Assembly: GCA_049999805.1 (NCBI GenBank)
Contig: JBNGIO010006348.1
Location: 99,554-163,553, forward strand
Reading direction: 5' to 3'
From: Folioceros fuciformis
Taxonomy: Eukaryota
DNA: 64,000 nucleotides
Made by a program: the position numbers and the translations under genes. Each line of letters opens with the position of its first letter. Within the stretch, counting starts at the first letter, position 1. This document shows, in pieces, positions 1 to 64,000 of this stretch. The notes under the pieces were generated by a model. The model made no database searches, had not been told where the DNA came from, and was given only the letters and a program-made list of their open reading frames with translations.

Positions 1-395
1 AAGAAGCTCCAAAAATGTTTGAGACTTCTTCTTGTAAAAATGTTTAAGATCCTCTTCTCCAAAAAGTGGATTTTTCAAGATGTTGTAAATTCTTGTTCAA
101 AATAAGTCACAAAAGTATGATGAAATTATGAAGTTGAACTCATAACCATACAATAAATATGGGAGACGTAGCTCCTTAGATAAAAACTTGCATAAGCAAG
201 TTTAAGCCAATAAAGTGACCTAACATGTAAAATGTATCAATCCTCAAAAGAGCTTTTGCGTATCATGCTCATGGAAGGTCATCTCTTAAATGACAAATAT
301 GCAACAACCACTTCTATCAATTAATGAGCTATTAATAAGATAGTGGCTTAGTATAGTTTGCCGGATTTTAGATCCCTAACTTAACTTCTTGTTCT

Positions 396-3300
396 TTAAG
401 ACGAATGTGGAGGATCATCATGTTTATGTTCACCATCATGTTTATCATTCTCATGTGGCTCATCTTTTCTGTGCACCAATACTCCTTTGATGTTATCTAA
501 GTGCTCTAGAACTTCTTTCATGTTCTCCTTGATGAGACCAAGTTGTAAAACACCAGCTCCTCCAAATGGCTTCTTCCTACCACTGCCACTTCCCGATGAG
601 CCACCCTCATGGCCACCCTCATGGCCACCCTCATAGCCACTAGACCCTCCTGCCCCACCAAACCCACTTGGCTCATCCGAACTACCATGGCCGCCAGTAC
701 TTGCACCACCATGCCCTCCTTGTTCCCCGTGGCCTCGAACTGAATCCAAGGTAGAATGGAGCACATCCTTCACATCGTCGTGAACACTTGCAAGTTCATG
801 GGCGTGATGATCGAATGAATGACGCTCCATTTTTCCTCCAAATGCCTTTTTGACATCATCCACAGACTCCACAATGGCAGGTAGATCCAAATACTCCTCA
901 CCATGGCCTCCCAACCTTTCAGGTGCCATGTCTTCTCGCACAGATATCCTTTGCCTAGTATCATGTGCAAACTTGTCATCTTCTTCTGTTGATTTTCCAT
1001 GTCCTCCCCTTGCCTTTCCTCGAGCAAAGGGATCAGAGCCGTCGTCTCCGAATCCAGCTCCAGCTCCTCCAACCCTACTAACTTTTCTGTGTGGATCACC
1101 TCCAGTCCCTGTCCCAGCTATCGTCTTCCTTCCAGACTTCACAGACTGTCCTCCCTCTTCATCTGAACTTTCACTTGCATGGATGCCATACTTGCCGGTG
1201 CTCTTTCTAGAGGACCTACGCTTTGCGCTCTTTCCAGATGCATCACCCTCAGCACTTGGATCTTTTATGCTAACTTTCTTCCCATGTCCACTATGTTCTC
1301 CTACCTCAGACCTGGATGCTCTAAGTGCGGCTTTCACTTCCTGGCTTGTTATTTCCTTCTCAATAGCTTTTGCCACATCCTTATGTTTTTCTAGTATATC
1401 TTCCATGGTCTTTGCTACATTCATTTGTTTATCCAACACCTCTTCTTGTTCATGGTCTAATTGTGCATGATGTGTTTCATCAATATCATGTAATATCTCC
1501 TTCGTGTCATCCTTAATCTCTAGATGTTTCTCTATGAGGGTCTCTGTGCTTTTAGCAACTTCTTTATGTTGGGCGAGAAGTTGCAGCTCATGAGGTGATA
1601 ACACTAAGTCTTCTGGTTCTCCTGGAGGACTTTTCAATGATATATCAATGGAAACATTTCCATCTTTATCCTTCTCCAACTCAAATTCATCTGTGTCTAT
1701 ATTGGTATCATTGACAGTGATATGATATTTATTTTTCTCTTTAGCCAACTCTTCTAGCCTTCGCCTCTCAGCTTCAAGACTACCAAGCTTATTTCCCCAC
1801 TCATCATACCCTTCTGCTGGGCCCTTGCCCTTTGCTGCACCTTTGCTTGATGACTTACTATCCTTATCAAGTTGAGTACTGTCTTTATCAGTTCTACGGG
1901 CATCTTTATCACCTTTTTGAGCATATTTATCGATTCTATTACCATCTTTATCAAGTCTGTTGCCATCCTTATCAACTCTATTACCATCTTGGTCATAAGA
2001 AATCGGATTGCCATCTTTGTCAAAGAGAGGTCGACCAAATTTATCGACAATGTTGCCATCTTTATCATAATATATAGGGTTTCCATCTTTGTCAAATAAG
2101 GGTCTACCATATTCATCAAACAATGGTTTACCAAACTCATCAGTTGGTATTCTTTTCCCATTCTTGTCATAGTATATAACAGTTCCATCCTTATTGTACA
2201 GAAGGTTGCCGTTCCTATCTCTTGGTATAGGCTTGTTTTGATTATCATAGGTGATAGGTTTATGATCATCATCGAACAGTGCTCTAGCATTCTTATCGTG
2301 TAAGGGAATAGGTTCAGCATCTTTGGCAAATTTATCATCTCCTGCAATATTCTTAACATCCTTAGCCTTTACATCCTTAACATCTTTTTTCGATGGCACA
2401 ACATTTCCATCTTTGTCATAAGTGGTAGCATTACCACTCTTGTCAAACAATGGTCTTCCATCCTCATCAACCAATGGATTCCCTTCTCTATTTGTTTTAA
2501 TAATTGTTCCTTTTCTGTCATAGAAAATCGAATTACCACGTTTGTCAAAGAGCAGCTTACCCTCCTTATCCTTAGGGATAGGTTTTTCCTTGTCATATAC
2601 TATTTCTTTATGATCCTTGTCGAAAAAGCCTCTTTGATGTTTATCAAGTAAAGTGATAGGTTTTGAGTCTTTATCAAACATCAATCCTTGAGCTTTACTC
2701 TCTAGCCCATCTAGATTCAACTTTGGAACTACAGCTTCTTTCTTAGCTAGTGGACCTCCTTTTGTAGCAGCTACGGCCCCTCCTCCAGCTCCCGGCCCTA
2801 GAGGATGGCCCTTGGGAGGAGTGTCTACTCCGTGGCCCTTGGGAGGAGTATCTACTCCATGCCCAGGTTGCTTTCCTTGGGGTAATCGTTCTGCAGCATC
2901 TGTTTCAGCTTTAACTCCTTCGCCTCCTCCCCCCCCCCCCCCCCCTCCGCCACCTCCTCCTCCACCACCAAAGAATCCTGAAAACAAACCACCTCCACCG
3001 TCATGTCCATGGTGTTTCTTGTGTTTCCTATGGTGGTGCTTGTCACTGTCATGGTCCCAACCTCCACCCTTATCATCTCCAAAGCCCCATGATTCTCCAA
3101 CAGGTCCTCCTCGACTCCTTAGATCGGATCTGGAATTGGGTCTTGTTTCCTTCTCATGAGCTAATTTTGCAAGTTCCTCCTCCAAGTCATGGATCCTTTT
3201 TTGCAGTTTTCTTTTCTCTATTCTCTCTTGTTCTAGAAGGCCTTCCAATAAGGCTGCATGATCCTCTAATTCCTTACAACGTTTAGCATGCCTCTTAGCT

Positions 3301-5130
3301 TGTAGAGCTGATTCATTTGCCTTATGCCGATGTTGGGTGACTTCTCTATTAGCTCTCTCTAAAGTTTTGTGTACAACCTTCAAACATAGGAATATAATAT
3401 TAAAAATACTAAATAATTATGGTTTTTTAATAAGGAGGATGAGGTGTTATGAAAGTGCAAAATCATACAGAAATACAACTTTCCAATCGGGCGTTCGCCA
3501 TTTCCAGACGACATGATTTATCTTTCAGACGACCAAGCTCTCTGTTTTCGCAGCTGATACGATTATGCAAGCCTTTCATTCTTTTGATGAGCTTCTGCAG
3601 TCTAGAGATTTCTCCAGCATAAACATCCCTTTCTACTTCAATTTCCTGAGGTGTTACGGGCACTTTAAGAAAAGATTATGATGAGTTCGTGTTTTAATCG
3701 CTGTGAAAAATTATATCCTCACCCTAGTCCGTGTAACACGTATGTCACGACGTAATAGAGCAATTTCTTCATGTTGGGCATCACACGTCGATTGCAAATC
3801 CCCACATCTTGTCTTGAGGCCTAACAACAAATTTCACGCTGTGTTCGAACTATATAGTGCACGACAGAAATTCTTGGGAGATCTGTGAAGGAGAGTAAAG
3901 TATGAAGGTTTGTAGTTTGTGGGTGCGACCAACCTTGAATTTTGGCTCGCAACCGAGTTGAACCACCGGTTCGTGGACCATCTCCACTGCCCGCCAGCTC
4001 CAAATCCTCAACATCCTTTTCCAACTTCCTGTGGAGCAATCGCAGCATCGTTTGTTTGAAAGCATATCTTAGGACAAGATGACCGTGTTCGAACATCTGA
4101 TTCCCTGGCACACACTGCATCCTCTGATGAACTTGCCTTGCACCGGCTGAAGGTGTGGAGATGGATATCAACTGGAAATACAGAGGCTTGAATTTGCAAT
4201 TAGGTGTCGGTATCTTGGAAACTCAATTTCCCAGTCCTCATGGGTCTGAAGGAGAAATTTTTGAATTTTCACAGGGTAGAGGTGATTCCCAGGCAATTTC
4301 TTGCAACAGAGCAAGTCTGCACTCGTATTGGCAAGTGCAGTCTCTGCTGGGCTAGACGGGAATAACTCCTTCGAAACAGGAGCACGGGGTACGAGATCCG
4401 TAAGACGAAAAGGGGTTCACATTTAAGGTTATGTGGGCACACGAGTCACGTGAAAGGAAGGCAGTACTGCTTCAGAGACCACACAAACAGTAAAATGCTC
4501 GCAACATAGCAAACAAGACGACGAGAACGAATGGTAGAGTATGGTGCTGAGGAGGAAGTAAGAGTGCTGCTAGGGTAAACAGCTGAGACTTGACAGTAGA
4601 CTTTGAGGCTGAGTGGAGGTGGAGGGGACTCTGTTTCAAAGGGAGAAGAGAAGAACGTACCTGTTTTCCAATTCGACGCTGCATGAGTGAACCTTGTGGA
4701 GCTTAAGGTGCTGTGCCTGCTCCGAGAGGGCTTTCTTCAGATCAATGATTTCCTCCAACAACGACTCCTTATCTCTGCTCGCCAAGACCAACTTCTTGGC
4801 AACATGTTGGGCTCCTCTTCCCCTTGGCGAGTTGGATTCCGCGTCGTCATTACTGTAGCCATAATAATCCACCGGAGGCACTGCGACCGAGGGAGCCTTA
4901 ATCCAGGCGCCACCCCCACTACCACTGTTCCAATTCACCCCCGTCGGCTGTGCCCCGGGGACGTGTGGCATAGACTCCGCAGCTGAAGTCCAACCCTCCA
5001 ACTTCATGGAGTTCGTTGCAGCCAGGTGAAAATGCGGGTGAGACCGCCGCTTAGTCTCTCTGGGGTTGCTGGATGATCGGGATCTGCATGGCCCCTGCCT
5101 GCATTCCCCCCTGTCTGCCAGTGTATCCAT
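396..5130 (-). CDS. IQCE-like N-terminal coiled-coil protein with a very long low-complexity/DxxG-repeat C-terminal exon
   Basis: Five phase-compatible GT-AG exons deduced by hand: 5130 (or ATG 5007)-4661, 4028-3934, 3820-3723, 3645-3469, 3377-396. The spliced N-terminus reads ...DKESLLEEIIDLKKAL...VELENRKLEKDVEDLE...KIQGLKTRCGDLQ...RRDIRVTRTREIEVERDVYAGEISRLQKLI, resembling the remembered IQCE coiled-coil. The last exon is a 993-codon open frame. Confidence 0.7.
1930..2670 (-). repeat. Coding repeat: about 25 short [hydrophobic]-D-x-x-G-x units arranged as two ~90-aa duplicated modules
   Basis: Translation shows FDKDGNPIYYDKDGNIVDKFGRPLFDKDGNPISYDQDGNRVDKDGNRLDKDGN. The module starting KPITLLDKH aligns with the module starting EPIPLHDKN. 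Confidence 0.85.
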
Positions 5131-7957
5131 GGCTCACGAAACCAGCAGCAGCTGCAAAAAAGATACAGTTCCGGTGCAGAGGTTGTGACAATCTTCCGTG
5201 TGGGGAATCCTCCTAACTTGCAGTCATTGAAATGGCACATTCAGAGTCCATGGTAGCCTCCATCATCGCAACCCTAGGAGGATCCCACAGGTGCATCCGT
5301 GCCAGCCAATCTGCCACGCATCCACAGCGCGGATTCCCGTCTCCTGTTATCCACATATTGCCCCTTCCGCGAGTGGTGCCCTGGCCCTTAGCAGGCACCG
5401 TGGGCAGCTCTGCCCTGTTTACTGCAGGGTGTGACTAAAACTTGACACCCGCGGGCAACCCACCCCACCATCGCTATCCATGGCCGGCATGCGTGCCGAG
5501 GCTTCAGGAGGATGGATAGCATGGATGCCGGGGCCACAGGAGGAGCAGCCTGTGATGGAGAGTGACAAAGAGACTGTTTCCAACCCGACAATCTTAGCAT
5601 TCACACCTGCCGTAAGAGCCGAGAGTGGGAGCAGGGGACGGCACGAGCCCAGGAGCTCGAGGAGGAGAGATAGAAAGGGGGTGGGGAGATAGCGGGAGGC
5701 AAACCGCGCCTTGCCTTCCACATTGTGGCAGACCCTCATCAACCCTTACTCCACGTTGAACCTGCTCTGCTGGCCTCTACCCTCTTTCACCACCGGTCTC
5801 TTAAGTTTTGGTCCCACTTTCTGCGGATGATGAACTTGGAAGCTCTGGTACAACCACATTCCGATGTTGTAACAATACACACCTACCTAACAGAAGCCTC
5901 GAATAAACCCAGGGACATTCTTGGCAAACGCAAACGCGAGGTGCCTGCAATGGGAAGCAGGAGGCATGATGTGTTTTAGTGTTCAGACCTTGTTTGAGAA
6001 AAGCCGGCCGAATGTGTGAATGACTGCATCGTGTAGTCCCTATTTGACACTGGCCACACATAAGGAAACCCTTTTATGACCGGTTTGGAAAAGAGACCTC
6101 ACACACCAGGTACGGTGCGTGAACTTTCTGTGCGAAGGGTAACTAAAGAGAAACGCCATGGCATACGCTGGTTCTCTACTCTTCCCTTCACTAATAGACA
6201 CAGGGAACATCCGCGGATGACCTAACACGAAAATTCCTCAGAAGTCCTGTGTCATTAGAGTCATCAGCACCCTTGAGGTATCAGATGGAGCTCATGATAC
6301 TTTCCTCCTTGGAAATGAAAGCTACTGGATACAAAAAGCAGCAACCCTCAAACCTAGCAGCTCCCTCACCCCATACCAGGGAGAGAAGCGAACATCCAAC
6401 CTAAAGCCATTGCTAGCACGGGTAGACTACACCGAACAGGACAGAGGATTCGCACGAAGACTGTGGGAGCAGCACAAGCTTTTCCATGTCCCGAGCATCA
6501 GACAACTTCAAATGTCGGAACACACAGGAGACACGAACAAATCGAACGACCCCACAACCTCTCCAGCCGAGCCTAATACAACCAGCATGAGAAAACCCTA
6601 GTTTGCGCCGGGAGCACACAGATCTGCGCAAGGGACGCGCAAGGGACGCGCAAGAACGCGTTTGGCATGCCGAGAACCAGGGAAAAGGACACGCGATCAC
6701 CTGACCTCAAGATGGGAACTACGCTGACGAGCCGTCCAACAGAGAAACAAAGCAAGTCGAGTACTGAAACCCTGGTCTCCCTGGCATTTTATAGGTGAAA
6801 AGGAGATAGTATCGCAAATATGGAATTGGGACGAATGGTCCGGCTAGATGGGAAGCAATGCAGTCATGGTGACTCGGCGGCCATCCAATCCGAGCCCATT
6901 CCCCGGACGGACCGGGCTTGCTGGAAGCCCTGGACTGTGGAATGTGAAATCACATTGTGGGCGACACCTCGTTGACGTGATCCATCATCTATGGCATACG
7001 GCAGATGCAGCAATTCTGTGTGTCGTGAGTGAGGTCGTGTGTCCGAAAGTTCCATCATTCTGGCTGCGGATGGAAGGATCCCGTGCCAGGGATCGGATGA
7101 ATGGACGATTGTGGAAGCTGAGGGTAAAGTTGTGTACGTTGGGATTTGCCTGTACCGAAATCGACATGGAGAAGAGTGAAAGACGACGGGTACTGGTCCC
7201 AGGACATACACGTTGTTGCAAGGATTAATGGCTGCATGTATCGCGAGCTCATGCATTGCTGCTCTTCTGGTACATGTACTCCACGCTGCCCACCGGAGAG
7301 GTAGCAGGCACTGGGGGGTGGGTGAAAGTAATCCCCTAGGCCTGCACACGCGCAAGGTATGCCCGCTTTGTCCTTGGCACTTTCCTCCAGTGTGCGACGG
7401 AAAGGACTGTGAGCGTCTGCGTGCTGAAATTGAGCGGAAGCCTGTCACTTGCGAAGTGTTGCTTCGGGGCTTAATGCTTCGTGAGGGTTGTTTGAATGTC
7501 GAGGATGTGGTGCAAATTTCGAGGTTGGGAGTCAAACTGACACGAGTAGCAAGCAGTGGAAAATTTGCTTTGACTGGTTTTGTTTTTAGGGATTGACGAT
7601 CCGGGAACATTCCGTCTTGCATTCGGAAACCCAATTGTGGGATAGGTTTACGGATGCACGATACGCTTGTTGTGCTGTTGGCACAGAGTTAACAGTTTTT
7701 GATGGTTTGATCTGTGGGGAAGAGATTCTTTGCAGCATGATTTTTCTTGTCGAGGGTGTCTGTGGAATCTCTATACATGTCTGTGGGGATGCTCAATTAG
7801 TGGGACCATAGGAGGGAGTGTGTGCCCAGTGATTTGTCCCGTTTCTCTCATCCCGTTTCCGTGGACTTGCCTGCGTGCTGAGGCCTCTCTTTGGGAATAG
7901 CGTTAATATCAGGGGGCTGTTGAGTAAACCCTTCATCAGGGCTGAACCATCAAATAG

Positions 7958-9889
7958 ATGGAGGTCAAAATGGAGAGAGGGGAGGGGTCTGGGGATACGG
8001 ACATGGGCACGGGCATGGCTTCCATGTTTGCTGGTCAAATAGGAGCTGGCAGTAATCCCGAGGGAATGAGTGATCAGCAACTACAAAACCCGCCAGTGAG
8101 CCACCTTGAGACATGCCCTGTTGCAGCAGAGGCTCATATGGAAGGCAGTAGAACTTGTGTTTGGGGAGTACAAGTTCCAGATGCGGATGAGAAGTTGATG
8201 AAGCCTGAAGGCATGGGAGCTATCAGTCTTCGGTTGATGTCTCATGTGGGGGCTCTAACTGAAAAGAATGTCCTGGCGGGTTGTACAGAAGATCATGGAC
8301 AAGCTTCTCATCATGAGAAAAGCAAGGAAGACCCAGATGGCTCTGCAACAGCAACAGATCCTCAGCTTATGCCTGGCCTGCCAAACGATGTTGCTATTCT
8401 GTGTCTGGCCCGGGTAGCCCGAGGCATGATGCCTACCTTGTCCCTGGTTTGCAAGTCCTGGAGGGATGTGGTCAAGTCCGCAGATTTTCCCTCTCTCCGG
8501 CAGCAGGTGAAAGCTTTGCTCTTGTGCATTTTCTCATATATATTGCTCACAACCCTGTGAAAGATCCTTTCGTGCTTATTTGTTTCTGTTGACACAGTTG
8601 CTGGGAGACATTTCATGTTTGCTGCGAATTCGCAATCAACTTTGAAGCATAGACCGTGTATGTGTGGCTTACATCCTTGTACATTGTTGGTATCTCTGAC
8701 AGGTGGAATCATCTGAAGGGTGGATATATGTTCTGGCGGAGACACCTCCTGGGTCTCCTTTCAGAGTTTTTGATCCAACAGCTAACAAATGGCATAACCT
8801 TCCCCCAATACCAGGACACTCCCCAGGTCTTTGTTGCCAAGGATTTGTTTGTGTGGCATTGGGATGTTGCCTTTATTTCATGGGAGGGATTCATCGCGCT
8901 CACCATCACTCCTCTCAGCAGTGGACCGACGGTATGGCTGTCTAGGCTTAGAATGGATTGATTGCTTTCCGTAGTAGTAAGATGCCTGCTGTGCACCAGC
9001 AGAAAAGTGTCTCTTATAGGTTCCTTGGCCAGTGCAGGCATTGTCTCTTCCGATGTGAAAGTCTACAATGCCCACACCAATAGGTGGTCAACAGCTGCCA
9101 GTATGAACACAGCACGCAGCTGGTTTGCAGCCACGGTGATTGGGGACAAGGTGTACGTTGCTGGTGGTCGGGGAGTTAATTCTTTTCTTAACTCTGCGGA
9201 AGTTTACGATTCTGCTGAGGACGCCTGGCGTCCCATCAGAAGCATGCACTTCATCAGGTCTAGCTCCAGCGGAGTTGCTCTCGATGGGCAGTTTTGGGTT
9301 GTTGCAGGAGAATACATGAGAAGCCAGTACGAAGACCGCCCTCGAAAAGGTTCGGCAGAAGTTTATGATCCGCAGTCCGACACATGGAGGGTTGTGAATG
9401 AGATGTGGCTGGACTGTCACAAGGTAGTAATTTCTCACACACTAACGTTTTCTGTTTCTGAATGAAGGGTCGATGCGTGCATCTGACAATCTCAAGCTGC
9501 CTCCTCAACTGCAGGTGCCAGGACCAAGCACCGTCGTTGACGGAAGGCTCATCTTCATTCACTACAGCAGAATCATGGCTTACGACCACGACTCAAATTG
9601 CTGGATGCATGTTGGACATGTCTCAGGTGGAGACGTGTACAACAGGCCGGTCTCTCGTTTCGGATTTGCGTGCGTGAGTTTGGATAGGGAGATCTACATC
9701 ATAGGAGGGACAAAGGAGTCCTGGCAGAATCGCAACCGCTACCACATCCAGACTTTGAACACGGTGGAGGTGTGTAGCAGTCTGAGGTGCAGGGACGTGT
9801 GCACTCCTCAGTTCCTTCCGTGGAGGCAAGTTGCTGACATGGGGACGACCTGCGGCAATGTGCTCGCCTCTGCTGTGCTGCGGCTTTGA
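7958..9889 (+). CDS. F-box/kelch-repeat protein
   Basis: F-box LMPGLPNDVAILCLARV...LSLVCKSWRDVV. Kelch blades include LYFMGG, VYVAGG..NSAEVYD..W and IYIIGG. Four exons: about 7958-8506, 8703-8931, 9020-9423, 9515-9889. Confidence 0.93.
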
Positions 9890-10782
9890 CATTTGGAAGA
9901 GTAGATTCTGGCTTGGTGTGTGTGTGTGTTAGTGCGTAGTAGTTGCGACTGTGTGGTGATCAGAAATCAGAATTTGCAACACCCGGAGAGCCATCTTCTC
10001 TGCTGGGAGTGCCTGTAATATCGAAATGCTTTTAGTGAGGAAGCTTTCCACCTGGAATCTCGCCGAAGCTGCAGCTGGCCAGAGCCCAGCTGATACAAAT
10101 CCCAGGAGGGAAATAAAACTGAGAGAGCCGAACTAGGAAATGAGAAATGAAGTGCAGAGACTTGTAACGGACGTGACGTGTGGCCACGAGATGATGTTCG
10201 AGGGAGCGAGGAACAGTTGAGCCCGTTCTGAGCTCCAACCTTACCGTGGTGAGAATTGCAAAAATTGAACGGGTCGTGTAAATCGAATGGTTGCCCACCA
10301 CAGCCGTCCAGGCGATGGTGGGTTCATGCAGGCGAGCTTAGCAATAGCTTGTGTGACCTCTCATGAGGCAGCGAGGACGGCAGATCTGCTCATGCGGGCT
10401 GGCACAACGCACTCTGGTTCCAGGCAAGTTGGCCCCGTTGTGGCTTCCAGGACGCATGCCGGACAAGGAGGGCAGTTGGAGAGCTGGAAGTTGGCAGGAG
10501 TGGAGTGCAGAGGGCTGGGGCCCGTGCAGCGTAGCAGCATTTGAGTGGGCAAGGCGGTTCCTGGGTTGCAGTATCAGCGGGGGGGGGGTAACGTTGACAG
10601 CTGCCCCTTGTGTGACAGGCTTTCGTCCTTGGAAGAGTGCTGCTAGGGCTGAATCCGGGGATGCTGGGTCGTTCCAGGCAGGGTAATTGACGGTGTGGCC
10701 GGTGCGGGTGGGGTAGTGTGGCTCGGAATCCTGTGCTCTCGACATTTTTTGACTTTGAGGAGCGATTTCCGGCCCATTTGCA

Positions 10783-12507
10783 ATGTCAATAGGAATAGGA
10801 TGCTTTGAGGCTTCCTCCAGCTTCTGGCTGAAGCTATCCGCTGCCCCGGTGGCAGCTTCTCGGTGCTCGGGTGCACACCTGGAGGATTCCGCTGCGCAGA
10901 TGTCAGGGATTAATGTGCACGAGTTCCATTCTTCGGTTGTGGGTCTGGGCTACCCAGGAGAGCAGAAGCTGCTGAGATGTGAGGCCGAGATGGAGGAAGT
11001 GGTTGGGAGGATGCCTGAACAACCAGAAGCCCAAGCATTTTGTAGTCCGAGAGGTTTGCACCTGAAGCACTCGGATCAGGATATTGTGGGTCCAGTTGAT
11101 TCCCAGGCTGTGGTCCCTGCTGTGAGGCACTCAGAGTATGCAGCCCACGATCACAGGCCCCGAGCTTTTGTTGCATACGACAGACATTCGGATCAGGAGG
11201 TGGTGGATTACGGAGGGGCAGTGAGAGGGTTCCCGAGCGTTCCCCCTCCTGACAGGCATGTAAACCAGGTGCTGGAGAATGCGGATGCCGGTCGATTGCC
11301 GTTGCCTGCTTACATCTCCCATGACAGACACTCTGACCAGGTTTTGCTGGAGAGAGATGAGAGGCTGGAAGGTGATAACATGCATCCGTTGGTTCCCAAG
11401 ACCATCGACTTCATCGGGCAGCATTCCGGACACTTGGTGAAGGAGGCAAGTCAGCTTCTGCGCTTGCATCCCTGTGCGTCCAGTGATGCACATTTCCACA
11501 ATGCTGCTGTGGCGGCTCCTTCTGGTGAGGGACAGGAGGAAGTGTCGGAGGCAGGTTCTCGCGGCGAGGGCAACATAGTAAGCGGTTTGACAGAGGGGCT
11601 TACATCAGACTCGGAAACAGGTGCAGCATCTAATATGTGCGAGAATGGCGTGGGGCCTTTCACGGGGCAGCTGAACTCCGTGCCAGATGCAGAGGGTGTG
11701 TCTCTCGTGATCCAGTCTGTTGAGGCCGAAATGAACAGATTGAGGAAGGTTGGTTAAACCTCGTCTTCTGCCAGGCATGCTATGTCCATTTGGGTCGGGG
11801 CATGACTCCGAACTAAGGATGTGTGTTGCATGTCACAGGAACATGAACACCTTCATCAGCAAAGAGAAGATCTCCAGCAGAAGATGACGTGCATAGAGAT
11901 GGAGTTGGCTAGATTACAAGGCATACGTGTGCTGGAGCTTGAGGTGCAGGTCACGAGCTGCAGTTTTCATGGACAACCCTCCAAGCAATGTGACTTGAGC
12001 TCACTCCTTTGTTTTTTCTTTCCGTGTCTGGTCGTGTAGAAGCAGCGGAGTGAAGGCTACGTGATGGAGCAATCGGACGGAGATGGCCAGCAGCAGCAGG
12101 AGATGGTGAGCAGCGTGGCACTAGGGGGGCTTGGTGTGCAAGTGGACTGCTTCTCTCAACCTGTGAGCCAGCATCCCCACGAGCTGTTTGCTGAAGCTGT
12201 GAGCACTCCCGAGGTACACGCATATGCTCCATCTGCTGCTATCAGGGCACCAGATCCTCAACATGCACTTCGACTCTTCGATGGTTACAACTGGAGGAAG
12301 TATGGAGAGATTTTGCAACCAGGGGCGCTCTATCCTCGGGTCTTTTATGGTTGCACCAACATGGGCTGCATTGCCCGGAAAATTGAAGAGAGGACAGATG
12401 AAGGGCTCATGAAGCGGATATACGAAGGCTTGCATAATCACCCTGTGCCCCGAAAGGCAGTGAGGCTTCTTGAAACACTCAAGCGCAGGCGAAGATACAA
12501 ACGCTGA
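10783..12507 (+). CDS. Atypical WRKY transcription factor (coiled-coil plus a single WRKYGEI domain)
   Basis: Exons 10783 (or ATG 10900)-11748, 11839-11949 and 12040-12507 are in phase. The domain reads DGYNWRKYGEILQPGALYPRVFYGCTNMGC...YEGLHNHP, followed by a basic KRRRRYKR tail. Confidence 0.85.
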
Positions 12508-12660
12508 AAGATGGATTCATTCATCAACAACGCTCTTTGGAAGACGCAAACCTCTTTGTTTGGCGGGTACGTAGGTATGGCCAAATCTTGATTGGATTAC
12601 TAGGAAAATTTCATTTGAAGACATTGTTACAAAAGGATGGTATGAATGGATACAAAGCCG

Positions 12661-15600
12661 TCACTTGTTTCGATCAGCAACTCGGCAAAGCCGCTCTTTC
12701 CATGCGTCCTTGGTCTTCTCTGGCCGTCTGGGGCCTGCAGCTTTGGCTTTGGTAGAGCTTCTCGTGCGAACCCTCTCGATGATTAGTTGCCGGCCTGCAT
12801 GGTCTTCATCGTATCCTACAACCTGAGAGTCTTGTTGGGTATCTTCGAAACGATCATGACTAAACTGTTTCGTAGCAGACTTGACTGTGTCAGACCCTGC
12901 GTTGGCGCTTGTCCTGCACCACAAGATAACTTCAAGTTTTATATCAACAGGCTCTGGTTCGACACAACCGCAAATCTGGTAGCTGACGAAACCAGATGTC
13001 ACCACCTCTGGTAAATAGTCAAACTGCTGAACTTTTTACCTGTGCCAATTTGGCTTGGAACGTTTGAATTCAGATTGGCTTGAGCTGTCATCTCGATTCC
13101 TTCTACTCAAGGGTGTACGCTCAGGAGACAGAAGCTGGATGCACAATTTTGGACGTTAGCGTGACAGCAAACCCATATCGTCCTCACTCCAACAGCCTTG
13201 ATGACAATTAACAATGGAGAAGGCGTGAATACAATACCACGGAGTCAACGTTCATCTTAGTTGAGCCACTGGGTACAACCTGCGATATCGTGCAAACTCA
13301 ACTCGATGCCTTAAAAAATGGAGACGAAAACCGGACTTGGATACGAGATATTTGCAGCTTACTTTGGTAGTCTGTGCCAGGAGACCTTCGATAGCAGCTG
13401 CAACATCTTCAGAAAACTGTCCATCGCCACTGTCCTTCTGAGGTTCACAAGCTCCTGCAGGCTCTGGGTTACCTCCGTCAATAGCTGGCTTGGGAAGTTG
13501 ACAAACTGCTGCTATTTCTGCAACCAATCCATCTGTAACTGGTTTCTTGAATATTGTAACATCTCGGCTAGAGACAACACTCTCTCCATCTGCCTCAGCC
13601 TGTGGATTAGGTGGCACGCAATTAGGTGCATTAGACGGGACTACCGGAGCCTGTGCCTTCAGTTGAGACCTCGTGGAGGCTCTCACGGGAAACCCTTCTC
13701 GAACTGTTTCGGGGGATGTTTTCATTTTCTTCTTCTTTGGGTCATCACATGACCAAGTGGCAGCCAGGACATCCCAAGGATCAAGACCGCCTTCTGCTTG
13801 GTTTTGTCCTTGAGTGAGACGAAATTCACCAGCTTTTGACCTCCTCCTGACTGGAGGAATTTGTTTGCTCCTTGAGCCTCCCTTCTTTCCTGCAGAACTG
13901 AAGGAGATCTCAGTCAGGACACGATATAGTGAAGGGAATGCCTTAGGCAGCCAAAGTACATTCATCACCTTTGGCGCCGATCTCGGCCTCTGTTTGCTGC
14001 GGATCTCCTGCTCTCGGCTCTTTCATGATCGCAGATTTCTCCTGCACCCGGGCAATGGGGACCTCACACGTCGGCGCCATCGCAGGCCCACATTCGATGA
14101 GGGTCGTGACACTCCTCTCATTTTGGTTACCACGAGGTGATTCTTTTCGAACGAGATAATCATCAACGGGCACAATCTTGTTCTGTCACAACCAAGAGAG
14201 TTTAATATTGCAGGCTGTCAAGAATAGGTGGAATCCCATAGTACATGAACAAAATGATAGATGAGAACGGTGAGATCAAATCAAGTACCTGTGAAGCACA
14301 AGCATTCAGCCACTCCTGAGATACAATAGTCATATTATCAAAGAGCGAACCCGTTGCAGCTTCGTACTTCGGGCCCTTGGGTACCTTACATATCAAGTGA
14401 GTGACCTGCCTCACTAGGTCTTCAGAAAATCTACCTCCAAACAGCTTGGTAAGCTGAGCCATCAACTCACGTTCTCTGTCGGTCAGCTGAGAAGGGCAAA
14501 GCACATACTTCTCAAAACCAGTTAAATGGACCAGGTCTTGCAGGGGCCGATATAAGATGTGACTTTCAACATCAATCAATTTGTCATCCTGCAGTTCACA
14601 TCCATCGGATTAATTGAGAGTATCATTTAAGGACAACCGAGGGGTAACAACCAGGACAGGGCCTTGCCACAATTTCATTCCAACCACATACTTTAGCACA
14701 ATGACGAATCCACATATAAGAAACAAGTTCTGCTGGTCCATTGTACAAGCGAGCTTCAGATCTTGACTCGTAGGAGAAAACCACAAAGTTCAGCTTCTGC
14801 AAGAAGATATCCTGTTCCAGACTCCCCCCGCATTGCACGATCAAGTTCATCACTTCAGACGCCTACAAGATTAAGGGCAGATACAGGATCAATTGGACGA
14901 CTGCAAACAATATGATCTCAACCAGCTAAGCCGAGGCTATGTACCTGCTGTGATGGGGCAGGGTCGAGAAAAGCAAAGGTATAGCCTACAAACACACAGC
15001 TGCTTGACCGTTTCGACTTGACAATCTCCCGCTGTGTGGCAGGGACTGTAACAGGTCCACTTGTAAGATGTTTTGGTGGTTGCATAAGATTCTTCCCAAA
15101 TTCTACACATAAGCCTCCAGACTTTGAAGGAGGTGAGACATCGACAGCCGCTGCTTCTCCACCTAGAAGGTGGATTGAAGGTTCACCTCTTGCTGGAGTC
15201 ACTTCCCCCGCACCTCCTGCAAAAGTCCCAATCGATGCAGGGGGTCCATCCGGAGCACTAACATGCTTTTGTGAGTTTCCTGCAAAACATGGATTAAATT
15301 CATAGAGTCGAATGTTAGAACACTCCTGGAATTAGCAAACTTGCAAGTACTCCCTGCTGGCTACCAACATCTGCAGAAAGAAATTGAACTACAGTCAAGT
15401 CGGTAGTACGAGACCTTGTGAGAAACAATTAGGAGGGAGTACGTGGCTCTGTATTGACATCTCCCTTCTATGTTTCGTGCAGTCCAAGAGCCAAGTTCCC
15501 AGGACAACGTGCACTGCACCCCACATGATCCAATTCCTAAGTTCTTGAAAGTTTCTGTACATGTCATGAACGGCCAGGACTTTGTCAGCACATCAAAACA

Positions 15601-17708
15601 GCACACCACGCAGATGAATGGTAGATGGGGATTGGCCCAGGTCTTACGCTTCAGAAGGCTGCCCAACAATGACATGAGTGACCATGTCATTAAATTCGAT
15701 GAACCTTGTTGCTCCTCCCTCCCGAAGCATGCCCACCAGCTTTTTTTCTTCTTCTGGTTGAAAGCCAAGCAAGTGCACCCTACAGGCAGACAGATACAGG
15801 CCACTCCCATCGTATGGGCCAAAAGCCTCAGCAATCCCAACTGGGTCCTGCTGTTCATTGCAGTGAACTACATCGCTTGCTGACTGCAGCCGGACTGCTG
15901 CAGTCTCATCTATAGGTGTCTTTGGCATCTCCGGTTCTGTGCAAACTCCTCCCTGCTGAAGAGACACTACAGTCTGACTTATCGGTGTCTTTGACAGCTC
16001 AAGCGCTGTGCAAGTTGAGGGACAAGGTGGATCCGGTGCCGACACAAGAGCTTTCCCTCGACTAGTATGATCAGGTGCACTGCAGGAAACCGGGAACAAC
16101 ACTTCTTCCAAACAAGCTGCAACAGACAAAAAAAACTCCTCATATGCCACGACGTTGAACTGGCCAGCAAAATGCATTTCAGCAAGACATTGGAGCACCT
16201 GTGGAACATTATACCTTTTGCTTCAATGCTTTGCCAGAACCATTGTTCATTCACCAGGCTCACAGAGCCCCAGACCTTTGCTACCTTGTACTTGTCTCCC
16301 TGCGCGACGTGCTGACTGTCAAGGAAAAGTGCTGAGCGATACGATGTGTAAGAATGCTCCCTCTTATCCATCAGTAGCATCAAATACCTCCCTCTACACG
16401 TAACTCTACCAGCACCTTCAAGTGGAGTATACAGAACAGCTTCATGCAGCCGAGATAGTAGCAACAAATTATGAGGAAAGAAGGATATTTTGGCAATCAA
16501 GTGTGTGCATTCTCTGGTGAGATTCTTTGAAAATTGACCACCATGTGCTACTGTCCTGGATTCAAACTCCTGCCGAATATCTGCACGACAGGCAAGTATG
16601 TCACAGGCATTGTGTTTAGGGGATGCTGGACACATCGAGAGCCTTCCTGAATCAAACAAAAGCGATTTGGCAGACACTATTTCTGTTGACCCACCTACAG
16701 CATAGTGAGTCACGCATATATTGAGCCCAAGGAACGGCTGCAATTTGTAAGGTTCTGCAGGGACAAGACGGTGTTCCTTCGAGCATTGGTAGAGCCAATC
16801 TATGGCAACAACAGGCTTTCTCCATTTCTGGGCACTCTGCACAAATCACCAAGAGCGTTTTCCAGGTTGCAAAGATGAGACGCAAGTCTTAGACAGGTAG
16901 TTGACCACAAGGTCATAGTACTCCACGTGGAAGATGAGCAAGCAGGTCAGTGTCAAACCTTGTACTTTGCAGCAAGCACATTCTTTGCAATCACAAAATC
17001 GATCAGGCTTGGATCATCTTGGATCTCACCACACATGCTCCCAACAAGATGCTCTATTCTCTCCTGCGAAGGCATCAAGCTCCTGTAAGTATTCCAACAT
17101 CCCAGAGCACTAGTGCTAAAGCTAAAAAAATGACCGAAAAGCAAACCACCTTCTCGCCTGAAGCGAAACCTGTCGCAAGTATTCTGACACCCTCCATGCA
17201 TAAACAACAAGTGAACTTTCGGATAGGAAGCGGCCTTCTATCCCTGGCACATCTGAACACACATTCTGGACCTGCGAAGGGACTAGGTCATTGATATCCG
17301 GGAATGTATGTTGTCTAACGTCTTGCCACGAATACACAAGCAAGCTACGAAGACATAGCTTCTAGGCCCATAAAACAAAGTGCTTACTAACGACATTGCA
17401 GCCTTTAGCCTGGACCTCCTCAAACCTCTCCTGCAAAGAATTGCTTGACAGCTTCAGATGACAACTCCAGCCTCGGACATGTCTAAGGTAGTGCACTCTT
17501 AAACAGTAGTGAGGAAGAAAGGGATTCGCATTCATACACCGTCAAAGGAGATGAGAACATGGAAGTCTGTACTGCCGTTGCACGACAGGTCTGAATATAT
17601 ACAAGTATCAGCTCCGCATTCCTTTAACACATCCTGCAAACGGCTGATAACTTCGGCCGGAAGCCATTTCCGAGAAAGGAATACCCTTTGGCCGTGAAAT
17701 ACTGCCAT
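12661..17708 (-). CDS. TOPBP1: Multi-BRCT DNA topoisomerase II-binding protein (TOPBP1/MEI1 orthologue)
   Basis: N-terminus MAVFHGQRVFLSRKWLPAEV...DFHVLIS; then CCLCMEGVRILATGF; several BRCT units (THLIAK, VTHVIVG, VTHLICK..GPKYEAA, W-xx-C motifs); C-terminal motif DSQVVGYDEDHAGRQLIIERVRTRSS as remembered from plant TOPBP1. Many short exons. Confidence 0.9.
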
Positions 17709-18992
17709 AAGCTCTGCCAAAACACAATGAAACAGCCAGTGAGCTGACCACTTCGCAAATTCAAAACTCAGTGCCAGAATACTCGGCTGAGACGAACAAC
17801 CAGTGTAGCAGTGTAGCAGTGTAGCAGAACTCTGAAAGCAATGAATTCAGCACTCCGCCACGGCCGCAGAATCCACATTACAGAATGTCTCACCACTGAT
17901 ATCGCTCCAGATTCGATTACTATGTCAGATTCCATTCACTTCCCCGGCCTCCAGCTATCAGCCCCGAGCTACATTCCGCGCCAGGTAAATGGAAGGAGCT
18001 GGAAGACCGCTCGCACACGCATGCTTACACCTCCTTCTGCGAGGGCGCATTTCCCTTTCCCGGCTTCGAAGTCACAACCTTCGCAGGTTCCCCCCATGCT
18101 TGCTCAACAGCCTGCACTGAGAGGCCCCTCACCCGAGCTTCAGGCGATGCCCAAATTTTTCCATCATGGCCCGCTGTTCGATTTTTCGCTCGGCCCAACA
18201 GTGCAGCTGCGCTTCCCGCGCTCGAGCCGGTGCCTCTCCTTTGAACGATGCGCTTCACTGTCTACCCCGACAATAATAGCAATTTAGGGCTCTGAGTTGA
18301 TCGGACTTGCCTTGACTATCACACTCGTGTGATAGTCCAACACTACGGCACTTTGAACGGCACTATGGTATACAACCAAAACATAAACACATATCATGAA
18401 ACACATAAAAGTAAAATATAGTTGTGAGATTATGGAAAAAGCAGTTTAGCCATTTGTGTCTCATGCCATCGGAGTATTTGACTCGCGAGACTATGGAAGA
18501 ATATCTGATACAACCAAAATAATAAATATATTAAGTACTATCATCTCTAATTTACTATGACTAGAGTGTAATAATGTAGATGATTTGGTTGCATAAGCAC
18601 AATGTGTTTGTACCTTCTCCCACTCTTAGAAAACAAAGCCACACACTTTCCAACCTCTAGATCTCTTCTTAGACTGTGCATGCAAAGAATTTCTAGATGA
18701 ACTCAAATGATTCAATAGTCTCACAACCCTAACCTTGGTGCAAGGCCGTGTCCTAGAGCCTAGCAACCGTTTCTTGAGTTGCCAAAACACAAGCAACCAA
18801 ATAGTCCTTTGTTATCTAATCACAAGCTCACCAAACACCAACATGAGGACCTAGGTTGTTTGTTCAAGTTGCCAAAATGTGGGACAAGAAAATAGTCTTC
18901 ACCACCTGATCACACACTCACCGAACAATAGTTCGATCCTGTTTGAAGACAAATGCTTGAGACTTTGTGGAACTTCTGTTGCTGCTGTCCAA

Positions 18993-19050
18993 AAGCTTGG
19001 ATTATACCCTATTCGATGACTAAGCTTGGATTATACCCTATTCGATGACT
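18993..19050. repeat. Perfect 29-bp tandem duplication
   Basis: aagcttggattataccctattcgatgact occurs twice head to tail. Confidence 0.9.
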
Positions 19051-19149
19051 GATACTCTGTGGAACTTCAGTTGTCAATGTCCACAAAATCGTAGACCAAA
19101 GCTTGAAAGAACATGTGATGGCCAAAATTTGTATCCCGGTAGGCAGCTT

Positions 19150-20034
19150 TCACTTCTTGTTGTTGTCGTTGTCCGGGTCCAGGACAGAAGAAGTGACCAG
19201 TTCCTGGACGAATTTTGCTCGAAGGGGATCGGTGTTAGTCGCTGCAGGGGCCGGCTGCTCCTCCTCCTTCACGTGACAGGCCAGAAGTTCGTCCTCAAGT
19301 AATTCAAAACTGGTTCTAGGTAAGTTCAGATCATGGACAAGCCGGTGCCGAGGGTCCGGCACTATCGAGTCCAATTGTGCCGAGTAGGAGTTCGATTGTG
19401 CCGAGTCGGAGGTCGATTGTGCCGAGCCGGCGTCCGAGTGTACCGAGTCGGAGTCCGACAGTACCGGGTCCGACAGTACCAGCGCCGACTCTACCAGCTC
19501 CGACTCTACCGCGTCCGACTCTGCCAGTTCCGACTGTACCGGGTCCCACTGTTGCAGGGCCGACCGTACCAGGTCCGACTGCACCAGGTACGGCTGTACC
19601 GGGTACGACGGCACCGGGGATGCTGGCAGCGGGGGCGGCGGCATCGGGGACGACTGTACCGGGTGCCCGCCAAATCGCCTGAGGATTCTGCAGTTCAATT
19701 CCTGCATCCCCGCCGGCGTTGCCTCGAGCAGAGTGGCCGTCCTTCCTTCATCTTCCATCCTCTGCGAAACGTGCGGTGGGAGGTCAATGTTCCCACGGCT
19801 CAACAGAGCCACCACCATCTCACCTTGACCACGGAATAACTCCTCCAACTCCGCTAGGGTGAATCCACCTTCGTCCAATATGATGGAGAAAAGGTCTCCT
19901 GAATCATCATCACTTGTTGGGGCTGGGGATGCCCTTCCTTCCAGATCTGGCGGGTATGTGGCTCCACTAGAACTGGCTTCATTGGGTTCAGCAGCATCGA
20001 GATGCATGATGTCCGGGGGTTCTGGTATCCCCAT
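19150..20034 (-). CDS. Hypothetical acidic, Ser/Pro-rich protein with an internal minisatellite and a DLNLP motif
   Basis: Open frame of about 295 codons from ATG 20034. No recognisable domain. The central part is built from 15/21-nt repeats. Confidence 0.4.
   Translation of the reverse strand: MGIPEPPDIMHLDAAEPNEASSSGATYPPDLEGRASPAPTSDDDSGDLFSIILDEGGFTLAELEELFRGQGEMVVALLSRGNIDLPPHVSQRMEDEGRTATLLEATPAGMQELNCRILRRFGGHPVQSSPMPPPPLPASPVPSYPVQPYLVQSDLVRSALQQWDPVQSELAESDAVESELVESALVLSDPVLSDSDSVHSDAGSAQSTSDSAQSNSYSAQLDSIVPDPRHRLVHDLNLPRTSFELLEDELLACHVKEEEQPAPAATNTDPLRAKFVQELVTSSVLDPDNDNNKK
19360..19660. repeat. Degenerate 15-bp/21-bp minisatellite
   Basis: Repeated units such as cgactctaccagctc, cgactgtaccgggtc and cgattgtgccgagtcggaggt. 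Confidence 0.8.
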
Positions 20035-21807
20035 CGGACTGAAGTCCTGAAACACGCTGATATAGTTACCTCCTCACAACTTGGGATTCAATAAGCTTTT
20101 GATTGTGGATCCGGAGCAAACTTTTGAATCCGGTACGAGCCTGTCCCTTGGATCCCTTGCACTTTCTGCAAGGGTAGGAGTAGAGCTTCTGTTGGTTGCA
20201 GGAATTCTTCCACCACCCCTAGCCTTCCTCGTCGACGAACCTGCGATTGTTAGGCTGGGATTTGTTAAACTACCCAGCTATGGCTTCGCGGTCTTCCGAC
20301 ATTGGCTCTTCTTCAACAACTGCGTCCTCCCTTCCTTCAAGCTGCCGAACCCAGCCCCGGGCCCCAGGATGTTCGGAACAGGAATTCTTGAATTGCTTCA
20401 GACAGTTACCGTACCCCTAAGGCTTGCTCTGTCAACCAATTCACCCTGTCTACAACGAGAATGAATGAAATCGGCCTAGGATCGGCCAAGACAACTATTA
20501 ATTCCTTTACCGTGTGGTGTGCACTAATTTCCAGCAAGTTCTATCTAGTACTAAATATGTACATACATAGTCGCCAGGCGCTTTTCCTGAACACTAATAC
20601 TCGGCAACGGATTGTGACAACTCCCTGCAGGCTTCTGGCTTGCAGCGCCTCGGACGTGAAACTTCGCTCTCGCAGATTCCGCTTGAATCGTTTCTCAGCA
20701 TTTGCTCCGTTATAAATTGGGACCTGTGGAGGCACTCTTAATTAAGTGTTGAGTCTCTGTCTCCGAGCTTCTCGATCCAGGAATTGGCCCGTCCTGCGGT
20801 TCAACGAGACGAAAACAGGAGGAGGCCTGAGAGCATGAATTCAAAAGGGCAGCAGCAGGCTAGGGGAGGGACGGATCCGGAGAGCGGGACAGGAGTAGGA
20901 GAGGACAACGTTATCAGATCTTATTCTAGCGTGCAGTGGAGAGGGTGCCGGATCTGCAGGTCAGAAGCAGAGAGGAGAGGAGGGGACTCGAGGTGGGATA
21001 CATGCGGTGCAGTGCTGGTGCAGGACGTGTGATCTATGCAACATGAAAACATCAACATCGAGAAAGCAGCACAGAATCAAGACGACAGGAGTGCGAACTT
21101 TGCTTACAATCTTCGAGCCTAGAGCATCCTGTGAGGTACACCCGCTGGTCGAATGGGACGATCTCAATCAGACATGAACTGCCGTTAGCACTGAACATAA
21201 ACGGTCCAGCCACTTTGCAAGGGAGCTTCTCATGCATGCGGGGAGAAATGCTCTAGGAAGTGCGAGTGGAGTGTGACCGATCAGTCGTAGGAATCGAACC
21301 NNNNNNNNNNNNNNNNNNNNNNNNNNNNNNNNNNNNNNNNNNNNNNNNNNNNNNNNNNNNNNNNNNNNNNNNNNNNNNNNNNNNNNNNNNNNNNNNNNNN
21401 TGCCAGTACGGGCCAGGTTATTCGCTCTGAAGGGACCGTTGGCTTGGCGATCCATCTTTGCAGGGACCTTCCCCGCGTTCCCAGCCTTGAAGCGAGAAAC
21501 AAAATTGGCGTCCCCGTCTTGTCAGGCCTGACGTTTCTGCCAACAGCGGGAAGAGGTTAATCACTTGCGAGCCCGTCTTGTGGCACGAGGATTGGAAAAC
21601 GCAACTCGGGCTCAAGATGATTTGCGACCCAGGATTGGACGGGGCCCAGTCCTCCGAATTGCAAGCGGGGTAACTGCCCACCAATAGCATGCCCGCGGGA
21701 GGCGAGTTTGAAGAGCGCTGGGGGCCTCGGCCTCCTGGCAAGCACTCACAGTCTTTCTGCGGGCGAGCATACCTGAGGGCTTGCAAGCGAGGTCGACACT
21801 GCATACT

Positions 21808-22923
21808 ATGGCGGTAGCGCTGTCTGCTGTGATTGTGGCGGTGTTGGCCCTGTTCGCGGCCAGCAATGTCGCAGGTACGTGGTGACTGGAGATTGTGTGA
21901 GATGGGCTCTGTGTCTGTGAGGCGCACCACCAGCGGCAGGAACTCGGGTGGTGACAGCCCATCGTCTGATGAAGCTCGGAGTGCTCGAACCTGGGATTAA
22001 TTTCGATACCGATCGCACTTGCTTGCAGCCGCAGCGTGGAAGCCGAAGCCGTGTAGCCAGGGGTACTACCCGGGTTGCATCAAGGACGATCCTGTCTTCG
22101 TCGGTAGCGACGGGAAGCCCTTCTACTTCCACGGCCACAAGGATGCCGACTTCTGCATCGTCTCCGACTCCAACCTGCACGTGAATGCCCACTTCATTGG
22201 CCGCCGGGCTGACCACATGTCGCGCGACTTCACATGGGTTCAGTCCCTGGGATTCCTCTTCGGCGGCCACCAGTTCTACGTGGGCGCCAGCAAGGTGAGC
22301 CCACACTAGGACATCCTGACCAGTCTGCACGTTTCTGGACGTAATCGATCAGCACGTTGATAATCTCCGAATCGGTATGGCTGCAGGTTGCCACTTTTGA
22401 CGAGTCCGTGGACTACCTGGTGATGTCCCTGGACGCCTTCCCGATCCTCATCCCGCAGGTGAAGGGCGCCGCCTGGAGCGCGCCCCAGGCCGGCCTGATT
22501 GTCACCAGGTTCCAGGCCTACAACGGGGTTATCATCGAGGTGGGGGACCAGTTCTCGCTCTCCGTGCTGGTAGTGCCCGTCACTGAAGCCGACAACAACC
22601 GCCACGGCTACGGCATCACCCCGGACAACTGCTTCGCCCACTTGGAGCTCAACTTCCAGTTCAAGGCGCTCACGCCGTCCGTGTCTGGGGTGTTGGGCCA
22701 GACCTACGCCCCCGGCTTCCAGCACCAGCAGAAGGAGGCGGGCCAGAACATGCCCGTGCTCACCCAAGAGGCCTCCTTCCTCTCTTCCAACCTCATGTCC
22801 ACCGACTGCAAGGTCGCCAAGTTCCGAGGCCACATCTCCACCGAGGTCAATGTCGCCGATCTCCCTGAGACCACTTGTGCCGGTGGCTCCGGCAGTGGCT
22901 TCGGCTTGGTCTGCCGTCGCTGA
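21808..22923 (+). CDS. Root cap / LEA-related secreted protein (Root_cap domain), copy 1
   Basis: Exons 21808-21874 (signal peptide MAVALSAVIVAVLALFAASNVA), 22029-22294 (DDPVFVGSDG..FYFHGHKDADFCIVSD..HVNAHFIG..RDFTWVQSLG) and 22387-22923 (DNCFAHLELNFQF..VSGVLGQTY..DCKVAKF..LVCRR). Confidence 0.93.
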
Positions 22924-23430
22924 ATTGAACTCAATGCTAGCCCAGCTAGACAGTAGCTCAAATCATTGCAAGTCTAGAGAGTAGTTTTTATTCAATTAAT
23001 CGAGACAGAGGTGAACTTTTCATTGAGTCCCCAAGACGCCCTGAAAGTCTTGTAAAACAGACTAGCTTTTTCAAACTATCACTTTCTCGTCGACTATGAA
23101 GGGGCAAGACAATGCTTACAACACACCGAACTCTAAACTGTGGCCATACCAGTGGATCTGAAGAGCAACTCCGTTTCATCACATTAAACAAATCTGGACA
23201 TAGTCCAAAGAGATGACATCCCTCATACACCTCAGACGTTTGAAAGTGTAGAATGTAACGCCTGTCCAAGTCGCACAATAATATGAAAATTGATTCCATG
23301 TGTACACCTTGACACATGAATGGCATAATCAGAAAACCTGACTACCTATTCAATGATTAACAAATGAGGCAAATGATAGGCTTCCGCTTCTGATACAGCA
23401 TACTCAGGCCTCTAATTAGTGGATACAAGT

Positions 23431-25988
23431 CTACAGCTGAGGACTTCCCCTGCCACAAGTCAGGGACACTCTCTTTCCTTCGAGCCGAAATTGCGAACTC
23501 CGCTCGATCTGAATGCACAGCAGCACCAAGGCCATGGCACAGTATGAGCGTTTGAGATCGGAAGCAGCCAGCAGAATGTGAAAGGCAGTGCACACTACCT
23601 TGTTCCTTAATTCGGAGTCAGGAGGTAGACCAGTTGCTTCAGTAACACGCTTTTGCAGCCTCTTCAAGCTCATAGTCTGTTCAGGGGCCTGTGCACATGG
23701 CGAACGCCAGTCTGAGTTTGCCATCTCACAAATGAATAAGATGCAGAAAGACACTGTAGCTCCAAAGACATGTACCTCTTTCAAAATTCTCTTGCATACT
23801 TTTTTCCACTTCAACGGTTTTCCGGCTGTTTCAGAAACCACAACGTCATTCATTTCATCATGTTTCCTCTTTCCTGTTGATGCCGTTGCCTCTTTCACAT
23901 CCTGGTCCTCACTGCCCCTTCCAGCATCCACCTCAACCTCATCGTTAAATGTAGTCTTCTTTCCCTTAAACCGAGCTCCTCCAACTTTGAGGGTACGGTC
24001 CCCAATACCAAGTCCTCGCTTGCCAGTCGTGGCCTTGTCCTGCGATGTAGGATTTCTTAGAGCCAATTCCCACAACCTGGACAACTACAAGAAAGGCAAG
24101 TCCACCAACCAAAGATAATGTCACAGCGCATCGTCTCTTTACAAGGAATGCAAATAATCCACCTGCACAAGCTTGTACAGGTTCTCTTGGTCCTGCTCGC
24201 GGAAAGATGTTCTTTCACTGCCATTCTCCCCTGCTCTTGTCTGAGGCCGCTCAGATCCAAGTTCACCAGCCCGTACAAAGCCGAATTTGTTTCCCCACCA
24301 ATCTTGTGGAAGTGGTACCACCGTCACGGGAGCACTGGCTACTTCTGCTTCGGCCTTCACCACCTCCATGAACCCAATCCTGTCCATCTTTTCCTGCTTC
24401 ACTGAAGCTTGGGGCAAAGTACCGAAATTCTGCTGCCTGGGGAGTTCCTGTTTCACAAGCCTATCAACTACCGCGAGGACTTGTTTCACAGGTTTCAGGT
24501 CCAATTCTTCTTTAACCGGTTTCAGGTCCAATTCTTCTTTGACAGGTTTCAGGTCCAATTCTTCTTTGACAGGTCTCAGGTCCAATTCTTCTTTGACTGG
24601 TTTCAACCCCATTGTTGCTTCGTTTTCAACAGATTGTCTGGACTTGATTTCCCTCCTGATGAGTGCTGCCCAATGAAATCCACGACCAAGTGTCAAGTTC
24701 CAAGGTCAGCGCAAACCTCTTGCTGCTAGATGTCTAGATCTCCACTACTTTGACGAAAATGGATTTTATAAAAGCTCCATCTTCAACGATGCCAAACAGA
24801 TAGTCCTACATGCATATCTAACTTCTACTAGCAAGCATACTTCAAAGAACATAGATAGAACTACAAGGTGCACCAGCCAGCACAGGGGTGCATCCAGACC
24901 ACTCTGCAAGCAGAAACAGCTGCCACCGAGTTCATCTTCACACAAAAGATCCTTACTCTGCCGAGGTTTCTCGCTTTGAACAGCAGATATCCCCTACACA
25001 AATCATCAACTGAAAACATTAATTGACAGCAGTAAGTGTAAGATGTGACACAAACACGATTGCATACTCACCAGTATAGCTTGTAAATCTTTTGCAGGGT
25101 AGGATTTGACATCTTTACACGCTTCCCTCCTCTTGTACCTAAAGAACCTTGGTTATCTAAAATCACAGTATGATCACCACACTAACTGTTGGCTACTCCA
25201 CACGGGAGCGTAGGTCAGCAAAACCAACCTGCCCTGGGGCCGAGTTAACTTTTTCTCCCCCACTGTCGGTGCATTGGCCTCACTGATCTCTTCCAGGCCA
25301 CCTGCCTGATCTGACCGAATAGTTTGTACAGACAGTACAGAGTATGAAAACTAGGAACCTTTCAGCCCCAGCAACGCTGGAAATTCCTATCTGCCGCACA
25401 AAAACCAGGTGCTAGTCTCCAAACGAAAATTCAGAACTTACCTTCATTTGAGTCCGAAGAAGCCACTTGCTGCCACAATAAAAAAATAATACATACATAC
25501 GAGCGATCAGAACGCAATGGAACACATTCAGCTGATCAGCAATGTCCTTCAACCCAAAACAGCCACTTGTACCACTTTCAAGTTCTTCAGAAGGTTATCA
25601 AAATTGATGATGCTCAAGGACCAGTCCTTGCTAGCTTCCAACCCCAGGCCTGTAAACAGAAACAGAGCTTGGACATGTCATCCCAACGCGACCGCAAACC
25701 CACTAACCGAAAACACACTGATATTATAAGAGTTGCATATGCACCGGAGCAGTCATTCTTCTTCTTCACCCTCAGATGCTCCTTAATGCCCTGTCCGTCT
25801 TTCCCTAATCCTGTCCCTTCCTGCCAACCCTGCACAGCCACAGTAGCAAAGGGATCGGTACACGGAATACCACACATCTAGCCCCATCCTCGACGCAATC
25901 CGTTGACTCCAAGTACCATTTGCTGCATTAATTTGAAGGCCTTGGAGGCCTTCGGTAGTCCTTGGTACATCACCGGGCCCTCCCTCAT
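23431..25988 (-). CDS. G-patch domain nucleolar protein (plant GDP1 / GPATCH4-like)
   Basis: G-patch KAFKLMQQM/GWQEGTGLGKDGQGIKEHLRV; also RPQGRYKRRE, DWWGNKFGF, QDQENLYKLVQ, DKATTGKRGLG and a C-terminal KWKKVCKRILK. Multi-exon. Confidence 0.9.
24484..24606 (-). repeat. 27-bp coding tandem repeat (L-K/R-PVKEELD) x about 4.5
   Basis: ggtttcaggtccaattcttctttgaca-type unit repeated; translates as LKPVKEELDLRPVKEELDLKPVKEELDLKPVKEELDLKPVKQ. Confidence 0.95.
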
Positions 25989-26338
25989 CTTCTCGCCAGC
26001 TCCGGCAGCACAGTCGAGCTTCCAAATCGAATTCTAGCGTTTGCAGCAGCTCATCAAGGCCTACCTCGCCTCACCAAGGGCAAAATGCCCACCACCGTGA
26101 CGACTTTCCTAGCCGCCGGATTATTCCCATGGCCTCCGAGTTTTCTTCGCTACATATATGTAGCCGTTTCAGTCTAGGGGGTTGAAATGTTTTGCACCCT
26201 AGTTTAGCTAAATACGTACAGCACGTATGTACATGTTCCGGAATTGGAACGTGTTAAGAAAACGCTTGTGAGCCCTCGATCGACCCGAAGCCCTAAGTTG
26301 CGAGCGAACGATCCGGTTTGGGTAGCGATCTCTAACGA

Positions 26339-26761
26339 ATGTCTGTGGAGATGGCGATCAGGAGCCAACGGCAGCCGAGCTTGGCGCCCGCCTCCAAGGC
26401 ATGTTTTGGTCGGGGCCAGGATGCGAACAAGGCGACAGTGGCAAGAATCACGCGATGTGAGGCAGCTGAGTATGTGGCAAAATACGTACAGATACGGAAG
26501 CTTTGTGCACAGCGACTTCGGGTGAAATACTTCTCTGAGCAGACTCCCGAGGATCAGCGGTACTATGAAAGTGAGGTGCAAATCGGAGACGTTTTAGTGA
26601 AGGAAAGCAGCGAGGAGCCTTTGGAGGAATTCACTAGAGCACGGGGGCCGTTGGAGGAGGAGGAGGAGATGCAGATGAATTCCTCGCGCATGAGGTCGGC
26701 GCCTGACCTGGAAATGCCTCGCTCCATGAACAGGCTGAAGAGTCAGGCTCGGAAGAAGTAA
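26339..26761 (+). CDS. Small hypothetical protein, divergent from the G-patch gene
   Basis: Intronless 140-aa ORF with an ATG start. The YVQIR..L..KYFS...EVQI....KES segment looks like a remembered uncharacterised plant family, unverified. Confidence 0.6.
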   Translation: MSVEMAIRSQRQPSLAPASKACFGRGQDANKATVARITRCEAAEYVAKYVQIRKLCAQRLRVKYFSEQTPEDQRYYESEVQIGDVLVKESSEEPLEEFTRARGPLEEEEEMQMNSSRMRSAPDLEMPRSMNRLKSQARKK

Positions 26762-27551
26762 GCCTCATCTACCTCATGGATCCATGTGAGGTTCGATTCT
26801 TGGCTCAAGAATTCCGCTGGGATGGGCTGGCCTGGTGCTTGGCGCTCACATCTTGTGTTCCTTCTAAGCCAACAGAAGGATTCTATGAGACAATATGCTG
26901 GTTTCTATGAGGGATTGATTGGGTAAAGCAAGTTGTACTGCAAGACTATCGCGTGGGAGTACTGGCAGGAAGCCGGGGCGACCAGCGTACTGTCTGGCTG
27001 GAGAGGGTGACCGTTCGAGGCGGACAACGTTAAGCGTTAATGCAGTGTTTCGGTGAGACGAGGATCTGTAAGTACTTCGCCCTGACCGCGGAACGGGGAG
27101 GGGCTCGGGGTTGTGTTACGAAGTGGCCGAGTCAGGATTCAGTAAACTGTGTCCAAGCTCACCTCCATCTAAGATAGTAAAGCAGGTTTTCCAAAGCAGC
27201 CAATATTTCTCATATGGCCGACTAGCTGCTGGCTGAACCTAGCCGACGACTACTGCATCGCACGCGGCGCATTGCATTTGGTATTCACCCTGATGGAGGT
27301 AGGTACTTGTGCACATTGTCCCTCAAGGCGTCTTTTGTGCACAGTCCTTGCGCTCGCGTCCCCAAGTATCACTAAATATCTTTTTTAATATCTTTAACCT
27401 CAAAAAGGTTGAAAGGGGAGGTCGTTGGAGCCTTCAAGGGTCCCGGACTTCTTGCCGTGCAAAGAATTGTAGTAGGATTTGCTTGCTTTCTGAGACCGTG
27501 CATTCTGGGACCGTGATTCCATTCCTTGGTTTGATTGGTTCCGTGGTTGAG

Positions 27552-29046
27552 ATGTCAGTGGAGGAAGTGAGTAAATTGTGGAGCCTGGGCATCGGGGTGG
27601 TTGACGATTCCCACGTCTGGAGCCGCATGCCAGTCCACATTTTGGAGCGTGAGATCATGCGATGTCTGCCCGCCTCGTACCCCGTGGTGATCAAGCTGTC
27701 CCAGGTGTGCAAGCGATGGCGGTTGCTGCTGCACCAGGAGTACTATTCCAGAATCCTTAGCTTCTCGTCGGTGGCAGACACAGCAGGGCAGGGCTGGTTC
27801 TTGCAGCTGTTTGTGGTGGGGCAGACGACGCAACTGTTCGCCGCCCTTCATCACCCCAAGCTGGACGTGTGGCAGCAGCTGCCCATGGATCGGAGCTTGA
27901 GCGACTCGCTCCTGATGGTGAGGCTGGATTTCGTGAAGGCCGACAAGGGCCTGCTGCTGTTGAAGAAGTCATTCGTGGATTCCGGGGACCGCGGCAAGGT
28001 GCAGGAGGAAGAGTGGGTGGTGATCAAGGGTCCCCGCTGCCTGGACAACCTTCAGGTCCTGGATAAGGTACCGACCCCGGGTGGATATCCTAGTAGGGTA
28101 CCGGACATGGGCTGGAACATCAGCGAGGCCAACATTTTCTTCACGGTGTCCAGGGACGACACGGTCGCGAGGTACAAGATCATCATCCTAGCCGTGGACA
28201 AGGATGTGAACTGGTTCGTGTCCCAGGTGTACGATTCCACAATGAAGGCCTGGCAGGTGGTGAAGATGGCTCGCCTGGATGAGCGCACCTCTCAGAGTTC
28301 CCTCATGTGGAGCCTCTTTTGTGGTGTCTGCTGCCACGGGGTGCTCTACCTTCTCATCTTCCCACCGGACTCGTATGACCGGTACTATGTGGTGGCCTAC
28401 GATATTCACAACAAGAGTGAGTGAGTGAGCTCAATGCAGTTAGGCAGCAGTGTGTGTTCTCAGTTCATGGGTTGAACCTGCCGTTCTTGGTCAGCAGGTG
28501 TAGTGGACATTCCGGTGCCCACAGACGAGATGCCTCTGCAAAATGGGACGTTGCGGATGTCTTTCTGCCATCTTGTGGAGTGCGGGGGCCGGATTCTGCT
28601 GTTGCTTGATTACATCAATGGCTCCAACGATCCGTTCGAGCGATGGCACGATGCTGAGGGGATCGGGATCTGGGAACTGGCCACGGACCTGGTATCAGGT
28701 AAGTAAACCGATTGCCCACCAGCACGCATTCTCTGGAGTATCGATTCCTCCCCTGACATGAGCTTGCACGGTTTTCACAGGAGCCAGGGATCACTGGGTG
28801 AAGCATGACTCTGTCACTAGAGAGCAGATCAAGGCAATGGAATGCCACCGTGAATTTCTGCGGGATGCCACCTTTCTTGGGGTGGGTGGCCACGTCTATG
28901 TGTATTGCTGGAATCATACCATCAACCAAACTAGATCTATTCTTGTTTACCATGTCGGAAACAAGACGTGGAAGTGGCTGTCCCGCCTTCCAAACCTGGG
29001 CTTCCAGTCCCAGATTTCCTTCTGTCACAGTGCAGTTCACCTCTGA
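27552..29046 (+). CDS. F-box protein with a beta-rich C-terminal domain
   Basis: F-box WSRMPVHILEREIMRCLP...LSQVCKRWRLLL, then YKII, VYDS..KAW, GV.CHGVLY, LVECGGRILL. Exons about 27552-28416, 28498-28698, 28781-29046. Confidence 0.85.
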
Positions 29047-29691
29047 ACTCACGAAGGGCCAGCCCATTGATCAGTGTTCACCGACTGGGTGCACAATCTT
29101 CTCAGCCGGAGATGAAACCGCAGGCTTCGAATGCAAATGCACCCCAAAATGTGATGGAGGGCTCAGAAAGGGCTGGAAGTCTCCTTCTTACATCTAAGTT
29201 TTTCACTATTCTATCCGTCTCCCCCACCATTGGGTGGGTGTTTGTTCCGTGGGTTTTTCATATTTGAAAGCTATGGTGGAAAGTGGCCGCCACGGGCACG
29301 CGGACTGCGAGGCAAATTTTGACTGACTGGCCAACGTTCGTACAAGATTCGCCGAATCGGGTCTCGTACTCTAGTTTTGCATCAACCTCGGCAAATCCAC
29401 CATTAGTTAGTCCATCTCTGTCCAACCTCAGTCGATTACAATAGACTTCTTTTATTGAGATAAATTGTCTTTGAAGCAGTAGATTCCGGTTCAACTCCTA
29501 CTCCCCATATGTGGGTTTATAGCATATGCCTATGACGTCAGTGCATTATAATCAATTTTTTTTACTAAGTTAATAGCCTTTCAAGCAATAGATTAGATTT
29601 CAAGCATAGTGACTACAATAGCACCTAAAATATTATGGTATGGAAGGAGAAAGGGTTTACCTTACCATTGGAGTTGTTGAGGCAGCCTCTC

Positions 29692-29855
29692 CTACCAATG
29701 TTTGACGTCTTATGTATAGCATTAGCCAATGCCTACCAACATTCGTCGTCCTATATATAGCATTATCCAACACCTACCAACGTTCGTCGTCCTATATATC
29801 GCATTATCCAATGCCTACCAACGTTCGTCATCCTATATATTGCATTAGCCAACCC
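29692..29855. repeat. 41-bp tandem repeat x4
   Basis: Unit ctaccaacgttcgtcgtcctatatatagcattatccaatgc with a few substitutions per copy and no spacers. Confidence 0.9.
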
Positions 29856-30189
29856 TCGTTGTAGAGCAATGGAAACCCTCTATCAAAAGAATGCTACAAT
29901 ATACTCCCAATCTGCAACTTACATTGCTTGCTTACAAATTTCAACTTTCCTACACAACAAAGGCTGAATGAAACCAACTGGGCTTGTTTAGAAAACTACA
30001 AGTCCCATGGCTTATGTAATAAAAGTAAGGCTTGTATACAAGTATGTATTTTGATAAATATTAAAGAATGAAAGATTATTTAAAGTATTTATAACTACAA
30101 ATATAAATAACATCTTTCCAATCATCTTGTTGAACCACTCCTCAGGACGAGGTATGGAATCCATGAATAATATTTATTTATCAATACCT

Positions 30190-30633
30190 TCATCTTCCAA
30201 AAAATCCAAAAATTGAAAACCGCAAATAACAATCCTTCGAACTATAATAAGCTTCTGCACTAAACTGACATTCACGTTGAATCAAGTCGCTCAATTGCCT
30301 AATACATTCCTTGCATTCGGCTGCAGAAGTCATAGACTGCAGGTTCGGATTGCACTGAGTATAACCCCAAAACGTTTCTGGAGGCGGCACCACATTAAGA
30401 AAGGTAGATTGTGGTGCTGGATACTGATTACTTGCACCGTCCACCAAGTTGTTCAAAGCAAGCTTGACATAAGGAGCTCTAGGATCAAGTAGCTTAAACT
30501 TTGTGCCACACCAGTGAGCAACATGGGTAGTATTTGGTACTGCTCCCGCATTAATTATCATCAAACAAACAACACTAGACCAAATCAACACATCTTTGCA
30601 AACTCTCATTCTCCTTTTGTCAATCTCACTCAT
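30190..30633 (-). CDS. Secreted single-domain Gnk2/DUF26 (stress-antifungal) cysteine-rich protein
   Basis: Hydrophobic signal segment, then WGYTQC...CKEC...C...CYLRFS, the typical DUF26 Cys pattern. Intronless. Confidence 0.85.
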   Translation of the reverse strand: MSEIDKRRMRVCKDVLIWSSVVCLMIINAGAVPNTTHVAHWCGTKFKLLDPRAPYVKLALNNLVDGASNQYPAPQSTFLNVVPPPETFWGYTQCNPNLQSMTSAAECKECIRQLSDLIQRECQFSAEAYYSSKDCYLRFSIFGFFGR

Positions 30634-31459
30634 ATTGAGAGACCCAACTTTCTTAATCTGAAATCAAATCATCTTACACATGCACAATAAAAAGCGGTTT
30701 CCAGTGCTGAGCTAAAAATCTTCAAGCAACTGCAACTTATTATAGTATCCAGCACGAGACCCAAAGCATAGCTTGGGTTGGAAGTTATTCTGTGAGTATA
30801 ACATGAACAAGACTCCTTATTCTTTGTGTAATATATTTGCACATTAATTGATTCTTATTCACCATGTACTCAAGAAGGATCTACTTTGAGCAAAAAAATA
30901 GCAAGCTCAACCCACAAAGTTGACGATGTCTAAAATACAGCTTTCATAAGGAACTGTAGAGACCATGAGTTGACTAGCATGCTTCCTAGCTATCCTTGGA
31001 TATGTGGCATGTAGAATAGACAAAATCTAATTTACATATATTTTTATATAAGATATATGATATTATCTTTAATTTTAATTAAAATATTTCTAGTTGAATA
31101 AGAAATACCTTGGTAGTTAAAAATTTAGTCTTACTTACCAAGTCATTATGGATTTCTACTTATTAAAAATATATTAAAATAGAATAATTATCATTTAACC
31201 GTAAGCTAAAACCAATATAAAAACCGTCATGTCATGCGATGAACATGATTTCAAAATGCATGCCATGAGGATGAAAATAAGATAGAAGACTTGAAGAATT
31301 TTTACTTCTCATCATTGCAAATTTCATCATCCAATTTGTAAAATGTTCTTCACGTGGAAGTTTTTCACCATGCAAAAAGTGATCTTAAATATAATGAGAA
31401 ATAGATTTTTTCATAAGCAATAAAAATACAAGAGGAAATGAAGACTTGAACATAATTAA

Positions 31460-31630
31460 TCTACTTGAAGAAGGATGAACTATAATTTGACAAGAATTGC
31501 TCTTATTTGAAGAAGGATGAACTATAATTTAACAAGATTAGCTCCTACTTGAAGAAGGATGAACTACAATTCACATTAAGTTGTGGCTGCTTAAAGAATC
31601 ATGAACTAAAATCTGAACAAAATAGCTCTT
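31460..31630. repeat. Degenerate 42-bp tandem repeat x about 4
   Basis: Core t(a/t)cttgaagaaggatgaacta(t/c)aatt recurs at 42-bp spacing. Confidence 0.8.
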
Positions 31631-31865
31631 ATATCTAGTACGTTAATGAGAATTTAAAGTTATGGTTCTCTTAGAAAGTTGCAAGCTACTTAAAACTATA
31701 TCAAATCAACATATGCTAAATGTGAAGATATTTGTACTAAAGTCTTTTTTTCTTTCTTTCTTCAAAAATATTCCCATTTGTTTTAATGGATGGAAACTTT
31801 TCATGAAGACATAGACTATTTTGGAGATTATTAATAGTTTTTTTGTTAATATTGGATTAGGGAAG

Positions 31866-34800
31866 ATGAAATCCTACGGAAATAGTTCGCTTGACTTCAA
31901 ACATGCTGGATTATCATCTATCGGAGAACCTGTAGCAGACACCACTGATAATACCGATACTGACATAAGTGAAAGCCTTTCTGACCAGAGCTTGAGGTGA
32001 TTGTTATACTTAATGCAATTCGGTAAACAAGATGGGCTAGCTTCTCAGCCAAATGGAATACCTGACATATCTATCCATGTGCAATTGCAGACTTGAAAAG
32101 AATGTTGGAGAGGAGTTTCATGATGGTGTACATTGTCGATGCTTCTCATCTTCTGGAACAAATAGCATTTTGGTGACACTTAGAGGTCACAAACATGCAT
32201 GAGTTCTGACATTGATACAAAGGTTAATAGTTAGGTATGAAATCCAACGACTAATTAATGTTGTTGATTAAACAATATAGGATCGGACCTTGTCACCACC
32301 ATAAGAGACCATTTGTTTCACATTTTGGACCAAAACCCAAGTTATTCATCCTTTGATTACACTCTCAAACTGGTACACCTTACCCTACTTCTGCCAATCT
32401 TTACAATCAAGAATTGTATGGAGATATGAGAAGGAGTTCTCTATTGTTGTAGGGTGGAGTTGCATTATATTTGGACACTCGGTTGGGCACTAGGAAAATC
32501 TTGTCTGATTATAAGTAAGGTAGCTAGCGATCTATTCCAAATTCATGGGTTTCTGGGTTCCTAATCAAAGTTTTATGAAAAGTACTATACATTGTGGCAA
32601 GCTTGAATGGTCAATGCACACTTGTCTTACAAACTTCTCTCCAGTTGCAGCTTTAAAGGACCTGAACATTGTCTGATCTAGGTATATCCAAAGATGTATC
32701 ACAGAGAAGAAAACTATTGTTCTTAGGTTGCTTGCAAATAACACCAAAGTTGTTGCTCAATCCAAAAGAATAGAGCCCCCTTATCAAAAGAAAGTGAGTG
32801 CCATGTCTCCAAAACCAACAAAGTGTATCTAATCCATGTACTTGTTTATCCCTACAATGCTTAGTAAACAGCATGGTGTGATTTTCTAAACCTAATTCAC
32901 ATCTATCAATGATGACAGGATGTAGCTTCACATGTGGTTAACAAAATTCCTCAGGTAGCTAAGTCAGCTCCTAGCTTAAATGATATAGAATCTTGTAGTC
33001 CTTCAGTTGAGTAATTATTTCCTTGTGTGTGTGTTGTGTGTTTCTCAGAGTTATTCAACACATTTTCGTAGACTATATTTGCATGTAACCATAAACCAGT
33101 GTAGCATAAGACATGAGTATTTTTCCAACATCAATGAAGATCCTTTTTATTTCAATGTTGTTGTTACATTGTATCCTTCACATTTAGTTGAACTCTTGTC
33201 TTGGGATTAGTCTATGTTTGAACATAATGATGTCTTAGAAGTTTTGTTAACCAATCTAGACTTCATGGTGCTGAGCATTTATGCCCGTATTACTCCCAAG
33301 CAACGTCCTTTATCTTGGGTTGCGAGAACTTATGTTGGTGTGAATTGCTCACATTTCCAATACTTCTCTTTGATATACCACAGGTTCTCATTTGACAGTA
33401 TGATATGTTTAGTGAATTTCCTGGAGATGTGATAACATTCTAGCTCATGAGCAAATCATCTTCTTGCTTAACATATTTTGTGATGGAAATCCTAGGTGGT
33501 GGGGTTGAATTTTGCTCTTTATTCGGGCCAGGTGAAAGGTGGTGATAGGGTTGATGCTACTCTTTTTGGTTGGGCCAATTTTCACTTCCTAGATGAGTCT
33601 GGAGTTATAGAGGATAGAAGAAAGTTTATGAGATTGTGGAACACAAAGCCAATATTTTCTCCCGGTAAGACTCTTATGTTTCAAGCTGTTACGTGTCCTG
33701 TTTTGTGGACATTGAGGTTGGAATACTAACATTGGGTTAATGCTAGACACCTAATAATTCTATGATGCAGGCACTGTGATGGAGAATACTTCTGAGTACT
33801 TTTCAGGCATCTTGGATGTTGAACTTGATCAAGTGTTTGATCACTCCATATTGAATAAAATGAGAAGAAGAGTGATTCAGGAGATGGAGGACTTTGATCC
33901 AAGTATATGATTTTTTTTTGTTGTTGAATATGGGATTTGATGAAACTGAGCAAAGAGTGTTTGAGTAAGTGTTTGTTGATATGATAGGTTCCACGGATGA
34001 ATTTGTTCCATCTAGGAAGGAGATGGCCAAAATAGAGAAGCTGCTGAAGAATTATGGTAGATATGATTTAATTGATATGACTTTGTGCAACGAGGTCTGA
34101 GACATTTTCTTCTGAACCTTGACCTGGATTTTCGGATGTCCAGATCCTGTGCACACTAAGATCACAGACGAACATAAGCATCTGTTATGGAGATATCGAA
34201 CTGCTATAAAAGTGATGGCTGATGCTTTGCCTCTATTTCTACAGTCAGTCCGGTGGGACAAAAACTCTCAAGTCGCAGAGGTTCACAGGCATGTCGATTT
34301 GAATGCGTCTAGCCTCACAAGTTCATGCTTGAGAACCTCACGTATGTATGGATTGTGGTTGTCCTCGCCTATAAAAATTCCAATGTTGTGATTTTATTGC
34401 ACCAATCCTCAAAAGGATCATGCAGGCTATTACCTGGTTGGGAGCGCATGCATCCCTTTCAGGCTTTGCAGGTACTGTTGGTGCTCTGTTTCAAGTTCTC
34501 TTTTCATCGAGGTCGTCGAAAGATACGCTTCTTCAAACAATTATTTGACGTGAGCAGCTCTTGCATCCGCGGGTTGGAGATGTCTTCGTTAGAGACTATG
34601 GTGTGCAGCTCTTGGACTCACTCTCTGATGAGGAGGTGCTGTTAATTTTGCTGCAGCTGGTTCAGGTATTGTAGGCTGTTCCTTCGATTACTGGTACTTG
34701 ATCATTTCAGAATAGCAAGCTGTGGCAGAGTATTAACTTCTGAACCATCCTGTGCAGGCATTGCAGTACGAGCCCTTTCAAATGTCGGGACTGTTAAGCT

Positions 34801-37188
34801 TCCTCCTTCGAAGAGCGAGTGCAAGTTGGCGGATAGCCAACCAGCTCTTTTGGATGTTGAAGTTGAGTTCCCAGACCAGCCCGAGGAATTACTTACTAGT
34901 AGCACAGAATAACTTCTCTTCTTGCACGTTTTCTTGTTGGTCACGGGGTTGCTAACGAACTCTGCACACCTGCAGGCTCGTGTGCAAGACCCTTGCTTCC
35001 ACACGAAATATCAAGTCTCACTGAAAGAGGCCATCAAAAGTTGGAACGTTCATTTCCAATCAGAGCTGGTAAAGCAGGAATCCTTGGTTGTAAGCCTGGC
35101 GGATATTGCCTTCTCATTGCAGACTGTAGAGCAAAGCAAAAAGCATCAGGGGCTGAGGAGCTCACTGAAGGCTCTTGACTTCACTCCAGTTTCATTACCT
35201 TTGGATCCGAGGTGAAAATCGGACCCAGCCGGGTGGGGTAGATGGAGTGTGAACTTTGTGTCATCATGATGCATGTCATCCAACTTTGTGTCCTCACGAG
35301 GCAGGTTTAGGATGATCGGGTTTGTGTTGGAAAGTTGCTACTGCTCGGATTCGGCAGACAACTCCTCTCTTTGGCTGGCGTTTCGAAGGGCTGACCAAAG
35401 GAAGCCTAAGCCCCATGCTCATACATCACAGCTCCCCAAAGACTCGGAAAGTAGCGCAGCAGGAGGTCTTATTGTAGTTATCTTTAAGATCGGTAAAGAT
35501 CTACGCCCGGACATGGTGGGACTGCAGATGCTTTCCGTTATGGAGAAGGTGATGTTTGTTTCCGTGATGCTTGTCATGCCCTTGGTTCTGCTGTCCTACA
35601 TGTTTGTTGCCGTCATTCATGCCGTTCCCTTGGTTCTGTCAAACTCGTTCTCTGTAACATACAAAACGAAGCATCGAGTGGGACGCAATTGCAGATCTGG
35701 AGAAGGGTCGGCATGGACATGAAGATGACAATCTATAAGTGCATGGCGAATGGACCAAATTTTGGCATGGTAGAAATTGTGCAGGATGCAGAATCTTTGA
35801 CATCCATCACCGAGGTGAGTGAGTGAGTGAGTGAGCGACTGTTATTATGCCTCAGACGGGAAGGGAAATTGGCAGCAATTTCGTCCACAGCTCGTTTGGT
35901 TGGTTAGGTTAGGATGAGTTATACTGATCCGAAGGGTGTCTGGCTGTTCATGCGTTGTGCTTATGGCTGCACAAAATGCCAGGGTACAGGAACAGCGGGT
36001 GCATTGTCCGATTGGCTGTTGGCATACAACAGCACAGGTATCATTAGACTCTGTACCCTGGGATACGACGTCATGATGCAATCAGAAAATGCAAGACACT
36101 GTGCTGACCAGCGCTCAAACCCATGGTGTGTCAATAAGAGCTTCAGGCAACAGATATGATGAAGCCGTTAGCAGTCTGATATATTCGTGCGCAGCGTACT
36201 GTGTTGCAACCTGCATTCTTGGTGTTGGAAACAGGAGTGCCGATACAGTTATGGTCAGAAGAACGGGAGAATTTTTCCGTATCCCACAAAGTTTTCCCCT
36301 TTTCTCTCGGGGGGTTTGAGGACTGTAGTGCTTGCTGTACAGGAAAGCCGGTGTGAATGACCTTCGTTCGCTGTACATTAGGTAGTGGGAGTCTGGCCCC
36401 GTCCCTTCGTCGCAGGTGACTAGTACTGGATGTGTGAGCTTGCAATTGGAGCCTTGAACATGCCACGTTTCAGACATTGATTTCAGGCAAATACTGGCCG
36501 AGTTCAGGACGAAACGAAAGCGAGGACAAAGTCGTTTTCTGGTGAGTTGCCTCAGAATGTCCAACAACATCTTTTATCCTTTTGTGCCGAGAATCAGCAA
36601 GCAACAGTTGGCGTCTTATGGGTCCTGACTTGTCTCCCATACATCTGGCCCACTGTGTATTTCCCATGTGCTCCTAAGCATACACATAACTCGTGGGCTT
36701 GTGCAACAGTTCACTCAGCATCTTGCATTTGTGATGGGCGGGGTCTCCGACAAGCGGTTCAAGCTGTTCGAGTACGTGTGCATAGAAGCCTACAACAGAG
36801 TCCGCAACGAGGCCCCATTGCTGCTCAATCTACTTGCATTGGTAACCACCGGCAGGCTCATGAAGTGCAACTGTAGCCCTAGGCCAGGAGTCAGGCTGCT
36901 ACTTGATAATTAACACACACCAGTACCAGCGCATCCAATAGGGCTGCCAGATAATCTACAGGTCCTGAAATATGAGGTTTGTTTCCATGTTCGGCCATGC
37001 AGATGGTGTCCAGTGGCGTTGCCGAACTGTCCAACCCCAAAGACGTGAACCACGTGAGGCAGACTCTCCAGCTTGACAAGAGTGACGTCGACGCTGGACA
37101 CAAGTTCAGGAAGTGGATACACACCAGCCTCAAGCAAGGAGCCACATTCCTCTCCAGGTGTCGTGGATGTGCATCACAAGTGAGCTAA
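31866..37188 (+). CDS. Class I/II-type phosphoinositide 3-kinase homologue (RBD-C2-helical-kinase), probable pseudokinase
   Basis: Hand-spliced, phase-compatible exons give an RBD-like DYTLKLGGVALYL..LSDYKYIQRCI (32281-32793); C2 LLHGAEHLC..WCELLTFPILLFDIPQVVGLNFALY..FGWANFHFLD..MRLW; helical DPVHTKITDEHKHLLWRYR..LPLFLQSVRW..LLQLVQALQYE..FLLRRA..IANQLFWMLK; kinase IFKIGKDLRPDM..KIW..GMVEIV..SCAAYCVAT..GVGNRSADT..HIDFR..MVSSGVAELS. The start codon is tentative. Confidence 0.88.
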
Positions 37189-40100
37189 CACAACACCACC
37201 TTTGCGGATGAACTCTCTTTCACACCCACATGCTGACAAGGCCCTGTGTGTGCAAAGGACGGAGACATCCATCTCTGCCACCCTAGCCACTCGGTAGCAC
37301 CGGAGCTTTGTAGGTGAACCACATACCAAATTCTGGGAGAGCCTCTGTTATGTAGTCCGTGAGTGATAGTTTTGATGAGTCAGTGCTCCTTTCTACCACA
37401 CTGCCACTACCCTGACATCTGGACCTCGTCTAACATTGGCTAAACTCGGCCTTGGAAGAGGCCTACCCTGATTAATCCAAACTCCAAACACGACAACACA
37501 AGAATCTACACTTGGGCTCGCATCCTGGTGTGGGCTAATAGCAGAAGTGGCAGCTCAGGATGCGTCGCCCACATCCCTTACTTTCCTTGCAGCAGGAGCA
37601 TCCTCCAAAAGATACTCCATGGGAATTTACAAAACTGGAGGAATCTCGGCCCGTTCGTTGATCGTAAGTGTGGTTGACTTACTTTCCCTTTCAATACATG
37701 CCGTTCCTTTTTGTTGACAAATTCTCACCTGTTCTCGTCCGACCGACAGCTCGGTTACTGATTCCTTCGAATTCCTGCTCAGTCAACCCCATACGGTTCA
37801 CTCACCCTCCGAGTTGGAGGTGCAGGAAATATTTAATAATACTTTTTCGTTTTTGTTTTTGTTTTTTATTTTTAAATAATATTTTTTTCTGCTTTCTGCT
37901 ACCACTCAAGCCAGCAAGTAGTATGATCCAAAGATTAACAGGGTCCACATTTTTCCCGTTTCCAAGGTCTCCCTCCTCGTGTTGTGCAAGTTGTGAGATG
38001 GAGCAGAATTTAGAGCAAGCTTGCCCTCTAGGAAACCCACCTCCACTTTTNNNNNNNNNNCACTTTTGGGCGTCCCTTTCTTTGGAAGGAAAGGGAAGCT
38101 GTCTCCTGCAATGCACCGGCATCCATCATCAAACAAAACATTCCACAGCAGCACCAAAAGTTGTGAAAGGTGCCAGTGGTGTGAGATATCATCCTCCGTA
38201 GCACACTCCAAGGCTTTATGACCAATCAAGCCATTAATTTATTGATTAAAGTACCTGATTATAAAGGCAATTCGGTTACGCACAGGAGGAGGAGTACAGT
38301 GCTGGTACTGGTGAGTGATACACGGTGGGGTGGGGTCCCTGCGTGTTGTGGGGTAGGAAATAAAATAATTAGGTAGGAAAAGGAAAAGAGGAAAAAAGAA
38401 AAGTGTGTGTGGCAGTGATGCGGATACCGGAGTTGTTTGTTTGTCGTGAGGCGATTTTATTTAAGGAGGACGATGAGGTGATGTCTGGTTGGTGAGAAAA
38501 TGGGTCCGGGTTTGTTTGATTCTGGCCTTACGGTTGCCTGGAGTTATTTTTCATGCGGGAGGGTGAATTCCGGAGTTACCAAAGGGAGGGTAAAGCGGGG
38601 CCTCGTGCCGGACGTGAGGACGACACGCGCTGTGAGCCTCGCTGCCATCGCCCCCGGGTCCTGGCTTGGCGTCCGAGACACCTGGGCAAACACTGTCTGT
38701 CCCAGGACAGCGGCCTGGGCAGAGGGAAAGGAAGGAAGCGAGGCGAGGCGTCTCGTCTTGGACCGGCTCGGACCGGCCCGTTGTGCGATTCACAGGGGCG
38801 GAGGCCTGGGAGGGCGAATCTGTGAGCGTGGCCGGCCCTTCTTCTTCATGACGCGCGTTGTAGGCCATTAGGTACTGCAGCGCAGATCAGGCCACGGCAG
38901 GAGCGGCACGGACTGGCACTGGCACTGGCACTGGCACAGGCACAGGCACAGGCATATTTGGAGAGGCGCGGCCGGTTTCATGTGATGTGCTTGCTTGGCA
39001 ATGAGATGCCACGCTTTCTGTCACCGGACTCCTCCGTGCTGTACAGCGGCTGGGAGCCGCTTTCTCCGGGCGTGAAATCATCTTTTGGGGATGTGCGGCG
39101 GATGGTGTGACGCTGCGCTGCTTCTTGTCCCTTGCTGTGTCTGGGGAGGTGGTTTTCTTGCCAGCCGGAGCCGGGGTTGAGGCCGGGGCTGGGGCTGGGG
39201 CTGGGGCCAAGGTTGCTGCTTCTCTTTCTATATACTCGTGCTTCGCGCATTGGAGGGAGCACTTCGCAACTGCTGCTCTCGCCTCGGGCTGGGCTATTTC
39301 AAGAGTCATTCACACAGGCGCTGCCCCACTCCAGTCGCACCCACCTGCTGCCTAGCCTGCTTTTGCGAAATCGGCCGGGGCCGCTGCTAACCCCACGTGC
39401 TTTTGTGTGTGCGCACCGCCTGGGCGGACTGCATTGGATCGGAGACTGTGCCGTGCTCTCTCTCGGCCTTGGCTGGCTTTGTTTCAAGCTCCAGGGTCTG
39501 TAGCCGAGGTATTTGAAGGCGGCTCCGTGTGGTTGTGCACCCTCGTCCAAGCTCTCGTGTGCGCCCCGCGCTGCTGCAACGGCTGTTTCTGTTGCTGTTA
39601 CTGCTGCTGCTGCTGCTGCTGCGGTGGAGGAGCAGGAGGAGGAGGATTCCAGAGCAAGTGGAAGAGCAAATCTGGCATCAATCAGTGATGTCCTCCTCCT
39701 GTCTTTCCAGTCAAGGCTGCCCTACGGTGTACCACGGATTGGGCTCTTGCAATTGGAAGTGCTGTTGATCTGCTGCCGCTTCCTTACGACACGGGCCTTC
39801 ATGCCTGCCGTGCCGTGTGAGCTTCAGCTTTTGCCCAACAAAAGTACTTGAATAGCGGGAAGAAAGAAGGATACCGAGCTTAATTGCTTACCGAATCTAT
39901 GAGCTCTCTCTCTTTTGTCACAACTCCAATGGCATTCTTTCCAGACGACACCCAGTAAGAATTTCCCTACTCGCACAGTAGTTCGAATCATGAAATGCTG
40001 CCTTGAGCTTCAACTTGTTGTCTGCTTCGTGCACCCGTCACCTGCATTAGTCTTTGCGTGCTTGCAAGCAACAAGTGTGTTGTAGATGAACACACCTGTC

Positions 40101-40439
40101 CAGTTTTGCTTCACTTCCAAGTCATGAAACAAAGTAAGTAGTCGAGTCTGGTAGCTGGGCCATGAGAGAGTAAGCTCGGCGGACTGAGAAGTCGTCGTGG
40201 GTGGTTTGTACGCGTATGTTCAGCATGTACAGACGCTTGCTATCAAACATATGTCCGTGGGAATGAAGGATTGTGGCATACACTCTGCACCAGCTGATGC
40301 ATCGCTGCCGCTCATGATCTCGGCGGGGCTAAGGCAAAATGCAGTGAATCACCAACTGTCGTCCTTGCCGGCAGCTGCTTAACTTCTACAGCCAGATTAT
40401 TGATTTGACAAAGCTTGTGGGCGCGGCTACTGTGTCGCA

Positions 40440-41651
40440 ATGGGTTCAACGCCGGAGGCCAGACCCTCCCTGTCCAAGGACCTCAGCCCATCCAAACCAA
40501 GGAACGCCCAAGTCACAGACTCATCAAGCGTGGAGCAGCCGCTGCACAACCTCAAGATCAGCATAGTGGATCTGGAGGCGTCTCTCTTCTGTGTCAAAAA
40601 TGCGCTGGACTTCAACGTGTGCAGCAAACCGATTGACGGATCCGGGGTGGGCGCCCACACTCTGGCAGTCCACCCCGCTGCTGCAGATCCTCCCAACCCG
40701 GACAAGCTTCAGCTAGAGACGGGCCCGGACTACTCGCAGCGAGCTCCATGGCTGAGGGCAGCCCTGCTAGGAGGAAACGACGGCCTCGTCTCCACTGCGT
40801 CTCTCCTCATGGGAGTCGGGGCCGTGAAGGATGATGTCAAGTCCATGGTCATCACAGGACTCGCCGGGCTCGTGGCCGGCGCCTGCTCCATGGCCATAGG
40901 GGAGTTCGTGTCCGTATACTCGCAGAAGGATCTAGAACTCTCGCAAGTGAAGCGGGAGATCTCTGATTTCAAGCGGGGCGGGCCTGAAGCCCACGCCAGA
41001 AAGCTCGAGGAGCTGGTGGACGTGTTCGTGCAGCGAGGCCTCAGCCAGGCTCTGGCCAGGCAGGTCGCGGAGGAGCTTTCCAAGGGCGAGGATGTGGCCA
41101 AGGTTCACGTCCAGGAGAGGCTCGGCATCAATTTGGACGAGCTTGCCAATCCCGTGCAGGTACAGTACAGTTCAACACTTCCTCCTCCTTCTGCTCCTTC
41201 TAAGGAAACGCAGCGAAGATTAGAACACACAACCTCTGCTCTGCAAAGCCAATCCATCTGCCACTCAACTACTTTTCGGACATCACCATAACAAGTTTCC
41301 TGCATCGCGTGTTGCCAGACGTTGTGGTGATCAGCACGAATAGCTCACAGTCTCACTCTTCTGTTCTGTGGGATTGTGAACCCCCTGCAGGCTGCACTGG
41401 CTTCAGCATTGTCGTTTTCGGTGGGAGCGATGGTGCCGCTTCTGTCGGCAGCCTTCATCTCGCAGCACATGGCGAGGCTGGTGGTGGTGGTAGTGGTTTC
41501 CACAATTGCTCTGGCAGTGTTCGGATCGGCGGGTGCCATGGTCGGGCGAGCGCCCGTGCTAAGAGCTGCAGCCCGCGTGGTTGTGGGTGGATGGGCAGCC
41601 ATGGCCGTCACGTACGGGCTGCTTATGACGTTCGGCTCAGCAGGAGTGTGA
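40440..41651 (+). CDS. Vacuolar iron transporter family (VIT1/CCC1/VTL)
   Basis: DYSQRAPWLRAALLGGNDGLVSTASL, AGLVAGACSMAIGEFVSVYSQ, NPVQ/AALASALSFSVGAMVPLL. Exons 40440-41159 and 41391-41651. Confidence 0.95.
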
Positions 41652-42508
41652 GTGACATCCCGGCCACCCAGTTTCCCCATGGCTAGGCCTTCCCCTCAGT
41701 CCTTGGTCCTTGCTTAGAGCTCTAGCAGAGCGAAATGGCGAAACTCTAATTCGCACCACAGAGCAGCGCCCTAGGTAGCATTCTCTACTGTACTGTGCTA
41801 CAGGTACAATCGTAGGATTCACAATTGTTTCGCCCGCCCAGCCAGGGACGAAAAGCTCTTGTTTCCAGTTTCCTCGTGTCCTGGTTGTCGGCAGATTTGG
41901 AGGCCAATTCGCTGTTCAAAAAAAAAGCAGCAGCAGCAGTAGCAGCAACCCGGTGGAGTTCGCTATGTGATTCAAGACACTCGTAGAGCGCATTTGGACT
42001 CTCATCAGACTCTTAGGCGTTTGGCTCTTCCCAGTTCGCATAAACCTGTAGGCGCCGTCGGCCCAATTTCCTTGACATAGCCCATACGTGTCTGCCCACT
42101 GTCTCTTTATTCCAGGGACTTTTCTTGTAATTAATGCTATGCCTTTATAAACAGCCGTGACGTCGCACAGAAAAGAAAAGTTCGTTTCTGGTTACTTAAT
42201 TATAATTAAAAGAATATTCCGTTGAATTGTGAATGAAAGCTTGGAAGTTTTCTCGGAGCTTCTTCAGGTCTTTCTTAGCCTTGACCTGCATTACTTCAAA
42301 AGTTGTTTGAAACCTCGCTACGGCCTCATTTAGGGTAGTACTTCGTCCGCACCGTCTCAAATGAGCCGCACCCCAAATGCTTGGCCATCGCTGCCTGAAT
42401 AACGTGCAACATCTTCCTGAGGGTCGTGCAGCGGTGGGCTCACGGTCATGCACATTGCAGGACGTGATTCACAAATTCTTGTGCTCCACGGTACATTGAA
42501 ATCCGTTA

Positions 42509-44634
42509 ATGATCTTCCTCCAGTTGCCTGTGGAACATACTTGTGAAAAGAGATGGGATGAACAGCTCCCTCACCACTAGACAGCGTGCATACTCTGACA
42601 GTGTTTGTTCACTGTCGTGTGCAACGAATGGAATCATGAACTACTCCTCGAGAAAGACTTCATAGGCTACTGTACTGAATCATAGGCTACTGTACTGAAT
42701 CGGATTGGATTCAGCGACGACAGACGAAGCCAGAGCCTCCGGAGCATGTGGTCTGAGGGAAGTCGACCACAGAGACCTCGCTGGAGACTTGTCCTCGGAA
42801 ATTGGCGACCTTGCAGTCGGTGGACATGATGTTCGAAGAGAGGAAGGAGGCCTCTTGGGTGAGCATGGGCATGCTCTGCCCGGACTTCTGCTGCTGCTGC
42901 TGGAAGCCGGGAGCGTAGGTCTGGCCCAGCACTCCTGACACGGACGGCGTCAGCGCCTTGAACTGGAAGTTGAGCTCCAGGTGGGCGAAGCAGTTGTCCG
43001 GGGTGATGCCGTAGCGGTGGCGGATGTTGTCGGATCCGGTGACGGGCACGACGAGCACAGAGAGGGAGAACTGGTCCTCCACCTCGATGATGATGCCGTT
43101 GCGGCTCTCGGACCTGGTGACGGTCAGGCCCGCGTGGGGAGCGGTCCAGGCTGCGTCCTTCACCTGCGGGAGGAGGATCGGGAAGGCGTCCAGGGACATC
43201 TCCAGGTAGTCCACGGCGTTGTCGAAGGTGGCCACCTGCAGCCACGGCATTGATTCCACGCACGCGTTGAGCACTTCTGCTCGGATTCGGATGGGTTTAG
43301 CGCAACAACGGATCCCGATGCTAAGGGGTCCGGAGGCGGTAGATGTGTGGGCTCACCTTGCTGGCGCCGACGTACAGCTGGTGATCGCCAAAGAGAATCC
43401 CCAGGGACTGCACCCAGGTGAAGTCCCGCGACATGTGGTCCGCCCGGCGGCCGATGAAGTGGGCATTCACGTGCAGGTGGGAGTCGGAGACGATGCAGAA
43501 GTCGGCGTCCTTGTGGCCGTGGAAGTAGAAGGGCTTGCCGTCGCTGCCTACGAAGACGGGGTCGTCCTTGATGCAGCCTGGGTAGTAGCCCTGGCTGCAC
43601 GGCCTCGGCTTCCACCCAGAAGCTGCAACCAAGTACGAGTAGTATGAGGACTAGTACCAGAACAATTGCCATTGCAACAGTCTAGAGCTTCATCGAGAGG
43701 TGACCTTGCTAGCTAGCTGTAAACATCCCGCTGCTGCACGGAGCAAAACCCATCTCACAGAATCTCTTCCTTACCGTCCACATTGCTGGCCACGGACAGA
43801 ACCAACACCGCCACAATCACAGCTGCCACCTGCACCGATGCCATGCTCCCGAGGGTGGAGCTTGCTTACAACTCTCCAACCGCCTGCTGAAGAAACAGCC
43901 GCTGTGGAAGAAGAAGAGAGTCTGCCTGTAAGGCCGAGCAGGCCGCTCTTTATACTCTCTTCGAGTGTGCGTTGAAATCGACTTCCAGATCGGGCACGTG
44001 CCTCGCTTGCAAGCCATGCAGCGGGGCGGGGCCATCTTCTACTGTCATTTGGTTAACTGGCCAGGCCTCGGGTTGTTTCCGCACTAAAGATACATACCGC
44101 GGCAGCCTCGCTCAGTCGCAGCCTGTCCATGTTCGGGCGCCAATTTCTTTCGTACGTTCTGGGAAACTCCATGGCAAGCATTCTCCGATTCGCCTCTCAT
44201 CAATCATGATTTAAAACACATTTAAGCCCGAGAATGCGGTGCCAGGCCTGTGAATGCGTGCGCCAACTGCACAAGCCTGCCCGCCCTTGTTTAAAGACAG
44301 GTGTTTCGGCCAACCATGGCCTTCCGTCCGTCTTCCAAGTGCATTATTACACGACCTGGCCCAGGCTGGCCTGTGTTGCACCAATCTCCTGGCCCACCAT
44401 CCCGCACTTCAGGGAGTATGTTGACCGGGCTCCTACTTGGTGCATTGCAATATTTGGGCATTTCAGCGATGATTTGTTTGAGATTCTCCGGGAAGTCCTC
44501 GTTGCCATTGGTGCAAAATGCAGTCCACATGGGAAACGTTGCAACCGCATATGCGCCATGCCATTTCATGGCCTGTTTGCATCTCTTGGCTTGATGGCAA
44601 TGTATATTTCAAGCGTGGGACAGACACTCTTCTC
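42509..44634. repeat. Left arm of a ~2.1-kb inverted duplication (right arm about 50089-52236)
   Basis: Reverse-complement match across 3' flank, exons, introns and about 0.8 kb of upstream sequence. Start and stop coordinates are symmetric (43844+50908 = 42711+52041). Confidence 0.92.
42711..43844 (-). CDS. Root_cap-domain secreted protein, copy 2
   Basis: Same 3-exon structure as copy 1; signal peptide MASVQVAAVIVAVLVLSVASNVD; ends FVCRR. Confidence 0.93.
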
Positions 44635-44635
44635 A

Positions 44636-47416
44636 TGAGTTATCCTCCTTAGGCCAGCCTGTATCCTGTGGAAGACAGACAACTGTGTCAAGGATTTCAG
44701 ATTTGGTAGCAATTTTCCGAATGTAGTACCGATGTTCATAACGAAAGCTTGAGCGGTGTAAAGTGGGCCAGTCCTCGAAACGATTTACACCATATTTACC
44801 AGAAGGTACAATTTTCGTCTGCAGCACTGGCCTCCTATCTATTACCACTGAAGATTTCAGGATGAGGCTACTCGTACCCTTTGTCCCAATGAACCGCAAG
44901 AGTGGACATGTCCTTTCCTATCAAATATCCTCAAGGATACTTGATGGCATGGGCAGATTTCATCTTGTGGAGATAGTCGCCTATTTCAAGCTTGAGGAAG
45001 AAGGTAACTGTCTCAAGTATTGAAGGTCAGAATGTGAAGCATTGTGGTACAACCATACCTCCAGGCTGTGCAGTATTATTTTGTGCACTCCCCTGAAATG
45101 AATTCAGATGCATCACACCAAACAAGGGATCTCTTGTATGGAATTCAGCGACGGCAGACAAGGCCAGAACCGCTCCCATGATTCGCAATCTCATAGTCTG
45201 CTCGCTTTTGAGCTGGATTGCATCACACTGAACTAGGGATCTATTAAACTGAATTCAGCGACGGCAGACGAGGCCAGAACCACCGGAGCATGTTGTCTGA
45301 GGGAAATCGACGATGGTGACGTCGCTGGTGACGTGGCCTCGGAAATTGGCGACCTTGCAGTCGGTGGACATGAGGGAGGACGAGAGGAAGGAAGCCTCTT
45401 GGGTAAGAACGGGCATGGTTTGCCCGGCCTCCTTCTCCTGGTGCTTGAAGCCGGGAGCGTAGGTCTGACCCAAGACTCCAGTCACGGACGGCGTGAGCGC
45501 CTTGAACTGGAAGTTGAGCTCCAGATGGGCGAAGCAGTTGTCGGGGGTGATGCCGTAGCGGTGGCGGATGTTGTCGGATTCGGTGACGGGCACGACGAGC
45601 ACGGAGAGGGAGAATTGATCCTCCACCTCGATGATGACGCCGTTATGGTTCTGGGACCTGGTCACGGTCAGGCCAGCGTGGGGCGCGCTCCAAGCGGCCT
45701 CCTTCACGGTTGGCAGGAGGATCGGGTTGGCGTCCAGGGACATCACCAGGTAGTCCACGGAATTGTCGAAAGTGGCCACCTGCAGCCACGACATCCATCG
45801 ACGCACGCATTGGTCTCTGCTTCTTCTTCTACTGTAGAATGTGGTGTGCATGGACTCACCTTGCTGGCGCCGATGTACAATTGGTGGTCGCCGAAGAGAA
45901 TTCCCAGGGACTGCACCCAGGTGAAGTCGCGGGACATGTGATCCGCCCGGCGTCCGATGAAGTGGGCGTTCACGTGCAGGTTGGAATCGGAGACGATGCA
46001 GAAGTCGGCGTCCTTGTGGCCGTGGAAGTAGAACTGCTGACCGTCGCTGCCCACGAAGACGGGGTCGTCCTTGATACAGCCCGGATAGTAGCCCTGGCTG
46101 CAAGGCCTCGGCTTCCACTGGTTAGCTGAAACAAAGTACGATCAGGATCAGAATGATTGCCAATCCCCACAGCCCATCAGTATGCAGACATCTGAATTCC
46201 TGCTCCCGCGCATCACAAACGTCCATCTGACGCAATCCACTATTACCATCCACATTGCTGGCCACGGACAGCACTAACACCGCCACTACCACAGCTGCCG
46301 ACATCGCCATGGTATCTGAAGAGTAGCTTGCTTGAAAGTTTCGAAGCTGATTGCGCTGATTGACTGTCTTCCTTGTCCGAGTCGCCCCTCTTTATACTCA
46401 CAGCCCACGCACGCTAGGACAAACTGATCTGCCGACCGCGGACGTGGCTCGCTTCCTTTCCAGAAGACTGGGCCCTAGAGAATCATGTGGTACTGTTTCC
46501 GGCCGGAGTTGAATCCAGCATTGTTGGCCAAACATGGCCTCGTCAGAGCACGATATCAAGGCGGCCAGGTCCAGTAGAGACCTGCACATGCATACTCGCA
46601 ACCAGTTGACCTCGTCGTTCCCACTCCTGATACGTCGTAGCCTGGCCTGACAGGGTGACGGCAGGTTTCCGGATGGGCTGGCTCTAACAAAATTCAAACG
46701 CTGGGAATCATGCAGTGTCAGGCCTCCGGATGCTCGCGCCAACTTGGAGGAGTCCTCCCCACCCGGCTATGTTTAGAAATAGGTTTATCAGAGCCAGCCC
46801 GGTAGAATGTTTCAATCTTCCCATGGAAAACATGAAAGCAACTGAGAAGCATCAGGAAATCCTCCCTGCTTAGAGACCTCTGGTGCACAGCTTCCTACTC
46901 ACGCATGTTTAGCTCAGAGACCGGTTTGGCCACCAGTCCACACAGCTGGCTGGCTGCCAGTAGAAACCAGCCAAGTTATCTTGTGTGTTTGCACACAGGT
47001 ATCAACACTGCATCACACTCCGTGGGCTCGAAACCTCACCTTGGGTCAGACCCTCTGAGTCAGCTTCCATCTTTTCAAAGCCCAGCAGAAGTCCGCCGTA
47101 TGCGTCTCTCGGGACAAGACTACCCACCGGACCTTCCATGGTCAGAAGAGTTCCACCCATAAACACTCTGATCTGCGAGTGATGTACTCTGAGTAGGTGT
47201 CCGTCCAAAACTCAAGGACCACACAAAATGGTCGTGCAACGCCACTGCATCACTGCCCTCTGTCCACCTCTTGGGAAACACGAAGGATTGCTTCCTGAAT
47301 CTCAATTGAGATCTGCAAGCCCTAAAGGACACCCGGTGCCTTCTCTCACTTTGTCCGTTGGGGTTTGTGGCTTTTTGTAAGTGGCTGCTGAGAGGCAAGT
47401 CACCAGCGCGCACCAC
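44636..47416 (-). pseudogene. Decayed duplicate of the RNF32-like gene, split in two (about 46800-47416 and 44636-44875)
   Basis: 47120-47416 contains AVALHDHFV (intact gene AVALQDHFV). 46810-46950 matches the RING1 exon but lacks the CPIC segment. 44640-44875 matches the IQ exon and its upstream intron at about 53555-53710. Confidence 0.8.
45255..46310 (-). CDS. Root_cap-domain secreted protein, copy 3
   Basis: Signal peptide MAMSAAVVVAVLVLSVASNVD, same two introns, intact domain ending LVCRR. Confidence 0.93.
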
Positions 47417-47888
47417 GCCAAACTTGATTCCCTACCAATCCTGTGGAACGACCGTATCATCGACGTCAGATTCTTCAGCTGAAGATACACAGCAACGACA
47501 ATACCTAACAACTACCAGTTCTAGGAGTGGTCAATGCTTCTTCTGTCATCTTGTCGAATGAATCAGGGCGAAGCAGAGTCTTGCAGATGCCCTTGGCATA
47601 GACAATCGAATGATTTCCCGCATACTTGTCTCATCTCCTGGGAATATTGTATGACAGACGGCCAGATTGTCCTCAATTGCTTCCCACGTCTTCTTCCAGC
47701 GGGTGAGGGACAGCGGACTACCTGGCTAGCTCTGAAATACTTCTTCCGTGATGTAGGAGCTTGGTGGATCACTCATCACTTGGACTCTCCAACAGCACTG
47801 CCTAGTTCTTGAACACATGCCCAAGTGATTATCACTTGTTGGATCACTCATCACTTGGGCACTGTGGCGGCATCAGGCCAAGGATTCT

Positions 47889-48557
47889 ATGCTCCTGACA
47901 ACACCGGAGTCCGACTTTGTCATGTCCAGCGTGCTGCAGAAATGCGGGATTCAGCTTGCACACGCTAACATCACGTTTACTCTGTGGAAGGTATATGATC
48001 TGTGCCTCACAGGGACGCCAGTCGAGGTTCCTCTAGGCGGGCATTACATGGACAAGATACTGCGAAGCTGGTTGCATTTTCTCACTGCTTCCGAACAGAG
48101 GCAGAAGCTGCTGGTGCTGGCACTAGGGATCTGTACTGAGAGCACCAGTTCAGCAAGGCGGACATGTTTGCAATTTGCAGATCACAAGGGAGCAATGCTC
48201 TTCGTGACGAGCTCATTACCATCGCAGAAGGGCCTCTTCACCTCTTTGGGCCTGCATTTCAAGATTCTAGACATGTCCCCACAGAAACTTCGACAAGCGG
48301 GATTGGATGCCTGGGCTTGGCAAACCGTCAGCGAAATCTTTACTGCCATCTCCCCAATTTGTACACACTCTGACTACTACTGTCTGAACTATCCCATGGA
48401 TGATGGTAGCCATTCTGAGAACTTCCGACAAGAGGACGGCTCGGTGACAATACCCGAGCTTTTGAGGCCTTTCATGGGAGGCATAGCGGCCACCTCTCCT
48501 CTTCAGTCAACCGGAATTCTGCTGAATCAAGCTTCATTCTTTCCAATTCGTGTGTGA
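47889..48557 (+). CDS. Unassigned 222-aa ORF, possibly a gene fragment
   Basis: ATG-started ORF with protein-like composition; no family recognised. Confidence 0.3.
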   Translation: MLLTTPESDFVMSSVLQKCGIQLAHANITFTLWKVYDLCLTGTPVEVPLGGHYMDKILRSWLHFLTASEQRQKLLVLALGICTESTSSARRTCLQFADHKGAMLFVTSSLPSQKGLFTSLGLHFKILDMSPQKLRQAGLDAWAWQTVSEIFTAISPICTHSDYYCLNYPMDDGSHSENFRQEDGSVTIPELLRPFMGGIAATSPLQSTGILLNQASFFPIRV

Positions 48558-50740
48558 ATCACCTCGGCCTACTAACTTTCTACTTGGTCAGCTTCTCGGT
48601 TGGCAGCCATTGTTAACCAGTCTATACTCAAACTGAACATGATGGTTCCACTTTCGTGGAAGAACATGTGTACCAAACAGATGGGTAAGGTTGCTGCATT
48701 CGTCTACTAAGCAACCGGATTGAAACAGGGTTTAGGGTTGCACTTGCAGAGAGAGTGCTACAGCTAAAACTGTGCAACCGGGACTCCCATCTACTGTGCC
48801 TCAAGTAGAGGGATCAGTCGAGGATCACACAAGCTGGGAAGGTAAAAACTACAGCATCCTCGTTTCTTCTCCCTCCGCAGGATAACAACATGTGTTCGAG
48901 CGTAGCAGGGGAAACATGTCGCTGTGTGTCGGAGCGTGGAGCACGCGTGTGTACCCTATATGTAGGGGACACTCTAAACCCTGCGTTGTTCCAAACAGAG
49001 TGCTGAACGTGCTTGGTCAGCATTGCAAGATCATATCGCATGATCGTCCGGGGTATAGCCGTACCCAATCCGGATGCAGGTGGGAGACATGTTGGCGATC
49101 GCCAGGAAAACCATATCCCGCCACACTCCATCCCAGGATTTCCGACAGTGCGCCAGAGCTGATCGGAACCCAGAACCGCCTTCCGCCCATCTCCGTGCCA
49201 CGCCCCAACTGTGTCAGGCCTTGTGCGCATGAGCCTCGTCCAGCCTCCTCTTAGAGCTATGTACTTTCTTTAACTGCCTGCCAATTCTCAACATTTTGCA
49301 GGAGGTCCTTGAGTATCAGACCTGGATATGGAGAACACGATCCTCATCTAGGACGCACTCCAAAGAGGTCAGTACAGGATCTGGATGAGCCTGCAGCTGC
49401 CTTGAAGAGAAGTTCCACCTTGTATCTACCTGGATGGGAGGCACTACAGCTTGGTCTTGCCTTGAAAACATCCAGCCTTGAAGAGAAAATCTTACGTTAT
49501 GCCTAGCTCGATGGAGGCATTACAGCATGACTACTCAAGAGCCTATTGACAAGACACCTGACATATACCTCCCCTTTTATGGATAGAATTGTTGGAAAGG
49601 GGCTCTTGAGTCCCGACAATCCAATGCAGTTCCTCTGCGATTAATGGGAACGGACATTGAAATGCTGCAGATGCTGGACAAAATGGGAGGTTTCTGTGCG
49701 GTGAGAAAATTCTATCCTCGTACCTTTCACCGCCACAAGCAATTACGTTTTGAAATGTGCCTGGAGAGATCAGAAGTCGCTTCTGTTTTGTGTGCCACAG
49801 GCTGGAGACTAATAGGGGCTCACGAATCCGTCCACCAGGATAAATCTTGGTCAGCTTTGGTAAGTAGCCTTTTGATCCTTGGACTTCCGTTAGTTTTAAT
49901 AACCATGCACTATTTTTGCTGAAATGTAGTAGAAATCACAGATGATGTGGATGGCTTGCAGGCATTCAACCTAGAACCCTCAGGGTTCAGGGGCCAAGCT
50001 TGTTCACACACTAGGGGAAAGAAAAGGGAAGACTCGGGATGAAGCTTGTTTACACGCTGGGGATTCACACACTGGGCTAAAGAGCAGGGAGATGAATGTC
50101 TGTCCCACTCTTGGGAAATCCATGGCCATCAAGCCAAGGTATGCCAACAGCCCATGAAATGCCCTGGTGCATATTTGGCTGCAACGTTTCCCATGTGGAC
50201 TCCACTTTGCACCCATGGCGAGGGGACTTCCCGGGGAATAACAAACGAATCATCTCTGAAACGCACCTTGCAATGCAAATCAAACATGTAGCAGTCCGGT
50301 TAATACATTGCCTAAAATGCGGGATGGTGGGTCAGAAGATTGGTGCAACACAGGCCAGCCTGGGCCAGGTCGTGCTAAAATGCACTTGGAAGACGGAAGG
50401 AAGGCCATGGCCGGCTGGAATACCTGTCCTTAAACAAGGGCGGGCAGCCTGGTCCAGTTGGCGCACGCATCCACAGGCATGGCAACGCATTCTCGGGATT
50501 AAATGTGTTCTAAATCGTGATTGATGAGAGGCGAATCGGAGAACGCTGGCCACGGCGTTTCCCAAAACGTGCGAAAGGATTAGGCGCCCAAGTTGTGCTT
50601 GCGAACATGGACAGGCTGCAACTGGGCGAGGATGCTGTGGTATTGTATCTTTAGTGCGGAAACAACCGTGGGCCTAAACAGTTAACCCATAAACAGAAGA
50701 AGATCTGCAGTAGATGGCCTCATTCCTCCGCGTTGCTTGC

Positions 50741-50800
50741 AAGCGAGGCACGTGTTCGCTCTGGATGTCGATTTTTGAGAGCAAAACCTGGAGTATAAAG
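50741..50800 (+). promoter_or_regulatory. G-box (CACGTG 50749-50754) and TATA (TATAAA 50794-50799) of Root_cap copy 4
   Basis: The same arrangement is conserved in copy 2 (43995-44000, 43949-43954) and copy 3 (CACGTC 46441-46446, TATA 46391-46396). Confidence 0.65.
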
Positions 50801-50907
50801 ACCAGCCTGCTCGGCCTCACAGGCAGACTCTCTTGTTCACCCACAGCTGCTGCTTTTTCAGCAGGCTAGCGGTTGGAGAGTTGTAGGCGAGCTCGACACT
50901 CGGGAGC

Positions 50908-52041
50908 ATGGCATCGGTGCAGGTGGCAGCTGTGATTGTGGCGGTGTTGGCTCTGTCCGTGGCCAGCAATGTGGACGGTAAGAAAGAGATTCTGTGAGAT
51001 GCGTTTTGCTCCGCGCAGCAACGGGATGTTTACAGCTAGCTAGCAAGGCCACCTCTCGATGAAGCTCTAGACTTTTGCAATGGCATTTGTTCTGGTACTA
51101 GTCCTCATACTACTCGTACTTGGTTGCAGCTTCTCGGTGGAAGCCGAGGCCGTGCAGCCAGGGCTACTACCCAGGCTGCATCAAGGACGACCCCGTCTTC
51201 GTAGGCAGCGACGGCAAGCCCTTCTACTTCCACGGCCACAAGGACGCCGACTTCTGCATCGTCTCCGACTCCCACCTGCACGTGAATGCCCACTTCATCG
51301 GCCGCCGGGCGGACCACATGTCGCGGGACTTCACCTGGGTGCAGTCCGTGGGAATTCTCTTCGGCGACCACCAGTTGTACGTCGGCGCCAGCAAGGTGAG
51401 CCCACATATCTACCTCCTCCGGACCACTTAGCATCCGGATCCGTTGCTGCATCAAACCCATCCGAATCCGAGCAGAAGTGCTCAACGCGTGCGCGCAATC
51501 AATGCCGTGGCTGCAGGTGGCCACCTTCGACAACGCCGTGGACTACCTGGAGATGTCCCTGGACGCCTTCCCGATCCTCCTCCCGCAGGTGAAGGACGCA
51601 GCCTGGACCGCTCCCCACGCGGGCCTGACCGTCACCAGGTCCGAGAGCCGCAACGGCGTCATCATCGAGGTAGAGGACCAGTTCTCCCTCTCCGTGCTCG
51701 TAGTGCCCGTCAACGAATCCGACAACATCCGCCACCGCTACGGCATCACCCCGGACAATTGCTTCGCCCACCTGGAGCTCAACTTCCAGTTCAAGGCGCT
51801 GACGCCGTCCGTGTCAGGAGTGCTGGGCCAGACCTACGCGCCCGGCTTCCAGCAGCAGCAGCAGAAGTCCGGGCAGAGCATGCCCATGCTCACCCAAGAG
51901 GCCTCCTTCCTCTCGTCGGACATCATGTCTGCCGACTGCAAGGTCGCCAATTTCCGAGGACAAATCTCCAGCGAGGTCACTGTGGTCGACTTCCCTCTGA
52001 CCGCATGCTCCGGAGGCTCTGGCCTCGTCTGCCGTCGCTGA
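50908..52041 (+). CDS. Root_cap-domain secreted protein, copy 4
   Basis: Exons 50908-50977, 51130-51395, 51517-52041; near-identical to copy 2. Confidence 0.93.
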
Positions 52042-52821
52042 ATCCAACTCGATTCAGTGGAGCAGACTGTGATTCAATTCATTCCTACAAGAGTAGTTCA
52101 TAGTTCCATTCATTGCACTTGACAGTGAACAAACACTGTCAGAGTATGCACGCTGTAAGGTGGTGAGGGAGCTGGTCCTCCCATCTCCCTTCACAAATTT
52201 GTTCCATATAATTGCAGGCAATTGGAGGAAGATCATAAGGCCTGATAGCTCTCAGGGGGATGAAAGTGTGCTCGAACTGCATTAGACCTGGATCGAAACA
52301 CAACCTTCTGCCACCCAACCTGAGGAAGCCCGCCTTCACAGAGTGAGTTTACTTACATCTAGTGGCACAGCCAAACTCAATCTTACTTCAGAGCCTACTA
52401 ATCCCCAACCCAGAAAACCACATAGATAGGCAACCTCCTATTTTAGTATATATAATTAAAATATGTATTTTAATATAATGGGATAAAAATAATGATATGT
52501 TAACAACAATGATGTGAAAGCAATTTTTCTTAAATGTTTTTCCTCTTGTTAAGTTTTCTTCCGTGTACAAATTTGTAGACTTCACTTGGAGGCTGAGGAA
52601 CATATTTTTCTGAGAAAATCCTAATCAATATAGAGCCCTATATCATGAGACAAACCCTAAAAGAAGGGGAATGATCCTTACAGATTAGCAATAGGGGACT
52701 TTAATTCCATTCATGCAACCGAGCCTCCAATTCCTGCCGCCCTGGAGGACTACGGAGTACTGGCCACGTGCATCCATGCGAATCCATGTCTAGGTGGGAA
52801 TGAGCTGTTTAACCCTGCAAA

Positions 52822-54544
52822 TTAACCCCATTGGCAGCCATCCCAAGACCCTGTCATCACTAGCCGCTGATAGGAAGCCCTGCAGACAGGGCAGATGGGA
52901 GCATATCCCATGCCCTCTGGACCTTGACATCCTTGGGTGAAGGCTTCAAATGTGGAAATGCAGTCGACATGGAAGACATGGCTGCAACTAAGCCATGCCA
53001 GGGATGTCCCTTTTCGTCGGTGTAAGGCTTCAATGCATATTGGACACTCAACGTCACCTCGACCTCGCGCCTGTCACCAACCCAGAACTGTCAGGCGGAG
53101 TTTGGACCATAAGACCCCATTGTGTAGGAGTGAAAAGCACAAATGAACCACCTTTTCTATGACAAATGGCCAGTTCACTGCAGGGAGATGGCCTGTTTGC
53201 TCCACATCCACGGGAGGGATGCACGAGATACGTGACTCTGTTCTTCTGCTCTGCTGGTAGACGTGTTTGCTGATAGCCAAGGTGTTGTCAATCTCTAGAA
53301 GGAGAGCATCTGCTTCTGAACGGTCCACTGCCAGTTGTCCAAGTAACATGTCTGTCGCTGATTCGAGCTGTTCAAACGCAGCTCAGATAATCATGAAAGG
53401 GTTGGACACAGCTGCATCCACGATAAAGTAAAGGTGCTGCATTTTGTTGCCCGTTCTTAGACGACACAACAGACCTTGTCGGCAAACCATTTCATGAGCC
53501 TGCCGGGATCCTTTGGCCTGATGGACCGCAAGAGTGGGACATACGTTCTTCTGATGAGGTATCCTCGATAGGCAGCTTGTATCCTGTGGAAAAGGGGCAC
53601 CTGTCTCAAACACTGAAGATTTTCTGAATTTGGTACCAATGTCCCTAAGTACGACCTTCGTCTTCGACACTGGCCTACCTAGTAGCACTAAAGCTTTCAT
53701 ACAGTGAGGTTGCGTTTTTCACAACCAGCTTCTGATAGTTTTCTGCCCGACAAACAGGGCAACACCGGAGGTTTGAATATCGTTCAAAACTTTGCAGGCA
53801 CAGCTGCAAGGTCAATTCAGCCTCCATCAAGGTCCCACATTACCGAATGAACATATCAAAGCCAGCCAGGTAGCCCTGTTTCACTCACCCGATGGAAAAC
53901 ATGGGAGCAACTGAGGAGCATCTGGTCATCCGTTTTGAAATATTCCCGGCAGATAGGGCACGGATGCAGGAAATCCTTCCTGCTCAGAGACCTCTGATGC
54001 ACAGCTTCCCACTCATCCGGGTTCAGCTCAGAGACGGGTTTGGCCACCAGCCCATACTGCTGTGCTGCAGCGCAAACCAGCCAAATCATCTGTGTGCACC
54101 CCTGTGACATGGATAATGCATCACACTTTGTGGGCTCCAACCCTCACCTAGCGTCAGGTCCTCAGCTTCCATGTTTTCAAAGCCGAAATCTGGCGTCCCT
54201 CGGGACAAGACCACCTACAGGACCTTGCATGGTCAGAAGAGTTTCACCAATAAACACAGATGCGCGAGCGATAAGCTACCTGGAAGACAAGGCTCGGCGC
54301 CGGGTCAATCTTCAGGGACCTCACAAAATGGTCTTGCAACGCCACTGCATCTCTGACTGCCCTCTGTTTCAGCCAAGGCGGGTACTGTTCTCATTGCAAG
54401 CCTCCAATTCCATTTCTTGAGTGACAAGAAGTCTTGCTTCCTGAATTTCACCTGAGTTTTACAACCCCTGAAGACATCCCGGCGCCTTCTCAGTTTGTCC
54501 ATAGGGGAGCAACATCTGCGCGAAGCTGCTGCGCCGGAATCCAT
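52822..54544 (-). CDS. RNF32: RNF32-like protein (RING-H2, IQ motif, RING-H2)
   Basis: Spliced product contains AVALQDHF, LTLAQQYGL..EWEAV, CPICREYF..LLSCSHVFH..CL..FE..CPVCR, IQAAYRGYLIRR, LLLEIDNTLAI and a second RING CPICIEAL..WLSCSHVFHVDCI..FE..CPVCR. This matches the remembered animal RNF32 layout. Confidence 0.88.
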
Positions 54545-55510
54545 TGCACATACACGACGGAAGCAGCAGTGGCCAGTCCCGAGACTGGTAGTTAGGTCTT
54601 CACGTCGTACTGAACAGCCATTTAGCTGAAGAAGCGGGACGGTGTGACGTGGATGACACGGTCGTTACGCGCCATCGACGGTTACTTACCACTCCCTCGC
54701 TGCTCTTGCTCTTCCTCGTCCTTTTCCTCGGACTCTTCATCTGCACTATAGGCTCCACCAGCAGAAACTGCAGATCGTCCTGTTGCCTGTTCATCCCTCC
54801 CGTGGCCGAGTAGGGGAAGATCAGTAACCCAACACACACTTTCGCTCATGCTCAGCATCATCTAGACCTGGCTCCTTGCCATGGGGTGGATGTCAAGCAA
54901 CGAGCAACGAGCAACGAGCATGCTCGTTTTCAGGGCTTTCATCGTGCTCAAGGTACTCAAGCCAGCCCGGGACATAGTGTGCTGCTCAAGCGCTCGTCGC
55001 CCAAGTGTCCAGTCCGTTCGCCTGTGCCGGCAAAAACTCGTCCTCTAGGGAAATACTGCTACGGCTGACTGTCACAGAGATGACAGGCTTGAAGTTACAT
55101 TGTCCTCCTCTGGCAGATGTCCTTTGAATCCTGAGACTTGAGCTTCGGTACAAGTACTCTAAATGAAGAACACCAGGGGAGTGCGTGCTGCGAAAGAATG
55201 TAAGCCTGTGTGCGCTGATTTTACCTGGGAAGATTAACAGCTCCAGTCAGTTGCTTGCGGAAAGATTGCGTGCCTTGTAGGTGCTAGCAAGTCTGACGGT
55301 TTTGTTACGGGAAGCATTCCACAGGCTCATAGGATTAGGTCACAGAGCACAGAGCTTTCATAACCCACCTCTTCCAAAGCTGTGAATGAGAATGTAGGAA
55401 CTAACAATTCATTGTGAACTGAACATCAAGAAGCTCGGGACGTACTCTGCATTGAACAAAATCTATGGAGCTCCGACTCTAGAAGCTCAAGTTGCTCAGG
55501 TCATGGTGTG

Positions 55511-56534
55511 ATGAGAAGACCTCTACCAATGTCAATCCCTACAAAAATGGACAAAGTTGATTTGCTTGATAATCCGTCGATGAGATCTGTAAAAACGACC
55601 CCAGATCAGTACCTACCGATGGACACGTCAGGTCTGCAACAACTTGAGCATCTGGAGAAGGAATTGGAACAAGCCAAACAGAAGGTCAATCATAGGATCA
55701 AAAAATGCTCACAGCTCCTAGATTGTGGAATGAGCACTTAATCACCTCTACCACATAGTGCCTCAGCTGTTACCGTGGCCATGTAGTCGCCAAAGTGTGT
55801 CACAGGGCGACCATTGGGCCATGTAGATACACGCCAAGTAGCCACATTTCAAAGGCATCTGGTACTTCTTACTGTTACGAACTGTTTCACGAAACCTTCC
55901 TAGGCTCCACTTGCAAAGAAATATGTGATATCCTAAGATAAGCATCTGTTTAATGGAACACCTGGTCGTTGACAGATCCTCGTCTTGAGAGCACAAGAAC
56001 ATCGGGAAAACTCGTCTCCAGAAAACAAGGTATGTATCAACAACTTTCCAATAACACTCCAGTCAGGTTGCGTGCCTTCCCCTTCACGGCACCACACTCT
56101 CATGTGGAATCGGATCTTTGTCAGGTATCTGAGAGTAGGTACTGGACGAATGAGGAGCGACAACGATTCAAGAAGGCACTGAAAACGTAAGTTCCTTTCA
56201 TGCCCGCCTTTCATACCTTTGGCACCAGCATTCTCATTGTTAGTTGAACACTACTCCTCGCCTGTGGTATGTGACAGCTTCGGAACGGACTTCGCTGCTA
56301 TTGCTAAGTTTGTGGGAACTCGTAGCTCAACCCAAGTTCGTACTCATGCCCAGAAGTACTATGCCAAGCTGGTTAGTGACTAGCCTTTCTCAAAGTTGAA
56401 GGACACCCTGCTGTTCATGGCCTTAGGATCTGTTGCGTGTGCCTCAGATTCGAGACTACAAGCGATCAGGAAAAGCATCGGCACCAGTCAAGGGCAGGGA
56501 GGAAAAGGGTACTGCTGCCAGGCTAGCCATTTGA
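55511..56534 (+). CDS. MYB-related (SHAQKYF-class) transcription factor
   Basis: Spliced domain YWTNEERQRFKKALKTFGTDFAAIAKFVGTRSSTQVRTHAQKYYAKL across five short exons. The start codon is tentative. Confidence 0.85.
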
Positions 56535-56870
56535 GTATCCCTTTGATAATAGAGTTAGCATGATAGGGCAGGTAGAGGCCATAGAAAGCTACCTCCGCTG
56601 TCACCCCTCAATTTTTAACAGCGGAGTATAGGTACTAGTTGCGGATCAATTCATTTTCGGTGACCACGTTGGTGCAAAACCTCCAAGTTACAAAGTATGA
56701 GTTAAAGTATTGCATCCTTCTGAGCTCAGCAGACAAAAATGCCAGGGACTAAGCGCTAGCTATCAGGTAGCTCTGAGGCTCGAAGCACCTGTAACTAGAC
56801 AAAGATTGAATTTCTGCAGTGATGAGCAGATAAAGGAATGTGTACTCCAAAACTTTTTGCGAGACCCAAT

Positions 56871-59800
56871 TCACGTTACGCAGTTTGCTGAAGCCTTTGC
56901 ATTGAGTATCCTCTCTCTCGATCGCTTCCAATGCAGTATGGGAACGTACCCTACCCCTTCTAATGGTCCTGTTAACTTCCTCAGCTCGGCATAAATTTCC
57001 TTGCTTTCAGGATGAGATCGTTCACCTGCAACAAATGAATGTACCATACTGTCGGCTTCAATCCAGCAAAGACCAGGTACGAGTTTTTTCATACCAAATT
57101 CTCTCATAATGGTCTTTATGCTGGCTACCTCATCCCATACGTTAGCTGCGGCAAGGATATCCATGAGGAGGAGGTAGGCAGCAGTATTATTTGGGTCTAG
57201 GTTCAGTACTTGTGCAGCTGCTCTTCTACCTATCTCAATGTTCAGGTGGCTCTTACAGGCACCCAACAAAGAGGTCCACACTGCAGCATCTGGTTCCATT
57301 GGCATCTTGTCAACAACGTCTTCAGCTTCATCTAAGCGACCTGCACGGCCTAGAACATCCACCAAAGAGCAGTAATGCTCCATGCTTGGTTGAATCCCAT
57401 AGTCCGAGCTCATAGATCTAAACAGATGATACGCTTCCTCTACTAGTCCAGCATGGCTGCATGCAGAGAGAAGGCATAGATAGGTGAGAGAGTTTGGCAT
57501 CACATCCGCTTTTTGCATCTTCTTGAAACACTGCAAAGCTTTTAAGCCTTGCCCGTGACGGCCATACCCGGCGATCATTGTATTCCAAGTCGAGACAACT
57601 TGCTTTGGGAGCTTGTTGAACACTTTGCACGCATCATCTAAGCTGCCACATTTTGAATACATATCAACAAGGGTGTTCCCAACCAAAACATCTGTGTCAA
57701 ATCCACGCTGGATAACTGCATCATGGATTAGGACACCTTGCTGCAGGGCTACATAGTTCGCACATCCATTAAGCATGGTTGCAAAGGTTAGATTGTCTGG
57801 CTTCGTGCCTTCATTTTGCATAAAGCCGAAAAGTTCAAAGGCTTCCTCCACATGCCCATGCTGGGAATAACCAGCGACAATAGAATTCCAGGATACAATG
57901 TCACGCTGTGGCAGATTGTCAAAAACATCCCGTGCACCCTCTAAGTCACCGCACTTAGCATACATGTCAACAATTGCATTTCCGATTATTATCTCCAGTT
58001 CAGATCCTTGTTCAATGACCTGAGCGTGAATCGTCCTGCCCTGCTGGAGATGCTCTGGGCCTACGCATGCTTTCAAAATACTGATGAACGTGATGCTGTC
58101 CGGTCTCATTCCCTCTGAATGCATACGCTGGAAGCAAGTCATAGCCTCCTCACTGGAACCGTGTTGGGCATACCCTGCAATCAATGTATTCCATGAAACA
58201 ATATCACGTCTCGATAACAAGTGAAAGACCTGCTCAGCATCTTGAAGGCACCCACAGCTTGCATACATGTGCACGAGGGCGTTGCCCACAAGGTCATCCG
58301 AGTCCAAGCCATTCTGAGCTATGTACGAGTGAATCCTTCTGCCCTGTTCAAGAGCTGCTGGACTTGGGACTGTTGCGCATGCTTTCAGAATGCTTAGGAC
58401 TGTCACAGCATTTGGTTTCACGCCTGCACATTGCATTTCACCAAAAAGGGTGAGCGCTTCTTCAGTAATGCCCTGCTGACAATATCCTCCAATCATCACA
58501 TTCCAGGGCACCAAATCTTCATGAGACATCTTCTCAAACACCTCACGAGCATCCACTAGGCTTTGGCAAGTGGCATACACTTGGACAATGGTGCTTCCTA
58601 GAAACACGTCACCCTCAATCTTTTCCCCGACAATGTGATGATGGACCACCTTACCTTGTTCCAGCGCCCCAAGACTGTCACATGCCTTCAGAACACAGAC
58701 AAAAGTCACATTGTCCGCCTTGACGCCATCCCTCTGCATTAGACCAAAAAGTGTAAGAGCCTCATCAGCACAATTGTGCTGAGCGTAGCCGCCAATCAAC
58801 GCATTCCAAGAGACTATATCTCGCTTGGACAACCTATCAAAGACCTGCCTAGCCTCCTCTAGGCTGCTGCAATTTACATACATGTCAATGAGGGCATTTC
58901 CCACAACTCCCTCTATCGCATATCCTCTCCTTGTAAGCTCGGAATGCAAAACAGCCCCAAATTCCAAGGACTGCAAGCTGGCACACGCTTTAAGCAAGCT
59001 CAAAAATGTTACATCGTTTGGCTCTAGGCATTCTTCACTCATCTGGCTGAAGTACATGAGAGCTTCTTCACCGTGTCCATGCTGTGCACATCCTGTGATC
59101 ATAGCATTCCAAGCCACTAGGTCTCGTCTGGACAAACCACGGAATACTTTGTAGGCAGCTTCCATACTGCCATGCTTGGCATACATGTCAACAAGTGTAG
59201 TTCCCACCAGAATGTCTCTTTCACAGCCACTTTCAACAATTTGGTTGTGGATTATCTTTCCCTGTTCTAGTGACTCCAGGCTTGTACACGCTTTTATAAT
59301 ATTCACAAAAGTCACAATGTTTGGATGTATCCCTTCCAACTGCATTTGCCGAAAGAGCGCGACTCCCTCCTCCCCACACGCATGTTGAGCACAGCCAGCA
59401 ATCATAGCACTCCACGTTACCACATCACGACTGCTCAGATTGTCGAAAACCTGGCGTGCTTCCTCAAAGTTCCTACTTTTCAGGTAGAAGTGTACAAGAA
59501 CGTTTCCAACAACAACATCACTTTCAAAACCAGATTTAACCACTTTAGAATGTATGTGTATGCCATATTCAAGGGCTTCAACGCTCGCACAAGCTTTAAG
59601 TACGCTCACAAAGGAAGATGGGGTTGGAATGAAACCGTCATGAAGCATGCAGTAAAACAGTGCGATAGCCTCCTCTCCGCGCCCATTTTGAGCGTATCCA
59701 GCAATCATGGCATTGTAAGATACCACATCTCGTTCAGCCAACTGCTCAAAGACTTGCATAGCATCCTCCACACTTCTACAATGCATGTACATAGTGATCA

Positions 59801-60494
59801 AGGAGCTGCTCACGAACATATCTCTCTCCAGTCCCAGCCTTACAGTTTGAGAATGAATGAGTCGGCCCTGCTTCAAGTCTCCTAGGCTGCCACAAGCCTT
59901 GAGCACGCTGATAAGTGCGACACGGTTGGTCAACGAGAGATCAGACCGCCTCATCTGCTCAAATAATTTGCCAGCGTCTTGACTATGCCTCTGTTTGATA
60001 TATGCAGATATAAGGGCAGACCAAGTGAGCCCATCCCGATCAGCCAGCGTATCAAAAACTTGGCGTGCATCCTGTAGCCTACCACATTTCGCATACATGC
60101 GAACCAGAGTATTCCCCAGGTGGCTGTTTGTACCATACCCACACTTGACGATTTGAGAATGCACCTTTCTGCCCCTTGCAAGATCTCTCATTCGAATGCA
60201 GTCGAGTAAAACTGATATGTACAAGGAGACCTGGTCCTGATCCGAAAAAGAAACCGCCTGAGCTGCGCCATTCGCGTCAACCAGGATGTCATCTCCTGCA
60301 TTGAGGTTTGCACCATTCGAGCATGTCGCGTCGCCCGAAACACCCAGCTCAGTACAGGTGCTCAAATGCTTCATGGGGCACCCGGATGAACACCCACCAG
60401 CAGACAAACTCCCCTTGAATTCCTTGGAAAGAACGTGCACGAGTCTGCCCATTCGGAGAGGCGTCATCATCATCAGAGCAGAGATTCCGGGCAT
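56871..60494 (-). CDS. PLS-class pentatricopeptide repeat protein with E/E+ extension and no DYW domain
   Basis: Intronless 1207 aa; nine P-L-S triplets (W/Y-N/S-A-M-I, TFVSxLKAC, GNALVxMYAKCG); EHYCSLVDVLGRAG; PG box PGLCWIE..VHSFVAGERSHP..GYVP, then a stop. Confidence 0.96.
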   Translation of the reverse strand: MPGISALMMMTPLRMGRLVHVLSKEFKGSLSAGGCSSGCPMKHLSTCTELGVSGDATCSNGANLNAGDDILVDANGAAQAVSFSDQDQVSLYISVLLDCIRMRDLARGRKVHSQIVKCGYGTNSHLGNTLVRMYAKCGRLQDARQVFDTLADRDGLTWSALISAYIKQRHSQDAGKLFEQMRRSDLSLTNRVALISVLKACGSLGDLKQGRLIHSQTVRLGLERDMFVSSSLITMYMHCRSVEDAMQVFEQLAERDVVSYNAMIAGYAQNGRGEEAIALFYCMLHDGFIPTPSSFVSVLKACASVEALEYGIHIHSKVVKSGFESDVVVGNVLVHFYLKSRNFEEARQVFDNLSSRDVVTWSAMIAGCAQHACGEEGVALFRQMQLEGIHPNIVTFVNIIKACTSLESLEQGKIIHNQIVESGCERDILVGTTLVDMYAKHGSMEAAYKVFRGLSRRDLVAWNAMITGCAQHGHGEEALMYFSQMSEECLEPNDVTFLSLLKACASLQSLEFGAVLHSELTRRGYAIEGVVGNALIDMYVNCSSLEEARQVFDRLSKRDIVSWNALIGGYAQHNCADEALTLFGLMQRDGVKADNVTFVCVLKACDSLGALEQGKVVHHHIVGEKIEGDVFLGSTIVQVYATCQSLVDAREVFEKMSHEDLVPWNVMIGGYCQQGITEEALTLFGEMQCAGVKPNAVTVLSILKACATVPSPAALEQGRRIHSYIAQNGLDSDDLVGNALVHMYASCGCLQDAEQVFHLLSRRDIVSWNTLIAGYAQHGSSEEAMTCFQRMHSEGMRPDSITFISILKACVGPEHLQQGRTIHAQVIEQGSELEIIIGNAIVDMYAKCGDLEGARDVFDNLPQRDIVSWNSIVAGYSQHGHVEEAFELFGFMQNEGTKPDNLTFATMLNGCANYVALQQGVLIHDAVIQRGFDTDVLVGNTLVDMYSKCGSLDDACKVFNKLPKQVVSTWNTMIAGYGRHGQGLKALQCFKKMQKADVMPNSLTYLCLLSACSHAGLVEEAYHLFRSMSSDYGIQPSMEHYCSLVDVLGRAGRLDEAEDVVDKMPMEPDAAVWTSLLGACKSHLNIEIGRRAAAQVLNLDPNNTAAYLLLMDILAAANVWDEVASIKTIMREFGMKKLVPGLCWIEADSMVHSFVAGERSHPESKEIYAELRKLTGPLEGVGYVPILHWKRSRERILNAKASANCVT

Positions 60495-61140
60495 CTGCCC
60501 TCATCTTGCCCTTGCCACAGCCACCCCACTTCCACAACAGTCTTCTTGCCGTGCCACCGTACCTGACATAACCTTGCACCGATGGCCTGCCTGGGTCTCC
60601 CCATGCCTCACTTTTCCAACATAGAGCTCCCTTGCCACCCCTACTCCATCCTCTCCACAGCCGCATCACCTCCCCTCCAACTTCCCTCATAAATGCCGTT
60701 CCTTCAAGCCTAGTGCAACAACTAGACAAGTCTCAGGCTTCAGGTAAGCGAAACAAATGACAAGGCCAGGTGAACCACCCCAGAGTCACGGTTCAAACTC
60801 CAACCTCGCACATGCATCCGACCGCAGCACCACTTCGAGAGCACAGTGCTTGTTGCGCTCCATCCATCTTCAGGTCAGACGTGCACATGGCGGCGACGTC
60901 GGGCCGAAGGCGAAACCGGCATCGGCATCGTGTCCAGAGTTTCGCCATTCGCCTTCGGTCTCACGTCCCGTAACGCAAAAAACGAGACCGGTTGACGGAA
61001 TCCCTTCCGTTGTGACAATTTGAGCGGAGGACAGTTTAACCCAGAGATTCCAAAAATGGACGGCTATTGGTCTGTGAGTAGAGGTCAGGTACGCGTGAGG
61101 GAAGAGTTTCGCCGCTGGCTACAAAAACAAACATAGGTTG

Positions 61141-61200
61141 GGGCGTGAGTGGTGAGTTAAGGTCGGGCGTGAGTGGTGAGTTAAGGTCGGGCGTGAGTTA
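61141..61200. repeat. 24-bp tandem repeat x2.5 in the divergent PPR/BMT5 intergenic region
   Basis: gggcgtgagtggtgagttaaggtc repeated. Confidence 0.85.
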
Positions 61201-61405
61201 CGGTCGAGCGTAGAAAAACCTTGACGCCGCCAGGGATGATAACCGATATCTCGGGGATCTACGCATTAATGGTTGTAGATCAAAAGTAAGCCACTTTGCC
61301 GGGCCAAAGCGAAGGTTGCCAGCACCAGGCAGGAAGTGTTGAACCTGCAGCATCGGCAGCGAACTGCGAGCTGGTCTAGGAGCGCAAAGCTGTTGAGTTC
61401 TGAGC

Positions 61406-62495
61406 ATGGCGGGAATTGAATACGACAGCTCGCACCTAATCCTGCTGGTAGGAGAAGGGGACTTCTCATTTGCGCTCGCAATATCATCAGCCTTCCCGAG
61501 CTCCTTCAACGTCGTGGCAACCTCGCTGGATAGTCAAGGTTAGGGACGTTCATTTGTTGCGCGAGCTCGGGAAGCTCTTGTCGAAGTCGTCGACAGGCGT
61601 GTGGTAGCTGTGCTGGTGTCAACAATTAGCTGCGTGCTTGATTACGTCCTAAGCTTGTACAAGCAGCTGAGAGCCTGAGGCGATGGCGAGTAGAGACACT
61701 GCATCGGCAGTGAGATGTTTAGCTGGCAGACTTCTTTCTTGTGGAATGTCCAATTTAGCTCCTTGACTGACGTTGTGTTCGCTTGGAGCCTTGGCCAGAA
61801 GAGGTGATTAGAAAGTATCCTTCTGCGCACCGGGCTCTGAGGCTGCTCCGCAAGGGAGGAGCCAGAATTTTCCATGGTGTAGATGCAACCACCATGCGCA
61901 AAAACATTCGGCTTAGAGACATCCTGTTCGACAGGATCATCTTCAATTTCCCCCACGCGGGATTTGCTTGCGGTGGAGGAGAAACTAATCCACGCAATAT
62001 AGAGTACGTCGTTGCAGATTCCTCCTCTGCTTGCTCTTCGCGAGTTGTGAAACGTAGTTATGGCTCGTGCATTCCTTGTCGGGGTTCTAACTGCAGCTTG
62101 TGCAAAACGTGTCGCAATGTACACGGTTCTTGCGTAGTGCGTGAATACTGTCTGGAAGTCTGATAGGCTTGTCGATTCCTCGCAGACAACATTCCAGACT
62201 AATGGAGAGCTTCATGTTCAACGCGGGAAAAATGCTGACCAGGAAGGGGCAGGTCCATATCGCACACAAAGCGGGATTTCCATATGACAAGTGGAACATG
62301 GAAACACATGCGTTGAACAACGGATTGACGCTACTAGGCAAGAGAGCGTTCCACAGTGCTTGCTATCCAAACTACTGCAATCGACGCGGATATGGAAGGA
62401 GGCCTGGACGAACGTTTCCCATCCACAACACTGCTTTCACTTTCATCTTCAGCAAACCGACCAGTCCTGCAGGATACTTCGGGCAGTCGCTGTAG
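61406..62495 (+). CDS. 25S rRNA (uridine-N3)-methyltransferase BMT5-like / DUF2431 protein
   Basis: ILLVGEGDFSFA..VATSLDS, HGVDAT, FDRIIFNFPHAG, PYDKWN, YPNYCNRRG. Exons 61406-61538, 61799-62003, 62186-62495. Confidence 0.92.
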
Positions 62496-63115
62496 GTGCA
62501 GATGTGGGAGGAGGCCTAGGAGCTCTAAAGAGATGCTTCCCGCGCGGCTTATGGGAGGGCTAAGGTGTTTGTTTAATCCAGACAAGAATGTGTACCAGCT
62601 GCTTAAGATATTATCATGTTTATTACTTCGCTATAAATTATTTATAAATTGAGGTAGAAAAGTGTGTGAGACTAATAATGTGAGATTTAATATTTGACAA
62701 TATTTAATCTTTTAAGTGTGTGCACCAGGGTAGTTGAAGAAGTCTTGGAAAGGGTGGGGGAATGGGATCGAAGGCCGAGCAACTTAGAAAGCAGCATGTC
62801 TTCTAAGTTCCTCGATTGCATGTCAGCTACTCGGCTTGCTTTTGGATGTCGAACCGGATAGAATGTGACAAGAAGGGAGAGAGACTGGAGGTCGCGCTCC
62901 CCGAAAATATGCTCTGCGTCCAAGCAAGTGGCTAGAGAAGGATATCCTGCCCGACAGATATCCAAAATACGAAAGCCGACAACGCCAGGATATAAGTACA
63001 GTACATACGAGGCTCCACTACTCCAGTCGCAGTCCCAGTCTCGGTGACGGTCCCAGCTCCAGCTTTCGATCCCACCGGCCTGAAATTGGCGTTGGAGCCT
63101 GCCTTCGAGGCAGCC

Positions 63116-63908
63116 ATGACGATGGCGCTGCGCCGGGCTGCGGCGTCCACCCTATTGTGCATCCGCGACCGCGCGCGCGTCTTCGTCTCTTCCACTGCGC
63201 GCCTTGGCACGCCCGAGCAAGAACACGCGCATCCACCGCCGGTGTCGTGGCCTTCCGCGCGCTACGTCGGGCCGTCCCCGGCTGCCGAGGCGGCTGAGCA
63301 GGCGGTGCGGGATGGCCCGCGTTCCGACTGGACCAGGGACCAGATTCGTGCCGTCTACGACTCGCCTCTGCTCGATCTTGTGTTCCACGGGGTAAGTGAG
63401 TGGAATGTGGAATTGAGGAGCGGGAGAGGTGGTTCTTGAACTCCCTGCGGTCTGATGAGCTGAAGACGGTCGGGATGCCGGTTTGCAGGCGCAAGTGCAC
63501 CGGCAGACGCAGAGGCTGCGGGAGGTGCAGCTCTGCACCATTCTTTCCATCAAGACCGGGGGCTGCGCTGAGGACTGCTCCTTCTGCCCGCAGTCGTCGC
63601 GGTACAAGACCTACGTCAAGGCCTCTAAAATGCTGGACAAAGATTCAGTGTTGGAGGCTGCCAGAGAGGTGTGGGACGTTGGTAGTGGATGAGGAGCGGT
63701 TACAAGACTGCTCCAAATTTGATTCCGGTGACTAGTGTTCCCACCTTGCGGCTGACACCAGATTGCTTGCTTGGTTGCTCCTGCTGCTGTGTGTGTATAG
63801 GCCAAGGATGGCGGGAGCACGCGCTTCTGTATGGGAGCTGCCTGGCGGGATGCCGTTGGGAGGAAGACGAATTTCGGCCAGATTCTGGATTACGTGAAGG
63901 AGATCAAG
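63116..63908 (+). CDS. BIO2: Biotin synthase, mitochondrial (5' part; continues beyond the window)
   Basis: Arg/Ala/Ser-rich presequence; DWTRDQIRAVYDSPLLDL; radical SAM motif IKTGGCAEDCSFCPQS; GSTRFCMGAAWR. Confidence 0.96.
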
Positions 63909-64000
63909 TATGACAAAACTCGTCCCCCAGGAAGAACGAGTGGGATTGTAGATGCGTAGTGGTTCACGATTTGGCTCGAGTCACTCGCTCAGATTTTTCT

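Follow-up and report, generated by a model that had tools for sequence, protein, structure and literature searches.

An intact, spliced class I/II-type PI3K homologue gene with replaced catalytic residues in a land-plant genome

Does a class I/II-type PI 3-kinase (PI3K) gene reside in the genome of a land plant and, if so, would its product still work as a lipid kinase? The question is raised by a locus in the window, the 64,000-nucleotide stretch of DNA analysed here, where a sequence-only reading had proposed such a gene on the premise that land plants have only the class III enzyme. Textbooks indeed describe Vps34 as the sole PI3K of plants, as do Brown and Auger (2011, PMC3024228). The premise has a published exception, however, in the class I catalytic subunit of Selaginella moellendorffii (Philippon et al. 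2015, BMC Evol Biol 15:226, PMC4617754), so that the type has a precedent among land plants. In the accounts given by these surveys (PMC4617754, PMC3024228), Selaginella is the only member of the Archaeplastida with a class I/II PI3K. Three origins were weighed for its gene, namely retention, transfer and contamination, and the exception is left unexplained there; the main text of PMC4617754 makes no mention of catalytic residues or of a kinase-dead or inactive status. The gene described here is a second land-plant gene of class I/II type, intact, spliced and apparently from a lineage other than Selaginella, and it bears on whether a class I/II PI3K of the plant ancestor was lost many times or such genes were acquired.

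Gene structure, domains and transcripts

The PI3K-like coding region runs from an ATG at 31866 to a stop at 37186-37188 on the + strand and, in the splice model, comprises 23 exons and 923 codons, all in frame and without internal stop or frameshift (Table 1). Acceptors are AG in 22 of 22 introns; donors are GT in 20 of 22, GC in one (after 34288, predicted only) and non-canonical in one (after 34862). The introns, at 43-195 nt, resemble those of the host. By phmmer, the spliced protein is colinear with full-length PI3Ks, the top match being library sequence P0002 (398 bits).

Four domains are recognizable in the order Ras-binding-domain (RBD)-like, C2, helical and kinase. The RBD-like region matches a profile of our own, built from 12 RBD regions of Pfam matches (11 above Pfam's cut-off and one just below), at a modest 20.9 bits (E 3.7e-5), the matched part being model residues 90-147, i.e. 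the C-terminal half of the domain; the best decoys scored 9.2 among 2000 shuffles and 4.0 among 483 window ORFs. In addition, phmmer alignments to an Entamoeba sequence (P0049) and a class IA sequence (P0054) extend through the Pfam RBDs of both. The C2 region, with tblastn hints for an exon carrying the motif W-x-E-x-L...D-h-P, scores 44.3 bits (E 1e-12; best shuffle 8.2) against a profile made from 16 Pfam-validated C2 regions. Queried singly, the RBD and C2 exons gave no match in Pfam or PDB. Pfam PI3Ka matches the single exon 34558-34668 (E 3.2e-8), and Pfam PI3_PI4_kinase matches 36146-36280 at E 7e-8, which passes Pfam's cut-off, as well as 35695-35814 (E 7e-4; 20 bits, below the 27.1-bit cut-off) and a third exon (E 0.024, also below it). 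For three of three kinase exons searched against PDB with phmmer, the top matches are class I p110 chains, the catalytic-loop exon matching p110gamma best (39 bits, E 3e-9). A p85-binding (adaptor-binding) domain is absent, there being only about 60 residues ahead of the RBD-like region, and tblastn of nine homologue N-termini (three of them class IA) against 28401-32100 gave nothing better than E 0.11. A C-terminal PX and C2 are likewise absent, the ORF ending 18 residues past the last kinase-domain helix region.

Transcript evidence comes from run X3, which stems from a separate study of the same organism, on a different sample, and whose contigs match the window with 0 differing letters. 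Three spliced joints of the gene are seen, in the RNA-type contigs of this run only. The cut of the first intron (Table 1) can be placed in three ways, giving AG..GC, GT..CA or TT..AG ends; the other two introns are GT..AG. An unspliced X3 contig covers the last exon from 37017 to at least 37318, with the stop codon inside. These contigs are thin, with a depth of 2-4, and are confined to 34761-35057 and 36497-37318. Transcription and splicing are thus shown for the 3' part.

Table 1. Coordinates of the features of the PI3K-like gene and of its surroundings in the window
Feature	Position	Strand	Basis
Exons 1-6	31866-31996, 32091-32185, 32281-32372, 32453-32514, 32682-32793, 32919-33005 (alternative end -32954)	+	Splice model
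Exons 7-12	33049-33186, 33276-33383, 33496-33664, 33771-33902, 33988-34056, 34144-34288	+	Splice model
Exons 13-18	34426-34471, 34558-34665, 34758-34862, 34976-35211, 35305-35548, 35695-35814	+	Splice model
Exons 19-23	35983-36037, 36147-36278, 36474-36541, 36710-36841, 37003-37188	+	Splice model
RBD-like region, exons 2-5	32091..32793	+	Own RBD HMM and phmmer alignments
PI3K-type C2 domain, exons 7-10 (model residues about 228-352)	33049..33902	+	Own C2 HMM, tblastn hints
Helical (PIK accessory) domain and linker to kinase N-lobe, exons 12-16	34144..35211	+	Pfam PI3Ka, alignments
PI3/PI4-kinase catalytic domain, exons 17-23	35305..37188	+	Pfam, PDB phmmer
ATP-site motif F-K-x-G-D-D-L-R-Q-D, here FKIGKDLRPD	35486..35512	+	Alignment with 13 well-aligned homologues
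Catalytic loop G-x-G-D-R-H-x-x-N, here GVGNRSADT	36221..36247	+	HMMER alignment to p110gamma (GIGDRHNDN)
DFG-His motif, here DFRQ	36479..36490	+	Alignment
Intron, non-canonical ends	34863..34975	+	X3 joint between 34860 and 34974 (113 bases skipped)
GT..AG intron	36542..36709	+	Joint in X3 RNA-type contigs only
GT..AG intron	36842..37002	+	Joint in X3 RNA-type contigs
AT-rich, CpG-depleted block	29500..34100	.	Spacer, Stress-antifung ORF, 5' half (RBD, C2) of gene

Accordingly, a land-plant genome holds an intact, spliced homologue gene of the class I/II PI3K type, and most of what the sequence-only reading had said of its structure stands. The three exons that it gave for the RBD segment (32281-32372, 32453-32514 and 32682-32793) are recovered by the splice model at identical coordinates and with the same peptides, its RBD-like domain is supported by a profile score that is modest but above the decoys, and three joints of its spliced exon chain are confirmed, those being limited to the 3' part. 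Profiles and alignments agree with the class I/II-type assignment and with the RBD-C2-helical-kinase order, although two C2 exons (33049-33186 and 33276-33383) had been overlooked. The plant-gene flanks and host-like introns that it described are also found, as plant Pfam neighbours and in the intron lengths given above.

Active site

It is in the kinase domain that the earlier account needs amending. The class I/II-like motifs that it listed are present (LRPDM, KIW and YCVAT), and the activation loop has a basic K/R box, R-T-K-R-K-R, as in class I/II; what had been overlooked is that the catalytic loop and DFG motif are degenerate. The ATP site retains its Lys (35486-35488) but has Lys in place of the first Asp (35495-35497) and Pro in place of the Gln (35507-35509). 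The catalytic loop has Asn for Asp (36230-36232), Ser for His (36236-36238) and Thr for Asn (36245-36247), in a motif (D-R-[H/N]-x-x-N) that is kept in 148 of the 148 motif-carrying sequences among the best 150 library matches. The DFG-His motif keeps its metal-binding Asp, with Gly changed to Arg and His to Gln, and the alignment shows the His of the C-terminal helix to be lost as well. Kinase-dead alleles of p110 and Vps34 carry changes at these positions of the catalytic loop and DFG-His motif. Across the near-invariant columns, the protein keeps 47 of 60 (78 %) and loses 13, compared with losses of 0-8 in the 18 class I/II rows. At least seven of its 13 losses belong to the ATP, catalytic and DFG motifs. 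Several of the replaced codons lie two base changes away, so that the loss of catalysis looks old, with the frame still open.

Judging by these residues, the protein is probably not a working lipid kinase, and the lipid-signalling module suggested by the sequence-only reading is unlikely in its canonical sense, given the replaced residues of the catalytic loop and DFG-His motif and two in GDDLRQD. Because the residues for phosphoryl transfer are replaced and those that define the fold are retained, the product is most likely a pseudokinase. It would probably still fold, may bind nucleotide by way of the remaining Lys and DFG Asp, and would make no 3-phosphoinositides. The kept residues Lys 673, Arg 781 and Asp 798 leave room for residual or unusual catalysis.

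Affinities and genomic setting

Close counterparts of the protein among the known PI3Ks are the class I p110 subunits of animals, which supply its top PDB matches, and the class I-like PI3Ks of amoebozoans (e.g. Pelomyxa and Entamoeba), with which it shares the domain order, YCVAT and the basic activation-loop box; it differs in having no p85-binding domain, in the replaced catalytic Asp, His and Asn, DFG Gly-His and C-terminal helix His, in an identity of at most 33 % and in a long end branch. Class II enzymes (PI3K-C2 alpha/beta/gamma) have the same RBD, C2, helical and kinase core and, like it, no adaptor-binding domain, but they carry the C-terminal PX and C2. With the class III enzyme (Vps34), the C2, helical and kinase domains are held in common, whereas the RBD-like domain is confined to the plant protein, and a class III-type row (P0122) reads LRQDQ, YCMCT and GNDPRS where the plant protein has LRPDM, YCVAT and a basic K/R loop; architecture and activation-loop motifs thus uphold the earlier view that it is not Vps34-like. 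That row is 27 % identical to the plant protein, a level similar to that of other rows, and its phmmer match (174 bits, in three stretches) is among the lowest of the 23 tree matches; class I/II rows score 146-398 bits, the best-matching ones 230-398. The Selaginella subunit, known here by its published description, is likewise of class I/II type, from a land plant and flanked by plant genes.

A maximum-likelihood (ML) tree of 24 rows (23 long matches and the window protein, with a single class III-type row and without PI4K) places the protein beside the Archamoebae Pelomyxa and Entamoeba (support 84/83), within a class-I-like set (82/91) and outside the class II clade (100/99). Trees that group it with animal class II (p 0.12) or with the lone class III-type outgroup (p 0.23) are not rejected by the AU test; class I and class II are not told apart by this phylogeny. 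Its end branch measures 2.32 substitutions per site, 2.6 times the median of 0.9. The highest identity to the homologues is 33 % over the tree's kept columns, or 26-31 % in a second alignment. Homologues were sampled as the best 150 matches of an exhaustive search, ranked by one 45-residue exon, and among these there is no close orthologue, the best being 57 % identical over one exon.

The gene lies within a single N-free block, 21401-38050, alongside plant genes: Pfam matches in the block are Stress-antifung and F-box, the upstream neighbour being a plant Stress-antifung (Gnk2-type) ORF, and Root_cap, PPR with E/E+ motifs and WRKY occur in other blocks of the window. A VIT exon in the window has bryophytes and lycophytes as its best named matches. 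Since this VIT gene is 56 % identical to that of S. moellendorffii vs 64 % to Sphagnum, the lineage is probably one other than Selaginella. The 5' half of the gene belongs to a block (29500..34100) with a GC content of 0.33-0.37, the rest being at about 0.5; within 31866-34100, CpG observed/expected falls to 0.25 vs 0.56-0.75 elsewhere, and GC3 of the coding sequence is 0.36 in its first 1200 nt vs 0.56 in the rest. A 10-N gap lies at 38051-38060.

Competing explanations and their significance

The explanation that we tentatively prefer, with a little less than even confidence, is that of a native nuclear gene of a non-seed land plant, encoding a non-catalytic class I/II-type PI3K homologue that is still constrained and acts as a scaffold. 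The open frame and the share of near-invariant positions kept despite the long branch suggest that selection continues. The protein might survive as a scaffold or effector, recruited to membranes via its C2 and by a small GTPase via its RBD-like domain. To our knowledge, plants lack Ras, and a Rho-type ROP or a Rab is proposed as the partner for that reason. Against this explanation count the lack of an available orthologue, the AT-rich, CpG-poor 5' half, the non-canonical intron ends with the GC donor and the thin contigs, all of which are also compatible with a gene that is being lost. The modest RBD match, limited to half of the domain, and the three retained active-site residues weigh against it as well. 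The main rival is a decaying relic, a unitary gene without function that drifts and owes its open frame and weak transcription to the short time elapsed; on the whole, it is unlikely. It would account for the replacement of at least seven catalytic positions that are universally conserved, the long end branch, the missing close orthologue, the odd ends of one intron with the low depth of RNA-type contigs, and a 5' half whose GC (0.37), CpG and GC3 values fit methylation-driven decay. Yet 923 codons have stayed free of stops and frameshifts with nearly all splice sites canonical, the losses are clustered in catalytic motifs and not random, and the two-base codon changes suggest that catalysis was lost long ago while the frame stayed open. 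The sequence-only reading itself had preferred an active class I/II PI 3-kinase in an undescribed pathway from a GTPase to 3-phosphoinositides. The full domain set, the three kept catalytic-site residues, the class I/II-like basic box and the expression and splicing of the 3' part speak for activity, but with five residues of the catalytic loop and DFG-His motif replaced, and such a loop in 0 of the 148 motif-bearing sequences of the best 150 matches, this is highly improbable.

Horizontal transfer from a protist, e.g. an amoebozoan, is compatible with any of these functional readings and is a possibility to be taken seriously, if still a doubtful one. It is favoured by the Archamoebae as tree neighbours, by the published surveys of the Archaeplastida and by the compositionally odd block that holds the gene; however, the branch is weakly supported and the plant row long, very different placements survive the AU test, the top identity indicates no near donor, the 22 short introns are host-like, and the sampling was ranked by one exon. 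That the locus is a contaminant or a misassembly fusing foreign to plant DNA is extremely improbable. The stretch is present in two DNA runs from which the assembly itself may have been made, and which would then not be independent, and the 10-N gap is 860 bp downstream; nonetheless, the independent X3 sample and study yields spliced contigs without a mismatch to the window, 31500-32283 (and onward upstream) and 32982-37463 are bridged by Logan contigs, and the plant Stress-antifung ORF upstream shares the N-free block.

For the preferred non-catalytic homologue, the degenerate active site shifts the question from PIP3 synthesis to the use of the RBD, C2, helical and kinase shell, and it cautions that domain content alone is a poor ground for annotating such genes as active PI3Ks. 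TRRAP/Tra1 of the PIKK family retains the PI3K-type fold, has lost the catalytic residues and serves as a scaffold; it resembles the plant protein in this kinase fold without catalytic residues and differs in family and architecture. A more specific scenario, and one that we consider rather unlikely as a whole, is vertical retention in non-seed land plants, since the eukaryotic ancestor, of a class I/II-type PI3K turned non-catalytic adaptor, whose RBD-like domain would sense whether a ROP or Rab is GTP-bound and whose C2 and helical-kinase shell would organize a membrane complex, with the Selaginella gene as a second survivor. A retained adaptor of this kind would constitute a plant pseudo-PI3K signalling node without counterpart in model angiosperms.

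Gene model and splicing

The PI3K-like gene is confirmed: a land plant does carry a homologue of the class I/II-type PI3Ks, and to that extent the sequence-only reading stood, but the lipid signalling module it suggested is unlikely in the canonical sense, the active site being degenerate. On the plus strand, three-frame translation of 31500-38500 gave a chain of open segments that AG acceptors and GT donors join into one open frame, with introns of 43-195 nt in the final model, 20 of the 22 being GT-AG. The three exons first recognized by eye (32281-32372, 32453-32514 and 32682-32793) were recovered at exactly those coordinates with the peptides then quoted, and two further exons absent from that description (33049-33186 and 33276-33383), located by tblastn hints with fetched homologues, supply the N-terminal half of the C2 domain. 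After 34288 the model uses a GC donor, which is predicted only; the ends of the intron that follows 34862 are non-canonical; and exon 6 ends at either 33005 or 32954, the former implying a short, 43-nt intron.

Features of the PI3K-like gene and its neighbours (positions in the window)
Feature	Position	Strand	Particulars	Source
PI3K-like CDS	ATG 31866 to stop 37186-37188	+	23 exons, 923 codons	
Joint	36541/36710	+	GT..AG	X3 contigs
Joint	36841/37003	+	GT..AG	X3 contigs
Joint	34860-34976	+	113-base skip	X3 contigs
Stress-antifung (Gnk2-type) ORF	30193-30663	-	directly upstream of PI3K-like gene	Pfam
VIT/CCC1-family exon	40440-41159	+	long N-terminal extension	protein search
Root_cap-type ORF	42711-43352	-	PF06830 confirmed (42714-43352)	Pfam
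Root_cap-type ORF	45255-46121	-	assigned to type by eye	
Root_cap-type ORF	51400-52041	+	assigned to type by eye	
PPR protein	56871-60500	-	PLS-type, E and E+ motifs, 1209 residues, intron-free	Pfam

The gene lies within an N-free block (21401-38050), and contigs from DNA runs bridge 32982-37463 as well as 31500-32283 and on further upstream. Two DNA-type runs, both of one sample and possibly the assembly's own source, contain 97-98% of the sampled words of the window. Another sample of the organism, from a different study, is the origin of run X3, whose 'RNA' label is a guess, none of the listed runs being recorded as RNA; X3 contains 9% of those words, and its contigs are identical to the window sequence where aligned. 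These contigs, of low depth (2-4), carry three joints that are missing from the DNA runs and that all coincide with homology-predicted exon borders, and they show the 3' part of the gene to be spliced: two joints are GT..AG, and the 113-base skip can be placed as AG..GC, GT..CA or TT..AG only, with no GT..AG placement, the reading frame of the mRNA being kept under every one of them. Because an X3 contig is unspliced over 37017-37318, the stop at 37186 is taken as the real end of the frame. The 5' exons (31866-34760) have no X3 cover, which is uninformative either way, and a further run (X4) gave short low-complexity matches only.

Domain order and class

Single exons suffice to identify the family, since they match PI3Ka (E 3.2e-8) and PI3_PI4_kinase (E 7e-8) in Pfam and p110 chains in phmmer searches of the PDB. 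The catalytic-loop exon matched p110gamma at 39 bits, p110beta and delta at 38.4, class II C2alpha at 33.7 and p110alpha at 33.4, with no Vps34 chain among the best 60 of 98 matches; p110 was also top-ranked, though weakly, when the query was the N-lobe exon or the last one. Searched exhaustively with HMMER, the 45-residue catalytic exon gave 584 matches at E up to 1e-3, none below 1e-10, and no close orthologue is indicated because the best match has only 57% identity; no plant occurs among the 29 named matches in the best 150 of the 584. A word-indexed protein search with exons 35306-35548 and 36146-36280 gave no match, which is weak evidence only. Among full-length library proteins compared with the spliced model, the scores were 398 bits for P0002, 350 for P0139, 340 for P0088, 338 for P0017 (Pelomyxa schiedti), 306 for P0059 (animal class II) and 274 for P0049 (Entamoeba marina), followed by 174 bits, split into three stretches, for P0122 from Durusdinium, a protein of class III architecture (C2, helical, kinase). 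Two of the closest relatives of the window protein, both environmental class-I-like PI3Ks, are unusual fusions with an additional N-terminal domain, PH in P0139 and RasGAP in P0080.

The Ras-binding-like domain posited from the sequence was recovered over model residues 90-147, at 20.9 bits (E 3.7e-5), by a profile built from 12 RBD regions of Pfam matches, of which 11 exceed Pfam's cut-off and one falls just short of it; 2000 shuffles score at most 9.2 and 483 window ORFs at most 4.0. What is matched is the conserved C-terminal half of the domain, the same segment that had been recognized by eye. A C2 profile from 16 sequences matches residues 228-352 (44.3 bits, E 1e-12). Taken singly, the RBD exons, C2 exons and last exon had nothing in Pfam; in phmmer searches of the PDB, the RBD exon 32683-32793 had no match at E up to 10 and the C2 exon 33496-33666 chance matches only. 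No adaptor-binding or other N-terminal domain was found upstream of the gene, and a PX or C2 tail is absent, since the frame ends directly after the kinase domain; the architecture is thus that of a class I/II core. Whereas the class III-type P0122 has no RBD, the window protein has an RBD-like domain ahead of C2.

In a maximum-likelihood tree (IQ-TREE, LG+C20, 24 rows, 828 columns), whose rows were picked by similarity to one exon and include one class III-type row and no PI4K, the spliced protein groups with Pelomyxa and Entamoeba (support 84/83); this grouping with Archamoebae falls within a 16-row class-I-like set (82/91), and the animal class II clade (100/99) leaves it out. Its end branch is 2.32 vs a median of 0.9, its highest identity to any other row is 33%, and the AU test of alternative placements leaves unrejected both a clade with class II (p 0.12) and a pairing with the one row of class III type (p 0.23). 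Because of these values the placement has limits and the tree alone is indecisive on class and on origin, so the case against Vps34 rests on the RBD-like domain, the motifs and the score ranking, which bear out the earlier assignment as class I/II-like rather than Vps34-like. In the window protein the motifs in question are LRPDM, YCVAT and, in the activation loop, the basic R-T-K-R-K-R; the class III-type row has LRQDQ, YCMCT and GNDPRS.

Plant neighbourhood and earlier records

That the gene is flanked by plant genes is borne out by Pfam on neighbouring ORFs, which yielded the PPR protein with E and E+ motifs, the Stress-antifung ORF, and F-box, WRKY, Kelch and Root_cap ORFs. The best named relatives of the VIT exon are in Sphagnum (64% identity), Diphasiastrum, Riccia, Marchantia and Physcomitrium (range 52-64%); identity to Selaginella moellendorffii is 56%, and to one Logan protein 73% over the full length. 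In the VIT tree, the window and that Logan protein share a very long stem outside mosses, liverworts, lycophytes and angiosperms, a position from which it follows that the window's lineage has no representative among the named VIT proteins. The host is a land plant, probably of a lineage other than Selaginella; its GC content, gene density and intron size would at most hint at a hornwort.

Class III has been described as the sole PI3K of plants by Brown and Auger (2011, PMC3024228). The premise of the sequence-only reading, that model land plants are described as having only class III, has an earlier exception among land plants: in Philippon et al. (2015, PMC4617754) Archaeplastida are without class I/II sequences save for a class I catalytic subunit of S. 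moellendorffii, for which retention, transfer and contamination were considered and contamination was rejected on the strength of its plant neighbours. Searched by term, that paper gives no occurrence of 'catalytic residues', 'kinase-dead' or 'inactive'. Full-text literature searches turned up no published gene of this kind from any land plant besides Selaginella, and F. fuciformis probably represents a second land-plant lineage with a class I/II-type PI3K homologue.

Several other features of the neighbourhood were recorded. The PPR protein has only a stub at the expected position of the DYW deaminase. The Root_cap or late-embryogenesis-type ORFs are paralogous, locally clustered and partly inverted; a plus-strand ORF at 22345-22923 looks similar, and the overlapping minus-strand ORF 22309-22962 had no match in Pfam. 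An open frame of 1006 residues at 396-3416 (minus strand), in which Gly runs occur along with numerous degenerate D-K-D-G-N / F-D-K-x-G repeats, matched nothing in Pfam at E up to 0.001. Rfam at gathering thresholds gave no match across the whole window.

Active site, composition and readings of the gene

The sequence-only reading made no mention of active-site degeneracy. When the catalytic loop is aligned to p110gamma by HMMER, GVGNRSADTVMV lies opposite GIGDRHNDNIMI; the loop pattern is present in 148 of the best 150 library matches, and all 148 read D-R-[H/N]-x-x-N. Compared with 13 well-aligned homologues, the window protein has GKDLRPD where these have GDDLRQD and HIDFRQ where these have HIDFG-H/K, and the His of the C-terminal helix has no counterpart. 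Over 60 near-invariant columns (invariant in all but one of the 19 other rows), 47 are kept and 13 lost (A477G, R544K, P633S, D676K, Q680P, T727S, F762L, D780N, H782S, N785T, G800R, G804A and the C-terminal His), losses elsewhere being 0-8 in other class I/II rows and 11 in the class III-type row. Retained are the Lys of the ATP site, the Arg of the catalytic loop and the Asp of DFG, and kinase-dead p110 and Vps34 are made by mutation at the positions of the replaced Asp, His and Asn. From these motif losses we strongly infer that the protein would no longer be a lipid kinase; the reading as an active enzyme, against which they count, is very improbable.

The block at 29500-34100 is AT-rich (GC 0.33-0.37 vs ~0.5 elsewhere) and spans the upstream neighbour, the spacer and that half of the gene which encodes RBD and C2, beginning upstream of the Stress-antifung ORF and ending mid-gene. 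CpG observed/expected is 0.25-0.42 in the block and 0.25 in 31866-34100 vs 0.56-0.75 elsewhere, and GC3 of the CDS is 0.36 over the first 1200 nt and 0.56 over the remainder. This composition looks like long-term methylation-driven C-to-T decay. The frame is open through the AT-rich, CpG-poor 5' part as well.

Tentatively, we favour a selected pseudokinase or scaffold, for which the 923-codon open frame, the 20/22 GT-AG introns, the retention of 78% of near-invariant positions and the clustering of losses in catalytic motifs all argue. A decaying relic, which we consider rather unlikely, would fit the long end branch, the CpG-poor 5' half, the one odd splice junction and the thin transcripts, but sits poorly with a frame and introns so largely intact and with losses concentrated in the catalytic motifs. 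The gene bears on PI3K evolution and pseudoenzyme biology, and it is no evidence for PIP3-type signalling in plants. The RBD of p110beta binds Rac and Cdc42, that of class II binds Rab5, and plants possess ROPs and Rabs; Ras is not known from plants. Purely by analogy, the RBD-like domain might confer a GTPase-effector role.

Two tandem arrays lie upstream of the coding sequence, one at 29691-29853 with 41-nt units, seen as three 81-nt copies that overlap at a spacing of 41 nt, and the other at 31462-31629 with 42-nt units, of which there are 4 copies at 69-88% identity to the reference copy. The second array lies ~240 bp before the ATG.

Follow-up and report, generated by a model that had tools for sequence, protein, structure and literature searches.

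A class I-type PI 3-kinase gene with an altered active site in Folioceros fuciformis

The locus described here is probably a maintained pseudo-PI3K. To judge from its sequence, it is a gene for a class I-type PI 3-kinase, with a predicted RBD-C2-helical-kinase architecture. It lies on the plus strand of F. fuciformis contig JBNGIO010006348.1, where its model spans 31866-37185 of the window (the whole 64,000-nucleotide stretch that was analysed). The model has 23 exons, 22 introns (all GT-AG), 2775 coding bases and 924 amino acids, with no stop. The original prediction that the traced exons carry no stop or frameshift was borne out and now extends to all 23 exons. It should be kept in mind that the model was built by picking GT-AG sites that preserve the frame; this choice biases the model towards an intact look and could mask an indel. 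Homology support is slight or absent for exons 1, 2 and 6 and for the start codon. The exons are as follows.

Exon 1, 31866..31996, + strand: proposed ATG at 31866, in frame and 17 codons downstream of a stop; encodes the N-terminal 43 aa, with no recognised domain; donor GTGATT, in phase with exon 2; the start is conjectural, without RNA or homology support
Exon 2, 32091..32185, + strand: start of the Ras-binding-type domain (RBD); AG/GT, phase-consistent; weak donor GTCACA; within the blastp match to P0003 392-495 (E = 2e-7)
Exon 3, 32281..32372, + strand: RBD; AG/GT, phase-consistent; model residues 77-145 align to the Pfam-defined RBDs of P0058, P0011 and P0014
Exon 4, 32453..32514, + strand: RBD; tblastn match to P0003 463-478; donor GTAAGG; phase fits exon 5
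Exon 5, 32682..32793, + strand: RBD, YIQRC motif; Y-I/V-x-x-C stretch matched by 6 or more homologues in tblastn; donor GTGAGT
Exon 6, 32919..32954, + strand: 36-nt linker; AG/GT, phase 0/0; no homology support; optional, frame kept if skipped
Exon 7, 33049..33170, + strand: C2 domain; phase-consistent; covered by the blastp alignment of the model to homologue C2 regions
Exon 8, 33260..33383, + strand: C2 domain; Pfam PI3K_C2 E = 0.029 on ORF 33231-33392, below cut-off; tblastn to P0071 and P0069
Exon 9, 33496..33664, + strand: C2 domain; tblastn to P0141 544-594 (E = 0.002); donor GTAAGA
Exon 10, 33807..33902, + strand: C2-helical linker; phase-consistent
Exon 11, 33988..34056, + strand: linker; phase-consistent
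Exon 12, 34144..34345, + strand: helical/PIK domain; Pfam PI3Ka E = 2.8e-7 on ORF 34116-34388; frame also preserved by the alternative pair of donor 34341 and acceptor 34416
Exon 13, 34426..34471, + strand: helical domain; tblastn to P0108 and P0011
Exon 14, 34558..34665, + strand: helical domain; tblastn from 8 homologues
Exon 15, 34758..34898, + strand: helical domain; Pfam PI3Ka E = 7.2e-11 on ORF 34737-34952
Exon 16, 34976..35211, + strand: helical-kinase linker; tblastn; donor GTGAAA
Exon 17, 35305..35548, + strand: ATP loop, IFK Lys, GKDLRPD and 20-aa insertion; sequence reading and alignment
Exon 18, 35695..35814, + strand: kinase N-lobe; Pfam PI3_PI4_kinase E = 0.0025; tblastn from 18 homologues
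Exon 19, 35983..36037, + strand: phase-consistent; aligned to homologues
Exon 20, 36147..36278, + strand: catalytic loop GVGNRSADT; Pfam PI3_PI4_kinase E = 4.3e-8; PDB alignment; library statistics
Exon 21, 36474..36541, + strand: H-I-D-F-R and activation loop; sequence reading and alignment
Exon 22, 36710..36841, + strand: kinase C-lobe; tblastn, best P0003 (E = 3.8e-8)
Exon 23, 37003..37185, + strand: stop TAA at 37183-37185; tblastn to P0003 (E = 1.4e-9)
Possible alternative last exon, 37258..37317, + strand: donor after 37179, acceptor before 37258, 78-nt intron; sequence reading only; splice absent from the contig of RNA-type run X3

The alternative last exon would add a His-containing C-terminal stretch that resembles the last helix of the homologues. 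Several donors in the model are weak (GTCACA, GTTCTC and GTAGCA). An in-frame TGA in an RBD-like stretch (32593-32724) was considered as a pseudogene lesion and rejected, because the exon pair 32453-32514 and 32682-32793 is phase-consistent and fits the homologues better, so that the stretch is read as intron. A transposon suggested by a DUF772 match on 33758-33907 (E = 0.0012, below the cut-off) was also rejected; this ORF is exon 10, and the match is taken as chance.

The class assignment draws on Pfam and PDB matches, for which single exons were the queries, and on the spliced model, which was compared by blastp and alignment. Against P0003 the spliced model shows 32% identity over 728 aa from the C2 domain to the C-terminus (E = 2e-105), and its RBD part aligns with P0014, P0058 and P0011. 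The whole model is 28-32% identical to the PI3Ks of Pelomyxa, Entamoeba and other protists and can be aligned over its full length with class I/II PI3Ks of protists and animals. The kinase domain (PF00454) is present on ORF 36077-36316 (E = 4.3e-8, 33.8 bits, cut-off 27.1) and on ORF 35497-35823 (E = 0.0025), and the model aligns across the whole kinase domain of 17 homologues. The helical PIK domain (PF00613) is found on two exon ORFs (E = 7.2e-11, 42.3 bits, cut-off 31; and E = 2.8e-7). The C2 domain (PF00792) reaches E = 0.029 and 14.8 bits on a single-exon ORF, below the cut-off of 26.4, and the spliced model aligns through the Pfam-defined C2 domains of P0003 (617-718) and P0014 (626-739). 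Single exons gave no Pfam match for the RBD (PF00794); model residues ~77-145 match portions of the RBDs that Pfam defines in P0058 (198-300), P0011 (191-268) and P0014 (447-546), and the region also aligns with P0003 392-495 (E = 2e-7).

Two features that mark particular PI3K types were not detected. The adaptor (p85)-binding domain PF02192, which is confined to class IA, has no match on plus-strand ORFs of at least 22 aa between 30.7 and 34.1 kb, and the model has only about 60 aa ahead of the RBD. This domain is also missing in many protist forms, e.g., P0003, P0014, P0058 and P0108. No PX-C2 tail of class II was found, with no Pfam match on plus-strand ORFs in 37444-40082; the frame ends at 37183-37185, or at ~37315-37317 with the alternative last exon, shortly past the kinase domain.

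Changes in the catalytic motifs

At the sites of the class I catalytic motifs (the DRH..N loop, DFG and the ATP-loop Lys), the gene reads NRS..T, DFR and DSA. The catalytic loop, GGT GTT GGA AAC AGG AGT GCC GAT ACA on the plus strand (36221-36247), encodes GVGNRSADT and aligns to GIGDRHNDN of p110gamma (phmmer against PDB, 38 bits, E = 5.5e-9). The changes are Asp to Asn (36230-36232), His to Ser (36236-36238) and Asn to Thr (36245-36247). The exon that follows the intron ending at 36473 reads H-I-D-F-R (its His codon is split into C and AC), with DFR at 36479-36487, so that the Gly of DFG is replaced by Arg, and a Gln directly follows. IFKIGKDLRPD at 35480-35512 aligns to IFKNGDDLRQD of p110delta; it keeps the IFK Lys (35486-35488) and carries GKDLRPD in place of GDDLRQD at 35492-35512. 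Direct reading and alignment thus agree with the original prediction on the altered loop with its N codon at 36230, on DFR, on GKDLRPD and on retention of the IFK Lys and the Asp of DFx. The prediction had also placed a changed P-loop within 35478..36490; the ATP loop is indeed altered, but its sequence, CSDSADNSSLWL, occupies 35342-35377 in exon 17, upstream of 35478, though in the same exon. In this loop the lysines are gone and DSA replaces DSK. A 20-aa insertion follows the ATP loop, and the activation loop is 2 aa shorter and still basic. The IFK Lys, the Asp and Phe of DFG, the catalytic-loop Arg and the ATP-loop Ser are retained. The predicted protein combines a recognisable kinase fold with the loss of residues needed for catalysis, which is one mark of a pseudokinase. 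RNA editing that restores the loop Asp was considered and rejected, as it would require A-to-G editing of a nuclear transcript; we know of no such editing of nuclear transcripts in plants.

The loop changes set the gene apart from its relatives in a library of 1.84 billion proteins, which was searched exhaustively by HMMER with exon 20. Among the best 150 of the 514 matches, 146 have a recognisable loop, and none of these 146 shares the loop changes seen in exon 20. The loop Asp and the loop Asn are each present in 146 of the 146, and the His in 137, with Asn in its place in the other nine. Two of the remaining four of the best 150 also have DRH..N, behind GVA. The Gly of DFG was found in 48 of 50 among the same best 150 matches, with Ser in the other two. 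No close relative of exon 20 was found in the library, only distant ones (at most 59% identity over 41 aa), and none of the relatives found with exon 20 stands out by a high identity to the spliced model. Exon 17 and exon 20 gave no match in word-index searches of proteins at the longer lengths only, and metagenome scans with exon 17 and the exon-20 ORF gave pattern matches and no confirmed relative.

Constraint and decay

The main rival is a unitary or duplicated pseudogene in early decay, in which function has been lost, the catalytic residues have drifted and lesions have not yet arisen or are hidden by splice choice. We consider it somewhat unlikely, but several observations speak for it. 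The model differs at 12 of 63 near-invariant columns (19%; range among the 17 homologues, 0-9%), and its terminal branch (1.50) is the longest in the tree (others 0.28-1.08); overall relaxed constraint would produce the same picture. Both near-invariant C2 columns are changed. The weak donors, the failure of searches in several collections to find a relative, the lack of a spliced transcript among the X3 joints listed and the AT-rich, repeat-bordered 5′ third of the gene also fit decay.

Against decay stands the state of the frame and of the rest of the protein. No premature stop, frameshift or lost splice site was found in the 23 exons and 22 introns of the model. When neutral drift was simulated on the coding sequence of the model, a stop arose from 4.1% of point changes. 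Change of at least 4 of 8 key residues, jointly with no stop and with intact splice dinucleotides, has a probability of at most ~5e-6 at every neutral divergence tried, or ~3e-5 if only stops are counted (a hand calculation from the 4.1% stop rate and 2775 nt). The design takes neutrality to be complete after one switch and allows only substitutions. This low probability of residue loss with an open frame argues against simple decay. Set against the identities of the other sequences to one another, identity to the homologues is normal in the RBD (0.194 versus 0.191) and close to normal in the helical domain (0.308 versus 0.336), as in working homologues, and is reduced in the kinase domain (0.384 versus 0.477); the kinase/helical identity ratio (1.25) is the lowest of the 18 sequences. 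Near-invariant residues are kept at 51 of 64 columns. They were lost at similar rates in the kinase domain (9 of 46, with 37 kept) and outside it (4 of 18). Seven of the nine kinase losses fall in the ATP loop, GDDLRQD, the catalytic loop, DFG or the activation loop, and the two losses among 16 helical columns are both conservative. The open frame, the 22 GT-AG introns, the 51 kept residues and the simulation indirectly support the original prediction that the gene is not a decaying pseudogene.

The data that bear on transcription come from run X3, whose RNA label is a guess. X3 contigs bridge CT..AC introns in the adjacent minus-strand gene, which means that X3 contains spliced sequence. On the PI3K gene, the X3 data listed comprise one unspliced 302-nt contig (37017-37318), which could be DNA carry-over, and thin depth in two other bins; none of the joints listed falls on this gene. 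The parts not covered by X3 (30.8-34.7 kb and 35.3-36.4 kb) are uninformative on expression.

A further alternative, which we regard as improbable, is that the protein is still an enzyme with altered chemistry, its kept Lys and DFG Asp binding ATP/Mg and allowing residual or unusual phosphotransfer or a nucleotide-dependent switch. The retained IFK Lys, DFG Asp and Phe, loop Arg and ATP-loop Ser and the basic activation loop are consistent with this, and some protein pseudokinases have turned out to be active. Against it, three catalytic-loop residues are lost together, and the residues aligned to p110alpha K776 (P-loop), H917 (catalytic loop) and H936 (activation loop), reported as essential in the accessible part of one study (PMC11720314), are Ala, Ser and Gln here. 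One of the three lost loop residues, the Asp, is the one that touches the acceptor hydroxyl; DFG binds Mg2+ (both roles as given in the available portion of PMC7619004).

Genomic setting

The gene sits between two runs of N, in one gap-free stretch with Root_cap, F-box and DUF26-type ORFs. Its neighbours are land-plant genes, the host is a non-seed land plant, and the PI3K locus reads as a single intact multi-exon nuclear gene. The 5′ third of the gene falls within an AT-rich block, and tandem repeats occur immediately upstream. Its introns (77-195 nt) are within the range of those of the neighbouring spliced gene (78-291 nt). No second copy of the catalytic-loop exon was found in the window by tblastn, so there is no alternative canonical exon there. 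The only DNA run that covers the whole stretch may be the source of the assembly itself, so the base calls are not independently confirmed. At least six nucleotide changes from canonical codons are required for the four residue changes, and thus a sequencing slip is not a plausible cause. An artefact (a protist contaminant joined to plant sequence, assembly base errors, or a wrongly traced model of a gene with canonical exons) is very improbable: the nearest relatives are protist and animal rather than plant, the sole full-cover DNA run may have the origin just mentioned and a 10-N gap (38051-38060) lies 0.9 kb downstream, but the gap-free stretch shared with plant-type ORFs, the intron sizes, the single catalytic-loop exon, the several substitutions that each change needs and the class I-type PI3K reported amid plant genes in Selaginella moellendorffii (in the part of PMC4617754 available) all speak against it.

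A candidate pseudo-lipid-kinase

Under the preferred reading of a maintained pseudo-PI3K, we infer loss of activity together with selective maintenance. The active site would have been dismantled, with the fold-defining core and the non-catalytic domains kept, and the protein would no longer be able to transfer phosphate in the canonical way. Selection would maintain it for a role other than catalysis; it would probably serve as a scaffold associated with membranes or GTPases, or as a module that binds nucleotides or phosphoinositides. The scaffold or lipid/nucleotide sensor role in the original prediction is likewise an extrapolation from retained features, here the RBD, C2 and helical domains, the IFK Lys, the DFG Asp and the basic activation loop. 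A gene that appears full-length, is intron-rich like its neighbours and seems to be altered specifically in the active site points to use of the protein without catalysis. More tentatively, a non-seed land-plant lineage may have kept a class I-type PI3K, a family held to be missing from plants, and turned it into a dedicated pseudo-lipid-kinase, possibly a Ras/Rho-effector-like scaffold whose RBD binds a small GTPase (in plants ROP) and whose disabled kinase domain binds membranes or nucleotide.

If the pseudo-lipid-kinase reading is true, this would be, to our knowledge, the first natural pseudoenzyme from the class I-III PI3Ks. As a second land-plant class I-type gene, it indicates that at least one further plant genome has kept the family. 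The locus therefore bears on whether plants own any Ras/ROP-PI3K-type effector module, on how a lipid kinase is converted into a pseudoenzyme, and on whether the class I-type genes of plants were inherited or acquired.

Comparison with known systems

The closest likeness is to the class I p110 type, especially the protist RBD-C2-helical-kinase forms, which have the same domain order and content. When the catalytic-loop exon was compared with PDB, p110gamma ranked first, followed by p110beta and p110delta (38-37 bits), class II C2alpha (32.7) and p110alpha (31.7). Unlike the class I p110s, the F. fuciformis gene has the loop Asp, His and Asn, the DFG Gly and the ATP-loop Lys replaced, and its host is a land plant; it further differs from them by the insertion of 20 aa, by the 2-aa activation-loop deletion and by having no detected adaptor-binding domain.

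Our literature search for class I PI3Ks in land plants returned the Selaginella report only. S. moellendorffii is reported to have a single class I/II-type catalytic subunit with plant-gene flanks, for which the available part of the report leaves retention versus transfer open (Philippon et al. 2015, PMC4617754). As far as that text goes, both genes are class I-type, belong to land plants and have plant-gene flanks; the PPR neighbour of the F. fuciformis PI3K has no close Selaginella match among its best 120.

In the list of papers returned by a search for PI3K pseudoenzymes, no such case appeared. In the PI3K superfamily at large, TRRAP/Tra1 is a pseudokinase, a scaffold with a PI3K-fold kinase domain and without catalysis (accessible part of PMC7619004). 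TRRAP is a giant, universally conserved relative of the PIKK type of protein kinase, not a lipid-kinase-type class I protein with RBD and C2 domains. Kinase-independent scaffold roles are also found in p110beta, p110gamma and PI3K-C2alpha, showing that the PI3K body can work without catalysis. These three keep full catalytic motifs, whereas in F. fuciformis the gene itself is without them.

Gene model and genomic context

The gene at 31866-37185 (+) is predicted to encode a full class I-type PI3K (RBD-C2-helical-kinase), and it lies in a land-plant context. Single-frame ORFs match two Pfam domains, the helical PIK domain twice (E 7e-11 and 3e-7) and the kinase domain of PI3K/PI4K at E 4e-8. 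A gene model was built by tblastn with 21 full-length homologues from a HMMER search, with splice phases read off the sequence. It has 23 exons and encodes 924 aa, and its introns are all GT-AG and 77-195 nt long. As originally predicted, the reading frame is intact, with no stop in the 2775 coding bases of the 23 exons, although splice sites were picked to preserve the frame and the model is thus biased toward an intact appearance. Homology lends little or no support to exons 1, 2 and 6 or to the start codon, and the exon 12/13 junction has two options, both frame-preserving. A candidate 24th exon (37258-37317) would extend the C-terminus by a His-containing stretch resembling the last helix of the homologues; here a 302-nt contig of X3, a run labelled RNA by guess only, is unspliced.

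P0003 matches the spliced model from C2 through to its C-terminus (E 2e-105, 32% over 728 aa). P0014 (Pelomyxa), P0058 (Entamoeba) and P0011 align with the model across the Ras-binding domain as well, and the aligned parts overlap their Pfam-defined RBDs. All four are homologous PI3Ks from the exon 20 library search. These alignments point to an RBD-C2-helical-kinase architecture, and the predicted protein would be a class I-type body. No adaptor-binding domain was found in + strand ORFs of at least 22 aa at 30.7-34.1 kb, and a class II tail is absent from the model. By tblastn the catalytic-loop exon is single-copy in the 64-kb window, and nothing recognisable lies on the opposite strand of the gene. 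The nearest relatives found come from amoebozoans, animals and unnamed protists and share about 30% identity. An AT-rich block at 30000-34000 (GC 0.33-0.37 vs about 0.5 around it) contains the 5' third of the gene, and exon GC steps up from 0.30-0.45 (exons 7-12) to 0.45-0.55 (exons 13-23). Two tandem arrays, at 31461-31628 and 29691-29852, sit a short way 5' of the proposed start codon (42/84-bp units in 2-2.6 copies; 41-bp units in 4 copies).

The neighbours are land-plant genes: WRKY, F-box/Kelch, BRCT, Root_cap ORFs, a DUF26-type ORF, a VIT transporter and a PPR protein. Features around the gene are as follows.

399-3416 (-), open frame of 1006 aa, no Pfam match at E up to 0.001
21301-21400, N run (scaffold gap) of 100 bases
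22345-22920 (+), Root_cap (PF06830) ORF
23163-25916 (-), well-covered spliced gene; an X3 contig bridges at least 10 CT..AC introns of 78-291 nt
30193-30663 (-), DUF26/Stress-antifung ORF (E 1.8e-7), on the strand opposite the PI3K, 1.2 kb before its proposed start
38051-38060, N run (scaffold gap) of 10 bases, 0.9 kb past the PI3K stop
42714-43352 (-), Root_cap ORF
45258-46121 (-), Root_cap ORF
51400-52038 (+), Root_cap ORF
56874-60500 (-), PPR protein, PLS-type with E and E+ motifs, 1209 aa, intron-less

The PPR protein is of the organelle RNA-editing-factor type. Its best matches come from gymnosperms, lycophytes and ferns and reach at most 48% identity, which points to a land plant that has no annotated close relative. 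The stretch with the 1006-aa frame has GC 0.42 and a strongly negative GC skew (-0.26). The only part of the compared region covered by runs of two other organisms is 22.0-22.9 kb, at high summed depth, which suggests a conserved multi-copy family (Root_cap).

X3 carries the same organism label as the window. Since its contigs are joined across CT..AC introns of the spliced gene at 23163-25916, on whose larger ORFs no Pfam domain was found, X3 contains spliced sequence. On the PI3K, the X3 tables listed give one unspliced contig, which covers the last exon and the following 133 nt, together with thin depth in two further bins; none of the joints listed is a PI3K splice junction. This cover does not demonstrate transcription.

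Active-site substitutions

The altered motifs of the original prediction were all found on the + strand by direct reading.

35342-35377 (+), ATP-loop stretch CSDSADNSSLWL, in the same exon as the next motif and slightly upstream of the start first proposed
35480-35512 (+), IFKIGKDLRPD
36221-36247 (+), catalytic loop GVGNRSADT, Asn codon 36230-36232
36479-36487 (+), DFR, inside I-D-F-R after a split His codon; the exon begins past the intron ending at 36473

GVGNRSADT stands opposite GIGDRHNDN of p110gamma (38 bits, phmmer, PDB), and IFKIGKDLRPD opposite IFKNGDDLRQD of p110delta. Several motif residues are retained: Lys of IFK, Asp and Phe of DFG, the Arg of the catalytic loop and the Ser of the ATP loop. 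According to part of PMC7619004, Mg2+ is bound by DFG, and the catalytic-loop Asp touches the acceptor hydroxyl. A portion of PMC11720314 reports three p110alpha residues as essential, K776 (P-loop), H917 (catalytic loop) and H936 (activation loop); the window protein has Ala, Ser and Gln, respectively, at the aligned positions.

The 43-aa catalytic-loop exon was searched exhaustively with HMMER against 1.84 billion representative proteins (E up to 1e-3), giving 514 matches with a top score of only 47.8 bits and identity of at most 59%. A loop is recognisable in 146 of the best 150 matches; all 146 have both the Asp and the Asn, and 137 have the His, replaced by Asn in the other nine. Two of the remaining four likewise read DRH..N, preceded by GVA. 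The DFG Gly is present in 48/50 among these best 150, none of which has the catalytic changes of the window.

Maintenance or decay

No orthologue was found in the protein library (word index and HMMER) or in metagenome scans. We therefore turn to 64 near-invariant columns, conserved in at least 16 of 17 aligned homologues, of which the window protein retains 51. Changes affect 2/16 columns in the helical domain (both conservatively), 2/2 in C2 and 9/46 in the kinase domain, where seven of the nine sit in the ATP loop, GDDLRQD, the catalytic loop, DFG or the activation loop. The kinase/helical identity ratio of the window (1.25) is the lowest of the 18 sequences.

Identity by domain: window vs homologues; among homologues
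RBD: 0.194; 0.191
C2: 0.183; 0.226
Helical: 0.308; 0.336
Kinase: 0.384; 0.477

We consider a maintained pseudo-PI3K, as read from sequence, somewhat probable. A young pseudogene, the main rival, is less likely. It is favored by the departure at 19% of near-invariant columns, compared with 0-9% for each homologue, and by the longest terminal branch (1.50 vs 0.28-1.08), figures that may be colored by the choice of homologues for similarity to the window's kinase exon. Against it stands a neutral simulation (substitutions only, on the model CDS, divergence 0.01-0.15), in which 4.1% of point changes create stops and the joint probability of having at least 4/8 key residues changed with the frame still open and the splice dinucleotides preserved is at most about 5e-6 at every divergence; with stops alone it is about 3e-5, by hand calculation from the simulation figures. 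Thus, it is unlikely that the gene simply decayed once constraint had been lost in a single step. A form of the pseudogene reading, in which an already fast-evolving gene died very recently, may apply. Altered or residual chemistry is improbable. An artefact is very improbable, as the PI3K shares the gap-free stretch 21401-38050 with plant genes. The observation behind the original prediction of a probable pseudokinase is borne out and its interpretation in part: the argument against decay has indirect support from the open frame and the neutral simulation.

Possible function and comparison with known PI3Ks

A maintained pseudo-PI3K would keep the body of a class I enzyme, namely a GTPase-binding RBD, a membrane-facing C2 domain, a helical scaffold and a kinase fold. 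In that fold, Lys and the DFG Asp are retained and the activation loop is still basic, but the residues positioning acceptor and metals are lost and an Arg occupies the DFG hinge. The most economical reading would be a non-catalytic scaffold or a nucleotide/lipid-binding module; the protein may act as an effector for Rho-type GTPases of plants. Kinase-independent roles exist for p110beta, p110gamma and C2alpha. A search of the open-access literature by titles found no report of a natural catalytically dead class I-III PI3K. Within the PI3K superfamily, TRRAP is a precedent for a pseudokinase, as described in part of PMC7619004. Plants have class III PI3K only, according to the phylogenomics in a section of PMC3024228. 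Searches of an open-access literature library turned up no class I PI3K in land plants beyond Selaginella moellendorffii. This species is given as the sole exception in a portion of PMC4617754, which leaves the origin of its gene open and says nothing of the catalytic residues; like the window gene, it is class I-type and has plant genes on both sides.
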